Positions 1 through 64,000 of a stretch of 64,000 bases of DNA are shown here, in pieces. The translations under genes and the position numbers were made by a program. Under the pieces are notes generated by a model, which had not been told where the DNA came from, did not search any database, and was given only the letters and a program-made list of their open reading frames with translations. Position 1 is the stretch's first letter. Every line of letters starts with the position of its first letter. Source of the stretch: an uncultured Aquimarina sp. (GTDB lineage Bacteria > Bacteroidota > Bacteroidia > Flavobacteriales > Flavobacteriaceae); assembly GCA_947495425.1 (NCBI GenBank), contig CANLYR010000022.1, positions 360 to 64,359 on the forward strand, written 5' to 3'.

Positions 1-144
1 AATAAAGACATTGTAAAGCTCGTTGGGATCTATTAATATCCTTTTTTCGACTATTTCTGGTAATCAAGAGTTACTTTGGATTAGTATTAGAAGGTTTTAC
101 CATCACCTATAAAATATAGTACAAGTCTGTATCATCAGGGGTTT

Positions 145-660
145 TTATATTTCATTTTCACGTAAATCCTTTGCCAAACTTGCCATTTTTAGTTTTCGAT
201 TTCGTATTACGTATTGCAAATCAGATGGATTATCAATCATAAGCTGACGGTTGTAGTAGTTTATGTGTTCGAGTATAGCAAAAGTATTCGCCAAAACACT
301 GTAAAGCATGATTCTATTTGGGATAATTTTCCAGTCATTAAGGAACAATTGAATCGTAAATACTACAGGTATTAGTATTATTAAAAACAGGTTGACTTTT
401 TTTGAATATTTGAAAAATCTTAAGTTCTTTTCTTGATCTACTGGTGTATTAGTCAATCTATTCAACTTCAATTTCCAATAGTGTTGTCCTTGGATCAAAA
501 TTAGTATACATACTAAAAGACCATACAATAAGAATAAAACATCCTCAACTGGATTTTGCGTCATCATATATATTGCAATACATGGAAATGTAACAAAAGC
601 ATGAAATCTTTCTAATGGGTAATAGCTTTTTAATCTTTTAATCAGTTTTTGTTTACTCAT
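145..660 (-). CDS. hypothetical multi-pass membrane protein
   Basis: 171-aa ORF with several hydrophobic stretches (FPCIAIYMM, LLYGLLVCILILI, LFLIILIPVVFTIQLFL). No family recognised. Confidence 0.5.
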   Translation of the reverse strand: MSKQKLIKRLKSYYPLERFHAFVTFPCIAIYMMTQNPVEDVLFLLYGLLVCILILIQGQHYWKLKLNRLTNTPVDQEKNLRFFKYSKKVNLFLIILIPVVFTIQLFLNDWKIIPNRIMLYSVLANTFAILEHINYYNRQLMIDNPSDLQYVIRNRKLKMASLAKDLRENEI

Positions 661-942
661 GTTTATTGTAACTATATAATGGCTTAAATTTTACTAAGAG
701 ACAAAAGAAAAATTTTAACGGACTTAAAATATACATATTGAAAGTTGCATACAAATAAGCTCAAAACTTTACCCTTTGGTGCAGCTTATAAAATTATGAA
801 AAAGTTTGATGAATTAGGTCCTTATCTGTATTACCTTATGTGTTCTTTGTGTGTAGTTTTATCGTAATTTGGTGTTAAAGGTTTTTGTATACTATCGTAT
901 ACTTTTGACAAATTGAGAATGTCGTTTCGGCACATTTTTAGA

Positions 943-975
943 TGAAAAATTGACAATAATTCTGAAAAATTGACA
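943..975 (+). promoter_or_regulatory. two exact copies of TGAAAAATTGACA, 20 bp apart, upstream of the hsp20 gene
   Basis: Copies at 943-955 and 963-975. A third TTGACA lies at 905-910. All are 140-200 nt upstream of the hsp20 ATG. Confidence 0.25.
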
Positions 976-1111
976 GCACAATGTTTATTTATAAGAAAAT
1001 TTTTACAAAATGTATAGTCGATTCATTTTGGTATTTTTTTTGTTTTATTGAAGTTGAAATCAAATAAAGATTTCAAATTTGAAATTATGTTTAATTTAAA
1101 ATTTTGTAATT

Positions 1112-1588
1112 ATGAGCAATTTAGTTAGTGTTCCTAAAAGCGGAAGTTTAGCGAACAGTAATTCAAATCAAAACTTCCCAACTTTGTCTAATTGGTTAGA
1201 TGATATATTCAATCGAGACCTACCATCAGTATTTACATCAAATTTTAATACTGGAATTACTTTACCAAAAGTAAATATAAAAGAAACAGCCGATACTTTT
1301 GTGGTAGAAATGGCAGTTCCAGGTTTGAAAAAATCAGATTTCCATATTGACATTGATAATCAAGTATTATCAATTTCTACAGAGTCAAAAGAAGAAAATG
1401 AGCATGAGGAAGAAAATTATACTCGTAGAGAATTTGGTTACTCTTCGTTCAAAAGAACCTTTACGCTGCCTGAAAGTGTAAATGATGAAAAAATTAAGGC
1501 GAACTACAACGAAGGTATATTAAGTATTCTTTTACCAAAAAAAGAAGAGGCTAAACAAAAGCCAGTCAGAAGTATCAAGATTTCATAA
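1112..1588 (+). CDS. Hsp20/alpha-crystallin family small heat-shock protein
   Basis: Alpha-crystallin domain pattern: VNIKETADTFVVEMAVPGLKKSDFHIDIDNQVLSIS, REFGYSSFKRTFTLPESV, KANYNEGILSILLPK. Confidence 0.9.
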   Translation: MSNLVSVPKSGSLANSNSNQNFPTLSNWLDDIFNRDLPSVFTSNFNTGITLPKVNIKETADTFVVEMAVPGLKKSDFHIDIDNQVLSISTESKEENEHEEENYTRREFGYSSFKRTFTLPESVNDEKIKANYNEGILSILLPKKEEAKQKPVRSIKIS

Positions 1589-1624
1589 TTGATTTACTAA
1601 TTTTTAGATTGAAGTATATGGACG

Positions 1625-1645
1625 GGGATCGAGAAATCGATCTCC
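1625..1645 (+). terminator. possible weak terminator hairpin after hsp20
   Basis: GGGATCGA-GAAA-TCGATCTCC stem with one bulge. The downstream T tract is poor. Confidence 0.3.
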
Positions 1646-1690
1646 TCTATACTACTCTACTCATATTTATTCTCTTAAAATTCTAATCGT

Positions 1691-1951
1691 ATGCCAAGAA
1701 CGTTTAAATCTGGAGATTGGGTAAAAATTAGAGGAAAACTTACCGCTCCCAAAATGCAAGTTATTAAATAGGTCCCTAAAAAAAACAAGAAACTGGGCTT
1801 GACCTATTATGATACGTATTTAGAATGCGTTTGGTATAAAGATGGTGAACGAAAATTAGAGGTATTCCACCAAAATAAATTGATTAAAATGATAGAAACT
1901 GGTGATTTGTTCAAAACATTTTTTACAAACCCTAAATTAAGTTTAACTTAA
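1691..1951 (+). pseudogene. DUF2158/YodC-like small protein gene interrupted by an in-frame TAG at 1769-1771
   Basis: Hand translation gives MPRTFKSGDWVKIRGKLTAPKMQVIK*VPKKNKKLGLTYYDTYLECVWYKDGERKLEVFHQNKLIKM...; both halves are in one frame. The GDxVxh..g.PxMxV ... CxW...g......F pattern resembles the DUF2158 family. It is absent from the ORF track because each half is under 60 aa. Confidence 0.45.
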
Positions 1952-1959
1952 AATCTAAA

Positions 1960-2460
1960 GTGATGAAAAACTATTTTTTAGTATGTATGATTGGCGTGTT
2001 AAGTTTTGGTTGCAACGATCAAAAGAATGACGCAAAAAAAACTGAAACAAAAGAAAGTGAAGAAAATATAGTTGAACGACCTAAAGGTTCCTGGAAGGTT
2101 GATAAAGAATTTGATGACAACGGAAACTTAATCCGATATGACAGTATCTATTCTTGGTCATCAAATGGTGAATTAGATACTCTTTCTACTTTAGATAGAG
2201 ATAGTTTGTTACAATCTTTCAAATCGAGATTCTATACAAATTTTTCAAATTTTGAAGACAGAGGATTTGATGATGTTTTTTCTAAAGATTCACTTTTTAG
2301 TAATTATTACTTCAATGACGATTTTTTTGGAAGTGATTTCGGAAAGGATTTCATGGATCTCGACAAAATAACTCAACAAATGATAGCACGGCAGCAGAGA
2401 TTTTTAGAAAGATATCAGTCAGAGTTCAGTTTACAGCCTCAACCTAAAAACGAAAACTAG
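1960..2460 (+). CDS. hypothetical lipoprotein
   Basis: Signal peptide plus lipobox (LSFGC), followed by an acidic, F/D-rich mature part. The ATG at 1963 is the more likely start. Confidence 0.6.
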   Translation: MMKNYFLVCMIGVLSFGCNDQKNDAKKTETKESEENIVERPKGSWKVDKEFDDNGNLIRYDSIYSWSSNGELDTLSTLDRDSLLQSFKSRFYTNFSNFEDRGFDDVFSKDSLFSNYYFNDDFFGSDFGKDFMDLDKITQQMIARQQRFLERYQSEFSLQPQPKNEN

Positions 2461-2478
2461 ATAGTTTTCGTTTTTTTC
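2446..2478 (+). terminator. rho-independent terminator
   Basis: AAAAACGAAAAC / GTTTTCGTTTTT 12-bp stem with a 6-nt loop that runs into a T tract. It overlaps the stop codon of the lipoprotein gene. Confidence 0.6.
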
Positions 2479-2527
2479 TGAATCGGTTGTTCTTGCATTA
2501 CATGCACGATCAAAATAAGATATGGTC

Positions 2528-3100
2528 TCAATCTACTTTATTTTTAGCTATATTTTTTCGGTCACACCAATACCAGATGGCATCTTCGCTCCCAACTTCA
2601 TAGGGAGCAATTTTATCGAATTTCATTCCGATTTTTTCCATTATTCTGATCGATGCTTTATTTTCTTTCATTGCAATGGCAATTATCTTTTTTAATTTGA
2701 GTGTATCAAATCCATACGTTAAAATTGCTTCAGCAGCCTCTGTTGCGATACCAGATCCCCAATATTCGGGTAAAAATCTATACCCAAGATCAATTTCATT
2801 AAATTCTGGTAGGTATGCCAAACCCGCCCAGCCTGTAAATTGCATGCCCTGCTTTAAAATAACGGCCCACCTGCCAAACCCATACTTCTTGTAGTTGCTA
2901 ATTCTTATCCGTATTGCATTTTCTATTTCTTCAATAGATGCAACGACAGGTTCTCCGGTATACTTTTGCACTTCTGGATTAGAGTACAGCGCAAAGAGTT
3001 CCTCTTTGTCATCCAAAGTGATCTCTCTTAACCATAGTCTTTCTGTTTCTAATACGTTTTTCAATGTAATATTTGTGATGGTGTACATGATTAATTGCAT
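2528..3100 (-). CDS. GNAT family N-acetyltransferase (RimJ/RimL-like)
   Basis: LETERLWLREITLDD start typical of the RimJ/RimL group, and an acetyl-CoA-binding region (EYWGSGIATEAAEAILTYGF). The start is probably MYTITN at 3088. Confidence 0.85.
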   Translation of the reverse strand: MQLIMYTITNITLKNVLETERLWLREITLDDKEELFALYSNPEVQKYTGEPVVASIEEIENAIRIRISNYKKYGFGRWAVILKQGMQFTGWAGLAYLPEFNEIDLGYRFLPEYWGSGIATEAAEAILTYGFDTLKLKKIIAIAMKENKASIRIMEKIGMKFDKIAPYEVGSEDAIWYWCDRKNIAKNKVD

Positions 3101-3419
3101 GTCATTAGCAGCTAATTTAGGAAATACAAACCTAACAAGAAGTCTGCGATAACATTTATAAGTAAAACAATAACAGTAAGCAATACTTATATGTGAATTT
3201 TAGTTGCCATTATTTTATTTCTAAAAGAAATAGTGTCTAGCCTTTCGAATCTTCTAACCAGTTCTCTCCTATTTGTATTAATCATTTCTTTAAACCTGCA
3301 TCGAAATCATATCAACATTACGATTCTAAGAACCAGTACTTAATTAAAAGTTAAACTATTGATAGAGCACACATTGCTACAAATTTAAATGTAGTTTCAG
3401 AGTATAAATACCATATATT

Positions 3420-3623
3420 ATGTCAAAAATTCATTTATTTCGCATAAGTTTATTTTGTGGTATTGTTTCTTTACTGTTTTCCTGTTCTAATGATGAATTG
3501 GATCTTCTACAAGAGACAAATAGTATCAAAAACACAGCTATCACAAATAATTCTCCGGATCTCGACGCAGACCTACAGGCGATAGTTCTTTATTTCAAGA
3601 AATTAACACCATTACTACGCTGA
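3420..3623 (+). CDS. small hypothetical lipoprotein
   Basis: 67-aa ORF with a signal peptide and lipobox (LLFSC). It sits 1 nt before the next ORF. Confidence 0.4.
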   Translation: MSKIHLFRISLFCGIVSLLFSCSNDELDLLQETNSIKNTAITNNSPDLDADLQAIVLYFKKLTPLLR

Positions 3624-3624
3624 T

Positions 3625-4137
3625 ATGAATCTAATTTTTTCAAAAGCTCTAATGTATTTAATTCCTTTTGTTTTTATTTTAATTTCCTGTAAAAATTCCC
3701 ATAAAAAGCCTATGCATTATAAAGGAAATGACGATTTAGATACCACGGTAAGTAATAAAGGTGAAACAGCATCTAAAGAACATGTAGGCAATGATTCCGT
3801 TTCCCTTTCATTACACCCAAACACAATACACAACAATTTCGTTGATTCCTTAGCATTAAAAGTGCATAACAATACCAATGATACCATATTTTACGGTGAT
3901 CGATTTTACATTGACAAATATTCTGATCATGAATGGAAAAGTGTAAAGGCTTTCGACACCTTATTCTACAATGACATTGGTTATTATGGTTTTCCAATGA
4001 CAGAAAACGAACATCCGATAAGTTTAAATCATGTAGACTATATATTTAAAAAAGGAGCATATCGGATTCGAAAGAAAATTTCCATAAAAGGCATAAAAAC
4101 AAAAAAGACGTACTATGTCGCTTTCGAAATAAGATAA
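3625..4137 (+). CDS. hypothetical lipoprotein
   Basis: Signal peptide plus lipobox (ILISC). No family recognised. Confidence 0.5.
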   Translation: MNLIFSKALMYLIPFVFILISCKNSHKKPMHYKGNDDLDTTVSNKGETASKEHVGNDSVSLSLHPNTIHNNFVDSLALKVHNNTNDTIFYGDRFYIDKYSDHEWKSVKAFDTLFYNDIGYYGFPMTENEHPISLNHVDYIFKKGAYRIRKKISIKGIKTKKTYYVAFEIR

Positions 4138-4178
4138 TGGTAAAGATGTACTTTTCACAGGGAATTAGGCTCTGATAC

Positions 4179-4259
4179 AAATCCGTACTTCTTATAGTCA
4201 CTACTTCTTATTCGTATTGCATTTTCTATTTCTTCAATAGATGCAACGACAGGTACTCC
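4179..4259 (-). pseudogene. fragment of a GNAT paralogue (remnant)
   Basis: An ~81-bp stretch is about 89% identical by eye to 2876-2957 inside the GNAT gene, with a 42-bp perfect core at 4213-4254 = 2910-2951. The minus-strand translation is ..WGVPVVASIEEIENAIRIRSSDYKKYGFVSEPNSL*. There is no full-length ORF. Confidence 0.55.
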
Positions 4260-4409
4260 CCATTTATTACGCTTAAGCTCAATTTGATGTGGCTTAGCAT
4301 AAAATATTTTTATAGTTTGATTCCTGCAAATGCCTTTTTTTCTAGCGGAAGATTAAATCGATATCATGAATCTGTATTCAATGTATTTTAGTCAAAATTG
4401 TAATAGAAA

Positions 4410-5693
4410 CTAAACAATGCCTAACACAGATGATAATGCAGATGCTAAACCTAAAAAACTTAAAAACCCACAAATATCTGTTACTGTAGTCAAGATAATT
4501 GAAGATGATGTTGCCGGGTCTTGTCCAATAGCTTTTAAACCAATTGGGATAACAGCACCAGAAAATCCGGCAATAACCATTGAAAGTATCATAGAGATCC
4601 CTATAACCACAGCAATACCTATTGAGTCTGCCCAGAAAAAAACGACTATCCCTGTAGTAATTGCCACTGCTACCCCATTAATAAAGCCTACCATAAGTTC
4701 TTTTTTGGCAACACGTAACCATTGCCCTATCCTGATTTCTTTTAAGGCCAAGCCTCGAATAGTAACAGCCAATGCTTGAGAACCTGTATTACCTGATTGA
4801 CCAGCAACAACCGGTAGAAATATAGCTAAAATCGTAATTTTTGCAATGGTATCTTCAAAAAAACCGACAACCATTGAAGCCAGAAAAGCGGTAACTAAGT
4901 TAATTTGAAGCCAAGGCAAACGTTTGCGTACCGCAAATGATGTTTTAGAAAGTGCATGCTCTTCCTTTCCTGCACCAAACATCGTTTGCAAATCACCACT
5001 TGCTTCTTCCCGAGAAACCGATAAGACCATATCGTTCCTTATAATACCGAGCAAATGGTTGTGTATATCAACCACCGGAATTTGTAAAAGAGAGTGGGCC
5101 TCGATACTATTTAGAATTTCTTCTCTAGTAGCCATCGACTGTACGCTATGCGCTTGATACATAAGCACCCCCATCTGTTCATCAGGTTTGGCAATTGCGA
5201 TATAATTTACAGGAACTCTACCAACAAGTTTTTGTTCTTCATCTATGATGTAAACGGTTATGATTCTTTTATCGCCCAGTTTACGTAGTTTTGTGAGTAT
5301 CGTTTCAACGGTGTTGTCTTTGGTACCAGTTAGTACATTGGTTTCCATAAGAAATCCCGCTGTATTTTCATCGTAATCCAAGAAGTCTTTAATTTCCCGT
5401 GATATAATTTTAGGAAGAAGTTCGAGTTTTATATCTACGGAATTTCGGTTCAATCTTGAAAGAATTCTTGCTGCCTTATGCGTATCCGCTTTTGAGAAAA
5501 TTTTTTTAAATAAATCATCACTCATCATCGGGAAAACATCAATGATAACATGCGTAGAAAATTCAAAAAACACGTTCTGAGCATTTTCTTTAGTCGCTGT
5601 ATCTAGAAATGATATTATCTCGTCATGACTCGTATCTTCCAAGCTAGAGGCAATCTCTTTTGAAGTTTGTATAGAAAATTTATTATTCAACAT
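4410..5693 (-). CDS. mgtE: magnesium transporter MgtE
   Basis: N-domain, tandem CBS region (VYIIDEEQKLVGRVP, IPVVDIHNHLLGIIRNDMV) and a C-terminal 5-TM domain with the TTVTDICGFLSFLGLA motif. Confidence 0.9.
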   Translation of the reverse strand: MLNNKFSIQTSKEIASSLEDTSHDEIISFLDTATKENAQNVFFEFSTHVIIDVFPMMSDDLFKKIFSKADTHKAARILSRLNRNSVDIKLELLPKIISREIKDFLDYDENTAGFLMETNVLTGTKDNTVETILTKLRKLGDKRIITVYIIDEEQKLVGRVPVNYIAIAKPDEQMGVLMYQAHSVQSMATREEILNSIEAHSLLQIPVVDIHNHLLGIIRNDMVLSVSREEASGDLQTMFGAGKEEHALSKTSFAVRKRLPWLQINLVTAFLASMVVGFFEDTIAKITILAIFLPVVAGQSGNTGSQALAVTIRGLALKEIRIGQWLRVAKKELMVGFINGVAVAITTGIVVFFWADSIGIAVVIGISMILSMVIAGFSGAVIPIGLKAIGQDPATSSSIILTTVTDICGFLSFLGLASALSSVLGIV

Positions 5694-5695
5694 AC

Positions 5696-6247
5696 CTATG
5701 AAGTTTCTTGATTAATGGTCGTAAGACTGTTCTCCTTTTCAGCCGTAAATGAATTGATTTTACGAATGGTTTTGATTATAAAAACATTGTTGGGTAAGGT
5801 TATTTCGTCGTCTGAGTCTGCCAATTTAATTTTAGTGAAAAATAATCCAATATTTATCACCTCTCCTCTTATCTCATAATCTTTGGTTTCCATCATTGAG
5901 ATCGTATCTCCAATTTTTACAGAATGACCAAAAAATATAATGATGCTTGACGTAATATTGGATAAAAGCGACCATTGTGCAAAGAATGCCACACCAACAA
6001 TCGTTAATATAGACCCTATAAAAACAGCCAATTCCGATTGTTTTACACCCCATATGACCATCAGTAAAACCAGACTTATCAATAGTAGAATAAAGTTGAT
6101 CGCTCTTCTGATAAGCTGTGTTCTGGATTTTTGAACCACCTTATCTATTATCGATTTACTAATAAGTTGATTTAGCACTATTCTGATAATTATGAATAGC
6201 GCAAGAACGACAATTGATTCTATAATTTTAGAGTAGTATATTTCCAT
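5696..6247 (-). CDS. small MscS-family mechanosensitive channel-like protein
   Basis: Three TM helices, then an MscS beta-domain-like segment (VKIGDTISMMETKDYEIRGEVINIGLFFTKIKLADSDDEITLPNNVF). Ends 3 nt before the mgtE start. Confidence 0.7.
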   Translation of the reverse strand: MEIYYSKIIESIVVLALFIIIRIVLNQLISKSIIDKVVQKSRTQLIRRAINFILLLISLVLLMVIWGVKQSELAVFIGSILTIVGVAFFAQWSLLSNITSSIIIFFGHSVKIGDTISMMETKDYEIRGEVINIGLFFTKIKLADSDDEITLPNNVFIIKTIRKINSFTAEKENSLTTINQETS

Positions 6248-6531
6248 ACAGCTTATTTTTCATTATTTTGATTGGAAGGTCTAATTACAGTAAATTATTT
6301 TACATCTCAATCATAAATTTTAATTTTTAGCGCTATGCTTTTTAACTTGTGTACATCGCCAAATAGGCGAGCATACCTAAACCAATCGATGTATCCCTGA
6401 ATCGCTGGCAGGCAGGTGCGCATTTTTATTTCTTGATCAATTTATAAAAATCTGGCGTTACTGCAAAAGGAAATGATCTTTTGATTTTGCACTAAACTTT
6501 GCTCTGATTTCATAGGATGTTATGCACTGAA

Positions 6532-7404
6532 CTATTCATACTTTTTTTTAAATTGTCCACTTAAATGTAAATGATCTGTATATAGAGTTCCTCTTAAATA
6601 GTTAATTTCATTGTCAATTTTTGAAAAATCTGTTTTATTTCCAACTTCTTCTTTAAGGAAATCCATACAAAATCCAACTCCATCAGTTATATGAAATAAA
6701 GCTATGAACATATTACCAAATACATCGTTGATGTCTGAATTCGCGTAAATAATTGAGGCTGTTCCAAAATGGTCATATTTGGAATAAATATCATAAAGTG
6801 TAAATACAGTCAAATAATCAATTCCTTGAGTGTATTTAGCAAATTGGTCTAGCCTCTTTCTTATAGTAGCAGGATTAATATCATCTTTTCTTTTATAGAT
6901 TAGAGATTCCGAAGGTTTACTATAATTTAAAAGCTTGTTTTTATCAAAAAACTTGTTAAAATTAGTATAGATAACATTAACAAATTCGCAAAACTTTTCA
7001 TGGTCGTAACCTAAAGTCTGTTTATCTTTTTCGGAAACTGTCAATAGTCTTCTTACTTGTTCAGATAATAACTTATCATACTCTTTATCATAACTTGTTT
7101 TTTCGTTTTTAACTCCTGCCCTTTTTTCAACATAAAAGGTCCTTAGATATAAAATAGTTAAGTAGTCTAAAAGGCTTGATCTTAAAATTATTGCAATAGA
7201 ATATGAACGAAAGGCGTTTTCCTTATCAAGCCCTTCCACGAGAATGTTGATAGATTCAAAACAACTAATATATCTATTAAAAAGATTTTCATAAACATTG
7301 AAAGTTCTATGGTTTTCTTTAGCAATTTTTAAACCATCTTCCAAAATAACTTTAAGATGAATCTTCATTTTAAAAAGTTTATTTTGATTTAATTCTGAAA
7401 GCAT
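6532..7404 (-). CDS. hypothetical all-helical protein (possible HEPN-like R-x6-H near the C terminus)
   Basis: 290-aa ORF with no TM segments. It has the C-terminal motif YLRGTLYTDHLH. No family confidently recognised. Confidence 0.5.
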   Translation of the reverse strand: MLSELNQNKLFKMKIHLKVILEDGLKIAKENHRTFNVYENLFNRYISCFESINILVEGLDKENAFRSYSIAIILRSSLLDYLTILYLRTFYVEKRAGVKNEKTSYDKEYDKLLSEQVRRLLTVSEKDKQTLGYDHEKFCEFVNVIYTNFNKFFDKNKLLNYSKPSESLIYKRKDDINPATIRKRLDQFAKYTQGIDYLTVFTLYDIYSKYDHFGTASIIYANSDINDVFGNMFIALFHITDGVGFCMDFLKEEVGNKTDFSKIDNEINYLRGTLYTDHLHLSGQFKKKYE

Positions 7405-7558
7405 TGTTTAAAAAATTAATATTTGTGTATAGAGTCTTTTTAACTTTGTGTATGACGGTTTGGCTATGCGCAGTGTCCCGAAGTGCATTACGTATAGACG
7501 TTGTTGCGCGTTCGTGCTTTCATTTCTTTTTAATTTTCCATGTTCTCCTGTTCGATGG

Positions 7559-8131
7559 CTATAATCCATTTACCTTAAATATTAAGACACATAGTGCTTT
7601 ATCAAATCTGTGATAGATTTTCTCTTCTTCTTTCTTGTCGAGAATTGTGTACCTAAAGTCTTTTTTCTGAAAGTCACCTCCTGTTACCATTTTACGATAT
7701 TGAAAACGACAACTCTTTATCTCCTCAAAATCATCTTTGAACTTATTCTTTCCGCAATGATAAGATAGAGTAACAATTGTATCAAGTTCGTTAGAGATTG
7801 TTGTGAATAGACTTATAAGTTGGTAGGTATTTGCAGAAGAAACGGTTTGTTTTTGAACACACTCAGCAACGGTATGATTTACAGTTTGAATTGTTCCTTG
7901 CAAGGCCTCAATTTTTCGAATAATCACATCTTTCTCACTTCTCTTGTTATGCATATTTCGTTCAAGAAAAATCGGGATATAGACCGCAAGGAAGATTGTT
8001 ACAACCAAAGTTGCCAAACCAACGACATCAATTTTGTCTTCAAATGAAAAGAGGGGGTAATAATGCTGCAATCCCATTCCGATTACAACACCTACAAGTA
8101 CCAATATGACTCCAATAATGTAACGCATCAT
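7559..8131 (-). CDS. hypothetical membrane protein with two N-terminal TM helices and a cytoplasmic helical domain
   Basis: TM1 is IIGVILVLVGVVIGMGL and TM2 is VGLATLVVTIFLAVYIPIFL. Its start overlaps the upstream stop in ATGA (8128-8131). Confidence 0.6.
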   Translation of the reverse strand: MMRYIIGVILVLVGVVIGMGLQHYYPLFSFEDKIDVVGLATLVVTIFLAVYIPIFLERNMHNKRSEKDVIIRKIEALQGTIQTVNHTVAECVQKQTVSSANTYQLISLFTTISNELDTIVTLSYHCGKNKFKDDFEEIKSCRFQYRKMVTGGDFQKKDFRYTILDKKEEEKIYHRFDKALCVLIFKVNGL

Positions 8132-8460
8132 TTGTCATTGGCTTCTCTAATGTATTCAATGATGTCTTCTTCAAGGAATGGATCGTCATCTGATTTGAAA
8201 TCCAAGTTGTCCAAAACGATTTTTGATTCCTTGTACTCTCTTGTAAGACCACCAAAAGCTGCTTCCAAAAATGAAGTAGCATAGCCAGCTGTCCCATCAA
8301 GGTCTATGAACAATTTTTTCTTTTTCGAAAGAGCTTGCTTGAATTTTGGCAGAAGAATCCTTTCCAAAAACTCTTCGCCTGGGAAATCGCCTTCGATTTC
8401 CTCACGTACACCAGGAATGGTGGTGTAGTCGTCTGCTATTTTAATAATTAACTTGTCCAT
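8128..8460 (-). CDS. STAS-like (DUF4325-like) domain protein
   Basis: KLFIDLDGTAGYATSFLEAAFGGL matches the h-h-D-h-x-G-h..h.SSFh-E-hF core of STAS-like DUF4325 proteins. The ATG at 8460 is preferred over the TTG at 8484 used in the track. Confidence 0.7.
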   Translation of the reverse strand: MDKLIIKIADDYTTIPGVREEIEGDFPGEEFLERILLPKFKQALSKKKKLFIDLDGTAGYATSFLEAAFGGLTREYKESKIVLDNLDFKSDDDPFLEEDIIEYIREANDK

Positions 8461-9476
8461 CTGTTTGTATTGTTTAGTTCCCAATAAAGAAAGGTTCCAC
8501 TAAATTCTTTTGATAATCTTTCATATTTGTCTGTGCTCAAATCAGCCTTTACATCATTTGAAATGATTTTAAGGTTGCTGTAGTAATTGCGTTCAAGACC
8601 TTTGTATATGTTCGGTAATCCCTTACCTCTATACGGGATTTTGGTACTTGACATTTTTCGACCGCTTATTATTTCTTTAAGAACCTCACGGTTATCAGTT
8701 ATTCCAAAGAATGATTTCAAATTATCTCGGAAACCACTCATTTTAGATGACTTGAAAATACCAACTCCCATATCAATAAAGGCAAAGGAAACCTTATTTA
8801 AAGCTTTATCATGGTAAACGGTCAGCCACCATGTCTCATGACCAATTTGAGTTGGTTTAGCATGGTAACAAGTGTTTGCCATACTTTCCATTAAAGCTCG
8901 GTAAACACCTGGACATCTTGCTTCCTGACCAAATACAATTTTGGTTGCTCTTTTAATCATTTCATTGGCAATACCACCTTCAGCCTTTTTGTTTTGTCTT
9001 GTCAGAATGTAGTTCTTGTGTTCGTTATCTGTGCCATTCGCACCAAATACACCGCTTTCCTGAAAAATCTTTCTAAGTTCATCATCTTTGGGATAATTGC
9101 CTTTGATTGGCACACCTTTAGTAATTGCTGGATTCTTAACTACTGCAAGCAGCAAGACAATCGCGTCATTGGTAAGATGGGTAATCTCTTTAAGGTTGAT
9201 TAATATCGGTTTTCTATGTTTTATTTTGTTTATAATCAGTTCCAAATAAGATAAAATGGCCACAGTGTTTTCTACAAACGAAAAATTGGACGGAGCAGGT
9301 AAGCTCTCAAACTGGCTGATTAAGCTTCGTTCGCGTTGTTCTTCTATTGGGACGCCATCAATTGTCCCTCTTTTTTTCTTGACCTTTTCTTTACTCGATA
9401 GCCGCTGCTTCAAACGGTCTTTCGCTTGCTTAGTATTGCGTTTTTTATATTCAGCTGTTGTGTAAAGTTTCTTCAT
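8448..9476 (-). CDS. GHKL (histidine-kinase-like/anti-sigma-kinase-like) ATPase with an N-terminal STAS-like segment
   Basis: Bergerat-fold boxes: N box ESMANTCYHA, G1 FIDMGVGIF, G2 YRGKGLPNIY. The N-terminal region ILINLKEITHLTNDAIVLLLAVV resembles a STAS core. The extreme N terminus is Lys-rich. Confidence 0.75.
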   Translation of the reverse strand: MKKLYTTAEYKKRNTKQAKDRLKQRLSSKEKVKKKRGTIDGVPIEEQRERSLISQFESLPAPSNFSFVENTVAILSYLELIINKIKHRKPILINLKEITHLTNDAIVLLLAVVKNPAITKGVPIKGNYPKDDELRKIFQESGVFGANGTDNEHKNYILTRQNKKAEGGIANEMIKRATKIVFGQEARCPGVYRALMESMANTCYHAKPTQIGHETWWLTVYHDKALNKVSFAFIDMGVGIFKSSKMSGFRDNLKSFFGITDNREVLKEIISGRKMSSTKIPYRGKGLPNIYKGLERNYYSNLKIISNDVKADLSTDKYERLSKEFSGTFLYWELNNTNRWTS

Positions 9477-9880
9477 TTAAATTTCACTTCTGGTCTATTT
9501 TCAGTTTGTGCTTTTTGCATGACGCACAACAATTTCGTATGCATGAAAACACACATACACCCAATTATACGTATTTACAAACACTTAAAATTGCTTTTAC
9601 AACAATACGCAAAAAATAGCCTTGGTCTACTGTGGGAATCCGTAAGGAGGTTGCGTTATTTATTCGTATATAACCAAACGATACGCTGCAAACTATAAAC
9701 AGACTACTTCGTCGTCTGTACCCTGAGCCATTTGACACAGATTTCCTTACTCCATAGTCCGTTTTAGACGAATCACACATTTTTTTCGCAAAAAAACCCC
9801 AGTTCCGGAAGATGAAACTACTATTTCCTAATCTTGCTTTTAATTTTAAACAATAACCTTTTTTTAAAAACAAATCGATT

Positions 9881-10582
9881 ATGTCTAAAGACAATTTTGA
9901 GCAAATGCTCCCGCTATTTGATGCCATGCCAGACCACAAGGTAAAAACACCTAACATACCCGTAGATACGATCCTGCAAGAGGTAGAAGATCTATTTGTA
10001 TGGGCGACCCAGGATAAAACTACCCTGGTCGATAACTCAGGATTAGATTGGGAACACTACGCGAAGGAGTTGCCTGCACGTGCCGGAGCATTGCGGCACG
10101 CGCAATCCATTTGGGTTAGCGAACGCTATGGGCAAGAAGAAGCCAATAAAACCTGGAAAGAAGTATCACCAGCAGCATACGGGCTTAGAGACGACCTGCT
10201 TGATGATTTTAGGTATGCTTATCGCAAACGTACCGATCTGCTAAGCCGAGTGCGCGAGATCAGTAATGGTAGTGGCAATGCCGATATGATACAAGACCTA
10301 AGTGATCTAAGTGTATTGGGTAAAAGTAATCTCGAACCCTTGCTGGTTTCAAAATTCGACCCTGCCAAACTAGAGGAAGCGGCTACCTTATCTAATGATA
10401 TGGCAGAACTGCTGGCCAGAGCCAACGGTGCGACCTTAGAAAACTCTTCGGCCAAACTGGTACGTGATAAAGCTTTTATGCATGTAAAAGAAGCATTAGA
10501 CGAGGTGCGCGATGCCGGTAAATATGTGTTCAAAAATCAACCCGAACGCTATCAAGGCTACATAAGCAGGTATAGAAAGTAA
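9881..10582 (+). CDS. hypothetical helical protein on a GC-richer segment
   Basis: 233-aa ORF with coherent coding-like composition and no TM segments. It is visibly more G+C-rich than its neighbours. No family recognised. Confidence 0.6.
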   Translation: MSKDNFEQMLPLFDAMPDHKVKTPNIPVDTILQEVEDLFVWATQDKTTLVDNSGLDWEHYAKELPARAGALRHAQSIWVSERYGQEEANKTWKEVSPAAYGLRDDLLDDFRYAYRKRTDLLSRVREISNGSGNADMIQDLSDLSVLGKSNLEPLLVSKFDPAKLEEAATLSNDMAELLARANGATLENSSAKLVRDKAFMHVKEALDEVRDAGKYVFKNQPERYQGYISRYRK

Positions 10583-10600
10583 CCAACCCGCACTATTAAT

Positions 10601-10875
10601 GATCCCCGCAGTGGTTTGCCTCTTCCCCGCGCATAGTTGAACGCTCCCCGTGGGTGTTTTAGGCTTCCTCGCGGTAGGTTGATGCTTCCCCGTAGTGCTT
10701 TTCTATTTCCCCGCGCCATAATGATGCGTCCCTGTCGCGGGGAAACTTATTTTGGGTGCGGGGATTCACTATTTGTATGCGAGGAAGGTTAGCGCAACTA
10801 CGGGGAGAGGTGTATATCCCACCGGGGAAGCTGAATAACAACCGGGGAAGACCTACAACCGCTCTGGGAAGCTAA
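10601..10875. repeat. mirror-symmetric array: 7 x CTTCCCCG-type cores, then 7 x CGGGGAAG-type cores, at 21-bp phasing
   Basis: The G of CCCCG falls at 10608, 10629, 10650, 10671, 10692, 10713 and 10734. The C of CGGGG falls at 10738, 10759, 10780, 10801, 10823, 10843 and 10864. The symmetry centre is about 10736. Mirrored cores are complementary in register; the spacers are not. Confidence 0.85.
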
Positions 10876-10905
10876 GTATATGCCAGGTGAGGCTCAAATG
10901 AATAC

Positions 10906-11445
10906 TTAGGTGCATGTAACCCAAAGTAACAAACCTAAAATCAGTAGTAATACAACTATGCCACAGCCCGCTGCTTCGCGACTAATCTCTTCATTTTCTT
11001 TATCTTGTTTCGCTTTCCATCGTTTTGCGACTTTTCTATCTTGTTCATCATATTTTGCTTTAAGATCAGTATCAAAACCAGACACATACTCCTCGAACTT
11101 CTTGAATCCTTCATAAATTTTATATTTGTCATCGCTCGCAGCGCTTAACTGGATGTTCAAAAAAGAATCCAATACCGGATATCCACTTTTTTTACGAAGC
11201 TTGGTAAACATGTTATCGCGCGTATCGTCTAGCACAACAACAGTCTGAAAAATGGTATCAATTTTTAAAAAACTAAGAACTAGTTGTACTTTTTCTAGAG
11301 CACTGCTATCCAAATTGGTAGCAGTATCGTAATTGTATGACAATACATGCGAAACTGCTTCGTCTAGTACATTCTTGGTTTCATAAGGTTCTTGAAACGT
11401 ATATTTCTCCACCTTGTATTCATGTACTTTTTCAAGAGGTTCCAT
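10906..11445 (-). CDS. hypothetical C-terminally anchored membrane protein
   Basis: 179-aa ORF with one C-terminal TM helix (GIVVLLLILGLLLWV) preceded by a charged K/E/D-rich helix. Confidence 0.55.
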   Translation of the reverse strand: MEPLEKVHEYKVEKYTFQEPYETKNVLDEAVSHVLSYNYDTATNLDSSALEKVQLVLSFLKIDTIFQTVVVLDDTRDNMFTKLRKKSGYPVLDSFLNIQLSAASDDKYKIYEGFKKFEEYVSGFDTDLKAKYDEQDRKVAKRWKAKQDKENEEISREAAGCGIVVLLLILGLLLWVTCT

Positions 11446-11533
11446 AGATCACGATTTTTAATTGTGGACAACTTACAAAATAAATGACTAAGCTTTGAGA
11501 AGTTACCTTACTCAAAAATACGAAACTAAAAAA

Positions 11534-11558
11534 ACCGCCTAAACATAGTTTAGACGGT
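11534..11558 (-). terminator. rho-independent terminator downstream of the T9SS beta-helix gene
   Basis: ACCGCCTAAAC / GTTTAGACGGT stem (one mismatch, 3-nt loop), followed on the minus strand by a 6-7 nt T run (A run at 11528-11533 on plus). Confidence 0.55.
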
Positions 11559-11793
11559 CTCACTTCTGTGTAATAATCCAAGCTATTCTTTACATGAATT
11601 CTTCATATAAAGAGGGTTAAAAAACAGCTTGTGGGTTTATTTATTTTAAAATCGTGATTTAGACTTTTTCCTATCCACTCTAGATGTTTGCGGATCTTTA
11701 TCAAAGCATGCTTTTCACTCAATTTTATCATTTTCTTACTCGGTAGCACCGCTAGGAAATGTAAAAGCACTGTAAATGATCAAAAAGCTTACA

Positions 11794-14394
11794 TCACTTT
11801 AAGATTAACCTTTTACTAGTGGTATATGTTTCGGTTTCAATTTTTAAGAAATACACTCCTTTACCATAAAGGTCTACAGGAAAGTTGATATCATTTTTAG
11901 AATCAAATTGCTTTTGCATAACCAATCTACCGCTAATGCTGTATAAACGTATAGTAACAGATTCATCTGTGTTTATACTATTTTCAAATACTATATGCAC
12001 TCGTTTATCTTTTGGTGGATTAGCAGCAAGAATGGCTTGCTCCTCTTTTGATATATCTAAATCAAGAGATTTAAATACTCTGGCATTTGTTTGGTTATTT
12101 TTGTAAAGACTACCAACTAAATCTCCTGTAGCTCCAAAAACAGCATACCCGATTTTTTCGCTTGTATGGTAGGTTTCGGTTTCTAAGGATTGTTCTTCTT
12201 GTCCATATACCTTGATCGCATTAGGTGTAAAACTACTGGGTTGGTTACTAACGCCTTTTTTGAAACGTGATTCCATCGGATCACCGCCATTTTTAGTTTG
12301 TATATTGGCAAAAAATACGCTGTTTGTATTTGGGTAATTAAGCTCAAAATTTATAGCAAACCATTTTTTGTCGATATATGTATTTCTAGTTCTATCTACT
12401 TCAAATAACGAAGTTCCAGAATTATCAGACACTCCTTTTTCTATCGCGATCCAATGTAATTTTTCTGTAACATGATTTCTATTCCCATCTTGGGTACCAC
12501 CGTTTTCTTCTTCTAGCAGTTGTGCTCTAAAACTTAGAGACGATACATCTTTGATATGTGTGCTTACTGCCTGAGCTTCATTTTCTGATACAATTTGATT
12601 GAAAACAACCGGTTTGCTTAAAAATTCTGTATCAAAATTGATTGAAGAGAATGTTGTATTCACATTTGATGCACCAGCTTCCACTACACTTCCATTAGCA
12701 AGTGTATACGTTCCTGCTTCTACCACCATATAATGAACTTCTTCTGTAGCATGGTTTTGATCCAGGTATTCCCATTCGTCTACTCGCCACTCAAAAGAAG
12801 TTGTAGTAATATTTCTTAATCTTACGGTTGCAGCATCTTCTTCATAAAATGAAAGTGGTCCCGTAATTACTATAGGATTGGTATAGGTGTTTTTAAAATA
12901 TACTTTCTTCCACTTTTGATTTGCAGTAGAGCGACCTAGTTCTCCTATAATTTTATTATCCAATATGGGTCCTGGTACTCCTGTAAATATAAAGGCTCCA
13001 ATATCGGGATTAGCCGTGTTAAAAGGAGCAAATCCTGTGTTTATACCTGCATCAATTGCTGGGCTATCAGATCGTAATTGTAGCTCATGAATCGGAAAAT
13101 TATTGTTTTTTGTCGGCTCTCTCACCAAAGCCGATCCTTGTGTAGTATCCCAAGAGGCAGAAGCAAAAAGATTGGTTTGATCCTGGGTTAATGGCGTAGC
13201 ATCTACAAACCTAGGATTCATGATAAAATCTTTTTCTGGAACTCCTGCCGGATTCCCTGTGGTGTTCCAGTGGATGTTGTTCTCAAAGACTATCGTGCTT
13301 TCATCGTTAGAAAATCGGCTGATGGTAGAAATAAGATCATCTCCACGAATCAGCAAGTTATTCGCAATATAGGCGTTTGCAGATCCCCCAACTTGTATAG
13401 GTTGATGTGCTCCACCTAAAGGGATCTCCTGATTAGGAACTCTTTTTGAATGCCCATTATCATATAATGTATTATGTATTACATCTACATTTTCAGTCTG
13501 AAAAACATTAACTCCGGCACCACCATTTCCGTAAGACACATTTCCGATAATTAAAGATTTACCACTGTAAGGTTTTGGGTCTGTACCTTGCATATGTTTA
13601 AAATCGTCTACAATAATCCCGTTTCCATCTGTAATTTTATAGCTAAACTCTGATGATCCTCTGAGTTGCACATTGTATCTACTAATATTATTTTTAATAA
13701 TGATGCGATGATTAGGGTACTCAGGGAAATTCTTTGCATTCTGATCGGTCATTTGCCAAAATCCTATACCGCTTGACCCAGCGGTAGAACTCCATGCATT
13801 GTGTTCTACGATATTGTTTTCAACAAGTACCACATCGGCCTCTGTACCGCCTATACCTGCTCCAGGAAAATCATGCACGTAGCAGTTACGCACAATAATA
13901 TTATGGGAATTTCCTATAACACCTATACCACCGCGGGATTGCCATGCCCATTCGCCAATTTCTTGTTTGAGGCCTTTATAGTCAATATCTAATGCGATGA
14001 CTTCCAGATTTTCAACAATGACATACTTCTTTGTTTGTAATGTAATTCCTGTTAAAGAAGAAGAATAAATTTTTGGTCTGTTCCCATTTGCATCAAGGAC
14101 ACCACTAATGGTAATATAAGCACCCTCTCTTCCAGAATTAGGAACATAGAGTTCGTTATACGCATTGGATCCTCCCAGATCCCGGTACTCGCCAGGCAGA
14201 ATTTTTAGAGTATCCCCTGCTCTTGTTTTGCCTGCACCCTTCACTACAGAACGTAAAGGTGTATTTGCCGAGAGACCATTATTCTGATCGCTACCATTGG
14301 CTTCGTCTACATAATATGTAGTCTGTGCAGACAAAAAAAATAAATTTGAACAGACGAGGATTAAAAAATAAAATGATTTTGTGTTCATAATCAA
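11794..14394 (-). CDS. secreted right-handed beta-helix (pectate-lyase-fold) protein with a T9SS C-terminal sorting domain
   Basis: Signal peptide; repeated N-h-h-h-x-N beta-helix rungs (VRNCYVHD, VENNIVEHN, IIKNNISRYN, HNTLYDNG); C-terminal Por-secretion-tail-like region (IRLYSISGRLVMQKQF...GVYFLKIETETYTTSKRLILK). Confidence 0.8.
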   Translation of the reverse strand: MIMNTKSFYFLILVCSNLFFLSAQTTYYVDEANGSDQNNGLSANTPLRSVVKGAGKTRAGDTLKILPGEYRDLGGSNAYNELYVPNSGREGAYITISGVLDANGNRPKIYSSSLTGITLQTKKYVIVENLEVIALDIDYKGLKQEIGEWAWQSRGGIGVIGNSHNIIVRNCYVHDFPGAGIGGTEADVVLVENNIVEHNAWSSTAGSSGIGFWQMTDQNAKNFPEYPNHRIIIKNNISRYNVQLRGSSEFSYKITDGNGIIVDDFKHMQGTDPKPYSGKSLIIGNVSYGNGGAGVNVFQTENVDVIHNTLYDNGHSKRVPNQEIPLGGAHQPIQVGGSANAYIANNLLIRGDDLISTISRFSNDESTIVFENNIHWNTTGNPAGVPEKDFIMNPRFVDATPLTQDQTNLFASASWDTTQGSALVREPTKNNNFPIHELQLRSDSPAIDAGINTGFAPFNTANPDIGAFIFTGVPGPILDNKIIGELGRSTANQKWKKVYFKNTYTNPIVITGPLSFYEEDAATVRLRNITTTSFEWRVDEWEYLDQNHATEEVHYMVVEAGTYTLANGSVVEAGASNVNTTFSSINFDTEFLSKPVVFNQIVSENEAQAVSTHIKDVSSLSFRAQLLEEENGGTQDGNRNHVTEKLHWIAIEKGVSDNSGTSLFEVDRTRNTYIDKKWFAINFELNYPNTNSVFFANIQTKNGGDPMESRFKKGVSNQPSSFTPNAIKVYGQEEQSLETETYHTSEKIGYAVFGATGDLVGSLYKNNQTNARVFKSLDLDISKEEQAILAANPPKDKRVHIVFENSINTDESVTIRLYSISGRLVMQKQFDSKNDINFPVDLYGKGVYFLKIETETYTTSKRLILK

Positions 14395-14580
14395 TTTTCT
14401 AGTTAAAAATAAATAGTGTTATTTAATATTTATAATGCAAAACTAGAACGAAAATCTGTAGAGAATCTGTAGCCTTTTTCCAGAAACATCATAAGTCTGG
14501 ATTTCCTATAAAAAGTTGCCTTGTACCCTAAATTCGATATAAAGTTTTCGATACTCAGTCTTATATAGTCTAAAGGAGTT

Positions 14581-14600
14581 CCTTCTCCTTGGGGAGAGGG
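14581..14600. repeat. GC-rich REP-like hairpin
   Basis: CCTTCTCC-TTGG-GGAGAGGG. Confidence 0.6.
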
Positions 14601-14665
14601 TTAGCCTGCCTGTCGACTCTCCCAGAGCACTACCGTATGTACACAAATAAGTTAAGTTTTTTACA

Positions 14666-14693
14666 TTCCTTCCCCGCCACGGCGGGGAAGGAA
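14666..14693. repeat. GC-rich REP-like hairpin (perfect 13-nt arms)
   Basis: TTCCTTCCCCGCC-AC-GGCGGGGAAGGAA. Confidence 0.8.
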
Positions 14694-14823
14694 CTTTGAC
14701 TAGTTTTTATTCTCATTATTTGCAATACAGTTGTGTAAGAGGATAATAAAAAAAATCGAGTTTGTTTTTAAAAACTACTGCTCTTGTTAGGTGAGAGTTA
14801 ATACTCCCTCCCCTGTGGGAGAG
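14684..14823. repeat. ~140-bp direct repeat, copy 1
   Basis: GGGGAAGGAACTTTGACTAGTTTT..GTTAGGTGAGAGTTAAT..CTGTGGGAGAG. Near-identical to 15048-15185, with a handful of substitutions or indels by eye. Confidence 0.85.
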
Positions 14824-14862
14824 CTACCATGCGTACTCAAATAAGTTAAGCTTTTTTATGTT

Positions 14863-14903
14863 CCTTCCCCTGGCAGGGGAAGGTGTCCCGCCCATAGCGG
14901 GAC
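14863..14903. repeat. two adjacent GC-rich REP-like hairpins
   Basis: CCTTCCCC-TGGCA-GGGGAAGG (14863-14883) and GTCCCGC-CCATA-GCGGGAC (14885-14903). Confidence 0.75.
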
Positions 14904-15034
14904 GGTAGGGGTTGATATTTCAAAATACAAAGAGGTAGATGCTATAATACTACCGTTTAATTCTATAGTTTTAAAAGGCCAAAAGTGATAATAATGCGTG
15001 TATGCATCCCTTCCGAATTGACGATGTCAATCCA

Positions 15035-15055
15035 CCTTCCCCTACCAGGGGAAGG
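15035..15055. repeat. GC-rich REP-like hairpin
   Basis: CCTTCCCC-TACCA-GGGGAAGG. It forms the left border of repeat copy 2. Confidence 0.75.
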
Positions 15056-15185
15056 AACTTTGACTAGTTTTATTCTCATTATTTGCAATACAGTTGTGTA
15101 AGAGGATAATAAAAAATTCGGGTTTGTTTTTAAAAACTAATGCTCTTGTTAGGTGAGAGTTAATGCTCCCTTTCCTGTGGGAAAG
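15048..15185. repeat. ~140-bp direct repeat, copy 2
   Basis: See copy 1. It ends in the hairpin CCTTTCC-TGT-GGGAAAGG. Confidence 0.85.
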
Positions 15186-15233
15186 GATTGGAGTGAGGTC
15201 GTTTACTATAATTTATAATCAGAGTATAAAAAA

Positions 15234-15257
15234 AGAGGCTGGATTGCTCCAGCCTCT
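15234..15257 (-). terminator. rho-independent terminator of the S8 peptidase gene
   Basis: AGAGGCTGG / CCAGCCTCT 9-bp stem with a 6-nt loop, followed on the minus strand by a T run (A run 15228-33 on plus). Lies about 35 nt after the stop. Confidence 0.7.
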
Positions 15258-15291
15258 ACTATAATAAGGAAATAAGATAAGATTATATATT

Positions 15292-16515
15292 TTAGTTTAA
15301 GGTAGCTATAGGAGCTGTATATCCTCCTTTTCTTACAGATCCATCTGTTCCTGTACGGTTACCTCTTATCAATAATATTCCTGCCACGTGTGGTGATGCC
15401 ATAGACGTACCAGAAATTTTATTAAACTGGCCATTTAACCAAGTAGACCATACTTGAGTACCTGGAGCCCAACGATCTACACTTCTCCCAAAGCTTGAGC
15501 TATTTGCAGGAGCATCTACATTAGTCATATTACCAACACACCAAGTTCTGCTAGTTCGTAATCGTTGTGGTGAATAAAATTGTGTATCATCATTACTGTT
15601 TCCTGCTGCCATGGCCCCATAAGCTCTAGCTTGTAAATTTCTAAATGCATTATCAATAGCCTGAGAAGTAGCTCGAGTACGAGATCCTATACTGTAGTTC
15701 CATGTATCGCCATTACTTGCATTATTAGCTACATAGTCTACTCCTGCAAGAATACCTGAATTGCTACCACTCCCTTGAGCGTTTAATACTCTAACAGAAA
15801 CTACAGTTGCACCGTAAGCAACACCAATAACTCCCGAGCCATTGTTTTTTGCGGCAACAGTTCCTGCCACATGAGTTCCATGTCCGTTTTGATCTTGCCA
15901 AGAACCACCAACAAAACTTCTACTTTTACTCGTATTAATATTGAGGTCACGATGCGGAGCTATACCACTATCTAGTATCCAACAAGTTCTACCATTACCA
16001 TCTGCTCTACCTACTCGGTTGATACCCCAAGGCAAAAATTCTCCATTGCTAAGTTGTGAATCATTCGTTGTCGCTTTGTTTAATACTGTTGCAGGAAGCG
16101 AACTTACAGGTTTCCCCATATTGATATCCAGACTTTGAATATAGTTCGGTTCTATATATGCAATTTCAGTATCATTTCTAAGCATATCTGCTTGTTCTTC
16201 AGTTAGATTTTTAACTGCAAACCCTTGAATCACGTTACTATACGTCTGCTTTATATTGCTCTTTGCAATAGCATGTTTTGCTAGCGTTTGCTGAGATTTT
16301 GCCTCCATCTTTGCAATGTTCCCAGACAGAGACTTACTCTCGTTATAAATTACGATGTACTCTCCTGGCACAGCCTGATCTGCACCTATATTACTTGAAG
16401 TTTCTACTTCTATTCCAGTTTCTATGTCCGTAACTTCATCTACATCTTTCTCACAACTATAAAAGAGAAAAGAAAGAACTGTTATTACGCTTAAAATCCT
16501 AAGTTGAGCATTCAT
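15292..16515 (-). CDS. S8 (subtilisin) family serine peptidase with an N-terminal propeptide; lipoprotein/secreted
   Basis: Catalytic triad contexts WILDSGI (Asp), HGTHVAGTVAA (His) and SGTSMASPHVAG (Ser). Signal peptide with LFYSC. I9-like propeptide region (YIVIYNES...VIQGFAVKNLTEEQADMLRNDTEIAYIEPN). Confidence 0.9.
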   Translation of the reverse strand: MNAQLRILSVITVLSFLFYSCEKDVDEVTDIETGIEVETSSNIGADQAVPGEYIVIYNESKSLSGNIAKMEAKSQQTLAKHAIAKSNIKQTYSNVIQGFAVKNLTEEQADMLRNDTEIAYIEPNYIQSLDINMGKPVSSLPATVLNKATTNDSQLSNGEFLPWGINRVGRADGNGRTCWILDSGIAPHRDLNINTSKSRSFVGGSWQDQNGHGTHVAGTVAAKNNGSGVIGVAYGATVVSVRVLNAQGSGSNSGILAGVDYVANNASNGDTWNYSIGSRTRATSQAIDNAFRNLQARAYGAMAAGNSNDDTQFYSPQRLRTSRTWCVGNMTNVDAPANSSSFGRSVDRWAPGTQVWSTWLNGQFNKISGTSMASPHVAGILLIRGNRTGTDGSVRKGGYTAPIATLN

Positions 16516-16678
16516 TTTATTTGATTTATGTGTTAAACAATTGATTTAAGTTAAATTATTGAGATCTCATAACTTTAATTATTTAAAAGTATGGATTAAT
16601 CCCAATATCCAAATACGGTAAAAACACATAAAACAAAGGGTTACACTTAATTCACTTGTCGTTGAATTAGAAAAAACA

Positions 16679-16729
16679 CCCCTTGATATTCAGTAATGCA
16701 ACACTTTTGCATTATTGAATATCAAGGGG
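16679..16729 (-). terminator. very strong hairpin (22-nt arms, 1 mismatch); T run on the minus strand
   Basis: CCCCTTGATATTCAGTAATGCA-ACACTTT-TGCATTATTGAATATCAAGGGG. On the minus strand it is followed by TGTTTTTT. It lies about 690 nt downstream of the acs stop, so which transcript it terminates is unclear. Confidence 0.45.
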
Positions 16730-16996
16730 TTAAATATGAATTGGAGGGGATAAAAAAGATGGGGAATATGATGAAAAAAAACTAAAAAAGATAACCTTTT
16801 TATAAATGTTAATTAACACTATTTAGTCGAAAAAATAATGTTAAAAAAGGTAAAACCTCAATTTTTCACCCTTATTATTATGATTTTATTGTACATAATA
16901 TACCCTTAAAATAAAAATAAACATTGTATACACTGAATATAAAAATTAGAGTTCAGTAGATAGGTATTTATATTTTAATTGAAGTATCCTGAAAAA

Positions 16997-17064
16997 TGTC
17001 TGATTGAGCGCAGTCGAAACCTGTTTTTATAGACTAATTGTTCTCGACTGCGCTCAAACAGACA
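16997..17064. repeat. palindromic element with 21-nt arms and a 26-nt loop
   Basis: TGTCTGATTGAGCGCAGTCGA ... TCGACTGCGCTCAAACAGACA (1 mismatch). Confidence 0.7.
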
Positions 17065-17257
17065 GCAGTACTTGTTATGAAATAATCATTATGAAATAGT
17101 TAAAATCTATATTAGCACGTATTAAACGACTGACCTTTTTAAAAAATTCTCAAAATTGACCATTCCCCATGCAATGAATCACAAGGTTTAGTATGATGAA
17201 CATGAGTCCGATATTAAACATACAAATATCATGCTTTTAATAGCGTGTATAAGTTCC

Positions 17258-17364
17258 TTCTCCTTGGATCAGTTAAAGCTTGGAGTTATATGAGGGTATT
17301 TTCAGATCAAAACCCTCACCTTTGTCCCTGCCTGACGGCAAAGCAAGCTTTACCAGAAGGAGAA
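17258..17364. repeat. nested multi-stem palindromic element just downstream of acs
   Basis: Outer stem TTCTCCTT/AAGGAGAA (17258-65 / 17357-64). Second stem TAAAGCTTG/CAAGCTTTA (17274-82 / 17344-52). These enclose hairpins TGAGGG..CCCTCA (17291-17318) and CTTTG..CAAAG (17320-17343). Confidence 0.45.
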
Positions 17365-17421
17365 ATAACCTATGGGTAACACAACCAAACAAATATCAGT
17401 TGGTTTTATATCGACATCTGG

Positions 17422-19329
17422 CTATAATGCTTTATCCATAATCTCTTTTACTATTTCAGGATTAAGTAATGTACTAGTATCCCCAAGATTGCTGGTATCT
17501 TTTGATGCGATCTTACGCAAAATACGTCGCATAATTTTACCACTTCGGGTTTTTGGAAGCCCTGGCACAAACTGTATCTTATCTAATTTAGCTATTGGTC
17601 CTATACGATCTGTAATTTGTTGATTTACTTCTTTACTTAGATTACCCCTATCCCGTTGTTCTCCGGTTTCTTTTAAAATGATATACCCATATAATGCATT
17701 TCCTTTAACATCATGAGGAAATCCAACGATGGCAGACTCTGCTACAGCCGGGTGCTCATTGATGGCATCTTCGATAGGCGCGGTACCCAAATTATGACCA
17801 GATACAATAATTACATCGTCTACTCTACCTGTGATTCTGTAATATCCAACCTCATCACGTAAGGCACCATCCCCGGTAAAATATTTATTCTCAAATGCCG
17901 AGAAGTACGTCTCTTTAAAGCGTTTATGATTTCCCCAAATCGTTCTTGCCATTGAAGGCCATGGAAATTTGATACACAATCGCCCATCCACTTGATTCCC
18001 TTTTATCTCCTGACCATTTTCATCCATTAATGCAGGTTGTATCCCCGGCATAGGTAAGGTGGCATAGGTGGGCTTAGTAGGGGTTGAGTATGGTATGGGC
18101 GAAATCATAATCCCGCCTGTTTCGGTTTGCCACCATGTATCTACAATGGGAGAATTTTTATGCCCTACGTGATCATTATACCAGTGCCAGGCTTCCTCAT
18201 TTATAGGCTCTCCCACGGTACCCAATACCTTCAGACTAGAGAGATCACGATCAGTAACGTATTCGAGCTTTTCTTTTGCCAATGCTCTAATAGCCGTAGG
18301 TGCTGTGTAGAATTGCGTAATTTTATGCTTCTGCACAATATCCCAAAAACGACCATAGTCTGGGTATGAGGGAACGCCCTCGAACATTACAGTGGTGGCG
18401 CCGTTGGCTAATGGTCCATATACAATGTATGAATGCCCTGTGATCCAACCAATATCGGCAGTACACCAATAAATATCGTTCTCCTGGTATTGAAATACAT
18501 TTTTAAACGTATATGCTGTATATACCATATACCCGGCGGTGGTGTGTAACATTCCTTTTGGCATTCCTGTAGATCCAGATGTATATAAAATAAATAATGG
18601 ATCTTCTGCATCCATAATTTCTGGTACACAGTCTCTGTAGGCTTCATCGAGTAGCGGTTGTAGCCAATGATCCCGACCGGATTTCATATTAATATCAGTG
18701 CCAGTACGCTTAGCCACCAAAACTGAAGTAATACCGGGAGAACTTTCTAGAGCCTCATCGACGATACCTTTTAAATCAATTTTTTTTGTTCCACGACACG
18801 ACCCGTCTGAGGTGATCACCATTTTTGCTTCACAATCGTTAATTCTTGTCGATAGTGCTGTTGCAGAAAATCCTGCAAAAACTACCGAATGTACGGCTCC
18901 TATTCTTGCACATGCCAATACAGAAATAGCAAGTTCGGGGATCATGGGTAAATATATACATACACGATCGCCTTTTTGTATGCCTTGTTCTTTGAGTACA
19001 TTGGCAAACTTACACACACGCTCATGCAATTGCTTGTAGGTAATGTGCTGGGCATCTTCGTTTGGATCGTTAGGCTCAAAAAGAATAGCGGTCTTATGCC
19101 CTCTGTTTTGCAGGTGCCTGTCTATACAGTTTTCTGTGATATTAAGTTGCGCTCCTTCAAACCATTTTATTTCAGGTTTCGTAAAGTCCCAGCTTAATAC
19201 ATTATCCCATTTTTTTCTCCACATAAAGTGTTCTTCTGCTATTTCTGCCCAAAATGTTTCCGGATCTCTTACTGATTTTCGGTATACCTGATAATATTCC
19301 TCTAGATGTTTTATGTGATAATTACTCAT
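17422..19329 (-). CDS. acs: acetyl-CoA synthetase (AMP-forming)
   Basis: Full-length match to the Acs pattern: YTSGSTGMPKG AMP-binding motif, WWQTETGG, GRVDDVIIVSGHNLGTAPIE, and C-terminal PKTRSGKIMRRILRKIA. Confidence 0.95.
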   Translation of the reverse strand: MSNYHIKHLEEYYQVYRKSVRDPETFWAEIAEEHFMWRKKWDNVLSWDFTKPEIKWFEGAQLNITENCIDRHLQNRGHKTAILFEPNDPNEDAQHITYKQLHERVCKFANVLKEQGIQKGDRVCIYLPMIPELAISVLACARIGAVHSVVFAGFSATALSTRINDCEAKMVITSDGSCRGTKKIDLKGIVDEALESSPGITSVLVAKRTGTDINMKSGRDHWLQPLLDEAYRDCVPEIMDAEDPLFILYTSGSTGMPKGMLHTTAGYMVYTAYTFKNVFQYQENDIYWCTADIGWITGHSYIVYGPLANGATTVMFEGVPSYPDYGRFWDIVQKHKITQFYTAPTAIRALAKEKLEYVTDRDLSSLKVLGTVGEPINEEAWHWYNDHVGHKNSPIVDTWWQTETGGIMISPIPYSTPTKPTYATLPMPGIQPALMDENGQEIKGNQVDGRLCIKFPWPSMARTIWGNHKRFKETYFSAFENKYFTGDGALRDEVGYYRITGRVDDVIIVSGHNLGTAPIEDAINEHPAVAESAIVGFPHDVKGNALYGYIILKETGEQRDRGNLSKEVNQQITDRIGPIAKLDKIQFVPGLPKTRSGKIMRRILRKIASKDTSNLGDTSTLLNPEIVKEIMDKAL

Positions 19330-19733
19330 TGTTGGTGTATTTATTTTGTTTTTATTCTACGTGTTTTATTTTTTTATTTGAGATTTGAATGCTCTGAGGC
19401 TTACCATGAAAATTCAACCCCCTTTTTTCATAATATCCCTGGGTGTTTCCAACGATTGTTATTTCTTTTTATTTTTTTCTTTAAACAGGCCAAACCAGTT
19501 TGGGTTTAATATTTTTAATTTGATTAAAACCCATAATATGGCTACAAAACATACGCCTATGACCATAGAATTTAATGTACTTATAGGCCTTTGATTTTCT
19601 AATTTGAATCGAAGATATAGTGATACAATAACATATATACTTATTATTATATCAGATACTAAGGGTGATACTCGTAAATTCATTTCTAAACGTTTTATAT
19701 GTGCTATTCAATTTTTTATAGATCACTTCATCG

Positions 19734-20096
19734 TTACTGAAGCAAGTCATTTATCTCTGAAACTAATTTCTTTACAGAAAATGGTTTTGTTAAATACTTA
19801 TCTGCGCCAAGTTGTAGTCCTTTTTCGATATCGGTGGCTTTGTTCTTTGCCGAAAGAAATACTACTTTGGTATTTTTGAGTGTGTTATTGTTTTTTATCT
19901 GCTTTAAAGTTTCATATCCATCTACATTAGGCATCATAATATCTAATAGTACTACATCAGGGGTCTTATCGACTGCGATTTGTAATGCCTCATTTCCGTC
20001 GCGGGCGATATACACTTCAAAATTCTTTTTCTTGAAGCTATACTCCAAAGACATTACTATATTAGGTTCATCATCAACAATCAAAATCTTCTTCAT
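19734..20096 (-). CDS. stand-alone receiver-domain response regulator (no output domain)
   Basis: KILIVDDEPNI, LDIMMPNVDG (phospho-Asp context), SAK...KPF. Only 120 aa. Confidence 0.85.
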   Translation of the reverse strand: MKKILIVDDEPNIVMSLEYSFKKKNFEVYIARDGNEALQIAVDKTPDVVLLDIMMPNVDGYETLKQIKNNNTLKNTKVVFLSAKNKATDIEKGLQLGADKYLTKPFSVKKLVSEINDLLQ

Positions 20097-20137
20097 TGAT
20101 TAATTTTTAATAGGTTTTTACACATGTTGAGGCTACT

Positions 20138-22822
20138 TTATTTGGGTATTGTAAATACTACACGTGCTCCTGTTTTATATTTTTTGTCGATCCAAATGGT
20201 TCCGCGATGGCTCTCAACTATCTTTTTGCTAATTGCTAATCCAAGACCACTTCCAATGGGTTTTTTGATATTTTGATATTTTGATTGATAGAACTTATCA
20301 AAAATATACTTCATGTCTTCTTTTGGAATACCTTTTCCGTTATCGGCAACGGCCACTTCGATTTGATGTTTTTTATCCTGAGTAGCAATTGTAATAATTC
20401 CGGTATTGGGTTCTGTAAATTTTAGGGCATTAGATAACAAATTAGTTAACACCTGTAACATCCGATCTTCATCATATGAGGCATTGATTAATACATCATT
20501 TTGATATTCTACTTTAATCCCTTTGTTCTGTGCTATTTGATGTACTCCCATAATCGCCTTTTTTATGGTACCATGCATAGGATTGGGTTGTATTTCTAAA
20601 TATTCTCTTCCTCCGGAAAGCTTTTCAAAATCTAAAATATCATGAATTAGCCGCGCCAAACGATCTGCATCAATGACAATGTTCTCTAAAAATTTATTCC
20701 GAAGTTCATCTGGCATACTCTCCTCATCTGTTAATACTTCTGAGGCGGCTTTGATTGATGTTATCGGCGTCTTTAATTCGTGTGCTATGGTATCCAAAAA
20801 TTCATCTTTCAATCGATCTTGTTCTAGTAATTCACTATTTGCATTTCTTAATTGTTCTGTAAGTTGGGTTAACTCATCTGATTTTTCTTTTAGCACCTTA
20901 TTTACGGCAATCGTTTCTTTTGATTCTTCCAGAATTTTTAATACTTCCAGAAGACTCACGGGTTGCTCTTTGGCTACGCTACTAATCAAAATTCTAGCAG
21001 ATGCACTACCTATGCTACCTGTAAGTAGTTTTTCAGAAAAATTAATCAGCCTTGCATCGGCCATTTCTTCTTCTTTAGAAATCCCATACTTCAAATTAAA
21101 AAGATGAAGTGCCCGCTCTGTTCGTTCTTCTCCCAAAAAACGGTTTAATACATTTCGTATATCAGAAACATAGGCTTCTCCTTTCCATACATAAGCACCA
21201 TCTTGTAAATTTGTATAGTTACTACTATTTACAAACATCTCGGCATAATTACGTTCGCGGTAATTCCCTTTAGAACGTATGGATATAACCAAAAAACTGA
21301 ACGTGTTCAAAAACATACTCCAAAAGAAAGCATGTGCTTCTGGAGATAGAAAATCAATACCCAAAAACTGATACGGTTTTAATAGCTCGATGCCAAACAA
21401 TCCTTTTTCTACGAAAGTATTGTTCCCTGTGAGCACATTAAATACAAAAGGCAAAATCAATGTATAGATTACCATTAAAGTCCCGATGATCATCCCAGTT
21501 TTTGCTGCTTTGGCAGAGCCACGATTCCAAAATAACCCGATGAAGAATGATGGTGCTAATTGGGCAATAACTACAAAAGAAATTAGCCCTATAGAAAACA
21601 AAGATAATTCGTAAGAAAAATTAATGTAAAAAAAGTAGGCAATAATGATTAAAGAAAAAATCGAAATCCTTCTTATGTTTTTAATATAGTTAGCATTTTT
21701 CTGAGGGTTTCCTTTTATGAATTTATCCAGAAAACCATATGGAATGATTAGATTATTACTGAGCATAGTAGATAATGCTAAAGTAGAAACAACAACCATC
21801 GAAATCACAGCAGAAAATCCACCAAAAAAGACCAACGTAGCTAATGCCAAGTTATTATTTTGAAGCGGTAAAAGAAGTGTATAATAATCATGATTTACTG
21901 CTCCGGGTAATGAAAGATTGCCCGCCCATGCAATAAAAATTACAAAAACATTAAATAGTAACAGATATAAAGGAAATAGCCATATTGCTTTTTTTAAATA
22001 CTTTTCTCTATCATTCTCTACAACCGCTACGTGAAATTGTCTTGGTAGCAAAAAGATAGCAAAGAAAGAAAGCATGATCGTAAACATCCAATTAAATCCT
22101 GCTTCGAGCCCATTAAAAGATGTAATCGCTTTAAAATTTTCTAATTGTGATGCTTTTTGATAGATATCTGTAGTCCCATCAAATAAAAAGAAGGTAACAT
22201 AAATACCCGCAATTAAGAAAAATATAAGTTTCAATATAGATTCTACAGCGACTGTAGTCATAATACCTTTTCTACGTTGTGAAGCATCTGTGGCCTGAGT
22301 CCCAAAAAAAGCAACAAAAATTGCTAATAGTACAGCGATATAAAATGTAGAATCGTCTAATACTGATGTAGAAATATAACTGGTTTCATCTGTGATAATT
22401 TCAAAAGTTTCTGAAATTGCTTTGAGTTGTAGAGAAATATAAGGTACAATTCCAAATACACAAATCATGGTTACTAATGCTCCCAAAAAACGGCTGTTCC
22501 CGTAGCGTAAGGAAATAAAATCTGCAATACTCGAAATCTTATGTTGTTTAGAAATTCGTATAATCTTACGCATTACCAAAATCCATAATGGTAAAGAAAT
22601 CACTGGTCCCAGGTATATGGTTAAAAAGCTAATTCCGGATTGTGAAGCAATACCTACACTACCATAATATGTCCAGGCCGAACAATACACTGCCAAAGAT
22701 AACACATAGATATAGGGATTATTTACCCACTTGCTTTTGGAGTTTTTCTCTGCCCAAAAAGCAATGAAGAACAAACAAGCCAAATAGGCAATGATGATAG
22801 ATATCAAAAAATAATTATTCAT
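20138..22822 (-). CDS. sensor histidine kinase fused to an N-terminal sodium:solute symporter (SLC5/SSS) domain (CbrA/CrbS-like architecture, no receiver)
   Basis: About 13 TM helices with an SSS-like pattern; coiled-coil; H box DTIAHELKTPITSI; N box NLLSNALKF; G1 DNGKGIP; G2 GSGLGLAISKKIV. The ATG at 22822 is preferred because the track start at 22855 is TTG. Confidence 0.85.
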   Translation of the reverse strand: MNNYFLISIIIAYLACLFFIAFWAEKNSKSKWVNNPYIYVLSLAVYCSAWTYYGSVGIASQSGISFLTIYLGPVISLPLWILVMRKIIRISKQHKISSIADFISLRYGNSRFLGALVTMICVFGIVPYISLQLKAISETFEIITDETSYISTSVLDDSTFYIAVLLAIFVAFFGTQATDASQRRKGIMTTVAVESILKLIFFLIAGIYVTFFLFDGTTDIYQKASQLENFKAITSFNGLEAGFNWMFTIMLSFFAIFLLPRQFHVAVVENDREKYLKKAIWLFPLYLLLFNVFVIFIAWAGNLSLPGAVNHDYYTLLLPLQNNNLALATLVFFGGFSAVISMVVVSTLALSTMLSNNLIIPYGFLDKFIKGNPQKNANYIKNIRRISIFSLIIIAYFFYINFSYELSLFSIGLISFVVIAQLAPSFFIGLFWNRGSAKAAKTGMIIGTLMVIYTLILPFVFNVLTGNNTFVEKGLFGIELLKPYQFLGIDFLSPEAHAFFWSMFLNTFSFLVISIRSKGNYRERNYAEMFVNSSNYTNLQDGAYVWKGEAYVSDIRNVLNRFLGEERTERALHLFNLKYGISKEEEMADARLINFSEKLLTGSIGSASARILISSVAKEQPVSLLEVLKILEESKETIAVNKVLKEKSDELTQLTEQLRNANSELLEQDRLKDEFLDTIAHELKTPITSIKAASEVLTDEESMPDELRNKFLENIVIDADRLARLIHDILDFEKLSGGREYLEIQPNPMHGTIKKAIMGVHQIAQNKGIKVEYQNDVLINASYDEDRMLQVLTNLLSNALKFTEPNTGIITIATQDKKHQIEVAVADNGKGIPKEDMKYIFDKFYQSKYQNIKKPIGSGLGLAISKKIVESHRGTIWIDKKYKTGARVVFTIPK

Positions 22823-23027
22823 AATGCCTGTGTAAAATGACAAATGATATAACAACAGCTATAATCCAAATGAGAAAAATAAAGAAATAAACCAACGGAA
22901 ACCCAAAAATTTCTCCAGACTGATCAAAAATGAGTATCAATGGTACATTCCACAGTAAAAACAGCACAATAGAAAGTATAATAAGCTTTTGTTGATGTCT
23001 TTTTTTCATTTGGTAAATTTGAACCAT
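22815..23027 (-). CDS. small two-TM membrane protein translationally coupled to the SSS-kinase
   Basis: 70-aa ORF. Its stop overlaps the kinase ATG by 8 nt (ATGAATAA at 22822-22815). Confidence 0.5.
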   Translation of the reverse strand: MVQIYQMKKRHQQKLIILSIVLFLLWNVPLILIFDQSGEIFGFPLVYFFIFLIWIIAVVISFVILHRHYE

Positions 23028-23166
23028 ATAAAGTTAGGGAAAAAACGAGATGTATTCATCACTTACGAATACACCAATACGAAAATCCCAATCTGCATTG
23101 GAATACATTCAATAGTATATTCTGACTACCTGAAAAAACAGGTAGTCAGAATGTCCTTTGACTTCA

Positions 23167-24939
23167 TTAGTGTGAGGACGCTTCTCCTGCTCCACTTGGG
23201 ATTCTTATATTCTCTACTATATCTTGTACATTTTCTGGTGGTGCTGGTGTCATCCTAGAAACGACAACAGAGATAACAACATTTACAATCATGGCAATGG
23301 TACCAAATCCTTCTGGGGAGGTTCCAAACCACCACTCACTCGAAGGTTTTGCATCCATGACTCCTATCAATCCTGTTTTATACCTAATCATATAAAATAG
23401 CATTATTGTAATACCGACAACCATTCCGGCTACAGCTCCTTGTCTATTCATCCTTTTATCAAAAATACCCAGGATAATGGCCGGAAAGAAGGATGCAGCA
23501 GCCAAACCGAATGCCAGGGCGACGACCGCAGCTACAAATCCTGGTGGATAGATCCCAAATAATCCGGCAATGATAATGGCAACCAAAATACTAATGCGTG
23601 CAGCCAAAAGCTCACCTTTATCTGAAATATCTGGCTTAAGTTGTTTTTTGATCAAATCATGAGAGATCGACGTCGAGATCACCAACAATAATCCTGCTGC
23701 TGTTGACAATGCTGCTGCTAATCCCCCTGCTGCTACTAATGCAATTACCCAGTTTGGTAGTTTTGCAATCTCTGGATTAGCCAATACCATAATATCTCTA
23801 TCTACATACAATTCATTGGCAGAATTATTGGCATTGGTTACCAAACGTTCGCCATGCGCACCTCGTTCTTCAGTATATTTTGGTTTGCCATCTGTAGCAC
23901 TACCATTTACGTACTGAATCTTACCATCATTATTTTTATCTGACCAGGCGATAAGCCCAGTGTTTTCCCAATTTTTAAACCACTCTGGTACTTCTTTATA
24001 TTCTGTATTGCTTACCGTTTCTATTAAATTTGTTCTTGCAAACACTGCTATTGCGGGTGCTGTGGTATATAAGATCGCAATAAAAAGTAAAGCTAATCCA
24101 GCAGATTTACGAGCATCTTTTACTTTAGGTACGGTAAAGAAACGTACGATAACATGTGGTAATCCAGCTGTACCGGCCATTAATGCCAAGGTAATTGCAA
24201 AAACATCCCAGGTCGATTTTGTGCCACTCGTATATTCATTAAATCCTAATTGTGTGTGTAATGCATCTAACTTATCCAATAAAAAAGTGCCATCTTCTAC
24301 TGTGCCCCCCATTCCTAATTGCGGAATGATATTACCCGTCATTTGCATAGAAATAAAGAATGCGGGCACCATAAATGCAAATATTAATACGCAATATTGT
24401 GCTACCTGTGTATAGGTAATTCCTTTCATCCCACCCAGAAATGCAAAAACTAATACGACAGCCATACCTATAACCACACCCAAATTAATATCTACCTGCA
24501 AAAACTGTGAAAACACAATTCCCACACCTCGCATCTGACCCGCAACATAAGTAAAGGAAACAATAAGTGCGCAGATTACGGCTACGGTTCTTGCTGTGTT
24601 GGAGTAATATCGATCTCCAATAAAATCGGGTACCGTAAATTTTCCAAACTTTCTGAGATAGGGTGCTAATAGTAAGGCTAGCAGCACGTATCCACCGGTC
24701 CAGCCCATCAGATACACCGAACCATCATACCCGCTAAAGGAGATGATCCCCGCCATCGAGATAAATGATGCTGCACTCATCCAGTCGGCAGCTGTTGCCA
24801 TACCGTTAGCCAATGGAGAAACGCCTCCTCCGGCTACATAAAATTCTTTTGTTGATCCGGCTCTTGCCCAAATGGCTATCCCGAAATAAAGAGCAAAAGT
24901 AACTCCTACTAAAATCCATGTCCATACTTGAACGCTCAT
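23167..24939 (-). CDS. sodium:solute symporter family transporter, ActP-like (large subunit of the DUF4212-associated type)
   Basis: 590 aa, about 13-14 TM helices, SSS motifs (GGGVSPLANGMATAADWMSAASFISMAG). Gene context is acs plus a DUF4212 partner. Confidence 0.8.
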   Translation of the reverse strand: MSVQVWTWILVGVTFALYFGIAIWARAGSTKEFYVAGGGVSPLANGMATAADWMSAASFISMAGIISFSGYDGSVYLMGWTGGYVLLALLLAPYLRKFGKFTVPDFIGDRYYSNTARTVAVICALIVSFTYVAGQMRGVGIVFSQFLQVDINLGVVIGMAVVLVFAFLGGMKGITYTQVAQYCVLIFAFMVPAFFISMQMTGNIIPQLGMGGTVEDGTFLLDKLDALHTQLGFNEYTSGTKSTWDVFAITLALMAGTAGLPHVIVRFFTVPKVKDARKSAGLALLFIAILYTTAPAIAVFARTNLIETVSNTEYKEVPEWFKNWENTGLIAWSDKNNDGKIQYVNGSATDGKPKYTEERGAHGERLVTNANNSANELYVDRDIMVLANPEIAKLPNWVIALVAAGGLAAALSTAAGLLLVISTSISHDLIKKQLKPDISDKGELLAARISILVAIIIAGLFGIYPPGFVAAVVALAFGLAAASFFPAIILGIFDKRMNRQGAVAGMVVGITIMLFYMIRYKTGLIGVMDAKPSSEWWFGTSPEGFGTIAMIVNVVISVVVSRMTPAPPENVQDIVENIRIPSGAGEASSH

Positions 24940-24969
24940 AATACTATATTTTTTTGGTTAGTGTTAAGA

Positions 24970-25227
24970 TTACTCATTGTAACCATATTTTTTATCTAGT
25001 TTATTCATCAATCGGACATATACGAAGATGAGGATTACAAAAACGTATATCGAACCTTGTTGTGCAAACCAGAATCCTAGTTTAAACCCTCCTAGTCTAA
25101 TACTGTTTAGTGCATCTTTGAATAGTATACCTGCACCATAAGAAACCAAAAACCATATCGTTAATAGAATTACCAGATATCTGAGGTTTTCTTTCCAATA
25201 GGCTACTGCTTTTTGTTTATCTGTCAT
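24970..25227 (-). CDS. DUF4212-type small subunit of the solute:sodium symporter
   Basis: 85 aa, two TM helices, WKENLRYL...FWFAQQGSIYVFVILIFVY pattern. Lies immediately upstream of the symporter. Confidence 0.7.
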   Translation of the reverse strand: MTDKQKAVAYWKENLRYLVILLTIWFLVSYGAGILFKDALNSIRLGGFKLGFWFAQQGSIYVFVILIFVYVRLMNKLDKKYGYNE

Positions 25228-25238
25228 AATATTGAATT

Positions 25239-26477
25239 TTATAAATAGATCATTGCTTGAAGTGTTACTGTACTTTGAGAATCATTGTCACCGTAGGTAG
25301 TATTAAGATACTCTAAAGTTAATTTTGAATGATGCCCGCTGAAGAATGCATTCACACCAATACCAAAGGTATTGGCATTATCGTCAATTGCATCTATAGT
25401 TCTATTATTGAATGAAGTATACGGCTGAAATCGAATCTCTTTATTTTCACTGGGAATTACATACCCAACATGACCGTAGATCATAGCGCCGGTTTCATAT
25501 GTTGTTCCCAACGTAAAATCTTCTCCATAATCATTATTTTGGTATGTAGCATACGCAGTAATCGCAGAGCCATTCTCTCCTAGTGGTGCATCATAAAAAG
25601 CATCAACTGCAAAAATTGCAACATCCTGTCCTTCTACAGTACCATCATTATTTATGAATGTACTACCATCAGGGTGATAAAAGAATCCTGCTCCTACATT
25701 AAATACTTTTTTGCCTCCTAAATACGTACCTACTTTATACGGTAAAAAATTAGATTCCTGATCCAAAAAATTGTAATCAAAATATCCCGCAAAATTCTTT
25801 CCGGCATCTTTAGAGCCTAACACTTCTCTACCGTTATAAAAAGATTGACCAAAATTTAAAGCATCAGTAATATCTAAATTGTCCAACGTATTAGTACCTG
25901 ATTCGTTAACAGATACCCGATATTGTAATTTCCCAAAAGAACCTTTGAAATAAACACCAATATGTCTTGCGAACTGGTCAGACAGCCCTATGGTTGCCCA
26001 AGATTGCCTATTATTATCTAAGGTCAAAAGATTGAGAGTACTTTGGTTATTAAGACGAGAGATCCCATTCCAATAATGCAATCCTCCCCCTACAGCATGC
26101 TTTTCTCCCAAGCTATACTGTAGCCAAAAATCATGAAAGAATAGTTGAGAACGATCACCAGTTCCTACAGGGCTTTGGTTATCAGCGTTTAAGCTATTGA
26201 GTCCAAAATGAGTAAGGATTAAAAAATCTTTATTGATTTGAGAATAGCTTAAAATACGCGCTCTACGAATACTGAAATCGGTACTACTAACGTCATCTGG
26301 AACATCATCTTGATATTGTGCCCAAAATTGGCCCCAGGAGATAATTCTAAAATATTTGGAACCATCTTCATTAAGTTTCACTTTGATCCCTCCTTCATAA
26401 TCAGGAGACCCCTGTGAATACGTAAATTGTAAAGTAAAAATTACTAAACTAAACAATAGCATGAATTGTTTTTTCAT
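25239..26477 (-). CDS. putative outer-membrane porin
   Basis: Signal peptide, alternating beta-strand pattern, rich in aromatics, Gly and Asn. It is the first gene of the symporter operon. Confidence 0.55.
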   Translation of the reverse strand: MKKQFMLLFSLVIFTLQFTYSQGSPDYEGGIKVKLNEDGSKYFRIISWGQFWAQYQDDVPDDVSSTDFSIRRARILSYSQINKDFLILTHFGLNSLNADNQSPVGTGDRSQLFFHDFWLQYSLGEKHAVGGGLHYWNGISRLNNQSTLNLLTLDNNRQSWATIGLSDQFARHIGVYFKGSFGKLQYRVSVNESGTNTLDNLDITDALNFGQSFYNGREVLGSKDAGKNFAGYFDYNFLDQESNFLPYKVGTYLGGKKVFNVGAGFFYHPDGSTFINNDGTVEGQDVAIFAVDAFYDAPLGENGSAITAYATYQNNDYGEDFTLGTTYETGAMIYGHVGYVIPSENKEIRFQPYTSFNNRTIDAIDDNANTFGIGVNAFFSGHHSKLTLEYLNTTYGDNDSQSTVTLQAMIYL

Positions 26478-26587
26478 AAAGTTTTAAAGATTAGATTTAT
26501 ATTAAACTGATTGTGTGTGTACAACGAATCTCTTAAAAACTATGAGTTAACAAAAAAATAATATGCTTTTTTGTTAATTTAATATAT

Positions 26588-27007
26588 CTAATCTTTAAAA
26601 CGCTCCCATTTGATTAGCATAAACTTGTCTCCAAGCTCAGTAACTACAACACCAGCTCCTGATAAATTATGTACATCCTGAAAGTAACCAGATAACTCTG
26701 AAGCGTTTAATATTTTATAGGTTGGATGATAATTAGCATTGTATGGTCTTTTGATGTTATATTTTTTTACCCAGTTCATTATACTCACATGAGAAATGCC
26801 TAAAATACGTTCTATCTCTCTATAGGTTAATCCTTCTAAATACAGCTGTAATGCTTTGTTAACATAATAGTCATTAATCTTCTTTCCTATTTTATTTACA
26901 GAGAAAAAGTAATTGCAGGATTTACACTTATAACGCTGTCTATTATTAACAACTCCACTCTTCGTATACTTCCCTGAGCCACAATTGGGGCATGCATCAA
27001 TATTCAT
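26588..27007 (-). CDS. zinc-ribbon plus HTH protein (IS1 InsA-like N terminus), probably a regulator
   Basis: CPNCGS..17..CKSCN zinc ribbon followed by the HTH LTYREIERILGISHVSIMNWVKKY. No transposase ORF or terminal inverted repeats nearby. Confidence 0.55.
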   Translation of the reverse strand: MNIDACPNCGSGKYTKSGVVNNRQRYKCKSCNYFFSVNKIGKKINDYYVNKALQLYLEGLTYREIERILGISHVSIMNWVKKYNIKRPYNANYHPTYKILNASELSGYFQDVHNLSGAGVVVTELGDKFMLIKWERFKD

Positions 27008-27306
27008 GTATAATAATTTAGCATAAATATATCAAATTAGCGTTAAACTTGTTAATTAAACCTAAAATTATTCAAATTAAATAAAAAAAAAGTCTTAAAA
27101 TATTGAGGTTTCCTTATAAATTGTAAAATATTACGATAGTATAGCCTGCTCGCTTAATATATAGAACAGGAAGTAATTTGCTAAGCTTTAGTATAACCTT
27201 TATTAACCAAAAAAACCTAGCGTTTAATAAACCACAAACACAATTTGTATGTGATAAATCATATTTTTTTATTAGATTTCAATTCCAAAATAACAAAATA
27301 GCCTTC

Positions 27307-27663
27307 ATGAGTAAAAGACATTCTACTAAATATGCCATCTATATAGTTGCTGTATTAACTGCCGCTTTGATAAATGGATTCATTCTTAATTATGTAAAAA
27401 AACATATCAATCAACAAGGATATATCTTGGTATTAATTGATATGCTGGTTGTAATACTAATTTTCGCACCTGCATTTGCTTTAGTAACTAATTATGCTAA
27501 AAAGTTATCAAAGGTATACATTAGAACGTCTAGAAAATTATCAAGTCGCAAGAATGGTATATTTCTTGGATTTGTAATTGCAACTATAATTTTGTTTATT
27601 CTTTATGCTCAGCTAAGGCACGGCTTGCATGTTATTGATGATTTGAAGGCCTTGATTTCATAA
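27307..27663 (+). CDS. hypothetical three-TM membrane protein
   Basis: The ATG at 27307 (MSKRHSTKY) is preferred over the TTG at 27178. Hydrophobic helices are present. Confidence 0.45.
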   Translation: MSKRHSTKYAIYIVAVLTAALINGFILNYVKKHINQQGYILVLIDMLVVILIFAPAFALVTNYAKKLSKVYIRTSRKLSSRKNGIFLGFVIATIILFILYAQLRHGLHVIDDLKALIS

Positions 27664-27666
27664 TTT

Positions 27667-28569
27667 TTACACATCACAAATGGTAATCCCTTCTTGTAGC
27701 GCTTTTAGTGGATCATCATAAGTAGGAATAAATTCTTGAGCAACGTATCCATCAAAACCAGTATCTAGAATAGTTTTTAATATCGCCGGATAATTAAGTT
27801 CTTGTGTAATGTTAATTTCATTTCTTCCAGGAACACCTCCTGTATGATAGTGAGCAATATACTCATTATACTTTGTAATCGTTGCAATAATGTCACCCTC
27901 CATGATTTGCATATGATAGATGTCATAAAGTAATTTAAAATTTGCAGACCCAATTTTATCAACTAGTTTTACACCCCAAGGGGTATGATCACATTGATAA
28001 TCCCTATGATCGACCTTACTATTGAGCAGCTCCATGACCAAAGTAACATTATTTTTCTCGGCATGTTTTACTAACACATCCAAGCCTTGAGCACAATGTT
28101 CCCATCCGGCGTTATCAGAAATGCCATTACGATTACCCGAAAAGACAATAACCTGTTGTATTCCTGCATTCGAAGCTTTAGAAATAAGTTCGAGGTATTG
28201 TTTTTGTAGTTTATCATGGTTTCTTACATCATTAAATCCATCAGTAATGCTAGCAAAAGTGTCGGTAGCCAGTGAGCATTTTAGCCCTGCATCCATAACT
28301 ATTTTCCACTCATCAGGTTTCAGCAAATCAATTGCTTTGAGACCAATTTCTTTACCTTTTGTGGCAAACTCAAGTAAAGGAATATTTTGATAGCACCATC
28401 GACAAGCAGCATGGTTTATATTTCCTTTTAGACCAGTTTGTATGTGTGGCGCATTATCTGGATCTGCATTCGAAAATTGTCCCGTTAGGGTACCTGTTAT
28501 GCCCATAGCACCTATGCTTAACGACATGTTTTTCACTGCTTCTCTACGATTGATTTTTTTTGCTTTCAT
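27667..28569 (-). CDS. xylose-isomerase-like TIM-barrel protein (hydroxypyruvate isomerase/sugar-phosphate isomerase-epimerase family) with a Tat-type signal
   Basis: N-terminal RREAVKNMSLSIGAMG (twin-arginine-like). LVMELLN, H..D..H and YVAQEF metal-site-like pattern. Confidence 0.75.
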   Translation of the reverse strand: MKAKKINRREAVKNMSLSIGAMGITGTLTGQFSNADPDNAPHIQTGLKGNINHAACRWCYQNIPLLEFATKGKEIGLKAIDLLKPDEWKIVMDAGLKCSLATDTFASITDGFNDVRNHDKLQKQYLELISKASNAGIQQVIVFSGNRNGISDNAGWEHCAQGLDVLVKHAEKNNVTLVMELLNSKVDHRDYQCDHTPWGVKLVDKIGSANFKLLYDIYHMQIMEGDIIATITKYNEYIAHYHTGGVPGRNEINITQELNYPAILKTILDTGFDGYVAQEFIPTYDDPLKALQEGITICDV

Positions 28570-28594
28570 ATCTTATAAGATGATTGCGTTGGTA

Positions 28595-29479
28595 TTATGT
28601 CTGATTTGAAATAAAGATATCGAGTTCTTCTTTTAAAAAAACAGGATTAGCCCCCTTACTACCAGCCACCATAGCCCCTATTGCACAAGCGTTATCAATT
28701 GTTTGTTGTGGTTTTTCTCCTTGAAGTAATCCTGAAATTAATGTCGCCAGAAAAGAATCTCCAGCTCCAACGGTATCAATGACTTCCACTTTATAACCCG
28801 TATTGTTATACAACGCATCTTGATACCACAGTGTTGCTCCTTTTCCTCCTTTAGTAATGCATATTTGATCCGTATCGGTATAAGCTGATATCGTTTTTAT
28901 CTGATCTTCAAGGGTATTTTCATTAATTTTGAAAAGTGCACAAACTATATCTAATTCTTCGTCATTTAACTTTATAAAATCTGCTTTTTTCATTAATTCC
29001 AAAAGCAATTTTGCATCATAATGCGGTGGTCTCAGATTAGCATCTAAAATTTTAAACTTTGCCTTCTCTATGAACTGAAGTAATGTATTGCGTGAAACTT
29101 TATTTCTACTGGCCAAGCTTCCAAAAATGATGGCATCAGATTGTACTACTTCTTGGCTTAAAACTTCAGAATACTCAATAAAATCCCAGGCTACAGGATG
29201 ACTAATCTCATATGTTGCCGTATTTTCGTCATCAAGTGTAACTATAACTTCTCCTGTTTTGTATGCATCATCTTTCTGAAAAGTATCCACAGGCATGCCA
29301 TGTTTCTTTACATAATTCAGTATACCATGACCAAGATCATCATCACCTATTCTGGTTATGATTGATGAATCTATTCCCATTGAATGCAATCGTAAAGCGA
29401 CATTGAGTGGTGCGCCTCCTATTTTTTTATGTTCAGGAAATATATCCCAAAGTACTTCGCCAAAACAGGTAATTTTCAT
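28595..29479 (-). CDS. PfkB family carbohydrate kinase (fructokinase-like)
   Basis: GGAPLNVA N-terminal motif and C-terminal DTVGAGDSF...GANP signature. Confidence 0.85.
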   Translation of the reverse strand: MKITCFGEVLWDIFPEHKKIGGAPLNVALRLHSMGIDSSIITRIGDDDLGHGILNYVKKHGMPVDTFQKDDAYKTGEVIVTLDDENTATYEISHPVAWDFIEYSEVLSQEVVQSDAIIFGSLASRNKVSRNTLLQFIEKAKFKILDANLRPPHYDAKLLLELMKKADFIKLNDEELDIVCALFKINENTLEDQIKTISAYTDTDQICITKGGKGATLWYQDALYNNTGYKVEVIDTVGAGDSFLATLISGLLQGEKPQQTIDNACAIGAMVAGSKGANPVFLKEELDIFISNQT

Positions 29480-29748
29480 TGTATTGATGCTTTTATTACA
29501 ATGTAAGGATTTATTTTATTATCATCTACACTAAAAAAGCAACCCCCGATGGTTAACTACTCCGTCAGGGGTCTAGGCTGAAGCCAAAAAATTAAACTAA
29601 CTCAACTTACACTCAATTAAACTTGCTTCAGCTTTCCCTACTATTTTGAAAATCAAAATTTTTATGATCGGCTGATCCCGAAACACGTTCAGGATTTAAT
29701 TCAACTAGCCATTTTCAATGCGCTTTGGGTTTTGAAAATAGAGTCTCA

Positions 29749-31101
29749 TTAAACTTGTTTCAGCTTTGCTTCAATATTGTTAAGACATAGATTATTTATA
29801 CTTCCTATATGGCTATGTTTTGTGTTTTTTTCTGGTTTGTACTTTCCGTTTTCAATATCTAATCCGATTTTAACATAAGCATCTCTAAACGACATGCCCT
29901 GCATCACCAATTCATTTAATGTATCAACACTAAACAAATAATCATATTTATCATCGTTGAGGATATCTTTGTTTACTTTGACCTGCTCAAATGCATATAT
30001 TGCCATTTCTAATGATGCCTTCATATCCTGAATTGCAGGTATAATTCCTTCTTTTAACAATTGTAAATCTCGATGATATCCACTTGGTAAATTATTGGTT
30101 AACAGGCTCAATTCGTAGGGTAACGCTTGAATTTTATTACATTTTCCACGAATTAATTCGAATACGTCGGGATTCTTTTTATGAGGCATAATGCTTGATC
30201 CAGTAGTCAATTCTGATGGAATACTCATGAAGTTAAAATTCTGACTCATATACAGACAGACATCCATAGCAAGCTTCGAGAGTGTTCCTGCCACGCTACT
30301 CATTGCAAAAGCTGCAGATTTTTCAGATTTACCTCTACTCATTTGGGCGGCTACCACATTATATTTCAACGTTTCAAAACCTAATTCTCGGGTTGTGAAT
30401 TCTCTATCTATAGGAAATGAGCTCCCATATCCTGCTGCACTACCTAGTGGATTTTGATCTACAACTTTAATTGCTGCATTTACAAAATACAAATCATCAA
30501 CAAAACTCTCGGCATACGCAGAAAACCATAACCCAAACGAGGAAGGCATAGCAATTTGTAAATGCGTATACCCAGGGAGCAAAACATCTTTGTGTTTTTC
30601 TGCGGAAGTTAACAGGTTTTGAGATAACTCTTTTACCAGAGATTTAATCTGTAATAATTCGTCTTTTAAATACAAATGCATGGCTACCAAAACCTGATCA
30701 TTTCTTGATCTGGCCGTATGTATTCGCTTACCGGCATCTCCTATCCTTTTGGTGAGTTCAAATTCAATTTTAGAATGTACATCTTCAAATTGATCTTCAA
30801 TTACAAAAGAACCTTCTTCAATGGCTACTGCTAAATTATTTAGTTCTTTTTCGATATCTGAAATATCTTGATCAGAAAGCAGCTTGATTTTATGTAACAT
30901 TTTGGCATGTGCCAAGGTGGCCTTGATATCGTATTTGGCTAGTACCAAATCTAATTGTCTGTCATTACCTACGGTAAATATATCTATCTTTTGATCTGTT
31001 GGTAATCCTTTATCCCAGAGTTTATGGCCCCCAACTCCCAAAGTGGTAGTTTCTTTTTCTCTATTGATATTTTCCTTCTCCATTACAATACATTTTCTCA
31101 A
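29749..31101 (-). CDS. argH: argininosuccinate lyase
   Basis: KLWDKG start region, HTARSRNDQV, GYTHLQIAMP and SSIMPHKKNPD fumarate-lyase signature. The exact start is uncertain (31083 is possible). Confidence 0.9.
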   Translation of the reverse strand: MRKCIVMEKENINREKETTTLGVGGHKLWDKGLPTDQKIDIFTVGNDRQLDLVLAKYDIKATLAHAKMLHKIKLLSDQDISDIEKELNNLAVAIEEGSFVIEDQFEDVHSKIEFELTKRIGDAGKRIHTARSRNDQVLVAMHLYLKDELLQIKSLVKELSQNLLTSAEKHKDVLLPGYTHLQIAMPSSFGLWFSAYAESFVDDLYFVNAAIKVVDQNPLGSAAGYGSSFPIDREFTTRELGFETLKYNVVAAQMSRGKSEKSAAFAMSSVAGTLSKLAMDVCLYMSQNFNFMSIPSELTTGSSIMPHKKNPDVFELIRGKCNKIQALPYELSLLTNNLPSGYHRDLQLLKEGIIPAIQDMKASLEMAIYAFEQVKVNKDILNDDKYDYLFSVDTLNELVMQGMSFRDAYVKIGLDIENGKYKPEKNTKHSHIGSINNLCLNNIEAKLKQV

Positions 31102-31148
31102 TTATTTTTAGTCTTTTTTATTTACATCATTTAGTCTCCTTGTAAAGA

Positions 31149-32219
31149 TTAGGGAGCCATTATTCCTTCTAAAATTTTTATGTAAAGTGCTATTCCTTCT
31201 TTAATCTCGTCTACATAAATAAATTCGTTTGCAGAATGTGATCTTGTAGAATCACCAGGCCCTAATTTTAACGATGGACAACTTAGTACTGACTGATCAG
31301 ACAATGTTGGAGATCCATAGGTTGTTCTGCCTAATTTGATTCCTGATTTTACGATATCATGATCTCGAGGAATAGACGAAGATCCTAAATGTAAAGATCT
31401 GGGTTTGACTTTGACATTATCAGGCATCACCTGTTTTATAATTTCCAACACTTCCACGTTTTTATAGTGATCGTTTACTCTAACATCAACCACCAAATCA
31501 CAGTGAGACGGCACTACATTATGTTGGTTTCCTGCATTAATCTGTGTTACTGTCATTTTTACTTTTCCTAGCGTATCTGATTCTTTTTCAAACTCAAACT
31601 TCTCAAACCATTGGATCACTTCCAGGGCATTATAAATTGAATTATCATCATTTGGATGTGCGGCATGGCTTGCTGTTCCTTGTATAGATACGTCTAATAC
31701 CAATAACCCTTTTTCGGCTATAGCCAATTGCATCAACGTGGGTTCTCCTACAATGGCAAAATCCACATTCTTTAAATGTTTTAAAACACTATTTAACCCC
31801 AGGACTCCACTACTCTCTTCTTCTGCAGAAGCAACAATGACCAAATTGTAGTTCAGGTCTTCTTTACTATAAAAATAAGTGAAGGTGGCTATTAATGAGA
31901 CTAAACATCCTCCAGCATCATTACTACCCAATCCAAATAATTTACCATCTTCTACAAAAGCCTTAAATGGGTCATTTGTATAATTTCCATTGGGTTTTAC
32001 CGTATCATGATGTGAGTTTAATAAAACTGTAGGTTTACTATCATCAAAATATTTATTGTATGCCCATACGTTGTTATCCGCTCTCTCGAAAGGAATATCA
32101 TGCTCAATAAACCAATTTTCGATTAATTGTGCGGTATGTTCTTCTTCGGATGAAAAAGATGGTGTCTCAATTAGTGTATGCAAGAGACTGATCGCTTGTT
32201 TTGTTAGTTTTTGTATCAT
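31149..32219 (-). CDS. argE: M20 family deacylase (acetylornithine deacetylase ArgE-like)
   Basis: NSHHDTV, SNDAGG, EEESSG and GEPT metal-ligand motifs. Position within the arg operon. Confidence 0.75.
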   Translation of the reverse strand: MIQKLTKQAISLLHTLIETPSFSSEEEHTAQLIENWFIEHDIPFERADNNVWAYNKYFDDSKPTVLLNSHHDTVKPNGNYTNDPFKAFVEDGKLFGLGSNDAGGCLVSLIATFTYFYSKEDLNYNLVIVASAEEESSGVLGLNSVLKHLKNVDFAIVGEPTLMQLAIAEKGLLVLDVSIQGTASHAAHPNDDNSIYNALEVIQWFEKFEFEKESDTLGKVKMTVTQINAGNQHNVVPSHCDLVVDVRVNDHYKNVEVLEIIKQVMPDNVKVKPRSLHLGSSSIPRDHDIVKSGIKLGRTTYGSPTLSDQSVLSCPSLKLGPGDSTRSHSANEFIYVDEIKEGIALYIKILEGIMAP

Positions 32220-32223
32220 TATT

Positions 32224-33006
32224 TTATAGACTCAAAGTCGTGTGTTTGATCGTATTATCTTTAATAAAATCTGCATTTGCAATATGTACTTTACTTACGT
32301 TTTTCTGTAATGCATCAAAACAATTTTGAAGCTTTGGCAGCATCCCATTTGCAAGTACTCCTGCATCTATCAATTTTGTATACTTTGCGAAGTCTATGTG
32401 TTCGATTACTGATTCTTTGTCTTCAATATTTTCTAAAACCCCTTTTAGTTCAAAACAATAAAACAGCGACACCTCATAATCTACGCTCATAGCAGAAGCA
32501 ATTTCAGATGCAATTGTATCTGCATTTGTGTTTAATAGCTGCCCAGTTGCATCGTGAGTAACCGCACAAAATACGGGAGTTATACCTTGATCCAAAAAAG
32601 ACTGTATAACAATATGATTCACCTTTACAACATCACCAACAAAACCATAGTCAACAAATTGAACCGGTCTTTTTTCGGCAAGAATCACATTACCATCTGC
32701 TCCTGTTAATCCTAATGCATTACATTGTTGTTTTTGTAATCCAGAAACTATTGTTTTATTCAATAATCCGGCATAGGTCATTACAACTATATTAAGATTC
32801 TCTGCAGATGTAATTCTACGTCCATCAATCATTTCAGTTTTTACCTCTAATTTATCTGCGAGTTGTGTTGCAGATTTACCTCCACCATGAACCAGAATTT
32901 TGGGTCCTTCAATCTTAGAAAAATCTTCTAAAAAAGATGTTAGGGATTCTTGATTTTCTATAATATTCCCACCAATTTTGGCTACTAAAAGTTTTTGTTT
33001 TTTCAT
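32224..33006 (-). CDS. argB: acetylglutamate kinase
   Basis: VAKIGGN, VHGGG and NTNADT amino-acid-kinase motifs. The start MKKQKL at 33006 is preferred. Confidence 0.9.
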   Translation of the reverse strand: MKKQKLLVAKIGGNIIENQESLTSFLEDFSKIEGPKILVHGGGKSATQLADKLEVKTEMIDGRRITSAENLNIVVMTYAGLLNKTIVSGLQKQQCNALGLTGADGNVILAEKRPVQFVDYGFVGDVVKVNHIVIQSFLDQGITPVFCAVTHDATGQLLNTNADTIASEIASAMSVDYEVSLFYCFELKGVLENIEDKESVIEHIDFAKYTKLIDAGVLANGMLPKLQNCFDALQKNVSKVHIANADFIKDNTIKHTTLSL

Positions 33007-33068
33007 TTTGTAATCCTTACACCATAATCCCAACCCTCTCCCTCAATGAAGAGAGCATAGGGGCACAT

Positions 33069-34016
33069 TTATTTATTCTTCAATATTTTTTTTAACACCA
33101 ATTGCGCAGCATATGTTCTGTTATTTGCTTGCTCGATTACTATCGAATTTTTGCTATCAATTACAGCATCATCAACAACTACATTTCTGCGTACTGGTAA
33201 GCAATGCATAAACTTTGCATCATTAGTCAACTTCATTTTTTCTTCTGTAATTTTCCATGTAAAATCATTCTGTAATGTTTTACCATACTCGTGATATGCG
33301 CTCCAGTTCTTTACATAAATAAAATCTGCATCTCTGAATGCGTTTTTCTGGTTGTAATCAATAGGCACCTCTTTAGTAATCTGGTTGGCTAACTCAAATC
33401 CTACCGGATGGGTAATTACAAAATGTGCATCCATGCGTTGCATCATTTCTACAAATGAATTCGCAACAGCCTGGGGCAAAGCTTTTGGATGTGGTGCCCA
33501 TGATAGTACAACCTTAGGTTTATCTGTTTTTTTATGCTCAGCAATGGTAATAGCATCTGTTAATGCCTGTAATGGATGTCCTGTAGCACTCTCCATATTT
33601 ACGACAGGAATAGTAGCATACCTTATAAAATTTTTTACTACTTTTTCGCTATAATCTTCTTCTCTGTTTTCAAGTTTTGCAAAAGCTCGTATGGCTAATA
33701 CATCACAATATTGAGATACTACTTGAGCTGCCTCCTTTACATGCTCAGAATGTCCCTGATCCATTACGGTTCCGTCGCCATATTCAAGTGACCAACCTTC
33801 TCCTGCAAAATTCATAACGATTACATTCATCCCAAGGTTTAAAGCTGCTTTTTGGGTACTAAGACGTGTTCTAAGACTGGGATTAAAAAATAATAATCCT
33901 ATCGTCTTATCTTGTCCCAAAGTTTTATCCAACAATGGATTTTTTTTCATTTCAATTGCTTCATATACCCAATCCGAGAGTGAATCAATATCCTGTATAG
34001 AAAAATAGTTTTTCAT
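33069..34016 (-). CDS. argF': N-acyl (acetyl/succinyl)-L-ornithine carbamoyltransferase
   Basis: SLRTR carbamoyl-phosphate motif, HPLQ, HCLP, and the SWAPHPKALPQAV segment typical of the AOTCase/SOTCase group found in Bacteroidota. Confidence 0.8.
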   Translation of the reverse strand: MKNYFSIQDIDSLSDWVYEAIEMKKNPLLDKTLGQDKTIGLLFFNPSLRTRLSTQKAALNLGMNVIVMNFAGEGWSLEYGDGTVMDQGHSEHVKEAAQVVSQYCDVLAIRAFAKLENREEDYSEKVVKNFIRYATIPVVNMESATGHPLQALTDAITIAEHKKTDKPKVVLSWAPHPKALPQAVANSFVEMMQRMDAHFVITHPVGFELANQITKEVPIDYNQKNAFRDADFIYVKNWSAYHEYGKTLQNDFTWKITEEKMKLTNDAKFMHCLPVRRNVVVDDAVIDSKNSIVIEQANNRTYAAQLVLKKILKNK

Positions 34017-34041
34017 ATTTATTTTTTATTTAGCAACATGC

Positions 34042-35187
34042 TCATACACTCTCCTTTTGTTCGACCAATACACTTTGCAATGCTTTTACAAACCGATCTA
34101 TCTCTTTTTTCCCAATAGTGAGTGGCGGTAGTATTCGTAATACTTTTTTATTCATTGCTCCGCCTGTAAATATATGTTGATCATAAATCATCTTTTTTCT
34201 CAGTTCGCCAACTTCAAAATCAAATTCCAAACCTAACATTAGTCCTTTACCTTTTATTTTATCTACCCTTGGTATCTTCATCGCCTGCGAAACGAAATAT
34301 TCACCTATATTTTTGGCATTGTCTATCAGGTTTTCTGCTTCAATCACTTCTAGCACAGATAATGTGGCAACACAAGCAAGGTGATTTCCTCCAAAAGTAG
34401 TTCCTAATAACCCGTAAGATGGTTTTATATGAGGAGCAATCATTATACCACCAACAGGAAATCCATTGCCCATTCCTTTGGCTATCGAGATGATGTCTGG
34501 AGTAATCCCATGGTATTGATGTGCGAAAAATTTTCCTGTTCTACCAAATCCGGATTGCACTTCATCCAAAATCAGAACCGCACCGAACTTGTTACATAAA
34601 GTTTCTAATTCAGTAAAAAATGTTGTAATCCCTTCATCTAGTCCTCCTACACCTTGTATAGGCTCAATGATCACAGCACATACGTCACCTTTTTCTAATT
34701 CAGTTTTTACAAACTCAATCTGGTTTAACGGCAAAAAGGTGACGTCTTGCTGGTTATTTAGTGGTGCATTTATCTTTGGATTATCTGTTGCAGCTACTGC
34801 TGCAGAAGTTCTACCATGAAAAGCATTCTCAAATGCTATGACTCTTGATTTCCCTGTATGAAAAGACGCCAATTTTAAAGCGTTTTCATTAGCTTCGGCA
34901 CCAGAATTGCATAAAAACAATTGATAGTCGTCATAACCAGATAATTTGCCTAGTTTCTCTGCTAATTGTACTTGTAGATTGTTTTGAACCGCATTAGAAT
35001 AAAACCCTATGTTGTCTACTTGTTCTTTTAATCTTTTGATATAATGTGGATGCGTATGACCAATTGAAATCACAGCATGCCCTCCATACAAATCAAGATA
35101 TGTCGTTCCGTTTTTATCTACCACAGTGCAATCGTAAGCCTTTACAGGTTCTACATCATATAATGGGTATACGTCGAATAGTTTCAT
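34042..35187 (-). CDS. argD: class-III aminotransferase (acetyl/succinylornithine aminotransferase)
   Basis: NSGAEANE, DEVQSGFGRTG and SIAKGMGNGFP (PLP-Lys) motifs. Confidence 0.85.
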   Translation of the reverse strand: MKLFDVYPLYDVEPVKAYDCTVVDKNGTTYLDLYGGHAVISIGHTHPHYIKRLKEQVDNIGFYSNAVQNNLQVQLAEKLGKLSGYDDYQLFLCNSGAEANENALKLASFHTGKSRVIAFENAFHGRTSAAVAATDNPKINAPLNNQQDVTFLPLNQIEFVKTELEKGDVCAVIIEPIQGVGGLDEGITTFFTELETLCNKFGAVLILDEVQSGFGRTGKFFAHQYHGITPDIISIAKGMGNGFPVGGIMIAPHIKPSYGLLGTTFGGNHLACVATLSVLEVIEAENLIDNAKNIGEYFVSQAMKIPRVDKIKGKGLMLGLEFDFEVGELRKKMIYDQHIFTGGAMNKKVLRILPPLTIGKKEIDRFVKALQSVLVEQKESV

Positions 35188-35269
35188 ATTTTCTTAATTA
35201 AAATTCTGACTAAAAAGCCCTGACCCCAATCCCTGCCTGCAAGGCAGGCTCTCCCTGAGGTAGAGGGAG

Positions 35270-36061
35270 CTATTTAATTGTATTTATTTTTTCATAAGAA
35301 GCCATCACTCCTTTGATTACCGAGGAACTCAGACCTCTGTGTTCCATTTCATTTAATCCTTCAATTGTGCAACCACGAGGTGTCGTTACTTTATCGATCT
35401 CGCGTTCGGGATGGGCTCCGTTTTCTGCAACCAGTGTTGCTGCTCCTATGGCAGTTTGCACTGCAATGATTTGCGCTTCATGCGGATGAAATCCCATTTG
35501 AATGCCTCCTTGTATCATTGCTCTCAAAAATCTTAAAAAGAAAGCTATTCCGCTGGCTCCAAGAACTGTAGCTGCTTGCATTAAACGTTCTTCGATCACT
35601 AAGGTTTCGCCAATAGTATCAAACATTTTTTTAACTATTGATACTTCTTCTTTTACGTCATCATTTGCAGCAATGCAAGTCATCGAAAGTTTTTTTGCAG
35701 CACCAGTATTGGGCATTACGCGTACCACTTTGTTAGCAACCACATCGTTAATTTCGGCAATTGAGGTACCCGTAACTGTAGAAATTAAAACCTGATCACT
35801 AGTAACACTATCTCTAATTTCATGTAACACAACATCTAATTGTCTGGGTTGTACACAAAGAATTATCCACTTTACATTTTGTATCGATGTTGTAATATCC
35901 TGCGAAGTTGATACTCCTAATTTTTCTTCGACTTCTTTTAGGTTATAGGTTGATTTATCCACCACAGTTATATGTTCTGCTTCAAACAAATCACTACTGG
36001 CTAATCCTGATAGTATCGACTTTCCTAAGTTACCTCCTCCTATGATTGTTATTTTGTTCAT
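35270..36061 (-). CDS. proC: pyrroline-5-carboxylate reductase
   Basis: IIGGGNLG Rossmann motif and C-terminal VTTPRGCTIEGL signature. Confidence 0.85.
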   Translation of the reverse strand: MNKITIIGGGNLGKSILSGLASSDLFEAEHITVVDKSTYNLKEVEEKLGVSTSQDITTSIQNVKWIILCVQPRQLDVVLHEIRDSVTSDQVLISTVTGTSIAEINDVVANKVVRVMPNTGAAKKLSMTCIAANDDVKEEVSIVKKMFDTIGETLVIEERLMQAATVLGASGIAFFLRFLRAMIQGGIQMGFHPHEAQIIAVQTAIGAATLVAENGAHPEREIDKVTTPRGCTIEGLNEMEHRGLSSSVIKGVMASYEKINTIK

Positions 36062-36103
36062 CTTGTTTTTATTTCCACCCTCTCCTTCAATAGAGAGGGA
36101 GTT

Positions 36104-37081
36104 TCAAAAGGCATTTGCTTTTAATTCTAACCCTGTTTCTTCTTCTAGTCCAAACATTAGATTCATGTTGTGAATCGCCTGTCCTGATGCCCCTTTTATT
36201 AAATTATCTAGTATTGAAGTAATTAGTAGCATTCCATTTTTTTTACTGATATGAAGAATACATTTATTCGTATTTGTTACTTGCTTTAAGTAAATTTCTT
36301 CATCAGAAATTATAGTAAACGCTGCATCAGCATAAAAAGATTTGTAGAGCGCTTTTGCTTCTTCTTCATCTCCATCATAGCTAGTGTACATCGTAGCATA
36401 TATCCCTTTACTGAAATTTCCTCTATTTGGAATGAAGAAGACAGGAGCATCAAAATCAGTTTGTAATTGTTCAAGGCTTTGTTCTATCTCACCCAAATGC
36501 TGATGTGTAAATACTTTATAACTTGAAAAATTATTATCTCTCCAACTAAAATGTGTTGTCCCGCCTGGGAGTACTCCTGCTCCTGTACTTCCCGTTGTGG
36601 CATTGATGTGCACTGTATCTGTGAGTTTTCCAGCTGAAGCTAATGGCAATAATCCTAGTTGGATAGCTGTAGCAAAACATCCTGGATTGGCAATATTACT
36701 GGCAGACTGAATCTTTTCTTTTTGTAATTCTGGTAACCCATATACAAAATCTCTTTGTAAAAAACTCTGATCTTTATGTAACCTAAAATCATTGCCCAAA
36801 TCAATCACTTTCGTACTTGAAGAAAAAGTATTGGCTTCTAAAAATGATCTTGATCTCCCGTGCCCCAGGCATAAAAAGAGTACATCTACATTTGGATTAA
36901 TGGTAGCTGTGAATTTGAGCGCTAACTCCCCTATTAAATCAGGATGTTGCTTATAAATTGAGTTCCCTGCATTGGTTGTACTATACACAAAATTTAGAGT
37001 TACTTCTGGGTGATGCACTAATAACCGCAACAGTTCTCCGGCCGTATATCCCGACCCACCTATAATTCCTACTTGTATCAT
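36104..37081 (-). CDS. argC: N-acetyl-gamma-glutamyl-phosphate reductase
   Basis: GGSGYTAGELLRLL and the active-site context ANPGCFAT. Confidence 0.9.
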   Translation of the reverse strand: MIQVGIIGGSGYTAGELLRLLVHHPEVTLNFVYSTTNAGNSIYKQHPDLIGELALKFTATINPNVDVLFLCLGHGRSRSFLEANTFSSSTKVIDLGNDFRLHKDQSFLQRDFVYGLPELQKEKIQSASNIANPGCFATAIQLGLLPLASAGKLTDTVHINATTGSTGAGVLPGGTTHFSWRDNNFSSYKVFTHQHLGEIEQSLEQLQTDFDAPVFFIPNRGNFSKGIYATMYTSYDGDEEEAKALYKSFYADAAFTIISDEEIYLKQVTNTNKCILHISKKNGMLLITSILDNLIKGASGQAIHNMNLMFGLEEETGLELKANAF

Positions 37082-38268
37082 GATTCACTTGGATTTACAT
37101 TATGATATATCTTATTGGCATTACCATAAATTTTAATAAAGCCCTTGGCGTCGTCTGATGTCCATGAGTTATTCATCTCTCCGTATTGTCCAAAATCAGA
37201 TTTCATCATATCAAAATCAGATTCGACTCCTTCTACACTAAAATGATAGGGTTTCAATGTCACTTTCACATCGCCTGTGACCGATTTCTGAGAGTCCTCC
37301 ATAAACACTTCAATATTCCTCATTACGGGATCCAGGTAATTCCCTTCGTGTAATAGCATTCCATACCAATTCGCTAACTGCTCTTTCCAGTATTGTTGCC
37401 ATTTGGTTAACACATGCTTTTCTAACAGATGATGTGCTTTGATAATCACCATTGGCGCTGCAGCTTCAAATCCAACTCTGCCTTTGATTCCAATAATGGT
37501 ATCGCCTACATGAATATCTCTACCTATCGCAAAGGCACTAGCTAATTCTTCTAATTTCTGAATAGTATTGACAGGCGAATCTTTTACTCCGTCCAGACCG
37601 ACTAATTCTCCTTTTTCAAAATGTAATGTGATTGTTTCTTCTTTTTCTTTTTGAAGTTGATTCGGATAAGCTTCTTCTGGTAAAGCACTGTGGGATGTTA
37701 AGGTTTCTTTTCCTCCCACGCTGGTTCCCCAGATTCCCTTATTGATAGAATACTGTGCTTTTTCCCAACTATAATGTACGTTATGTTTTTCGAGATATGC
37801 TACTTCTTCTTGTCTAGAAAGTTTCAAATCTCTTATAGGAGTAATAATCTCGATCTCGGGAGCGAGTGTTTGAAAAATTACATCAAATCTAATCTGATCA
37901 TTACCAGCTCCTGTGCTCCCATGAGCGATATACTTTGCACCTACTTTTTTGGCGTAATTAATAACTTCTATGGCCTGAAAAATTCGTTCTGCACTTACAG
38001 AAAGCGGGTACGTATTATTCTTTAAGACATTTCCGAATATTAAATATTTGATTGCCTTGTTATAAAAATCATCTAATATCGTCTTATTTATATGATCTGC
38101 ACTTCCTAGCTCATAGGCTCTTTTTTCTGTTTCTTTGAGTTCTTGTTTAGTGAAACCTCCTGTATTTACCAAAATGGTATGTACTTCGAGGTTTAATTCG
38201 CGTATAAGGTATTTTACACAGTATGACGTGTCTAAACCTCCACTATATGCCAATACTACTTTTTCCAT
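37078..38268 (-). CDS. argG: argininosuccinate synthase
   Basis: AYSGGLDTS ATP-binding motif and AHGSTGAGNDQIRF. There is a 4-nt overlap with argC. Confidence 0.9.
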   Translation of the reverse strand: MEKVVLAYSGGLDTSYCVKYLIRELNLEVHTILVNTGGFTKQELKETEKRAYELGSADHINKTILDDFYNKAIKYLIFGNVLKNNTYPLSVSAERIFQAIEVINYAKKVGAKYIAHGSTGAGNDQIRFDVIFQTLAPEIEIITPIRDLKLSRQEEVAYLEKHNVHYSWEKAQYSINKGIWGTSVGGKETLTSHSALPEEAYPNQLQKEKEETITLHFEKGELVGLDGVKDSPVNTIQKLEELASAFAIGRDIHVGDTIIGIKGRVGFEAAAPMVIIKAHHLLEKHVLTKWQQYWKEQLANWYGMLLHEGNYLDPVMRNIEVFMEDSQKSVTGDVKVTLKPYHFSVEGVESDFDMMKSDFGQYGEMNNSWTSDDAKGFIKIYGNANKIYHNVNPSES

Positions 38269-38897
38269 AATAATAATTGTTTATTGCTTATAAGCATAGT
38301 TTGCTTAATATTTTTTAATCTTTTTAGTACTCTTTTATTAAACCATTTCCCCTTTTTCTCTACCTTTTTTTTAGGATCATATAACATCCCGGTACAAAGG
38401 CACATTTTATGTTCTTTAGAAGTAAGGATATCAAAATTGGTACAGGTTTGACAACCTGCCCAAAATTTTGGATCATCCGTTAGTTCAGAAAAAGTGACTG
38501 GTTTATACCCTAAATCAGAGTTGATTTTCATCACAGCTAATCCGGTTGTGATGCCAAACACTTTTGAGGTTGGATATTTTTTTAAAGAATGATTAAATGT
38601 AAACTCTTTAATTTTTTTTGCAAGACCCTGGTTTCTAAAATCAGGATGCACAATCAATCCAGAATGTGCAACGTACTGCTCATGCCCCCAAACTTCTATA
38701 TAACAAAAGCCTGCAAATTGGTTGCCAGACAACGCTATGATTGCATTTCCGTTTTCTATTTTTGTCTTTATATATGCTGGAGTTCGTTTGGCAATACCCG
38801 TTCCTCTTACTTTTGCAGAATCGGATATTACGCTACATATCTCATCAGCATAGTTTAGGTGTGTATTATCAGCGATATAAATATTTACCTGTTTCAT
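38256..38897 (-). CDS. GNAT acyltransferase leading the arg operon (ArgA-function candidate)
   Basis: VHPDFRNQGLAKKI acyl-CoA-binding motif. It is the first gene of the operon and overlaps argG by 13 nt. The start MKQVNIY at 38897 is preferred over the hydrophobic extension to 38978. Confidence 0.7.
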   Translation of the reverse strand: MKQVNIYIADNTHLNYADEICSVISDSAKVRGTGIAKRTPAYIKTKIENGNAIIALSGNQFAGFCYIEVWGHEQYVAHSGLIVHPDFRNQGLAKKIKEFTFNHSLKKYPTSKVFGITTGLAVMKINSDLGYKPVTFSELTDDPKFWAGCQTCTNFDILTSKEHKMCLCTGMLYDPKKKVEKKGKWFNKRVLKRLKNIKQTMLISNKQLLLWKK

Positions 38898-38979
38898 TTG
38901 TATACTATCATGACTTAAAAAATCAGATACTAGTTTGACTAATACACGAATTAAGAATATTAATACATACCTGATCATT

Positions 38980-38998
38980 GTTCATTACATAAATGAAC
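38980..38998. promoter_or_regulatory. palindrome GTTCATT-N5-AATGAAC upstream of the arg operon (candidate operator)
   Basis: Perfect 7-bp arms, about 85-100 nt upstream of the preferred start. It only loosely resembles ARG-box half-sites. Confidence 0.25.
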
Positions 38999-39710
38999 TA
39001 CACTCGTAAAAAATTGATACTAAATTTAGGATTTCATTTCAAGTCGTTAAGGGAATAAAACCTATCGATACTACAATGCAGAAAATCATTAGGTCATAAA
39101 CGCTATTTAATAACTAGAATACGAAATATGTGATGAAAGAAAGTAGGACGCACCTACTTAAAAAATTAATTAGACCCCCAAGGGGCGACGAAAACAGCGA
39201 GTAGGCATTATCAATTTACCTAACTTGTTCAAAGATTGAACACTAACTTCTGAATATTTTCTCTTTATTGTTTTCATAATAGTAACTCTAAATCGTCGGC
39301 TTATGCCCCTTTCGTTAACTAGATTTTGTAAAATTACATAAAATTAAGTCGGTAAATAAACCTAAGCCTTATTTTTTTATAAATTTTATGTTATCTATAG
39401 AAAAACATGCTTTTTTTTGAAATTATCAAAAATTGAAGTCAGTGATCAAGATAAAATAGTAAGTAAAAATAAAATTGTTAAACTAAAAGTGCATATGTTA
39501 ACTTAATTTTTGTAGTATTTTTCGTCGTTCTATAACATTTTAGTTGAACTCATATACACAAACTATATTTTAAAGTAATTATACTACCGACCGTAGAATC
39601 TATTGATTTTTTAACCTCTGTTTTAAGGGGGTCAAACTTCGATTTTAAGGCATTAACTTTAACATTCCCTTACCAAAACTGTAATCATACAGGCAGTACT
39701 TTTATAATTA

Positions 39711-40076
39711 TTGTTAATACAATATATCGTCATTATGATCAAAAGCTATATTACATTTATAGTAGGAATATGTATATCTAGTCCTGTTTTTTGTCAGTTT
39801 TATCAACAAGAAGGTACTTCAAAATTGGACTCATATAAAATACATGAATTTAATGAATTAAAAAAAGTTAACGCTCAACATCAATTTGAAACCTTTGAAT
39901 CGTTGGATGAGGAAATTTTAAAAAATAAAGCTATAATTATTAAGGAAGAGATATCTCTTGTTAAGAGTGAGCGCATCACAGAGCTAGGAGTGCGACATGC
40001 ATATGAACGATATATGAAGGTTGAACGTGTCACTTCAATACATCCTGTACATGAAAAACTTTATTTGTATCCATGA
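39711..40076 (+). CDS. hypothetical secreted protein
   Basis: ORF with a signal-like N terminus (MIKSYITFIVGICISSPVFC). No family recognised. Confidence 0.4.
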   Translation: MLIQYIVIMIKSYITFIVGICISSPVFCQFYQQEGTSKLDSYKIHEFNELKKVNAQHQFETFESLDEEILKNKAIIIKEEISLVKSERITELGVRHAYERYMKVERVTSIHPVHEKLYLYP

Positions 40077-40198
40077 AATATAATATCGTGCATACTTTGG
40101 AATCAAAAAACAGTATCTGACAGGTACATCTAAATGTATGTATAAAAAAAGACGACCTAAAAGATCGTCTTTGTACTATATTATATTTTGAGTATATT

Positions 40199-40768
40199 TT
40201 ATTTTCCTCCAAAAGAAAATAATAGACCAAGATTAATAGTAATATCTGCTACAGAAGCATCACCAACCTTGCCCGCACTTAAATAGGCAACATTCATATT
40301 TAACACTCCGTACTTAAATCCTAATGCAGGACGGAATGAGAAATTAGATTCGCTATCTGCTCCAGCTTCATCTAATGAATCATTATCACTTTCAATTTCT
40401 ACAGAACCTACACTCGTCATACCTAGTCCAAGACTACCATAAGGTCTAAATCCTTCTTTTGTAAAATAGTAACGACCATTAAGCATAAAACTTCCTAAGG
40501 CTATAGCACCGTAAGAGGCAGAAGTCTCTTGTCCAGCAATAGTTACATCACCACCGGCTAAAAATTCTCCATGATAAAGGATAGATACATCGATATCTTC
40601 GGTTACTGCATATCCTAATTCGAAATGTGCAGCCACACCTCCATCAGTAAAATCAGCAATATCTCCTGAAGGCATTGCATAACCAACACCAAAACCAAGT
40701 CTAACCTGTGCGTTTGCGCTTGTAAATCCTAACACTGCAACTGCAGCAAAAAGTAATAATTTTTTCAT
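40199..40768 (-). CDS. small outer-membrane beta-barrel protein
   Basis: Signal peptide ending ANAQ, alternating Gly/aromatic beta strands, C-terminal LGLLFSFGGK. Confidence 0.7.
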   Translation of the reverse strand: MKKLLLFAAVAVLGFTSANAQVRLGFGVGYAMPSGDIADFTDGGVAAHFELGYAVTEDIDVSILYHGEFLAGGDVTIAGQETSASYGAIALGSFMLNGRYYFTKEGFRPYGSLGLGMTSVGSVEIESDNDSLDEAGADSESNFSFRPALGFKYGVLNMNVAYLSAGKVGDASVADITINLGLLFSFGGK

Positions 40769-40942
40769 AATAGATTTAAGTTTTATCGTTTAAAGGCAAA
40801 AACATAAGGATAAAAAGCATTAATTAACAAATTTTTAATGATTTTTTTAGCATTGTTACTTTTTGCAATCTTAGTAGTTAGTTTTATATATACAGACATA
40901 AAGAAAATTATCAATAAATCTCGAACCGTGTTCTACTTATTG

Positions 40943-42208
40943 TCATACTAAAAACTGAAATAAATCAGGCTTGTCATTTAGATAATCACCAAAAAAATTA
41001 AGCGCTTTCATTCTAGAGATAAGCGGTTGGAGGTCTTTTTTGTCTTTTAATTCGATACCCACTACTGCAGGGGCATTTTCTCTACTTGATTTTTTAGAAT
41101 ATTCAAAATGAGTAATGTCATCATTTGGCCCTAATACTTCGCCAACAAACTGCTTTAATGCTCCTGCTCTTTGTGGAAAGCGAACAATAAAATAATGTTT
41201 CAAATCGGCATATAATAGTGCTCTTTCCTTAATCTCTGCGGTGCGAGTAATATCATTATTACTGCCACTCACGATACAGACTATATTTTTACCCTTGATC
41301 TTATCTTTGTAAAATTCTAAAGCCGCCAGCGTTAAAGCTCCTGCGGGTTCAACGACTATAGCGTCTCTATTATATAAGTCTAATATTGTTTGACATACCA
41401 ACCCTTCTGGTACAGTAAGCATATCTGATAAATAGGCGTTACAAATTTTGAAATTAAGATCTCCAACTTTTTGTACAGCAGCACCGTCAATAAACTTATC
41501 AATTTTCGAAATCTTAGTGTTTTTGTTATTTTGAATAGAGGTATACATAGATGGAGCACCTTCTGGCTCAACTCCTATAATCTTTGTTTTTGGTGAAAGC
41601 GCTTTTAATGCACCCGATAATCCTGAAGCTAATCCTCCTCCACCCACAGCTACGAAAACATAATCAATAGGTACATCTGCCTGGTTAAATATCTCAAGTC
41701 CTATTGTTCCTTGTCCTTCAATAGTTTTTGGATCTTCAAAAGGATGTACAAATGTCTTTCCCTCTGAAGTACAAGCCTGCATTGCCGCTTTTGAAGAATC
41801 ATCAAAAGTATCTCCTTCAAGAATAATCTTTACATAATCGCCTCCAAACATTTGTGTTTGAGCAACTTTTTGTTTGGGAGTAACCGAAGGCATGTAAATC
41901 GTGCCAATTATCTTTAGATGATGGCAAGCAAAAGCCACACCCTGGGCATGATTCCCTGCACTGGCACAAACTACTCCTCTTTCTAATTCGTCTTTTGTAA
42001 GCGAACTTATTTTGTTAAAAGCTCCTCTAATCTTGTAAGAACGAACACGCTGAAGATCTTCGCGTTTCAATAGAATATTTGCATCATATCTTCTTGAATA
42101 TCGAATACTATTCATCAAAGGAGTAACCATAGCTACCTCACTTATTACAGAAGCCGCATGCTCGATGTCCTGCAATTCTGGAAAATATGTTGTTGTTGCT
42201 ATACTCAT
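40943..42208 (-). CDS. ilvA: threonine ammonia-lyase (biosynthetic threonine dehydratase)
   Basis: PLP-Lys context SYKIRGA, GGGGL glycine loop, and a single C-terminal ACT-like regulatory domain. Confidence 0.9.
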   Translation of the reverse strand: MSIATTTYFPELQDIEHAASVISEVAMVTPLMNSIRYSRRYDANILLKREDLQRVRSYKIRGAFNKISSLTKDELERGVVCASAGNHAQGVAFACHHLKIIGTIYMPSVTPKQKVAQTQMFGGDYVKIILEGDTFDDSSKAAMQACTSEGKTFVHPFEDPKTIEGQGTIGLEIFNQADVPIDYVFVAVGGGGLASGLSGALKALSPKTKIIGVEPEGAPSMYTSIQNNKNTKISKIDKFIDGAAVQKVGDLNFKICNAYLSDMLTVPEGLVCQTILDLYNRDAIVVEPAGALTLAALEFYKDKIKGKNIVCIVSGSNNDITRTAEIKERALLYADLKHYFIVRFPQRAGALKQFVGEVLGPNDDITHFEYSKKSSRENAPAVVGIELKDKKDLQPLISRMKALNFFGDYLNDKPDLFQFLV

Positions 42209-42360
42209 AATCCCATACTTTTATCATCATTTTTTGCCAGCCTGGATCTATCAAAGGTCACACAATACACATCTCAAACCTCGACAGATCCGGCTAACAA
42301 AAAATAAAATCCTAAATAAGTAGCATAAAAAATTGATACTACTTATTCAGGAATACTTTA

Positions 42361-43836
42361 TTATACTATAGGCTTCATTGCCGTCATAGAAGCTCTAAGT
42401 CTTGCTCCTACAATCTCTATAGGGTGGTTTCTTAATTTGTCATTCACTTCAATTAGTGTAGCATTATCGACACTATTATTTTTGCCTTCATCATAAGCCT
42501 TACCAATTACATCAGTATCTATTTTTTTCATAAAATCAGCCAATAGTGGCTTACAAGCATGATCAAATAGATAACAACCGTATTCTGCTGTATCAGAAAT
42601 CACACGATTCATTTCAAATAACTTTTTACGTGCTATTGTATTTGCAATAAGTGGAGTTTCGTGTAATGACTCATAATATGCTGATTCTTCGATTATTCCT
42701 GAATCAGTCATCGCTTCAAACGCCAACTCAACACCAGCTCTTACCATGGCCACCATGAGAACACCATGATCATAAAATTCTTGCTCAGAGATTTCTGTAG
42801 TTCCTGCCGGAGTTTTTTCAAAAGCGGTTTCGCCCGTAGCAGCTCTCCATGATAATAAATTTTTATCATCATTTGCCCAATCTTCCATCATAGTTTTTGA
42901 AAAATGTCCAGAAATGATATCATCCATGTGTTTGTGAAACAACGGTCGCATGACATCTTTCAACTCCTCTGATAATTCAAAGGCTTTTAACTTGGAAGGA
43001 TTAGATAATCGATCCATCATATTGGTGATACCTCCGTATTTTAATCCCTCAGTAATCGTTTCCCATCCATATTGAATTAACCTTGAAGCATATCCTGCAT
43101 CAATCCCTTTTTCGATCATTTTATCAAAACATAAAATAGATCCTGTTTGCAACAAACCACAAAGAATAGTTTGCTCTCCCATGAGATCCGATTTTACTTC
43201 AGCGACAAATGAAGATTCTAAAACTCCCGCTCTATCTCCTCCTGTTGCAACCGCATAAGCCTTTGCCTGATCATGACCATGACCTTGAGGGTCATTTTCG
43301 GGATGTACTGCTATTAGTGTTGGCACCCCAAATCCTCTTTTATATTCTTCTCGAACCTCTGATCCCGGGCATTTTGGAGCTACCATAATTACCGTAAGAT
43401 CCTCGCGTACCTGCATTCCTTCTTCAACAATGTTAAAACCATGAGAATATGATAACGTAGCGCCTTTTTTCATTAGAGGCATTACAGTATTTACTACCTG
43501 AGTATGTTGCTTATCTGGTGTAAGGTTAATAACGACATCTGCATGGGGTACTAGCTCTTTATATGTTCCAACCTTAAAGCCGTTATCAGTTGCATTTTTA
43601 TAGGACTGTCGCTTTTCTTTGATCGCAGCCTCACGTAACGTGTAAGAAATATCTAAGCCCGAATCTCTCATGTTAAGGCCTTGGTTAAGGCCTTGAGCAC
43701 CACATCCTACAATAACAATTCTTTTACCTTTTAGCATCTCAACTCCTGCCGAAAATTCTTCAGCATTCATGAACCTGCATTTTCCCAATTGTGTTAATTG
43801 ATCTCTTAATGATAGCGTATTAAAATAATTTGCCAT
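42361..43836 (-). CDS. ilvC: ketol-acid reductoisomerase (class II, long form)
   Basis: [17 protein letters not shown] Rossmann motif. The 491-aa length shows the duplicated knotted domain. Confidence 0.95.
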
Positions 43837-43913
43837 TTCCTTCTTAATTAGTTGTATGTTCCTTTCGGAAATTTGATTTAAATTTTGATTTTCGTTATTT
43901 TTTTATGGTGTAT

Positions 43914-43928
43914 CCCGCCTGAGGCGGG
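43914..43928. repeat. GC-rich hairpin in the ilvC-ilvN spacer
   Basis: CCCGCC-TGA-GGCGGG. Confidence 0.6.
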
Positions 43929-43946
43929 TCGGGCTATTCGCTGTAT

Positions 43947-43993
43947 CTTTTATTTCTGATCCCTTCGAGAACCTCAGAGATCAGAAATAAAAG
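43947..43993. repeat. long hairpin (15-nt perfect arms) in the ilvC-ilvN spacer
   Basis: CTTTTATTTCTGATC ...17 nt... GATCAGAAATAAAAG. Confidence 0.7.
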
Positions 43994-44010
43994 GATGTCG
44001 CTACTATCCC

Positions 44011-44544
44011 TTACACGGTTTCTTCAGTAAAATTTTCTAATAGTGTTGATATATCCATCTTTTCTTTAGTTATAGCAATTCTACCAGAACGTACAAATTG
44101 CATTAATCCATAAGGTTCTAACTTGTGATATAATGCCTCAACTTCTCTTCTTCTTCCAGTTTTTTCAATTACAAAAAACTCTGGAGTTACGGTAACAATA
44201 TTTGCATTGCTGTTTTTTATTACATTTTGGATTTGACGCTCCTCAAATAATAATTTTGAATCTACTTTAAACAAAGCAGTTTCCTGATAGATAATCTCTT
44301 CTTCTTTGTGATAAAAAGCTTTGATTACTTCTATCTGTTTTTCTATTTGTAAAACGATTTTTTTTACTTGTTCTTCGGTTACTTTTACGGCTATAGTAAA
44401 TCGAAAAACATTTTTGATCTCTGATTGTGAAGCCGTCATACTATCCAAATTAATATGGCGCTTTAGGAAAATAGCTGATATTCTATTGAGCAACCCTATG
44501 TTATTTTCGGTATATACCGATAATGTAAAATTTTCTTTCTTCAT
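44011..44544 (-). CDS. ilvN: acetolactate synthase small (regulatory) subunit
   Basis: ACT-domain start LSVYTENNIGLLNRISAIFLKRHINL. Lies directly downstream of the large subunit. Confidence 0.9.
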   Translation of the reverse strand: MKKENFTLSVYTENNIGLLNRISAIFLKRHINLDSMTASQSEIKNVFRFTIAVKVTEEQVKKIVLQIEKQIEVIKAFYHKEEEIIYQETALFKVDSKLLFEERQIQNVIKNSNANIVTVTPEFFVIEKTGRRREVEALYHKLEPYGLMQFVRSGRIAITKEKMDISTLLENFTEETV

Positions 44545-44546
44545 AA

Positions 44547-46280
44547 CTAACTCAGTCTTATATCTGAAACAGATGCTCCGGTAGGAATCATCGGGAAGAC
44601 ATTATTTTCTTTCTCTACACATACTTCTAAAAAGTAAGGTTCTTTTGAAGCGATCATTTCTGCAATAGCACCTTGTAGATCTTCTCTTTTGGTTACTCGT
44701 TTAGCTTCAATATGATAACCCTTCGCAATGGTAACAAAATCGGGATTGACCATTTCTGTAGAAGCATATCGTTTGTCAAAAAACAATTGTTGCCATTGTC
44801 TTACCATACCTAAGAAATCGTTATTTAGAACCACGATTTTTACGGGTACTCTGGTTTGAAAAATAGTTCCTAATTCTTGGATTGTCATTTGGTAACCGCC
44901 ATCACCAATTATTGCAACCACTTCTCGTTCTGGTGCTCCCATTTTTGCACCAATAGCAGCAGGTAGCGCAAACCCCATTGTACCCAGACCACCAGAGGTA
45001 ACATTACTTTTGGATTTTGTAAATTCTGCATAACGACAAGCGATCATTTGGTGTTGCCCTACATCTGAGACAATGATAGCGTCACCTTTAGTTTCTTCGT
45101 TGATTCCTCTAAGCACTTCTCCCATAGAAAGTGCTTCTTTACTAGGATGTAGTTCTTCTTTTATTACTTTATCATATTCTATGGTATCATAATCTCTGAA
45201 TTCTTGTAACCATAAATCGTGGGTTTTGGGAGCGATTAATGGCAGTAATTGAGACAACGTATTTTTTACATTACCCATTACCGCAACATCGGCCTTTACA
45301 TTTTTATCGATCTCTGCCGGGTCAATTTCAAAATGAACAATCTTGGCTTGTTTTGCATAGGTTTCGAGGTTTCCAGTTACACGATCATCAAATCGCATTC
45401 CTATTGCCAATAGCAAATCACACTCGTTAGTTAACTTATTTGGTCCATAATTACCATGCATACCAACCATACCGACATTCAACGGATGTGCCGTGGGTAC
45501 CGCAGAGAGACCCAAAATTGTCCATGCCGATGGGATTCCTGACTTTTCTATAAAAGATATAAGCTCTTTTTCTGCTTCGCCCAGGATCACTCCTTGTCCA
45601 AAGACAATCATAGGCTTCTTTGCTTCGTTGATCAATTTTGAGGCTTCTTCTAAACTTTTTGGATCGGTTTCTGGAACAGGCTTATAGCTTCGTACGCCTT
45701 TACATATTGCGTATTCAAAATCCAATTCACCAAATTGGGCATCTTTTGTAATATCAACTAAAACAGGTCCTGGACGTCCGGATTTGGCGATATAAAAAGC
45801 CTTTGCTAATACCGCAGGAATATCTTCGGCTTTGGTTACCTGATGGTTCCATTTGGTTATAGGAGTAGAAATCCCGATAATATCAGTCTCTTGAAAAGCA
45901 TCAGAGCCTAACAAATGAGACCCCACTTGCCCTGTGATACAAACCATAGGTGTAGAATCGATTTGCGCATCGGCTATTCCTGTTACAAAATTAGTTGCTC
46001 CCGGTCCAGAAGTGGCAATAGCCACTCCTACCTTACCACTGGCTCTGGCATACCCTTGTGCAGCATGTGTTGCACCTTGCTCATGCCTCGTAAGGATATG
46101 ACTTAATTTATCTTGATATTTATAAAGTTCGTCATAAACTGGCATAATTGCTCCTCCTGGATACCCATATATCAAATCGACCCCTTCGGCCAGTAGACAT
46201 CGGATTACTGCTTCTGCTCCCGTCATTCGTTCTGTTGCCACTTTAGCTTCTTTTTTTATGGTTTGCGTTTGTGTTTCCAT
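44547..46280 (-). CDS. ilvB: acetolactate synthase large subunit
   Basis: ThDP-enzyme motifs GYPGGAIMP, GPGATN and GDGGYQMTIQELGT...NN. Confidence 0.95.
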   Translation of the reverse strand: METQTQTIKKEAKVATERMTGAEAVIRCLLAEGVDLIYGYPGGAIMPVYDELYKYQDKLSHILTRHEQGATHAAQGYARASGKVGVAIATSGPGATNFVTGIADAQIDSTPMVCITGQVGSHLLGSDAFQETDIIGISTPITKWNHQVTKAEDIPAVLAKAFYIAKSGRPGPVLVDITKDAQFGELDFEYAICKGVRSYKPVPETDPKSLEEASKLINEAKKPMIVFGQGVILGEAEKELISFIEKSGIPSAWTILGLSAVPTAHPLNVGMVGMHGNYGPNKLTNECDLLLAIGMRFDDRVTGNLETYAKQAKIVHFEIDPAEIDKNVKADVAVMGNVKNTLSQLLPLIAPKTHDLWLQEFRDYDTIEYDKVIKEELHPSKEALSMGEVLRGINEETKGDAIIVSDVGQHQMIACRYAEFTKSKSNVTSGGLGTMGFALPAAIGAKMGAPEREVVAIIGDGGYQMTIQELGTIFQTRVPVKIVVLNNDFLGMVRQWQQLFFDKRYASTEMVNPDFVTIAKGYHIEAKRVTKREDLQGAIAEMIASKEPYFLEVCVEKENNVFPMIPTGASVSDIRLS

Positions 46281-46297
46281 ACGCGCTTTTATTTTAG

Positions 46298-46317
46298 ATT
46301 CCTGCCTGCGCAGGAAT
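46298..46317. repeat. GC-rich hairpin in the ilvD-ilvB spacer
   Basis: ATTCCTGC-CTGC-GCAGGAAT, an 8-bp stem. Confidence 0.65.
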
Positions 46318-46321
46318 GATA

Positions 46322-47998
46322 TTAGAATTCATCGGTTACACATCCTTGTGATGCAGACGATACCGTATTTGCATATTTATACAATACTCCTTTGTTGAAC
46401 TTTAACTCTGGTTGTACCCAGGAAGCTTTCCTTTTTTCAAGTTCTGCTGCACTTATATCTACCGTAATTGAGTTTGTTTCTGCATCAATAGTAATTGTAT
46501 CTCCATCTTTTACCAAGGCAATCGCTCCACCTTCTTGAGCTTCAGGAGTGATATGGCCGACGACAAAACCGTGCGTCCCTCCAGAAAATCTTCCATCGGT
46601 AATCAAGGCTACATCTTTACCAAGACCTGCACCCATGATTGCAGCCGTAGGTTTTAGCATTTCTGGCATTCCCGGACCTCCTTTTGGCCCTTCATATCGA
46701 ATGACGACTACATCGCCTTTTTCAACTTTTCCATCTCTAATGCCATCATTAGCTGCATATTCACCATCAAAAACCTTCGCTTTTCCTTGAAAACGAAGAC
46801 CCTCTTTCCCTGTAATTTTTGCAACACATCCATCATCTGCCAGATTACCAAACATAATTCTTAAGTGCCCGGTTTGCTTTATTGGATCTTCTAAGGGTTT
46901 AATGACATCCTGCCCTTCAGTAAGATCTGGAACCTCTAATAAATTTTCGGCTAGTGTTTTTCCGGTAACGGTTAAGCAATCCCCATGAAGTAATCCTTTC
47001 TTCAAAAGATATTTTAATACGGCAGGAATACCACCGACTTCATGCACATCTTCCATCAAATATTTCCCACTTGGTTTTAAATCTGCCAAGAATGGGGTTT
47101 CGTCACTTATTCTTTGAAAATCTGCTAATGTAAATGCTACATCTGCCGCTCTGGCAATTGCCAAAAAATGCAACACGGCATTAGTGGAACCACCAAGTAT
47201 GGTAACCAAACGTATTGCGTTTTCTAATGATTTTTTGGTTACGATATCTTTTGGTTTAATATCTTCTTCTAGTAGTAGTCTCATCGCACGACCCGCAGCG
47301 ATACTTTCTTCTTCTTTGTTATTACTTATCGCAGGGTTTGATGAATTATATGGCAATGACATTCCCAATGCTTCTATTGCAGAAGCCATAGTATTTGCCG
47401 TATACATCCCACCGCATGCACCTGCACCCGGACAGGCTTTTTCTATAACACTTTTATATTCTTTTTGATTTATAGTACCTGCGACTTTCTCACCCCAAGC
47501 CTCAAAGGCTGAAACTACATCCAGCTTTTTACCTTGATGATTCCCCGAAGCTATAGTACCCCCGTAAACGAGTATCGATGGTCGATTTAATCTAAGCATT
47601 GCCATCAGTGCACCTGGCATGTTTTTATCACACCCTACAACAGTTACCATACCATCATAAGACATCGCTTGTACTACGGTTTCCATAGAATCAGCAATCA
47701 CATCACGAGACGGAAGTGAAAAGCGCATTCCGGGAGTTCCCATAGAAATCCCGTCACTCACACCTATAGTATTAAAGATTAGTCCAACAACATCTTCTTC
47801 TAGGGTACCTTTCTTTACCAATTTTGCAAGATCATTAAGATGCATGTTGCATGGGTTGCCTTCGTACCCTGTGCTTGCTATACCTACTAATGGTTTTTTA
47901 AAATCTTCATCTGTCAAACCAATAGCATGAAGCATTGCTTGGGCTGCTGGTTGTGTATCGTCTTGAGTGACTTGTTTACTATATTTATTAATGCTCAT
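46322..47998 (-). CDS. ilvD: dihydroxy-acid dehydratase
   Basis: CDKNMPG and [14 protein letters not shown]-type signatures (here [19 protein letters not shown]). Confidence 0.95.
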
Positions 47999-48245
47999 TC
48001 TTATCTTTTTGTGATTTTTTATTAATTATTCAATATTTTAACTATTTATTTAAGATATAACCATCCTAATAAATAAACCACAGTATAAAATTATTTTGTT
48101 GTGGCTAAACCATTATATATTATTCAATACCCTTACAACATCCAATACACCCTTTATCTTTATTAATTATTGATTTACAGTTAATTACACCTTTTGAATT
48201 TACAATCACTATTTATTATTTTTTATCAAACATTCGTTTTTAATC

Positions 48246-48277
48246 AAAAAAAACTCCCTTCGGATGTTGAAGGGAGC
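48246..48277 (-). terminator. attenuator terminator of the ilv leader
   Basis: Minus strand CTCCCTTC-AACATCC-GAAGGGAG (8-bp stem) followed by eight T. Lies 30 nt after the leader-peptide stop and about 250 nt upstream of ilvD. Confidence 0.8.
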
Positions 48278-48307
48278 TATATATTTATGGTCATATCAGC
48301 ATCCCTA

Positions 48308-48367
48308 CTATGGTGGACCAATCACGATAATAATGACAATAACTACTATACTTTTAATGATTTTCAT
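48308..48367 (-). CDS. ilvL: ilv operon leader peptide MKIIKSIVVIVIIIVIGPP
   Basis: Hand-translated 19-codon ORF in which 12 codons are Ile or Val, including a run of 10 consecutive Ile/Val codons (IVVIVIIIVI). It is followed by a canonical terminator. Confidence 0.75.
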   Translation of the reverse strand: MKIIKSIVVIVIIIVIGPP

Positions 48368-48378
48368 ATTTAGCGTAT

Positions 48379-48409
48379 AAAAAAAGTTCCTTTACATTGC
48401 AAAGGAACT
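48379..48409 (-). terminator. rho-independent terminator upstream of the ilv leader
   Basis: Minus strand AGTTCCTTT-GCAATGT-AAAGGAACT (9-bp stem) followed by TTTTTT. It either ends the upstream transcription unit or is a first attenuator. Confidence 0.65.
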
Positions 48410-48440
48410 TTTATCTATTTAAAATAGTGTAGCAGCTCCC

Positions 48441-48503
48441 TCAAGATGAAATAATCACCTGAATACGAATGACACTGCTCATATTTATATTATTTTTTTT
48501 CAT
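48441..48503 (-). CDS. possible second (upstream) leader peptide MKKNNINMSSVIRIQVIISS
   Basis: Hand-translated 20-codon ORF with 7 Ile/Val. It ends 31 nt before the 48409-48379 terminator. Weak evidence. Confidence 0.3.
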   Translation of the reverse strand: MKKNNINMSSVIRIQVIISS

Positions 48504-48577
48504 ATTATGCTGATAAAGATATAAAAAAATTCATATTCAGAAAACTTTTATAAGACTTTTAAACTATACCTTTCGTA

Positions 48578-48631
48578 GGGATCTGTTCAACCAACTATAT
48601 TGAATTCACCGCATAAGGCGGATTTTCAATA
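48578..48631. repeat. 54-bp palindrome-containing repeat, copy 1
   Basis: GGGATCTGTTCAACCAACTATATTGAATTCACCGCATAAGGCGGATTTTCAATA. Confidence 0.8.
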
Positions 48632-48675
48632 CATAAAACTTTTACACTCAATTGCTATAGATCCCGTTAAGCAAC

Positions 48676-48729
48676 GGGATTTGTTCAACCAGCTATATTG
48701 AATTCACCGCTTAAGGCGGATTTTCAATA
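48676..48729. repeat. 54-bp palindrome-containing repeat, copy 2
   Basis: Three mismatches to copy 1, offset by 98 bp. The hairpin ATCCCGTT-AAGC-AACGGGAT at 48661-48680 lies between the copies. Confidence 0.8.
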
Positions 48730-48739
48730 TAGGGTTTCA

Positions 48740-49387
48740 CTAAATCTTAAAGAGCTTGTTTTTTATGCAATAAATCACCAAACCAACTCTGGTGTTTACT
48801 TCGAGCTTTCTAAAAACAGATTCTCTATAATTCTCAATCGTTTTAGGGCTCAATCCCAGTTCACCTGCAATATCTTTGTACGTGAGTTCTGAACATGCAT
48901 ATTTTAGAAACACTCTTTCTTTATCAGTTAAACTTTCCTGAAGGCTCATACTTTGATCAAACCCTTCAGAATGTTTTAAGGCTATTTCTACTTTTCCCGA
49001 ATAATAAAATCCTTGTTCGATCACCATTTTCATCGCAAACTCAAAATTCTCTGGATGGATATCTTTTAGCAGATATCCTTTTGCTCCGGCTCTAAGCATT
49101 TTGATAATGGTTTCCTCATCATCCTCCATGGTGAGGGCCAATACTTTTTGCTCAGGCTGATTATCTTTAAGCCATTGCATTGCCTGCACACCATCCATAA
49201 CCGGCATTTTCACATCCAGAAGGATTAAATCCGGCTTTTTTCTCTTATGCAGATAGTACTGTGTAAGTTCTTTTCCGTTTTTTAAGATTGCCAGCACTTC
49301 ATACTCTTGTAATTTAGAAATCAAGCTTTCTAGAGATTGAGCAAACAAAAGATGATCATCTACAATAACAATGGTCTTTTTTTTCAT
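48740..49387 (-). CDS. NarL/LuxR family response regulator
   Basis: Receiver domain (IVIVDDH, LDVKMPVMDG, LTMEDD) plus a C-terminal LuxR HTH (LTYKDIAGELGLSPKTIENYRESVFRKL). Confidence 0.9.
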   Translation of the reverse strand: MKKKTIVIVDDHLLFAQSLESLISKLQEYEVLAILKNGKELTQYYLHKRKKPDLILLDVKMPVMDGVQAMQWLKDNQPEQKVLALTMEDDEETIIKMLRAGAKGYLLKDIHPENFEFAMKMVIEQGFYYSGKVEIALKHSEGFDQSMSLQESLTDKERVFLKYACSELTYKDIAGELGLSPKTIENYRESVFRKLEVNTRVGLVIYCIKNKLFKI

Positions 49388-49403
49388 GTGATGTGGTTTT
49401 AAA

Positions 49404-50186
49404 TCAAGCTTTGTGTTGTAAAGGATATGATATCGTTAGTACTACCCCTTTACCAGGAGCAGTTTTATAATCGTAACCCGCCTTAACCATGGCTGCACGA
49501 CTTTTCATATTTAATAACCCAGAATTCTCTTGTACGGTTTTCATGTCGAAACCTACGCCATCCTCCTGTATTTTTATATCTAAGCTATTTGAAGTATACT
49601 TTAATTCTACTTCTAAATTAGAAGCTTCTGCATATTTTATCGTATTAGAAAAGAATTCCTGAATAATACGATATAGAATAATTTCATCTTTGGGATCGAT
49701 ATCTATTTCTTCACCAATCACAGAAAGTTTTGTTTTAAGAAAACGAAGTTTTTCGAATCTATCCAATTCTACTCGTATCGATTTCTCTAATCCAATATTA
49801 TGGATGACTTCGTTATTTAATGTTTTGGATAAATTTCTTATTTCTTGCAGGCTATCACCAACTAGTTTACGAACATCCTGTAGTGATTCTGCAGATTTAG
49901 TCTCTATACCTGTACTCATAATATTGATCTGCATAACCGCAGTAGACAATAGTTGTCCAATATTATCATGAAGCTCCCAGCTTACATTTTTTAAGGCTTG
50001 TTCTTGTATCTCTAACCTGGATTTAAAAATCTCATCCTCAAAACGTTGTTCAGCTTTAAACTTATCAAACAATAATTTATTTTTTCGCCTTTGAAAAGCC
50101 ACAAAAAAAACAATACCGAAAACTATAAAAAATAAAATAATAACGGTAAAGTAAACTATGAGTAAGATTTGTTCCTTTTCGAGCAT
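49404..50186 (-). CDS. HisKA_3-type sensor histidine kinase (single TM)
   Basis: H box VSWELHDNIGQLL and an HATPase region (EFFSNTIKYA, QEDGVGFD, SGLLNMKSRA). Confidence 0.85.
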   Translation of the reverse strand: MLEKEQILLIVYFTVIILFFIVFGIVFFVAFQRRKNKLLFDKFKAEQRFEDEIFKSRLEIQEQALKNVSWELHDNIGQLLSTAVMQINIMSTGIETKSAESLQDVRKLVGDSLQEIRNLSKTLNNEVIHNIGLEKSIRVELDRFEKLRFLKTKLSVIGEEIDIDPKDEIILYRIIQEFFSNTIKYAEASNLEVELKYTSNSLDIKIQEDGVGFDMKTVQENSGLLNMKSRAAMVKAGYDYKTAPGKGVVLTISYPLQHKA

Positions 50187-50884
50187 ACAATAAAGCCAAC
50201 AGTATAGCAAGTATACATAAAAATATTTGCACTATAAAGTATTAATCTACGTATCTGAACAAATTCAGGGTTTTCAATTTTATAATATTCGATATAAATA
50301 AATAAAGGAGTTACAACCAAATGAAATACCATTGAACCTATAGCAACATAGAATGGAAAAAATTTATGAAAAGACAATATTTTATCGCTCTGTAAAGTTT
50401 CATAAAAATATAACATTACACTTAGAAAAATTAAAATGGACCCGAGAATATAGGTAACATGAGAAGTGCCTATAAAATAAACATTAGTAAAAATTAAGCT
50501 GCTAATTGAGGCAATGAAATAAATAACCATTAACCAATTTAATATTAAGTTCATTTTCTTTGACTTAATATTATTCTTAAAATAGAAGACATAAAACAAA
50601 AAACTAACTATAAAGTAAATATTATATGCCCAATGATTATTACTTAAAAAAGATTCCTCTAAATAAGTTAAGGAATCTAAATTTTTAATAAACCAAGGCG
50701 TCCAACCAAATACTAGTTCTACAAAAACTGTTAACCATAAGAACCATATAAAATACCGAGTTAATTCTTCTACTCGGTATTTTAATTGTTTAAAGTATAA
50801 AGTTCCAACTAAAGCTGCTAGTACTTCAAAGAGATTTACAATGATTTTAAATAGCATATTACTAGTTAATGAATGAACAAGCAA
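50156..50884 (-). CDS. hypothetical 6-7 TM membrane protein overlapping the kinase start
   Basis: 242-aa ORF that is highly hydrophobic. Its stop lies about 31 nt inside the kinase ORF. Confidence 0.55.
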   Translation of the reverse strand: MLVHSLTSNMLFKIIVNLFEVLAALVGTLYFKQLKYRVEELTRYFIWFLWLTVFVELVFGWTPWFIKNLDSLTYLEESFLSNNHWAYNIYFIVSFLFYVFYFKNNIKSKKMNLILNWLMVIYFIASISSLIFTNVYFIGTSHVTYILGSILIFLSVMLYFYETLQSDKILSFHKFFPFYVAIGSMVFHLVVTPLFIYIEYYKIENPEFVQIRRLILYSANIFMYTCYTVGFIVCSKRNKSYS

Positions 50885-50887
50885 TTT

Positions 50888-51283
50888 TTAATAACTATTT
50901 GGAGGATCTCCTGCTCCTGCTCCATTATAAGCAGCAATTTTGTAATTATTAGGCGCATTGTCAAAACCTTTCCCCATTCCACCAGGAGGTGCTCCAGTTG
51001 GTGATAGAAACACAGTTGAGTACCCTTTTTCCATTTTACATTTTTCTTTTGGATATGCTCCAAAATATAACCTAATCCCAGGATTATCAATCCCTTGCTT
51101 TCTGGATTGCTTTTTTACGTATTTGAGGTATTCTTCTAATTCTTCTACACTCCACCAAAACTCACGGGTGTCTTGAAAACCAATACATTTATCAATTTCT
51201 GGAGTTCTAGTACAACACCAAGTATCCTGCAATTCTCTTGCTTCCTCTACACTAATACATTTTTCTGGTACTTTTTTTGCCAT
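50888..51283 (-). CDS. hypothetical protein with a Gly/Pro/Asn-rich C terminus
   Basis: 131-aa ORF that ends 3 nt before the 7-TM gene. No family recognised. Confidence 0.45.
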   Translation of the reverse strand: MAKKVPEKCISVEEARELQDTWCCTRTPEIDKCIGFQDTREFWWSVEELEEYLKYVKKQSRKQGIDNPGIRLYFGAYPKEKCKMEKGYSTVFLSPTGAPPGGMGKGFDNAPNNYKIAAYNGAGAGDPPNSY

Positions 51284-51448
51284 GACAAAATTTATTTTAA
51301 GTTTATTGCTTGCTAATATATCTAATAAAGCACCATTACAGCAAATCTATACCCCCTTATTCTTTGCTGTTTTATGGTAAAACAGTAATACAAGTTCAGT
51401 AACTACTGATCATTTGAGAAATAAAAAAAAATAAAAAAAATAACACTA

Positions 51449-51487
51449 GGGGATTTTCCCCCTGTGGTCTTAAGGGGGTTTTTCCCC
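51449..51487 (-). terminator. two G4/C4 mini-hairpins followed by long T runs (possible terminator of the pxp operon)
   Basis: Minus strand GGGGAAAAACCCCC ... GGGGGAAAATCCCC, then TAGTGTTA and two T8 runs. Confidence 0.4.
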
Positions 51488-51588
51488 TACACTTTTTCGT
51501 TTTCTGATTTCAAGCCCGATATAACATAAGTGTTCATATAAAAATTAGATATTCAAATAAAGATAGCGCTACAGTGTATTCTTTACGA

Positions 51589-52443
51589 TTACTCTGCTAA
51601 TCTAAATCTAAATTTCTCTCCTGTTCGTTTCTGTGCAATACAATTTATAGCATCTTCACTTAATTGAAGTACTCTAGGATACCCGCCTGTGGTTTGACAA
51701 TCACGCATCAATACAATCAAACTACCAGATGGTGTTAGCTGTACTGTACCCGGTAATACGGGTGAGGTAATTATAACCGGTAATATATTAGGCAATTTCT
51801 CTTCTAATTGGATAGCCATACGATTTAATGTTTTCGAAATCGTAAATTGAGAAGAAAACAAATTAGATTTTTGCTCTTTGGATAAATTATCAAACTCTAC
51901 ACCTTTAAACACTTTTAACTCCTTAGATTCATCTACAGATGATGTTACAGAAAGACTGGAGAATTGTTTACCTACATGATCCGTTATACTAAAAGCAATT
52001 TTATCGTTCTTTTTTAATGATGATGTTTGTGTAACGGGATTAAGAAAAGAGCTGCTCCTCAATACTTTTAATGACAAAAAACCATCTTTAATTCCTACAT
52101 ATCCATACACTCCCTTCTTACAAAAACTCATAGTGATTATATCATTTTTTTTAACCGCAATTTGATGATACATCTTTACTTTTTGATCATTCAAAAAAAT
52201 ATCGACTTCTCCACCTGTAATACAAATTAGTGCTGTATCGTTGAACTCTAAAGTGGGAGGCTTGAATACCCATTCGATACAAGCAACATTTGGGGTGTTT
52301 CCTAATAGTGAATTTGCAAATTGATAAGAAGTTGTATCCATTGCGCCACTCCTTGGCACTCCATATTTTGAAAAACCAATACGTCCTTCGTCTTGTATTG
52401 TAGAAAAAAAACCTGGATCGATTATTGTTACTTCCCCAGTCAT
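51589..52443 (-). CDS. pxpC: 5-oxoprolinase subunit C (KipA/allophanate hydrolase subunit 2 family)
   Basis: IQDEGRIGFSKYGVPRSGAMD start and the TTGGYPRV motif. Confidence 0.85.
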   Translation of the reverse strand: MTGEVTIIDPGFFSTIQDEGRIGFSKYGVPRSGAMDTTSYQFANSLLGNTPNVACIEWVFKPPTLEFNDTALICITGGEVDIFLNDQKVKMYHQIAVKKNDIITMSFCKKGVYGYVGIKDGFLSLKVLRSSSFLNPVTQTSSLKKNDKIAFSITDHVGKQFSSLSVTSSVDESKELKVFKGVEFDNLSKEQKSNLFSSQFTISKTLNRMAIQLEEKLPNILPVIITSPVLPGTVQLTPSGSLIVLMRDCQTTGGYPRVLQLSEDAINCIAQKRTGEKFRFRLAE

Positions 52444-53165
52444 AAAAGAATAGATTCTAATTCATAGGCACCTTCTAAAACCCTAGCACCGATATCGTTA
52501 TATTTATTTTTATCAATCGATAAAAATTGAATCTTATCACCTGGTTTAGCAAAGCAAGGGGTGTCAAATTTTGGATCAAAAAAAGATAAGGGACAGCTCC
52601 CAATAACATGCCACCCACCCGGACTATCTATTGGGTAAATTCCTGTTTGATTTCCACCAATGGCAACCGATCCTTTTTTAACTTTCAAAGTCGGTGTACT
52701 TTTTCTTGGTAAATACAGTTTATCATCAAGACCTCCCAAATACAAAAAACCAGGTAAAAAGCCTATAAAATACACTGTATATATTGTTGCTGAGTGTAGT
52801 GCGATTACCTGATCAATTGTAAGTGATTTTTCTATGGAAAATTGTTGTAAATCTGCAGCCATCGAAGTAGCATAGCAAACAGGAATCTTCCATAATCTAT
52901 TCGCTAGTCTTTCTGACTTTGAACGTGTTACATACAGTGATTTTAAATCTAAAACACTATCATAGATATTCTCTATAGCTGATATATAACAAACTAGTAA
53001 TGAGTTGTATGAAGAAATTACCTCAACAATTGATTTACCATGATTTGTTTCTATGTTTTTTTTAAAAGAAAGTAGATCATCAAGTATTTTTTCATCTACT
53101 TGAGAAGGCCAATTGATCAGAATTGTACGTTCTGAATATTGTTTATATTGTAGTTCAAACTTCAT
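52440..53165 (-). CDS. pxpB: 5-oxoprolinase subunit B (KipI/allophanate hydrolase subunit 1 family)
   Basis: FLPGFLYLGGLD, GSVAIGGNQTGIYP, SPGGWHVIG. Confidence 0.85.
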   Translation of the reverse strand: MKFELQYKQYSERTILINWPSQVDEKILDDLLSFKKNIETNHGKSIVEVISSYNSLLVCYISAIENIYDSVLDLKSLYVTRSKSERLANRLWKIPVCYATSMAADLQQFSIEKSLTIDQVIALHSATIYTVYFIGFLPGFLYLGGLDDKLYLPRKSTPTLKVKKGSVAIGGNQTGIYPIDSPGGWHVIGSCPLSFFDPKFDTPCFAKPGDKIQFLSIDKNKYNDIGARVLEGAYELESILL

Positions 53166-53174
53166 AAATTTAAT

Positions 53175-53903
53175 TTAAAAAACAAAGCCTAAATCAGAAA
53201 ATTTTTCACAAAGATATTTCAAAATTTCAACTGCATTAGGATGATCACCATGCATACAAATCGTGTCAAAAAAAACTGGTTTCACCGCTCCACTTCGCGT
53301 TTTAATTTCACGATCAGAAACCATTTTGAAAACATGATCAAAAACTTCTTTTGGAGTTGTGATTATTGCTCCATTTTCTGATCGAGAAACTAGGGTCAGA
53401 TCGTCATTATAATTACGATCTGCAAAAGCTTCATATTTCACACCTACTCCATCACCACATAGGTTAGATAACTCAGATTTTTGTAATGTAATTACATATG
53501 AACTTTTATCGATATTTTTTATTGCTTCAATAATGGCAGAAGCAATTTTTTTGTTTTTTACAGCATCATTATAAAGTGCTCCATGTGGTTTTACATGATG
53601 CAACTGAGTTCCCGCTTCTTCTGCATAAGCCTTTACTTTTTGAATTTGATGAGTAATTGTTTTTACCAAATCTTCATATGAGATATCTACACTAATTCTA
53701 CCAAAATTATCACGATCAGGATATGAAGGATGCGCACCTATTTTCACATTATGATGCATCGCTAAGGCTATAGTTTTCTTAATCACTTGATCATTACCTG
53801 CATGCGCCCCACAAGCTATATTGCACCATGAGATATAAGGCATGATCTCTTTATCGAAATCAGCTTCCTCGCCTACATCTGCATTAAGTATTATACTTCT
53901 CAT
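53175..53903 (-). CDS. pxpA: 5-oxoprolinase subunit A (LamB/YcsF family)
   Basis: LNADVGE, NIACGAHAGN, KPHGALYN. The start MRSIILN at 53903 removes the overlap with the NRAMP gene. Confidence 0.85.
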   Translation of the reverse strand: MRSIILNADVGEEADFDKEIMPYISWCNIACGAHAGNDQVIKKTIALAMHHNVKIGAHPSYPDRDNFGRISVDISYEDLVKTITHQIQKVKAYAEEAGTQLHHVKPHGALYNDAVKNKKIASAIIEAIKNIDKSSYVITLQKSELSNLCGDGVGVKYEAFADRNYNDDLTLVSRSENGAIITTPKEVFDHVFKMVSDREIKTRSGAVKPVFFDTICMHGDHPNAVEILKYLCEKFSDLGFVF

Positions 53904-53929
53904 TTTCTTACAAATCACATATATTTTAC

Positions 53930-55150
53930 TTACAAGTTTAAAAAGACCTTCCAAATACTTCTAAGCCCAAGAAAAAGTGTTATCCCCAGTATCAAAATCC
54001 CAACTGCATTTTGTTTCCATGAATTGGTGTACTTTCCTAAAAGATGTTCTCTATTCATTACCCATAGAAGAAACCCTGCTATTATTGGTAATAAAAGTCC
54101 GTTTGCTACTTGTGCAAATTGAATAATTTCTATTGATTTTATGTCCAGGGATGAGAATACTACTCCCAAAAAAAGAATGAACATCCAAACGAATCTAAAA
54201 CTTGCACTTTTTAATCCTCCATTCCATCCCATACACCCCTTTACCACATAAGCAGCTGCTAATGGAGCGGTAATTGCCGAAGTGATCCCCGCAGCAAAAA
54301 GCCCAATTGAAAGCACATATTTTGCAGCAGATCCAAACACCGGCTCCAAACTTTTTGCTAAATCTGCAGCGTTACTCACCTCGGTCCCTTGTATTGCTGC
54401 ACCTGTGATTACAATAGCCATAGACATTAATCCTCCGGCTATAATCGCTACAATGGTATCTTTTCTAGCTAAGGGTAACTCGTTTGGGGTTTTCCATTTT
54501 TCTTTTACTAAAGAGGCGTGCAAGAATACATTATAGGGCACCACTGTAGTGCCAATCAATCCTATAATCATAAATAATTTCTCTGATTCAAAACCAGGTA
54601 CAAATCCCTTAACAATCAAAGAAAGATCAGGTTTTGTAACGATAGCTGTAATAATAAAAGCCAAACTCATGCCTAATACTAAAACCACCAAACTACGTTC
54701 TAAAACTTTATAATTACCAATATATAAAAGTGTAAAAGCGACTACACCGATTAAAACACTAGCATAATTAAAACTAATACCGCCAATGCTAACGTTTGGA
54801 GCTCCTAAAATAGTGGACAGGCCTAATACACCTCCACTAATATTACCAGCTTCGTACGCAGCGTTACCAATAAAAATTGCCGATATGACTATGCCAATAA
54901 GAATTGATCGTACTATCTTGTTCTCAAATTGAGAAGTAAGCACCTCGCTAAGTCCTTTTTGAGTTACAATACCTAGCCTGGCAGCCATTTCTTGTAAAAA
55001 AATACATGCACCAATAGACAGGGCTAATGCCCACAGTAAGGTAAACCCAAACTGCACTCCTGCCAACGTGCATATAGTAACAGTGCCCGGTCCTATAAAT
55101 GCTGCTGTAATTAATGTACCTGGACCAATATTAGAAAACCATTTTTTCAT
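53930..55150 (-). CDS. NRAMP family divalent-metal transporter
   Basis: 11-TM pattern with an N-terminal GPG..TA..IGPGTV NRAMP motif. The pxpABC context is as for ycsG-type genes. Confidence 0.8.
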   Translation of the reverse strand: MKKWFSNIGPGTLITAAFIGPGTVTICTLAGVQFGFTLLWALALSIGACIFLQEMAARLGIVTQKGLSEVLTSQFENKIVRSILIGIVISAIFIGNAAYEAGNISGGVLGLSTILGAPNVSIGGISFNYASVLIGVVAFTLLYIGNYKVLERSLVVLVLGMSLAFIITAIVTKPDLSLIVKGFVPGFESEKLFMIIGLIGTTVVPYNVFLHASLVKEKWKTPNELPLARKDTIVAIIAGGLMSMAIVITGAAIQGTEVSNAADLAKSLEPVFGSAAKYVLSIGLFAAGITSAITAPLAAAYVVKGCMGWNGGLKSASFRFVWMFILFLGVVFSSLDIKSIEIIQFAQVANGLLLPIIAGFLLWVMNREHLLGKYTNSWKQNAVGILILGITLFLGLRSIWKVFLNL

Positions 55151-55267
55151 TAAGATATTTATGTTTTCTAAAAATATTGATTTCTTGAGGTATTAGTATA
55201 GGATTGTTAATAAGATATATGAATAGTTTATAAACTCTTAGCACTACATATTATCAAAATTAATTAC

Positions 55268-56806
55268 CTATCCCAACCATCCATCTCGATCTAAACTCCT
55301 GTATTGAATCGCCTCTGAGATATGATTACCTCCTATATTTTCTACTCCTTCTAAATCTGCTATTGTTCTGGATACTTTGAGTATTCGATCATACGCTCGT
55401 GCAGAGAGATTTAATTGCTCCATAGCCGTTTTAAGTAATTCTTTTGAAGCTTTGTCCAGTGCGCAATGTTTTCGTATTTGTTTTACACTCATTTGCGCAT
55501 TGTAATGAATACTTGACAGCTCTGAAAATCTTTTCGTTTGAATATCTCTTGCTTTGATTACACGTTTTCTAATCTCTACACTCGACTCCCCTCGCCTTTC
55601 TTCGCTAAGCTTATCAAATGGAACCGGTGTTACTTCAATATGAATATCAATTCGATCTAGCAGCGGTCCAGAAATCTTACTAAGATAGCGTTGCATTTCG
55701 GCAGGTGAAGAGGTAACCGGAGCATTTGGGTCATTAAAATAGCCTCCTGGACTGGGGTTCATACTCGCCACCAACATAAAGCTAGAAGGATAAGTAACAG
55801 TAAACTTGGCTCTGGATATGGTAACTTCCCTGTCTTCAAGAGGTTGCCGCATTACTTCTAACACTTCCCTTTTAAATTCTGGTAATTCATCTAGAAATAA
55901 TACTCCGTTATGTGATAAAGAGATTTCTCCTGGTTGTGGATAACTTCCTCCACCAACCAAGGCAACATTAGATATCGTATGGTGAGGACTACGAAAGGGG
56001 CGTTGCGCCATTAACCCAACATTTTCTTTCACTCGACCGACTACGCTATGTATCTTGGTGGTTTCTAGGGCTTCTTGCAACGACATTGGAGGTAAAATAC
56101 TGGGCAATCGCTTGCTTATCATTGTTTTACCACTACCAGGTGGGCCGACCAGTATAATATTGTGTCCGCCTGCAGCAGCGATTTCCATACATCGTTTTAT
56201 GCTTTCCTGCCCTTTTACATCGGCAAAATCAAACTCTGGATTATCGAGCGCAGCATAAAATTCTTCTCTGGTATCAACAACAGTTCTTTGTAATGTTTCT
56301 TTATCATCAAAAAAATCAATTACTTCTTTGATATTTTCTACCCCGTACACCTTAAGATTATCTACTATTGCTGCTTCTTTGGCGTTTTGCTTTGGTAATA
56401 TAAATCCTTTAAAACCTTCCTCTCGTGCCTTGATGGCTATTGGTAATGCTCCTTTGATAGGCTGAAGATTACCATCGAGTGATAGCTCACCCATAATTAA
56501 ATAGTCTGAAATAGTGTCCCCTTTAATTTGCGAACTTGCAGAAAGAATTCCCAAAGCCAGGGTGAGATCATACGCCGAACCTTCTTTCCTTAAATCAGCC
56601 GGAGCCATATTAATGGTAATTTTTTTACCTGGGAGCTTGTATCCATTATTCTGTAGAGCCGCTGCTATTCGATAGCTACTCTCTCGTATTGCATTATCTG
56701 GCAATCCTACGAGATGGTATCCTATTCCGGTAGCAATATTTACCTCTACGGTGATTGTGGTAGCTTCAACACCAAAAACGGCACTTCCAAAGACTTTAAT
56801 TAACAT
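55268..56806 (-). CDS. comM: YifB/ComM family Mg-chelatase-like AAA+ ATPase
   Basis: Lon-protease-like N domain, Walker [20 protein letters not shown] Walker B, C-terminal [18 protein letters not shown]. Confidence 0.9.
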
Positions 56807-57190
56807 ACTTCTGTTTTTTTTGCATAAATGCAAAAGTAGAATATTCTAGTTTTAAAAAATGAAACTAGAATTTTGTATGGCACGTAAAATTTTAACAAAA
56901 AAAATTGATGTTTTCTGTAAAGTATTAAATAACTCCACCCAATTAGTCAAGTCAAAAACCTATCAAAACCTCGACAAATTCAGTTTGATAAGAGAGTGAG
57001 TTTTTTAGAAAATCTTTACTTTGAAAGCAAATAAAGCTTGGGGCAAGCTCAAGAGGTAGTTTAAAAATAAGGACACTAAAATTTCGAGCTAAATCTTGCT
57101 GCATTCTGATCTCGATTATAGCGTAAAGCACTTCTCATCTTAATTCATAAGACAAACTACACTCTACAGTAAAAACTATACAAAAAATAA

Positions 57191-58528
57191 CTACGCTACT
57201 ACCCCCTCCTGAATTTGAAATAATTTTTCGTTTAAGAATCGTAGTGTAGGTATCTTGTCTTTGGTATCTACTAGAATAGATATGTTATTATTACTACCGC
57301 CATAAGAAACCATACGAACAGGAATGTAGTTTAGTATTTCAAAAAGGCGATATGAGTTTTTATCATTTATAACAGACTCGCCAACAATACAGATAATACT
57401 GTGTTCTTGTTCTACGGTAACTTCTGCATACCCTTGTATTTCTTTTACAATTTCATCCAGATTGCTTGTATTATCAATGGTTAGTGATATCGCTATTTCT
57501 GAAGTTGTAATCATATCAATAGAGGTATTAAAATTATCGAATACCTCAAATATTCTCCTTAAATATCCATGAGCCATCAACATTCTGTTTGATTTTATCT
57601 TGATCGCCGTAATCCCATCTTTTGCTGATATTGCTTTAAGCCCTTTTTTATATGTCTTATTAGAGATAACAGTACCAGGCGCTTCTGGATCAAAAGTGTT
57701 TTTCAATAGTACCGGAATATCCTTTCCTACTACTGGTGAAACGGTTTGTGGATGAAGAATTTTAGCCCCAAAATAGGCTAACTCTGCAGCTTCATTATAC
57801 GTTAAGTGTGCTATGGGATGTGTTTGATCTACATATCGTGGATCATTATTATGCAATCCATCAATATCAGTCCAAATCTGTACTTCAGACGCATCCAGAG
57901 CCGAACCTATAATTGTAGCCGTATAATCACTACCCCCCCTCTTTAAATGACTAATTTGTCCCGCTTCGTCTCTACAAACAAATCCCTGAGTAATATAAAT
58001 CTTAGATTGAATATTGTCTTCCAGTATTTTGGTTAATTTTTTAGCAACTTTATTAATGTTTGGATTATCAACAGCATCAACATACATAAATTCTTTAGCA
58101 TCCAATAACACGTTAGTTATATTGATTGCATTCAAAAATCCTGAAAAAATATAGGTCAAAAGTGTTTCTCCGTAGGTTACAATTTTTGAATTGACAGTTT
58201 CAGAATATTCCTGGCTAGAAATTTCAAACATCTCAGTAATTATAGCAGAAACCCCATCTTTGAGTGTGTTCTTAACGCCTTGTTCTTCGATTAGCTGATC
58301 TATAACATCATAATGTTTACTTTCTAACTTATGTAAATTTCGCGTTACTGCTTCCGCATCACCATATTTAATGTTTTCTACTAGTCGTAACAGCTGATCT
58401 GTAACTCCAGACATCGCTGAGCATACTACTATTTTATCTTCCTGATCTGCTGTAAGTATTTCTCTAACTCTATGTAAATTTTCAACCGACCCTACAGAAG
58501 TCCCACCAAACTTTAAAATTTTCATCAA
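57191..58528 (-). CDS. lysC: aspartate kinase
   Basis: KFGGTSVG, GGSDYTA, KILHPQT and tandem C-terminal ACT domains. Confidence 0.9.
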   Translation of the reverse strand: MMKILKFGGTSVGSVENLHRVREILTADQEDKIVVCSAMSGVTDQLLRLVENIKYGDAEAVTRNLHKLESKHYDVIDQLIEEQGVKNTLKDGVSAIITEMFEISSQEYSETVNSKIVTYGETLLTYIFSGFLNAINITNVLLDAKEFMYVDAVDNPNINKVAKKLTKILEDNIQSKIYITQGFVCRDEAGQISHLKRGGSDYTATIIGSALDASEVQIWTDIDGLHNNDPRYVDQTHPIAHLTYNEAAELAYFGAKILHPQTVSPVVGKDIPVLLKNTFDPEAPGTVISNKTYKKGLKAISAKDGITAIKIKSNRMLMAHGYLRRIFEVFDNFNTSIDMITTSEIAISLTIDNTSNLDEIVKEIQGYAEVTVEQEHSIICIVGESVINDKNSYRLFEILNYIPVRMVSYGGSNNNISILVDTKDKIPTLRFLNEKLFQIQEGVVA

Positions 58529-58635
58529 TTCTAAATTCTATTATTATTACACTGCATAGTTAATTAATAACATACAAAGAATAAATATTTTAAAATAAAA
58601 TATGTAAATTAGCACAATATGTTAAATATATAACA

Positions 58636-59280
58636 ATGAAAACTATTACAGACTGTGTTCACAACATTCTTCGCCATCAACCTTTTCTTGAAGATGCGTT
58701 ATCACGAGATATTATAAATTTTAGCTCTCTGGCTACAGATTTACTCCCACAAGTAGAGAAAATAATGAGGAAACCTGTGAAATCAGGTTCTATAGTTATG
58801 GCGCTACGCCGATATAATCCCAAAAGGATTAAATACATTGACAATTTAAGAAACTTAGGAGATATTGTAGTACGATCGGGTATCACCGAATATACCTTCT
58901 TAAACTCTAATACCATTCTCACCAGCCAGACTAATCTTTTGCATAGTGTAAAAAATGAAGCTAAGGCATATTTTACCTATTCTAGTAATTTTCAGGAAAG
59001 TAATATATTGGTAACTTCCTCTCTTAAAGATATTGTAGAGAAGCATTTCAAAGGTGAAACTTGTATTTCTGTAGCTGATAATCTTTCTTCTATGTCCATT
59101 GCGCTACCCGAAGACAACTCTAAATCTATAGGACTATACTTTTATATTTTTAAATTACTAGCTTATGAGGGTATTCCTGTTTTTGAAGTCATTTCTACCT
59201 CTAATTATTTCACACTATTTTTGGAAAAAGAGCATGTAAACAAGGCTTTTTTATTAATGAATGAGATAAAAGAAGATTAA
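58636..59280 (+). CDS. hypothetical protein with an ACT-like C-terminal half
   Basis: MSIALPEDNSKSIGLYFYIFKLLAYEGIPVFEVISTSNYFTLFLEKEHVNKAF resembles an aspartokinase-type ACT module. Divergent from lysC. Confidence 0.4.
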   Translation: MKTITDCVHNILRHQPFLEDALSRDIINFSSLATDLLPQVEKIMRKPVKSGSIVMALRRYNPKRIKYIDNLRNLGDIVVRSGITEYTFLNSNTILTSQTNLLHSVKNEAKAYFTYSSNFQESNILVTSSLKDIVEKHFKGETCISVADNLSSMSIALPEDNSKSIGLYFYIFKLLAYEGIPVFEVISTSNYFTLFLEKEHVNKAFLLMNEIKED

Positions 59281-59356
59281 GTAATCAATCTTTACATAAC
59301 CAAAAATCAAAACTCGCTGTGTCTGCCTAATGTAGGATTATCAAGTAAAAACAAAA

Positions 59357-59378
59357 AACCCTGCTTATAAACAGGGTT
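59357..59378. terminator. bidirectional terminator between convergent genes
   Basis: AACCCTG-CTTATAAA-CAGGGTT, flanked by an A run on the left and a T-rich segment on the right. Confidence 0.6.
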
Positions 59379-59405
59379 AGTTTTGACCAATGCTTTTTTA
59401 CTTCA

Positions 59406-61475
59406 TTACCATATGTGTACTCTTTTCTCTGGTGTAAGGTACATTGTATCTCCTTCTTTAATATCGAATGCTGTATAAAAAGCTTCAATATTTAGTAATG
59501 GCTGAATTGCTCTTGTAGCTCCTGGGGAATGTGGATCTGTTTTTATTTGGGTTCTCAAAGCATCTTCTCTGGATTTTGTTCTCCATACCGTAGCCCAAGA
59601 CATAAAAAATCGTTGTTCTGCAGTAAATCCGTCGATATCTTCTGGTCTACCATGTTCTTCAAAATTCATTTGTAATCCATCATACGCACCTAATACCCCA
59701 CCTAAATCTCCGATATTTTCTCCAAGAGTAAACTTACCGTTGATAAAAACACTATCCAATACTTCTATGGCGCTATACTGTTCTGCTAATGCATTTCCTC
59801 TTTCTGTAAATTTCTGAAGATCATCTTCTGACCACCAGTTAGATAAGTTTCCATTAGCATCAAAACGTGCTCCAGAATCATCAAATGCATGTGATATTTC
59901 ATGACCGATTACCGCTCCTATACCTCCATAATTAACCGCATCGTCTGCCATGTAATTATAAAAAGGAGGTTGCAGAATCGCTGCAGGGAATACAATTTCA
60001 TTAAATAATGGATTGAAATAAGCATCAACGGTTTGAGGAGACATGTCCCACTCTGTTTTGTCTACTGGTTCACCTATTTCCGCTATATTTTTCTTAAACG
60101 ACCATTCTGTTACCGCAATCATATTCTCAAAATTAGAATTTCCTTCTTTGACCTCTAATGCCGAATAATCTTCCCATGTATCTGGATATCCAATTTTCAC
60201 TGTAAACTTATCAAGTTTTTCTATTGCTCTAGTTTTAGTACTGTCGTTCATCCAATCTAATTTTTCTATTCTTTTTTGATACGCTTTAATGATATTTGCG
60301 ATCATTTTTTCAGCTTTAGCTTTGGCTTCTGGCGGAAATTTAGCATCAACATATAATTGCCCGATGGCTTCGCCTACAGATCTGTTTACATTAGACAAGG
60401 CACGCTCTTCTAAGGGGCGCTGTTTTTTTGCTCCTCTAAGTGTTTTACTATAGAAATCCCAATTTGCTTTATCGATATCTGTAGAAAGGGAGCTTGTCGC
60501 ATTATTTAATGTCGACCAGCGCATTACGGTTTTTAGATCTTCTAGGTTTGTATTTGTTAATATTTCTTGTAGCGCTTTCATGTACTTAGGCTGCATAACA
60601 ATTACAGTATCGAGTTGTTTCTTCACCCCTAGTTCTGTCATTAACTTATTCCAGTTTATTGCCGGAGTTATTTTTGAAAGTTCTGTAACAGCCATTGGAT
60701 TATTAAAATTGCGAACATCACGGCTTTGAACTTTGTCCAGTCTTGGCTCTGCTAATTTGGTTTCGATATCCAAAATAGTGGCAGCAGCTTTGCTAGCCTG
60801 ATCCTTAGAATCACCTAAGAATTGAAGCATTCTAGTGATATGATCAACGTACTGCACTCTAATTTCTTTTGATTTTTCATCTTGGTCCAAATAGTAGTCG
60901 CGTTCTGGCAACCCTAAATCTGCGGTAGCGATGTAAGGAGCATTAATCTCACTATTACTTAAATCCGGAAAAGAAACTAATCCAACGTATGGTGAAGATA
61001 TTGCTGATTCTGTAGCAAGTACGGTTTGCAAATCTTCGATTGTCTTAATTGAAGCAATTTTATCTAATGCTGATTGCAGCGGTGTTACTCCTGCTTTATC
61101 TCTGGCTACAGTATCCATTATAGACTCAAAAATCAATAATGCTTTGTGTTGATCTGTATCGCTAGCGTACTTTCCACTAGATTTTGCTTCTTCAATAATG
61201 TCAAGTACATCATCGTCGGTTTTCTTTCTCAAAACACCAAAGCCTCCCCAACTAGTTCTATCTTCGGGGATTTCAGTTGTTTTCATCCAATTACCATTTA
61301 CATAATTGTAGAAATCATCTTTAGGGCTAATACTAGTATCCATATTTTCAAGTACTATTCCAGGTATTTTTTCTACTTCAGCTACATCTTTATCTTCCTT
61401 AGTTTCATTTTTACAACTCACAAAAGCAAGAACAAATGCAGCTAAAAAATATAGATTTTTCATTTTTATATTCAT
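59406..61475 (-). CDS. M13 family zinc metallopeptidase (PepO/endothelin-converting-enzyme-like), lipoprotein
   Basis: HEISHAFD zinc motif, GENIGDLGG, C-terminal RVHIW. Signal peptide plus lipobox FVSC. Confidence 0.9.
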   Translation of the reverse strand: MNIKMKNLYFLAAFVLAFVSCKNETKEDKDVAEVEKIPGIVLENMDTSISPKDDFYNYVNGNWMKTTEIPEDRTSWGGFGVLRKKTDDDVLDIIEEAKSSGKYASDTDQHKALLIFESIMDTVARDKAGVTPLQSALDKIASIKTIEDLQTVLATESAISSPYVGLVSFPDLSNSEINAPYIATADLGLPERDYYLDQDEKSKEIRVQYVDHITRMLQFLGDSKDQASKAAATILDIETKLAEPRLDKVQSRDVRNFNNPMAVTELSKITPAINWNKLMTELGVKKQLDTVIVMQPKYMKALQEILTNTNLEDLKTVMRWSTLNNATSSLSTDIDKANWDFYSKTLRGAKKQRPLEERALSNVNRSVGEAIGQLYVDAKFPPEAKAKAEKMIANIIKAYQKRIEKLDWMNDSTKTRAIEKLDKFTVKIGYPDTWEDYSALEVKEGNSNFENMIAVTEWSFKKNIAEIGEPVDKTEWDMSPQTVDAYFNPLFNEIVFPAAILQPPFYNYMADDAVNYGGIGAVIGHEISHAFDDSGARFDANGNLSNWWSEDDLQKFTERGNALAEQYSAIEVLDSVFINGKFTLGENIGDLGGVLGAYDGLQMNFEEHGRPEDIDGFTAEQRFFMSWATVWRTKSREDALRTQIKTDPHSPGATRAIQPLLNIEAFYTAFDIKEGDTMYLTPEKRVHIW

Positions 61476-61673
61476 TCTATTATTATATTAAGATTAGTTA
61501 TTAGGGATACGACGCAAAAATTGAGAATTCGTTACAAATAATAAGCATACAATTTATAGAAATTGAAGAGTGCTTCGAGAATAAAGATCATTTTTTAACT
61601 AAAAAACAACAAAAACATTGGTAATCACTTTATTAAATTGGTAATTGATATACTATTTTTAATAGTGCAGGTG

Positions 61674-62129
61674 TTATTTTAGTAATCTAGTATCAAAGGA
61701 AAAAGGTTCTACACCTAGTAATTTTACTTTATTAAATTTAGGATGTTGTGGGTTAATCAATAGATTTTGTTCTTTAGGAATAATAATACTAGGCACTTTA
61801 AGTCCTAAATATTGTTCATCGGTTATCCATTGCACCGAAAAACTCTGAACCTCTATAGGTGCAGGGATTTTATTCCAATCATTGGGTAATTCTTTTACAT
61901 CAACTTTAATAATTAGACTATCTGGTATTTCTATGGATGCAATCGCCATATCATCAGGAAAATATGCTGCTGGCAGATGTGCCAAAACCTCAAGAGCTGA
62001 GAGTGCAGCTGTTGTACTGGTATATAACATAGCTACTCCTTTTGGATTCCATCTTCCGCCAACGGTTTTTGCTCCGATTCCTGTAAGGTCTTTAATATAT
62101 TTTTGTTTCGCTATTCTGTATACTTGCAT
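61674..62129 (-). CDS. RES domain toxin
   Basis: GGRWNPKG (Arg), ALSALEVLAH (Glu) and LKVPSIIIP (Ser) contexts. Confidence 0.85.
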   Translation of the reverse strand: MQVYRIAKQKYIKDLTGIGAKTVGGRWNPKGVAMLYTSTTAALSALEVLAHLPAAYFPDDMAIASIEIPDSLIIKVDVKELPNDWNKIPAPIEVQSFSVQWITDEQYLGLKVPSIIIPKEQNLLINPQHPKFNKVKLLGVEPFSFDTRLLK

Positions 62130-62581
62130 TATGCAAAAATTCCATGCTCTATACGCACCAATTCTTCACTAAGAAGTTGAAAGCCAAAGGTAGTATCTAA
62201 TAATTCTTTAGGTTTTTTCATGGCCAGGGCAACGCTAGGGTGCTCCATCCAGTTTTTGAAACGGTTAAGATCTCCGAATATACTCTCTCCTTTGGCATAC
62301 AGCTTGGCAAGTTGAAGAGCTTTAGCACTAGCTTCTGTACTTAATTTTTTGTTTAAATCATACCGCTGAATAGTACGCTCGGATATATGCAGTACATGAG
62401 CCAATTCTTTCAGGTCAAAATCTATTGTTTTGGCCAAATGTAATAATGCTTTTTTATCTATGCCATTTCTTGACAACTCGATGAAATCATACATATTACG
62501 CAAGGGTATATCTATATTGAGATACCGTAATAATCCCTTATTTTCAAAACTATCAAAATCTAGTGGAGATACCGCGCCCAT
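62129..62581 (-). CDS. Xre-like antitoxin with a DUF2384 (MbcA/ParS-type) toxin-binding domain
   Basis: HTH LAHVLHISERTIQRY, C-terminal PKELLDTTFGFQLLSEELVRIEHGIFA. There is a 1-nt overlap with the RES gene. Confidence 0.85.
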   Translation of the reverse strand: MGAVSPLDFDSFENKGLLRYLNIDIPLRNMYDFIELSRNGIDKKALLHLAKTIDFDLKELAHVLHISERTIQRYDLNKKLSTEASAKALQLAKLYAKGESIFGDLNRFKNWMEHPSVALAMKKPKELLDTTFGFQLLSEELVRIEHGIFA

Positions 62582-62627
62582 ACTTTCTTATTTTATGACA
62601 AAAATACAAAAAATAACGACACTTGTC

Positions 62628-63965
62628 TTAATTAATTAATAAAATTGAGTCTAATTTTTTACTAACCTCGTCCAATCTTGCTTCCATAGAGCGTATTGCA
62701 ACCGTAGAAAGATATCTTCCGAGTGGTAAAACCGGTTTGATCAAAGGGTTTTGATCATCAATATTTTTGAAAGGAAGCAGAGTTATGGGCGTAGGTGTTA
62801 ATTTAATTGCACAGCAATCCCCTAGCCTTTGGATTATTTCTTGAGTATGACCATATCGTACATTTTGTAGTGTTGTTAAGGGTGCAGCAAATTGTGTTTG
62901 TGTTTTTATTATTTTTCGATCTTCATCATTAGAGATAATCAAATGCTTGATCTTCATTTTATCTCGTAGTGATGGAAAAGAATCTCGTACTATTCGTTTA
63001 AAAACTTCTTCAATACCTTTGGAAACCCTACCACCAATATTATCATAATATCCAGCATCAGCATATTGATCAGAATATGTATTGTTTGATTTTGAAATTT
63101 TCCTTACTTCACCGACTGGTGTAATGTATGGAAAGCTTGCATTTACCCTCATAGCGGTCGATAGACTAATAGACATATTAGGATAGCTAGACTGCAAATT
63201 ATCTATAAAATCATTCATTCCGGCAAATTGCTCCAAATGAGAATACCTAACAGGGCTTATCAAATTATAATTTCCGGTTTGCGTGTGTGTAGTATTAATC
63301 AAAAGTAATGGCGGAATTTTTTGACCCGTTATCTTTCCTGATGAAGTAATTGCATGACTATAAAAAGATAAAAACTCTTTTTGTAAAACAGCGTCATTCT
63401 CCTTTCTTGAGAAGTATTTTTTGTGTGCATGATCCCATTGTTCTTCTAATAATTGCCCTCTATTCTTAAAACCAAACAGACCGGTAATCTCTTTAAACAA
63501 ATCTCTACCTAATAATGACAAAAGAGCAATTGACAAATAATTCTCTTTATAGACAGCACTTGCTTTATATTTTAAATACGGATATTCATGAGGATGAGAA
63601 AACTCAAAACTGGAGGTATCAATGGTAGCGGAAGCATTTTGAGCCTCGCTAAAGAACATTGCATTTCCAACACTACCCCCAGAAGCTCCGGCAAATGAGA
63701 GTACGTTTTCTGTAAAATATTTTCCATTAGATTGTTCATATAAATAACTATGCACTAAAAAAGACCATAGACCCGCCCTAGATCCACCACCTTCTGCCGA
63801 AACTAGGATCACAGGAAAATCAGTGCTCTTATTTTTTATCAAATCTTGTCTGTTTTCGATCCATTTATACACATATGTATCCAACGTTGGTCTGGTCATT
63901 TTTGTAGGCTCTAAATCGAGGTGATAATGATCAGAGTTCTCAGAAAAGAAATGAGCAGAAAGCAA
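62628..63965 (-). CDS. patatin-like phospholipase family protein (N terminus may extend past the window edge)
   Basis: Oxyanion-hole GGGSRAG, nucleophile elbow GASGGS, and a later DAGYYDNIGG Asp context. Confidence 0.7.
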   Translation of the reverse strand: MLSAHFFSENSDHYHLDLEPTKMTRPTLDTYVYKWIENRQDLIKNKSTDFPVILVSAEGGGSRAGLWSFLVHSYLYEQSNGKYFTENVLSFAGASGGSVGNAMFFSEAQNASATIDTSSFEFSHPHEYPYLKYKASAVYKENYLSIALLSLLGRDLFKEITGLFGFKNRGQLLEEQWDHAHKKYFSRKENDAVLQKEFLSFYSHAITSSGKITGQKIPPLLLINTTHTQTGNYNLISPVRYSHLEQFAGMNDFIDNLQSSYPNMSISLSTAMRVNASFPYITPVGEVRKISKSNNTYSDQYADAGYYDNIGGRVSKGIEEVFKRIVRDSFPSLRDKMKIKHLIISNDEDRKIIKTQTQFAAPLTTLQNVRYGHTQEIIQRLGDCCAIKLTPTPITLLPFKNIDDQNPLIKPVLPLGRYLSTVAIRSMEARLDEVSKKLDSILLIN

Positions 63966-64000
63966 ACACGAAATAAAAATAATTGAGAATAATGGTAATT

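Follow-up and report, generated by a model that had tools for sequence, protein, structure and literature searches.

To our knowledge, partner switching, in which a GHKL kinase acts together with a STAS protein, was for a long time familiar only from the control of sigma factors. As of 2026, it has also been described in phage defence, where it gates a PIN toxin and a repressor (PMC13373217). One example is the kinase-gated toxin-antitoxin system VapKSC, in which VapS sequesters the VapC toxin until phosphorylated by VapK (PMC13373217), and which protects against phage Bas42 (Chambers, Rani, Min, Villa & Corbett, EMBO J 2026; PMC13373217). VapK possesses a conserved aromatic residue, F54, at the STAS/GHKL interface, for which a contact with ssDNA is predicted (PMC13373217). 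Another example is CapK/CapS, regulators of immune operons that respond to DNA damage; about 20% of them are encoded directly downstream of RM systems (PMC13373217). Here we compare with these systems a trio of genes, A, B and C, found in a stretch of 64,000 nucleotides (the window) from an uncultured Aquimarina sp. (contig CANLYR010000022.1). The trio looks like an uncharacterised membrane-effector relative of VapKSC, and is laid out in the window as follows:

8448..9476, minus strand: gene A, 342 aa, predicted VapK-like kinase in three parts: polybasic N-terminal helix, STAS-like domain, and GHKL domain of the SpoIIAB type
8128..8460, minus strand: gene B, 110 aa, VapS-like STAS protein of Pfam family DUF4325, its C-terminal helix acidic
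7559..8131, minus strand: gene C, 190-aa membrane protein, presumed effector
9477..9880, minus strand: upstream intergenic region of 404 nt, presumed operon promoter, with no module ORF inside

Three overlapping minus-strand reading frames of 342, 110 and 190 aa had been noted in a first-pass annotation of this DNA, and both overlaps claimed there are present, as read directly from the sequence: 13 nt between A and B (8448-8460) and ATGA between B and C (8128-8131). An in-frame TTG at 8484, upstream, offers an alternative start that would make B 118 aa long; alignments of homologues favour the ATG.

Like the trio, VapKSC is a three-gene operon in which a kinase is followed by a STAS protein and by a third gene, and both kinds of loci are found directly after type I RM operons, as exemplified by the gene orders hsdR-hsdM-hsdS-A-B-C (locus L004) and, for a genuine VapKSC, hsdR-hsdM-hsdS-VapK-VapS-PIN (locus L094). 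What differs is the third gene, which encodes the PIN-domain nuclease VapC in VapKSC and the helical protein C, with two TM helices, in the trio. The genomic slot is the same and the sensor pair is retained, with the third gene exchanged, a behaviour shown by effectors in modular defence systems. The earlier suggestion that the third protein, and not a sigma factor, is the output matches the logic of VapKSC (PMC13373217). The label 'undescribed', also given to the system at that time, has to be narrowed: a sister system, and with it the kinase-STAS logic, has been in print since 2026, while no description of the membrane-protein version was found in the literature on DUF4325/PF14213, on STAS proteins in defence or abortive infection, or on VapK/CapK. 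Beyond Chambers et al., DUF4325 appears in the literature found only in incidental mentions.

The features of A are these:

9309..9476, minus strand: A residues 1-56, conserved Lys/Arg-rich N-terminal extension, with a long helix at residues 8-36 in the model
9039..9308, minus strand: A residues 57-146, STAS-like beta-alpha domain
8451..9014, minus strand: A residues 155-342, GHKL (Bergerat-fold) kinase domain, as indicated by Foldseek matches to SpoIIAB and by conserved boxes
8874-8888, minus strand: N box E197/N201, ATP-binding motif
8760-8774, minus strand: G1 box D235-G239, ATP-binding motif
8619-8630, minus strand: G2 box R283-G286, ATP-binding motif
minus strand: G3 box G327-T328, ATP-binding motif

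A complete Bergerat ATP-binding fold had been recognised in A at first reading, and this is well borne out. All of the motifs are found (ESMANTCYHA at E197-A206, DMGVGIF from D235, RGKGLPNIY from R283, with ILINLKEITHLTNDAIVLLL also present) and are nearly invariant, with N201, D235, G237, G239 and G286 shared by 250 of 250 homologues, and E197, G327 and T328 by 247, 249 and 246 of these, respectively. The boxes align one-to-one with those of VapK and CapK, and the top Foldseek matches of the AF2 model of A (pLDDT 84.9) are SpoIIAB structures 1til, 1tid, 1th8 and 1l0o (probability 1.0, target-normalised TM-score 0.64-0.71), which are the solved structures that resemble the kinase domain most closely. 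Searches of A against Pfam, NCBIfam and PADLOC models gave zero matches, those of the PDB by sequence and by profile gave nothing usable, and the only family match was to PHROG 3364, an entry of unknown function; thus the GHKL assignment is based on the conserved motifs, on the structural match and on a profile-profile match. The latter is to VapK, which shares with A the combination of a STAS and a GHKL domain (hhalign 96.8%, E 2.1e-10, 243 columns, A residues 83-335). This match is convincing because an alignment of the VapK family was used, unlike in the single-sequence comparisons of the A family with VapK or CapK, which were weak (E 0.008 and 0.0009, probability 5-24%). The identity between VapK and A is only about 19%, so the two represent separate families. 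Overall, A is predicted to be an intact Ser/Thr kinase of the SpoIIAB/VapK GHKL type and, as judged from the profiles, is a distant homologue of VapK. The A family comprises 4206 clusters at 50% identity (E<=1e-3). The homologues listed with a source name are all called 'hypothetical protein', none with a precomputed Pfam domain, and a copy on a Leptospira plasmid is labelled merely 'ATP-binding protein' in RefSeq.

A Lys-rich tail and a STAS-like core had also been noted ahead of the kinase domain, and both are seen in the model, the tail being conserved in the 250 homologues (median length 55 aa, net charge +16, K+R 36%). VapK (about 296 aa) does not possess this polybasic helix of ~55 aa, and CapK, which is otherwise like A in joining STAS to GHKL with motifs that align, carries an N-terminal HTH, for which A has the polybasic helix and no HTH match. 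The extension may be considered a candidate sensor or a nucleic-acid-binding arm. As to the STAS-like domain, the order of elements in the model is E57-60, H71-86, E91-94, H103-113, E124-126 and H132-141, and residues 83-150 align with the region of VapK named STAS by Chambers et al. (PMC13373217). Comparison of the N-domain with the DUF4325 family by hhalign was not significant (E 0.0077, probability 5%), so the assignment rests on the VapK alignment, on the order of secondary structure elements and on one weak Foldseek match (E 0.73, target-normalised TM-score 0.51), to a DUF4325 protein of a phage. The candidate Thr acceptors proposed in this domain have to be given up: the T102 position is occupied by T in 143, D in 44, S in 30 and G in 9 of the 250 sequences, N103 is variable, and the STAS-like domain of A is probably not phosphorylatable. 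The ssDNA-contact residue of VapK, F54 (numbering checked in the AF3 file of Chambers et al.), aligns with H100 of A, a position variable in the A family (N in 70, T in 29, E in 28 and Q in 20 of 250 sequences as the commonest residues), and so the trigger is not transferable from VapKSC.

As to B, its description as a STAS-like protein of the DUF4325 type agrees with Pfam, in which DUF4325 (PF14213) is its sole above-threshold match (E 1e-10, 41.6 bits versus a cut-off of 23 bits); 34 of the 35 B family members match this model as well, and the motif KLFIDLDGTAGYATSFLEAAFGGL is found in B. VapS also matches PF14213 (E 2.7e-17) and is similar to B in length (116 versus 110 aa), in a conserved Ser/Thr at the same site and in a short C-terminal helix. 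When the B-family profile was built without VapS, its top PDB match was the VapS chain 9z7o_A, at a borderline E of 0.057. The residues of interest are:

8272..8277, minus strand: codons of B T62-S63, a pair of hydroxyl residues at the N-terminal end of STAS helix alpha-2, candidate phospho-acceptor

S63 is present in 81 of 81 sequences, and position 62 is T in 66, S in 13 and R in 2, that is, S/T in 79 of 81. VapS S48 falls opposite B T62 in an HMM alignment. In CapS, another STAS protein, the phosphorylated Ser directly precedes a Phe, and in our reading of the printed CapS sequence its S54-F55 corresponds to S63-F64 of B. T62 and S63 both stand as conserved candidates for the acceptor. SpoIIAA and RsbV are likewise STAS-type substrates that carry a Ser where alpha-2 begins. 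From these alignments, B is a DUF4325 STAS protein of the VapS type in which the canonical acceptor site holds an invariant Ser, and is presumed to be both the substrate of the kinase and the antagonist of the effector.

The product of the third gene is composed as follows:

8060-8128, minus strand: C residues 2-24, TM1, hydrophobic helix
7958-8026, minus strand: C residues 36-58, TM2, hydrophobic helix
7565-7957, minus strand: C residues 59-189, predicted cytoplasmic four-helix bundle
7682-7684, minus strand: C T150, nearly invariant

Two N-terminal TM helices followed by a helical domain had been read from the sequence of C, consistent with the two hydrophobic helices and with the AF2 model (pLDDT 78.4), which was built from closer homologues and is all-helical. 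C is modelled as a small protein that spans the inner membrane with two TM helices, N-in/C-in, and has a predicted cytoplasmic four-helix bundle. GxxxG is present within TM1 in 47 of 71 sequences, K+R are enriched after TM2, and the cytoplasmic domain is hypervariable (23% mean identity). More distant versions possess a single N-terminal TM anchor. For the pore or depolarising role suggested for C at first reading, which stays a conjecture, no match to a pore-former or effector family holds up in Foldseek, Pfam, PADLOC or PDB profile searches, no PIN domain was matched, and no Pfam or PADLOC family recurs among 33 C homologues. Foldseek retrieved only generic helical bundles (best E 0.05). HlyE/ClyA was matched in Pfam by the window protein alone among the 33, and there only at 21.3 bits (E 1.9e-4) against a cut-off of 25 bits, appeared with the family profile in the PDB at E 0.08-0.3 amid coiled-coil noise and was absent from the Foldseek matches, and PADLOC PDC-M14B (1.4e-3) was another one-off; as neither recurs in the homologues, both were rejected as chance. 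By analogy with VapKSC, C is presumed to be the effector; a small TM protein of this kind could equally be an anchor or a sensor.

The reading we favour, at a probability of roughly 55%, is that the trio is a phosphorylation-gated system, of the toxin-antitoxin or abortive-infection kind, whose effector is a membrane protein, and that it works along the lines demonstrated experimentally in VapKSC, its distant relative. While the cell is at rest, B would hold the cytoplasmic domain of C, and C would be inactive. An infection or stress cue would switch on A, and as the ssDNA-stacking Phe of VapK is absent, this cue may be read by the conserved polybasic N-terminal helix. A would phosphorylate B on T62 or S63, phospho-B would release C, and free C might oligomerise via the GxxxG of TM1, causing membrane damage or depolarisation, which would halt growth before phage release. 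Since no phosphatase is found among the commonest neighbours, the switch is probably one-way. Abortive-infection systems with membrane effectors are known, examples being the TM effectors of CBASS, Pycsar and Panoptes, and systems of the RexAB type. The proposed logic is similar, with a cytoplasmic sensor releasing a small TM protein and the membrane collapsing, but there is no homology, and in the trio the signal would pass by phosphorylation of a protein instead of by a nucleotide messenger.

If C is not a toxin, it could be a sensor or anchor in the membrane by which the kinase is localised or activated; the kinase would then act on a different target, of the host or of the phage, and B would regulate the kinase; a superinfection-exclusion or injection-sensing device of the prophage type would be an example. 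The small size of C, with no enzymatic or pore-former signature, and the single anchor of its distant versions agree with this, as does the position of phage copies in the immunity/moron region, where Sie-type membrane proteins are common, and the polybasic helix of A could perhaps bind anionic membrane lipid. We nevertheless consider it unlikely, as the module would be left without an evident effector, as VapKSC, the one characterised relative, has its toxin in third position and the STAS protein as antagonist of that toxin, and as the invariant acceptor Ser argues for B being the substrate of the kinase. The hypervariable cytoplasmic domain of C is usual for effectors in conflict; it would also fit a phage-facing sensor.

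The distribution of the genes speaks for the phosphorylation-gated reading as well. A relative is encoded in 183 species representatives, and the trio is intact at 75 of the 80 GTDB species-representative loci in which it was looked for, B being followed in 75 of 80 by a C-like ORF with 1-3 N-terminal TM helices, while the fourth gene, beyond C, varies. These loci belong to Bacteroidota, Proteobacteria, Verrucomicrobiota, Acidobacteriota, CPR and others; this very widespread version is also known from one archaeal MAG. It is further carried by temperate phages, plasmids and integrative elements. Examples on mobile DNA include an integrative mobilisable element, a Leptospira plasmid, on which the trio lies beside an MNT/HepT TA pair, Marinobacter phage AS1, in which it lies beside the Cro/CI region, and a Helicobacter prophage. 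In the Francisella prophage KIRK, cI and the integrase flank genes for a 293-aa protein, a DUF4325 protein and a TM protein (PMC7924643). The three overlapping genes A, B and C are inherited together as a single operon, carried on mobile DNA and in defence-island settings. The presence of the trio on plasmids, integrative elements and prophages beside TA pairs (MNT/HepT, RelE/HigA) could also mean that it is a selfish addiction module, stabilising its carriers by post-segregational killing and having no dedicated anti-phage role. This seems to us quite improbable: addiction normally makes use of antitoxin instability, and kinase-gated release would serve no obvious purpose, while the RM genes that are the commonest upstream neighbours and the anti-phage function of the sister system favour defence, the two roles not being exclusive.

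These upstream RM neighbours were counted by Pfam (Eco57I 9, N6_Mtase 8, ResIII 6, Methylase_S 6) and by PADLOC (Specificity_I 8, MTase_I 7 and REase_MTase_IIG 7 of 136 genes from 72 loci), as summary counts without a matched genomic background. A and B themselves had no match in PADLOC v2.0.0 at E<=1, and C had only one-off sub-threshold matches, so the trio carries no earlier defence label. As CapK-CapS, homologous in architecture, also often come after RM systems, about 20% of them just downstream, A and B could be thought of as transcriptional controllers of the adjacent RM or downstream immune genes. We regard this as very unlikely, since CapS is a repressor with a C-terminal wHTH, whereas B, at 110 aa, has no wHTH or other DNA-binding domain and A has no CapK HTH, and since CapKS precede a variable immune operon, whereas A and B always precede C and it is the genes beyond C that vary. 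With respect to the anti-sigma systems, the first-pass annotation had pointed to the lack of a linked sigma factor or PP2C phosphatase, and this remains so on a wider view: neither was found in a scan of 20 ORFs within window 1-26 kb, nor among the 25 commonest Pfam families two genes to either side of the trio at the 72 loci. The trio differs from SpoIIAB/RsbW systems, with their SpoIIE/RsbU-type PP2C, in this respect, and also in that the kinase is fused to a STAS-like domain of its own and to a basic tail, that the output is a presumed membrane protein, and that the loci are mobile and horizontally spread.

The phosphorylation-gated reading suggests that the same kinase-STAS sensor pair is also coupled to a membrane effector. 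If true, it would add a new defence family, provide a second, independent effector for dissecting how phosphorylation of a STAS protein releases its partner, raise the question of what the kinase senses, given that the ssDNA-contact residue of VapK is missing, and allow naming thousands of gene trios that are now unannotated. A more specific proposal, which we make tentatively and at somewhat less than even odds, is that the trio represents a large unnamed family of anti-phage abortive-infection systems, in which phosphorylation of a STAS antitoxin would free a membrane disruptor, in response to a trigger other than ssDNA and perceived via the polybasic helix. In that case, the kinase-STAS pair would be a general effector-swapping sensor module of bacterial immunity.

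It counts against the phosphorylation-gated reading that, within the window, the trio has no RM genes or otherwise recognisable defence genes next to it, but ORFans and then housekeeping genes. It adjoins genes for an MscS-like protein and MgtE. A housekeeping partner-switching stress pathway, for instance in ion homeostasis with these two, is hardly credible, as neither MscS nor MgtE is a recurrent member of the commonest downstream families elsewhere, sigma factors and phosphatases are likewise not recurrent among the commonest neighbour families, and the distribution of the trio is patchy across phyla and on mobile DNA. The 290-aa neighbour (6532-7404), proposed as a HEPN-like partner of the module, does not keep this role: it has no match in Pfam, NCBIfam, PADLOC, PHROGs or PDB, and a check for the Rx4-6H motif returned a single RGTLYTDH string, at residue 271. 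None of 88 related loci carries a homologue, and the gene is not counted to the A-B-C module. Scans of the operon flanks for sigma-70-type and Bacteroidota -7 promoter motifs and for terminators yielded nothing above chance, and Rfam and tRNA scans of window 1-20 kb yielded no matches; an imperfect hairpin is present at 9536-9559, in the upstream intergenic region. A T9SS sorting domain is encoded near the trio; together with the closest homologues of A, it points to a Bacteroidota genome. The segment at 9881-10900 had been singled out as compositionally odd, and for most of its length it is so, with GC of 47-49% over 10001-11000 versus about 27-38% in the flanks.

The comparative evidence supports well, although it does not prove, the reading that three overlapping minus-strand genes of the window (A, B and C, together the trio) form a defence module of the partner-switching type that lacks a sigma factor and has a membrane protein as its output, as the first-pass annotation had proposed. 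The genes, along with the neighbour (gene D) that it had suggested as a possible HEPN-like part of the system, are as follows.

9476..8448, minus strand: gene A, ORF of 342 aa
8460..8128, minus strand: gene B, ORF of 110 aa counted from ATG
8131..7559, minus strand: gene C, ORF of 190 aa
6532-7404, minus strand: gene D, ORFan of 290 aa, of low GC content (27-29%)

The overlaps claimed for the three ORFs can be read directly in the DNA, the last codons of A running 13 nt over the ATG of B (8448-8460) and the ATG of C overlapping the TGA of B in the ATGA at 8128-8131, and all the motifs quoted earlier are found in the sequence. Protein B would measure 118 aa if the in-frame TTG at 8484 were used as the start. 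An imperfect 10-pair hairpin (TGTATGTGTGTTTTCATGCATACG) is present at 9536-9559 (minus strand), about 60 nt 5' of the start codon of A, within a 404-nt leader, and terminator-like sites by the operon are not above chance in number.

Protein A matches no model of Pfam, NCBIfam or PADLOC and no PDB sequence, its sole profile match being PHROG 3364, of unknown function (E 6e-36). Its AlphaFold2 model, built on 32 homologues, is confident (pLDDT 84.9, pTM 0.78); residues 8-36 form a long helix at the N-terminus, residues 57-146 a beta-alpha domain and residues 155-342 an alpha/beta sandwich. In a Foldseek search of the PDB with this model, SpoIIAB ranks first (1til, 1tid, 1th8, 1l0o; probability 1.0; TM-score 0.64-0.71, normalised to target), followed by Topo VI-B, WalK and the mycobacterial anti-sigma-F kinases. 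As the Bergerat-fold residues are essentially invariant among 250 homologues (N201, D235, G237, G239 and G286 in all 250, E197 in 247, G327 in 249, T328 in 246), A is predicted to be a catalytically intact GHKL protein of the small anti-sigma-kinase type, in agreement with its original assignment; the candidate Thr acceptors once placed within this kinase have had to be abandoned. The N-terminal approximately 55 residues form a conserved polybasic segment (median net charge +16, K+R 36%, 250 homologues). Just past the N box, a tryptophan pair, W216-W217 (window about 8826-8831), is retained in 246/250 and 231/250 homologues, respectively; when the A family is aligned to that of VapK by hhalign, no Trp pair stands opposite this stretch, and the pair might help to form a site, specific to the A family, for a ligand or partner.

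The STAS claim for protein B is borne out by Pfam DUF4325 ("STAS-like"), matched above the curated threshold by B (E 1e-10) and by 34 of 35 of its homologues. Residue S63 is invariant in 81 homologues, as are R19, G24, G28, G59, F69, G70 and L72; T62, the residue before S63, is T or S in 79 of the 81. The T62-S63 pair occupies the place of the STAS phospho-serine, at the start of helix alpha-2, past the "DLDG" strand. B is a putative STAS partner with an invariant Ser at the acceptor site. A 441-position phage protein profile, PHROG 5816, matches B (window 8128-8484) through its positions 336-439 (E 3.7e-9), a hint that certain phages make a longer protein ending in a DUF4325 domain, which may be a fusion of kinase and STAS protein.

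Protein C is predicted from its model and sequence to be a small inner-membrane protein. In the AF2 model (pLDDT 78.4), TM1 (residues 2-24) and a short loop precede TM2 (residues 36-58), which runs on as a long helix to residue 94, and three further helices complete a four-helix bundle. Because basic residues are concentrated after TM2 and not in the inter-TM loop, and TM1 carries GxxxG in 47 of 71 homologues, the sequence fits an N-in/C-in topology with helix-helix packing. The family is hypervariable (mean column identity 23%), and Foldseek returns only generic bundles for the model (best E 0.05). Matches to HlyE and PDC-M14B are dismissed as chance, being sub-threshold and limited to the window protein (0/32 other homologues). 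At the end of helix 5, T150 (window 7682-7684) is nearly invariant in the alignment of C homologues, within an "h-h-T-(G/x)-(G/T)" motif that a loose pattern search finds in 58 of 76 homologues; next in the model comes a loop of low confidence. The role of T150 could be to cap the helix, to serve as a second phosphorylation site or to contact B.

The A family is large: its profile, searched among 1.84 billion representatives, finds 4,206 clusters (50% identity) at E<=1e-3 and 1,341 at <=1e-30. With each GTDB species represented by one genome, the scan yielded 183 relatives, and the 80 loci fetched represent Bacteroidota, Gamma- and Betaproteobacteria, Verrucomicrobiota, Acidobacteriota, Nitrospirota, Fibrobacterota, Cloacimonadota, CPR/Patescibacteria and one Woesearchaeota MAG. 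That the genes are kept as a syntenic unit is seen in 75 of these loci, where A (median 361 aa) is followed by an overlapping or abutting B-sized ORF (median 114 aa) and then by a C-like ORF (median 201 aa) with two N-terminal TM helices in 68 cases; the remaining five loci have a contig end or disrupted ORFs. The fourth gene differs between loci.

Restriction-modification (RM) families are the commonest upstream neighbours of the trio (136 genes, one or two positions upstream, at 72 loci), by both Pfam (Eco57I 9, N6_Mtase 8, ResIII 6, Methylase_S 6, HsdM_N 4) and PADLOC (Specificity_I 8, MTase_I 7, REase_MTase_IIG 7), along with HerA, caspase-like proteins and transposases. Downstream, ResIII, RhuM, integrases, Fic, methylases and Schlafen-like proteins occur among housekeeping genes. 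Neither the upstream nor the downstream list of commonest families contains a sigma factor or a PP2C family; the first-pass annotation had noted the lack of both for the window. One example is Bacteroides coprosuis, in which a type II BsuBI/PstI RM system precedes the trio. Another is locus L004, from a 4-Mb genome, in which the trio directly follows hsdR-hsdM-hsdS. L004 is a dense island, whose upstream part (1-7994) encodes a Pkinase-AAA fusion protein, DUF6804 and the type I RM system; in its downstream part (9911-17035) a group II intron reverse transcriptase is accompanied by several unannotated ORFs, including some of 123, 523 and 213 aa, and the unannotated genes of the island may be defence candidates themselves. 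Mobile carriers are also represented. An 86%-identical copy resides on an integrative mobilisable element (integrase, relaxase/MobC, VapE-like primase), another copy on a serine-recombinase element; the trio adjoins an MNT/HepT pair on a Leptospira interrogans plasmid and the Cro/CI region in Marinobacter phage AS1, and a Helicobacter prophage carries it too, the C-like protein of these last two having one N-terminal TM helix. Francisella prophage KIRK has 293-aa, DUF4325 and TM genes between cI and integrase (PMC7924643). A, B and C are obligately linked and horizontally spread in defence-type contexts.

The closest described system is VapKSC, a three-gene operon in which VapK (STAS-GHKL) phosphorylates S48 of VapS, a STAS protein of 116 aa whose C-terminal region is short, freeing the PIN toxin VapC and protecting from phage Bas42 (Chambers et al., EMBO J 2026; PMC13373217). 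Using the protein sequences in Appendix Table S2 of that paper, we find VapS to belong to DUF4325 (E 2.7e-17), the family of B, and the VapK and A families to align with an hhalign probability of 96.8% (E 2.1e-10) over 243 columns that take in the STAS-like as well as the GHKL domain. The VapS crystal chain 9z7o_A is the top PDB match, at a borderline E of 0.057, of a B-family profile built without VapS. At L094, a genuine VapKSC locus, the arrangement hsdR-hsdM-hsdS-VapK-VapS-PIN-Fic-GmrSD agrees in slot and order with the hsdRMS-A-B-C of L004. Given these family matches and the shared slot and order, the trio appears to be a distant sister of VapKSC, with a membrane protein in place of the PIN toxin. 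Unlike VapK, A has an extra polybasic N-terminal helix, and F54 of VapK, the predicted ssDNA contact (numbering confirmed in the authors' AF3 file), aligns to H100 of A, a variable position. The epithet "undescribed" no longer holds for the kinase-STAS logic (PMC13373217); of the trio itself we found no description in the literature. The word "transmembrane" is absent from Chambers et al., where "membrane" refers only to membrane-disrupting compounds and blotting membranes, and neither A nor B is covered by a model of PADLOC v2.0.0.

By analogy with VapKSC, B would keep C inactive until a cue switches on A, which would phosphorylate B at T62 or S63; C, once freed, would damage the membrane, with abortive infection or growth arrest as the outcome. 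The polybasic helix of A as the sensing element is speculation, its sole basis being that the helix is conserved and the VapK Phe lost. As less likely rivals to membrane damage by a freed C, this predicted membrane protein could be an anchor or a sensor, or the trio, found on plasmid and phage as well, could be a pure addiction module. It could also be a regulator resembling CapK-CapS, in which CapK (HTH-STAS-GHKL), on binding ssDNA, phosphorylates the repressor CapS (STAS-wHTH) (PMC13373217). Housekeeping signalling is a further, unlikely rival.

In the window, the defence module proposed here is surrounded by an ORFan patch of about 5.5 kb (6.25-11.8 kb), with MscS/MgtE at one edge, a T9SS-secreted beta-helix protein at the other and housekeeping genes farther out; no RM gene or integrase adjoins the trio. 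Gene D drops out of the system: Pfam, PADLOC, PHROGs and PDB give no match for it and NCBIfam only weak, sub-threshold ones, and with no homologue in any of 88 related loci it shows no linkage to the trio elsewhere. A 233-aa ORF at 9881-10582, on the plus strand, opposite to the trio, and inside a high-GC segment, has only a weak sub-threshold NCBIfam match ("PQLLE family protein", E 4e-4, 20 bits versus an 80-bit cut-off) and no homologue in any related locus, and is probably a gene acquired separately. The 179-aa ORF at 10906-11445 (minus strand), with a hydrophobic end resembling a C-terminal TM helix (GCGIVVLLLILGLLLWVTCT), likewise has no homologue in related loci and only weak, coiled-coil-type matches. 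Between these ORFs (10603-10716 and 10779-10807) is a short array in which a repeat of about 21-nt period, beginning TCCCCG(C/T), occurs four times, with start-to-start spacings of 42, 21 and 21 nt and an inverted copy about 110 nt downstream, within a GC-rich stretch (47-49% over 10001-11000 versus about 27-38% nearby). Tandem Repeats Finder does not score the array, and its region has no Rfam family and no tRNA; it could represent iterons, a REP-like element or a remnant of foreign DNA.

Follow-up and report, generated by a model that had tools for sequence, protein, structure and literature searches.

The repeat array described here belongs to a two-part module without earlier description, in which the gene for a novel helical protein nearly always has its own array of short cores, two DNA turns apart, behind it. 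The module is found in several bacterial phyla, and we take the array to be its cis half. In the window, by which we mean the whole 64-kb stretch of DNA analysed, the array spans positions 10588–10881 and comprises seven (T)TCCCCG cores followed by seven inverted CGGGGA(A) cores in a 21-nt register. The reading we favour, with a probability of about 0.48, is that each protein of the family binds its own array on double-stranded DNA, with one protomer per two helical turns. We infer that the protein is the reader of the array, that DNA rather than RNA is the substrate, and that binding is cooperative. The features of the locus are as follows.

9800–9819, forward strand: operator-like palindrome CAGTTCC-N7-GAAACT upstream of ORF233, with a putative function.
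9829–9836, forward strand: candidate −7 promoter box TAATCTTG, 45 nt before the ATG, from sequence and alignment.
9881–10582, forward strand: ORF233, the candidate reader of the array, an acidic all-alpha protein of 233 aa whose family is uncharacterised.
10601–10734, forward strand: F (forward, pyrimidine-type) half of the array, seven cores (C)TTCCCCG read directly from the sequence.
10633–10640 or 10678–10685, forward strand: ATAGTTGA or GGTTGATG, respectively, carried by one of the two alternating spacer types of the F half.
10729–10753, forward strand: junction dyad or hairpin TCCCTG-TC-GCGGGGA, where the last F core abuts the first R core, followed by AAACTTATTTT.
10736–10871, forward strand: R (inverted, purine-type) half of the array, seven cores CGGGGA(AG).

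The final G of the F cores falls at 10608, 10629, 10650, 10671, 10692, 10713 and 10734, and all six steps are exactly 21 nt. Five of these cores read TCCCCG, the exceptions being TCCTCG at 10671 and TCCCTG at 10734. The initial C of the R cores falls at 10738, 10759, 10780, 10801, 10823, 10843 and 10864, giving steps of 21, 21, 21, 22, 20 and 21 nt; five cores read CGGGGA, with CGAGGA at 10780 and CTGGGA at 10864 as exceptions. TCCCCG occurred 5 times within about 130 nt of array and 6 times in the rest of the 64 kb, and CGGGGA 5 times in the array and 4 times elsewhere. Self-identity at lag 21, determined in 126-nt windows, reached its maximum of 0.524 at 10567 (window-wide mean 0.29, sd 0.046), and this peak was higher than that at any other lag from 5 to 39 anywhere in the 64 kb. 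The 21-nt phasing of the array exceeds chance, and the mirrored seven-plus-seven array with 21-bp phasing claimed in the preliminary description is thereby confirmed, as is its position between convergent genes (9881–10582 on the forward strand and 10906–11445 on the reverse strand).

A 42-nt super-period (0.59) was present in the F half, where the two spacer types alternate. Spacers of the F and R halves were complementary at chance level only (1–7 of 13 positions). The conservation of the cores, while spacers match at chance between the halves, suggests selection on the cores rather than on whole units. A recent inverted duplication was rejected as the origin of the array because of the same chance-level match. 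A coding repeat, in which 21 nt would encode a heptad, was likewise rejected, as 20- and 22-nt units are frequent and the orientation flips mid-array; a 41-nt super-period in several related arrays further counters it. Tandem Repeats Finder (TRF) did not detect the array, because its whole units are less than 70% alike. Array and ORF233 together form a GC-rich island of about 1.1 kb in a 35% GC, Aquimarina-like chromosome.

Homologs of ORF233 numbered 233, and the family comprised 2095 clusters at 50% identity (E ≤ 1e-3). In 59 of 76 homolog loci, at least seven phased cores were found in the 620 nt that follow the stop codon, in chains of 7–25 cores that start 0–300 nt from the stop. The same chain criterion gave 0/77 for upstream regions, 0/70 for far-downstream regions and 0/76 for shuffled sequences. 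The linkage of gene and array was found in Bacteroidota (Flavobacteriales, Cytophagales, Marinilabiliales), KSB1, Gemmatimonadota and Calditrichota (Calditrichaceae), and the array lay downstream of the gene in all 81 loci. No conserved neighbour gene or synteny was found among these 81 loci, in which only the ORF233 family recurs. The neighbours in the window are unrelated too, and module flanks are unrelated even in the closest orthologs. The adjacent 233-aa protein had been proposed for binding tests, an apt choice in that gene and array are inherited together across phyla.

Over 62 arrays the mean period was 20.90 ± 0.19 nt, twice the helical repeat of B-DNA (about 10.5 bp). Single steps were 21 nt in 327 cases, 20 nt in 78 and 22 nt in 32, and steps of 20 and 22 nt often compensated for each other. 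The period was retained despite complete turnover of the core sequences. Given this phasing across 62 arrays, the placement of all sites on one face of the DNA, as first proposed for the window alone, is the best single reading.

Cores were common to orthologs and different among paralogs within one genome. Genomes carried 3–4 divergent paralogs of the module, about 50–60% identical to one another, which suggests that the modules are old residents rather than recent insertions. The paralog cores were CCGGGA, GCGCAG, CGCGC and ACAGGA in A. mytili, and TCCCGG, GCGCTG and GCTGAT in A. algiphila. Since cores vary among paralogs of one genome, a Chi-like or host-factor site was rejected. Among orthologs the core co-varied, being CCCCG/CGGGG in the window and CCCGG/CCGGG in L001–L006, with the layout conserved. 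Arrays either consisted of purine-type cores alone or were mirrored, in which case the pyrimidine-type half invariably came first, and R-type arrays were the commonest form in the family. In an alignment with relatives, which had been suggested as a check on the array, the F half of the window aligned unit for unit with those of orthologs L001 and L002. Between these two, identity was 94% in the F half and 68% in the R half, the R half diverging faster, and in-register F:R pairing was not kept in L001. The whole unit was constant in some loci (L013, L050, L080). A second motif, ATAGTTGAT or GATGGTCGAT, alternated with the cores, was common to different paralog clades and also occurred as heptad microsatellites. 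As the cores are paralog-specific and no other gene is conserved nearby, the ORF product is the only paralog-specific trans component.

ORF233 had no match in Pfam, PHROG or PADLOC, nor in a sequence search of the PDB. The only NCBIfam match was to PQLLE_fam, weak and below threshold, and this family was not mentioned in the literature searched. The AF2 model (pLDDT 93) contains a 50-residue helix at residues 64–113, and Foldseek returned nothing below E 0.1 in PDB or BFVD. In this model the helix would be about 75 Å long, close to the 71 Å length of 21 bp, a geometry that may suit one protomer per unit. The pI of ORF233 is 5.3 (family median 5.4), and 14 of its positions carry K or R in 85% or more of the family. 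No domain fusions were found in longer members. Signatures of Rep, ParB, transposase, integrase or terminase proteins (Pfam, NCBIfam, PHROG) and of ToxN, AbiQ or other RNases (Pfam, PADLOC) were absent, and neither an HTH or RHH signature nor any recognisable DNA-binding motif was found.

In the mechanism that we propose, ORF233 would recognise the GC-rich core of about 8 bp on double-stranded DNA and load in a polar row, phased so that each protomer takes up 21 bp and all lie on one face of the DNA. Seven sites each way would then give two rows converging head-to-head at the dyad 10734–10738. Once transcribed from the ORF, this dyad would double as the intrinsic terminator of the gene. Each paralog would read its own core, with no cross-talk among the modules of one genome. 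The row could serve as an anchor or centromere-like mark, a polar barrier, or a titration sink. Against DNA binding stands the acidic nature of the protein itself, for which neither a recognisable DNA-binding motif nor a fold relative was found. F precedes R, and purine-type cores dominate on the ORF strand, in a manner fixed relative to transcription, which a strand-specific function at the RNA level would predict likewise. The better conservation seen in the F half than in the R half would be unexpected for a simple symmetric array of sites, and the alternating ATAGTTGAT/GATGGTCGAT motif is left unaccounted for by the binding model.

Upstream of ORF233, the exact pattern GTTYC-N7-GAAAC occurred only once in the 64 kb, in the palindrome at 9800–9819. 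In 13 homolog loci of Aquimarina, some of them paralogs whose arrays have other cores, the same palindrome precedes the ATG by 62–112 nt. Ahead of the start codon, about 85 nt could be aligned with L001 and L002. The aligned counterpart of TAATCTTG was TATCCTTG in L001, L002 and L007; the Bacteroidetes −7 promoter consensus is TAnnTTTG, and TAATCTTG is possibly a box of this type. Antisense pairing of the cores with the ORF mRNA or its 5′ region, and a role of the cores as an upstream operator, were rejected, as no complements and no copies were found.

The array starts 20 nt past the ORF233 stop in the window, with no terminator between. A terminator scan matched the junction, where a hairpin at 10729–10743 is followed by AACTTATTTT, the combination of GC-rich hairpin and T-run taken to define an intrinsic terminator. 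The central dyad therefore looks like the predicted terminator of ORF233. Hairpin and T-run were kept in L001 and L002, cores abutted head-to-head with 2–4 nt between them in 13 other mirrored loci, and clade B loci had analogous F:R hairpins at about +74, likewise followed by a T-run. Of 62 loci, 35 had a terminator-like hairpin with T-run ahead of the array or early within it, and 7 had it behind the array. The hairpin was ahead of the whole array in 13 loci (e.g. L062, L074 and L067; likewise L084) and inside it, usually in the first part, in 22. With the terminator this early, most of each array would lie outside the main ORF transcript. Terminator hairpins built of F and R cores in some clades suggest, in turn, that the array functions at least partly at the RNA level. 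Three Logan contigs of about 1 kb, of unspecified sample type, end exactly 131 nt past the stop, possibly a repeat artefact.

Pairing between the halves was confined to the cores. The mirrored-core helices quoted in the preliminary description exist, with unpaired spacers: TCTTCCCCG (10621–10629) pairs perfectly with CGGGGAAGA (10843–10851), and TCCCCGCGCC with GGTGCGGGGA at 9 of 10 positions. Two in-phase pairing registers, L7:R1 and L6:R1, lie one unit apart, and RNAfold favoured L6:R1, in which the deviant cores CCTCG and CGAGG face each other. Of the interrupted hairpin of about 270 nt envisaged for a transcript, the terminator-like centre, followed by CTTATTTT, stands, but beyond it only the cores pair. 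Both strands were folded, as had been recommended. On the forward strand the window array folded better than shuffled sequences (z −4.1 to −4.6), whereas unidirectional relatives folded no better than shuffles (most z near 0, range −4.0 to +2.2) and no consistent strand preference was found in the folding of mirrored relatives. Rfam 15 gave no match at gathering thresholds, and 9700–11100 gave chance-level matches only (E above 1).

These results bear directly on whether the array works instead as RNA, transcribed through terminator read-through or from its own promoter. It might then present a row of ORF233-binding motifs, in a protein–RNA pair like a type III toxin–antitoxin or a sponge RNA; form, where mirrored, a long interrupted hairpin whose pyrimidine-type cores mask the purine-type cores; or be a 3′-UTR element controlling the mRNA of its own ORF. 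We regard this as rather unlikely, although much of the locus is compatible with it. The polarity to the ORF is fixed, with F first and R-type arrays predominant, and the window array begins close behind the stop codon and folds beyond shuffles. F:R core pairs make the terminator hairpin in the window and in clade B, and the F half, which is inside the transcript, is the better conserved. Purine-type cores contain GGA or GGGA and sit in small hairpin loops in some loci, and the family, with several divergent paralogs in each genome, a patchy distribution among taxa and changing contexts, is reminiscent of toxin–antitoxin or defence genes. However, the hairpin precedes the whole array or lies within it in the 13 and 22 loci counted above, one-way arrays show no excess folding, and mirrored arrays have no consistent preference for the forward strand. 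Spacers are unpaired, in-register pairing is not kept in L001, and an RNA gives no reason for a period of 20.9 nt, with ±1 jitter, in all phyla. Neither an Rfam match nor a ToxN, AbiQ or other RNase signature in the protein was found.

That the array is independent of ORF233 and travels only as the 3′ flank of the gene is less probable again. It would then be a host-factor site, a DNA-shape element (phased A/T tracts, curvature, roadblock or insulator) or an elaborate terminator. The acidic protein without a nucleic-acid-binding signature, the ATAGTTGAT/GATGGTCGAT motif shared by different paralog clades, which could be a host-factor site, and the terminator-like junction are consistent with this. 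Yet a host factor would force one core on all paralogs, whereas the cores differ; 7–25 phased units would be needless for a terminator; and the link to one protein family persists across phyla while other neighbours change. The initial interpretation, a mobile replicon, now appears very improbable; the array would in that case be a plasmid centromere, an iteron origin served by its initiator, or a set of sites at which the transposase or terminase of an integrated element binds. Iterons typically are tandem sites at about 21–22 bp, and sopC, parS and P1 incA are arrays placed after the gene of the binding protein; both features recur here, and the module is a GC-rich island with unrelated flanks even in the closest orthologs. 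Nevertheless, no Rep, ParB, transposase, integrase or terminase domain was found in the protein, no ParA-, ParM- or TubZ-like gene is conserved nearby, and PLSDB plasmids, INPHARED phages and IMG/VR viral contigs gave no match. No DnaA-box cluster was found near the array, the nearest 9-mer (1 mismatch) being a single site at 11463, and genome-wide counts of DnaA-box-like sequences were below the shuffle mean. No GC-skew switch occurred at the array, where cumulative skew runs straight through, no tRNA was found, and the 50–60% identity of the paralogs marks old residents. The chance that the array is locally expanded REP-like hairpin debris, or a functionless pattern, seems negligible, and such a reading is already contradicted by sequence comparison. 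CTTCCCCG does also form the hairpin arms at 14669–14690, and CTTCCCCT those at 14864–14882 and 15036–15054, which had led to the array being described as an expanded, unzipped relative of these hairpins. But the hairpins at 14669–15054 belong to a separate intergenic element, duplicated about 362 nt apart, which holds the one other TTCCCCG...CGGGGAA in the 64 kb (at 14670), and related arrays use quite different cores. Orthologs keep the layout with a co-varying core, and 59 of 76 loci, but none of the controls, have a phased array behind the homologous gene.

Binding of each protein to its own array, the reading we prefer, can be set beside known systems that pair a protein with repeats. Iterons (P1 incA, F incC, R6K, RK2) are short direct repeats of 17–22 bp about two helical turns apart, a description that the array fits; they too may follow the gene of their binding protein, can occur in both orientations and are recognised in a pair-specific manner. 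ORF233 differs in having no Rep or winged-helix domain (Rep_3, RepA or pi type), and no DnaA boxes or AT-rich unwinding element lie nearby. The module is, moreover, chromosomal, with 3–4 divergent paralogs per genome and no plasmid homologs, and its arrays are longer (7–25 units) with a conserved core of just about 8 bp. Plasmid centromeres (F sopC/SopB, R1 parC/ParR, pSK41 parC, pBtoxis tubC/TubR, pSM19035 omega heptads) likewise place a phased cis array beside the gene of a candidate coating protein and may be split in two groups or of mixed orientation, and L038, L057 and L058 have heptad microsatellites reminiscent of the pSM19035 omega heptads. In contrast to partition loci of types I–III, the module has no ParA, ParM or TubZ NTPase partner among 81 loci, is not on plasmids, and encodes an all-alpha protein without a match to ParB HTH, RHH or winged-HTH domains.

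Type III toxin–antitoxin loci (toxIN, cptIN, tenpIN) consist of a protein gene and a tandem-repeat array with a terminator between them (PMC3401426). The module resembles them as a compact two-part locus with several specificities and a patchy distribution, often with a terminator between the parts. In the module the gene precedes the repeats, the opposite of type III loci, whose array lies upstream of the toxin gene, and its 21-nt units with an 8-nt conserved core differ from near-identical units of about 36 nt. Type III repeats inhibit the toxin as RNA and are processed by it. ORF233 has no ToxN, CptN, TenpN or AbiQ endoribonuclease domain or fold, and one-way arrays have no conserved RNA fold. 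Csr/Rsm sponge RNAs (CsrB, RsmY/Z) likewise carry numerous GGA motifs, spaced semi-regularly and in part placed in small hairpin loops; the array differs in its strict phase of about 21 nt, its paralog-variable motif, the lack of GGA in the F half of the window and the lack of an Rfam match. REP and BIME elements are also GC-rich, short, palindromic and intergenic, between convergent genes. REPs are, however, copies of an imperfect palindrome about 35 nt long that are scattered over the genome, whereas the module has one phased array, linked to a single gene family, and its cores are specific to clades. In CRISPR or TIGR guide arrays, unrelated spacers of fixed length separate constant repeats, and cas or tas genes lie alongside; the module has a core of about 8 nt, spacers that are diverged copies of two alternating types, and no Cas or Nop-domain gene. 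Literature on 21-bp repeats, Flavobacteriaceae iterons, Aquimarina tandem repeats and Bacteroidetes type III toxin–antitoxin systems contained nothing relevant.

A broader proposal, for which we would put the chances somewhat short of even, is that these loci form a new class of chromosomal protein–repeat modules, with more than 2,000 clusters (50% identity) in at least four phyla. An elongated protein with a previously unseen helical fold would polymerise along private, phase-locked cores, each paralog along its own. The row would do something for which known systems offer no precedent, either as an anchor or polar barrier that needs no NTPase partner or, with the gene order reversed, as a protein–nucleic-acid pair for addiction or defence. 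Such arrays escape gene finders and repeat finders alike, and the gene together with the 21-nt phase offers a simple rule for annotating them. If protein and array do act together, a large and wholly unannotated protein family would gain a partner that can be tested, the array behind its own gene, and with it a testable code of recognition, an 8-bp core that differs among paralogs. The family would offer a compact natural system for the phase-locking of a protein row to the DNA helix, for the divergence of specificity after duplication, and for the function of a centromere- or iteron-like chromosomal array that has neither motor nor initiator.

The array occupies positions 10588–10881, directly 3′ of the gene for a 233-aa protein (ORF233; 9881–10582, + strand). 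Read in the sense of the ORF strand, it comprises forward, pyrimidine-type cores (F) followed by inverted, purine-type cores (R):

10608, 10629, 10650, 10671, 10692, 10713 and 10734 (core ends): seven F cores, TCCCCG five times, TCCTCG once, TCCCTG once
10738, 10759, 10780, 10801, 10823, 10843 and 10864 (core starts): seven R cores, CGGGGA five times, CGAGGA once, CTGGGA once

When the sequence was laid out by position, the 21-nt register held over the full array. Self-identity at lag 21 reached its maximum there, 0.524 (background 0.29 ± 0.046), and nowhere in the window did any lag between 5 and 39 give a higher value. The mirrored 7 + 7 cores of the preliminary description, and the phasing for which it proposed an autocorrelation analysis, were thus confirmed. 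The core hexamers are otherwise rare in the window (35% GC), with six copies of TCCCCG and four of CGGGGA in the remaining 64 kb. A 42-nt super-period was found in the left half, where two spacer types alternate. TRF called no repeat at the array, because entire units are too diverged. The core helices proposed earlier were present as quoted, and the spacers were indeed unpaired: left- and right-half spacers were complementary at 1–7 of 13 positions, no more than expected by chance, leaving the cores alone complementary.

Together, ORF and array form a GC-rich island at ~9900–10900 (45–55% GC; surrounding DNA, 30–37%). For array comparison, 80 genomic loci with ORF233 homologs were fetched from Flavobacteriales, Cytophagales (Fulvivirga, Microscilla, Cyclobacteriaceae) and Marinilabiliales (Prolixibacter, Maribellus, Sunxiuqinia) and, outside Bacteroidota, from KSB1, Gemmatimonadota and Calditrichaceae. 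When each gene was scanned with 3 kb on either side, periodicity was strongest at a lag of 21 or 42 nt (sometimes 20 or 41) in most loci, and it lay 0–350 nt past the stop codon. Phased cores were scored with a chain finder (best 6-mer, at most one mismatch, steps of 20–22 nt or multiples).

Loci with at least seven phased cores, by region
0–620 nt after the stop codon: 59/76
620 nt upstream of the ATG (control): 0/77
1650–2270 nt downstream (control): 0/70
Shuffled downstream sequence (control): 0/76

The array is a real, non-random and conserved feature. No recurring gene family other than ORF233 was found among the fetched loci, and the closest orthologs (L001, L002) were homologous to the window at nucleotide level over 9791–10786 only. 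Because homology stops at these limits and neighbours do not recur, gene and array (~1.1 kb) are taken to be an inherited unit in changing contexts.

Several other features were recorded in the window:

8128–9476 (−), just upstream of the module: gene pair, a 342-aa match to phrog_3364 (E 6e-36, unknown function), then a 118-aa DUF4325 (STAS-like) protein
9565–9957 (−): 130-aa ORF overlapping the ORF233 promoter region and start
10576–10588 and 10923–10935: 13-nt direct repeat bracketing the array, AAAGTAACCAACC and AAAGTAACAAACC, 12/13 identical
43923–44024 (−): Flavo-1 RNA (Rfam RF01705), score 55.7 bits, gathering threshold 42

PADLOC gave no match for the gene pair, which may belong to a variable or defence-like region. 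The 130-aa ORF had no family match in any library searched and is probably not a gene. The first copy of the direct repeat spans the ORF233 stop codon and the second lies within the 3′ end of the convergent 179-aa ORF; the repeat may mean nothing, since its rough chance expectation is ~0.07. Flavo-1 was the sole above-threshold Rfam family in the window, consistent with a Flavobacteriia origin.

Over 62 arrays, the period was 20.90 ± 0.19 nt (range 20.25–21.33). Single steps were of 21 nt (327), 20 nt (78) or 22 nt (32), with 20 and 22 often alternating; this ±1 jitter, together with 41-nt super-periods, rules out a coding repeat. Cores were clade-specific: TCCC(C/G)GGC and GCCGGGA in the window's clade (L001–L011); TGCGGGG, TGCGGA, CGCTGA, CGCGCA and CCGCGC in a second Aquimarina clade; and CGGTGA, ACAGGA, CTCACC, CGCAGGAA, CGTTGGAAA, CCGCGAA and GATGGGG at other loci. 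Orthologs have common cores, and paralogs within one genome differ (A. mytili L004, L030, L040, L060; A. algiphila L002, L014, L034). Two architectures were found, R cores alone or a mirrored F block then R block. The mirrored form occurs in three orders of Bacteroidota (window, L001–L010, L035, L057–L061, L063, L076), always F block first and with 2–4 nt between the last F and first R core; the 7 + 7 layout is also that of L001–L007. Where the window has F cores of CCCCG and R cores of CGGGG, L001/L002 have CCCGG and CCGGG, respectively. Both halves change in step, and therefore track one recognition sequence.

A second motif, ATAGTTGA or GGTTGATG, occupies alternate spacers of the window array (10633–10640 and 10678–10685), and the second Aquimarina clade carries it as CCGATGGTCGAT units. 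It also appears as pure heptad microsatellites, which in some paralogs come after the 21-nt arrays or take their place: (CAACTAT)n, with CGACTAT as a variant unit, behind the arrays of L057 (+260 to +410 from the ORF stop) and L058 (+340 to +610), and (GGTTGAT)n in L038 (+30 to +150). This motif is paralog-independent. Upstream of the ORF, at 9800–9819, lies the palindrome CAGTTCC-N7-GAAACT, the sole exact GTTYC-N7-GAAAC in the 64-kb window. In 13 Aquimarina loci, among them L007, L013, L014, L016, L019, L021, L022, L024, L031, L038, L040 and L046, such a palindrome precedes the ATG by 62–112 nt, irrespective of core type. It resembles an operator bound by a common regulator, or a 5′ hairpin.

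The ORF233 protein had no match in Pfam, PHROG or PADLOC. A homology search returned 233 relatives, in Aquimarina (several paralogs per genome), Joostella, Draconibacterium and many metagenomes, and a family profile search gave 2095 clusters (50% identity), almost all of them proteins of 230–270 aa with a single domain. The sole NCBIfam match was sub-threshold, to 'PQLLE family protein' (32/51 members, best E 3e-6), of which a literature search found no mention. An AlphaFold2 model (51-sequence alignment) was all-alpha (pLDDT 93, pTM 0.73), with a predicted 50-residue helix at positions 64–113. Foldseek searches of PDB and BFVD returned no match with an E value under 0.1, and the family profile had no match among PDB sequences. 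The family is acidic (median pI 5.4), and at 14 positions of the window protein at least 85% of members have K or R, several of these positions being spaced along the long helices.

Selection appears to act on the cores, since they are kept while spacers drift. Their reader must be paralog-specific, because paralogs in one cell differ in core; with no other recurring gene, the ORF product is the sole paralog-specific trans component and hence the candidate. We infer that ORF233 reads the array cores. The modelled helix (~75 Å) matches 21 bp (~71 Å), and this geometry suggests one elongated protomer per unit.

A hairpin with a T-run preceded the array or lay in its opening part at 35/62 loci, and came after it at 7/62. 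Strong terminators stand right behind the ORF, ahead of the array, in L062, L084, L081, L003 and L013. In the window, L001 and L002 the terminator-like element consists of the central dyad and the CTT(A/G)TTTT behind it, and in the second Aquimarina clade a terminator at ~+74 is assembled from F and R cores (L021). Three independent Logan contigs carrying one homolog (L081–L083, 1001–1095 nt), with differing 5′ ends, all stop 131 nt past the stop codon, within the array; they may mark the 3′ end of a transcript or a point where the assembly broke at the repeats.

We favour DNA over RNA as the substrate by ~2:1 to 3:1. The period equals two B-DNA turns and is held across phyla while cores change, and the bulk of each array falls past a predicted terminator. 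One-way arrays fold no better than shuffles. Mirrored arrays fold on both strands with no consistent strand preference. Of the interrupted-hairpin transcript proposed in the preliminary description, the core pairing stands; the spacers, as stated there, do not pair. In-register F:R pairing is absent in L001, and no complement of the cores was found in the ORF transcript. An RNA-level role, the main rival, is nevertheless consistent with the fixed polarity of arrays relative to the ORF, with the window array abutting the stop codon and with F:R core pairs that form terminator-like stems. The F half, inside the transcript, is also far better conserved than the R half (94% vs 68% identity, L001 vs L002), so the halves are under different constraint or turnover. 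On balance we consider an RNA-level role less likely. The best mechanism, at a probability of just under one half (0.48), is that the helical protein from the adjacent ORF would bind the array on double-stranded DNA in a phased and polar manner, with the two halves converging on a central dyad that would also terminate the ORF transcript.

Hairpins elsewhere in the window had suggested an expanded, unzipped REP relative. These CTTCCCC-armed hairpins (14669–15054) are instead parts of another element, duplicated ~362 nt apart:

14560–15200: intergenic duplicated element, 75-nt and 69-nt blocks, 87–91% identical
14666–14692: GC-rich hairpin, TTCCTTCCCCGCC/GGCGGGGAAGGAA
14863–14883 and 15035–15055: GC-rich hairpins, CCTTCCCCT..AGGGGAAGG

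CTTCCCC is common to the hairpin arms and the array cores; the element is otherwise unrelated to the array and had no Rfam match. The array itself is therefore not of REP type.

Among known systems, type III TA also pairs a protein gene with a tandem-repeat array, terminator between, but here the order is reversed, the unit is of another kind and there is no ToxN-like domain. An iteron origin or plasmid centromere, as initially proposed, was not borne out: the module is without a Rep or ParB-type protein, an NTPase partner, DnaA boxes or a GC skew change, and searches of plasmid, phage and viral collections gave no homologs. By analogy, however, its closest counterparts in mode of action would be iteron and centromere arrays together with the proteins that bind them, with which it shares phased repeats, gene-adjacent placement, mixed orientations and pair-specific recognition. 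The array is the cis half of a previously undescribed gene–array module.
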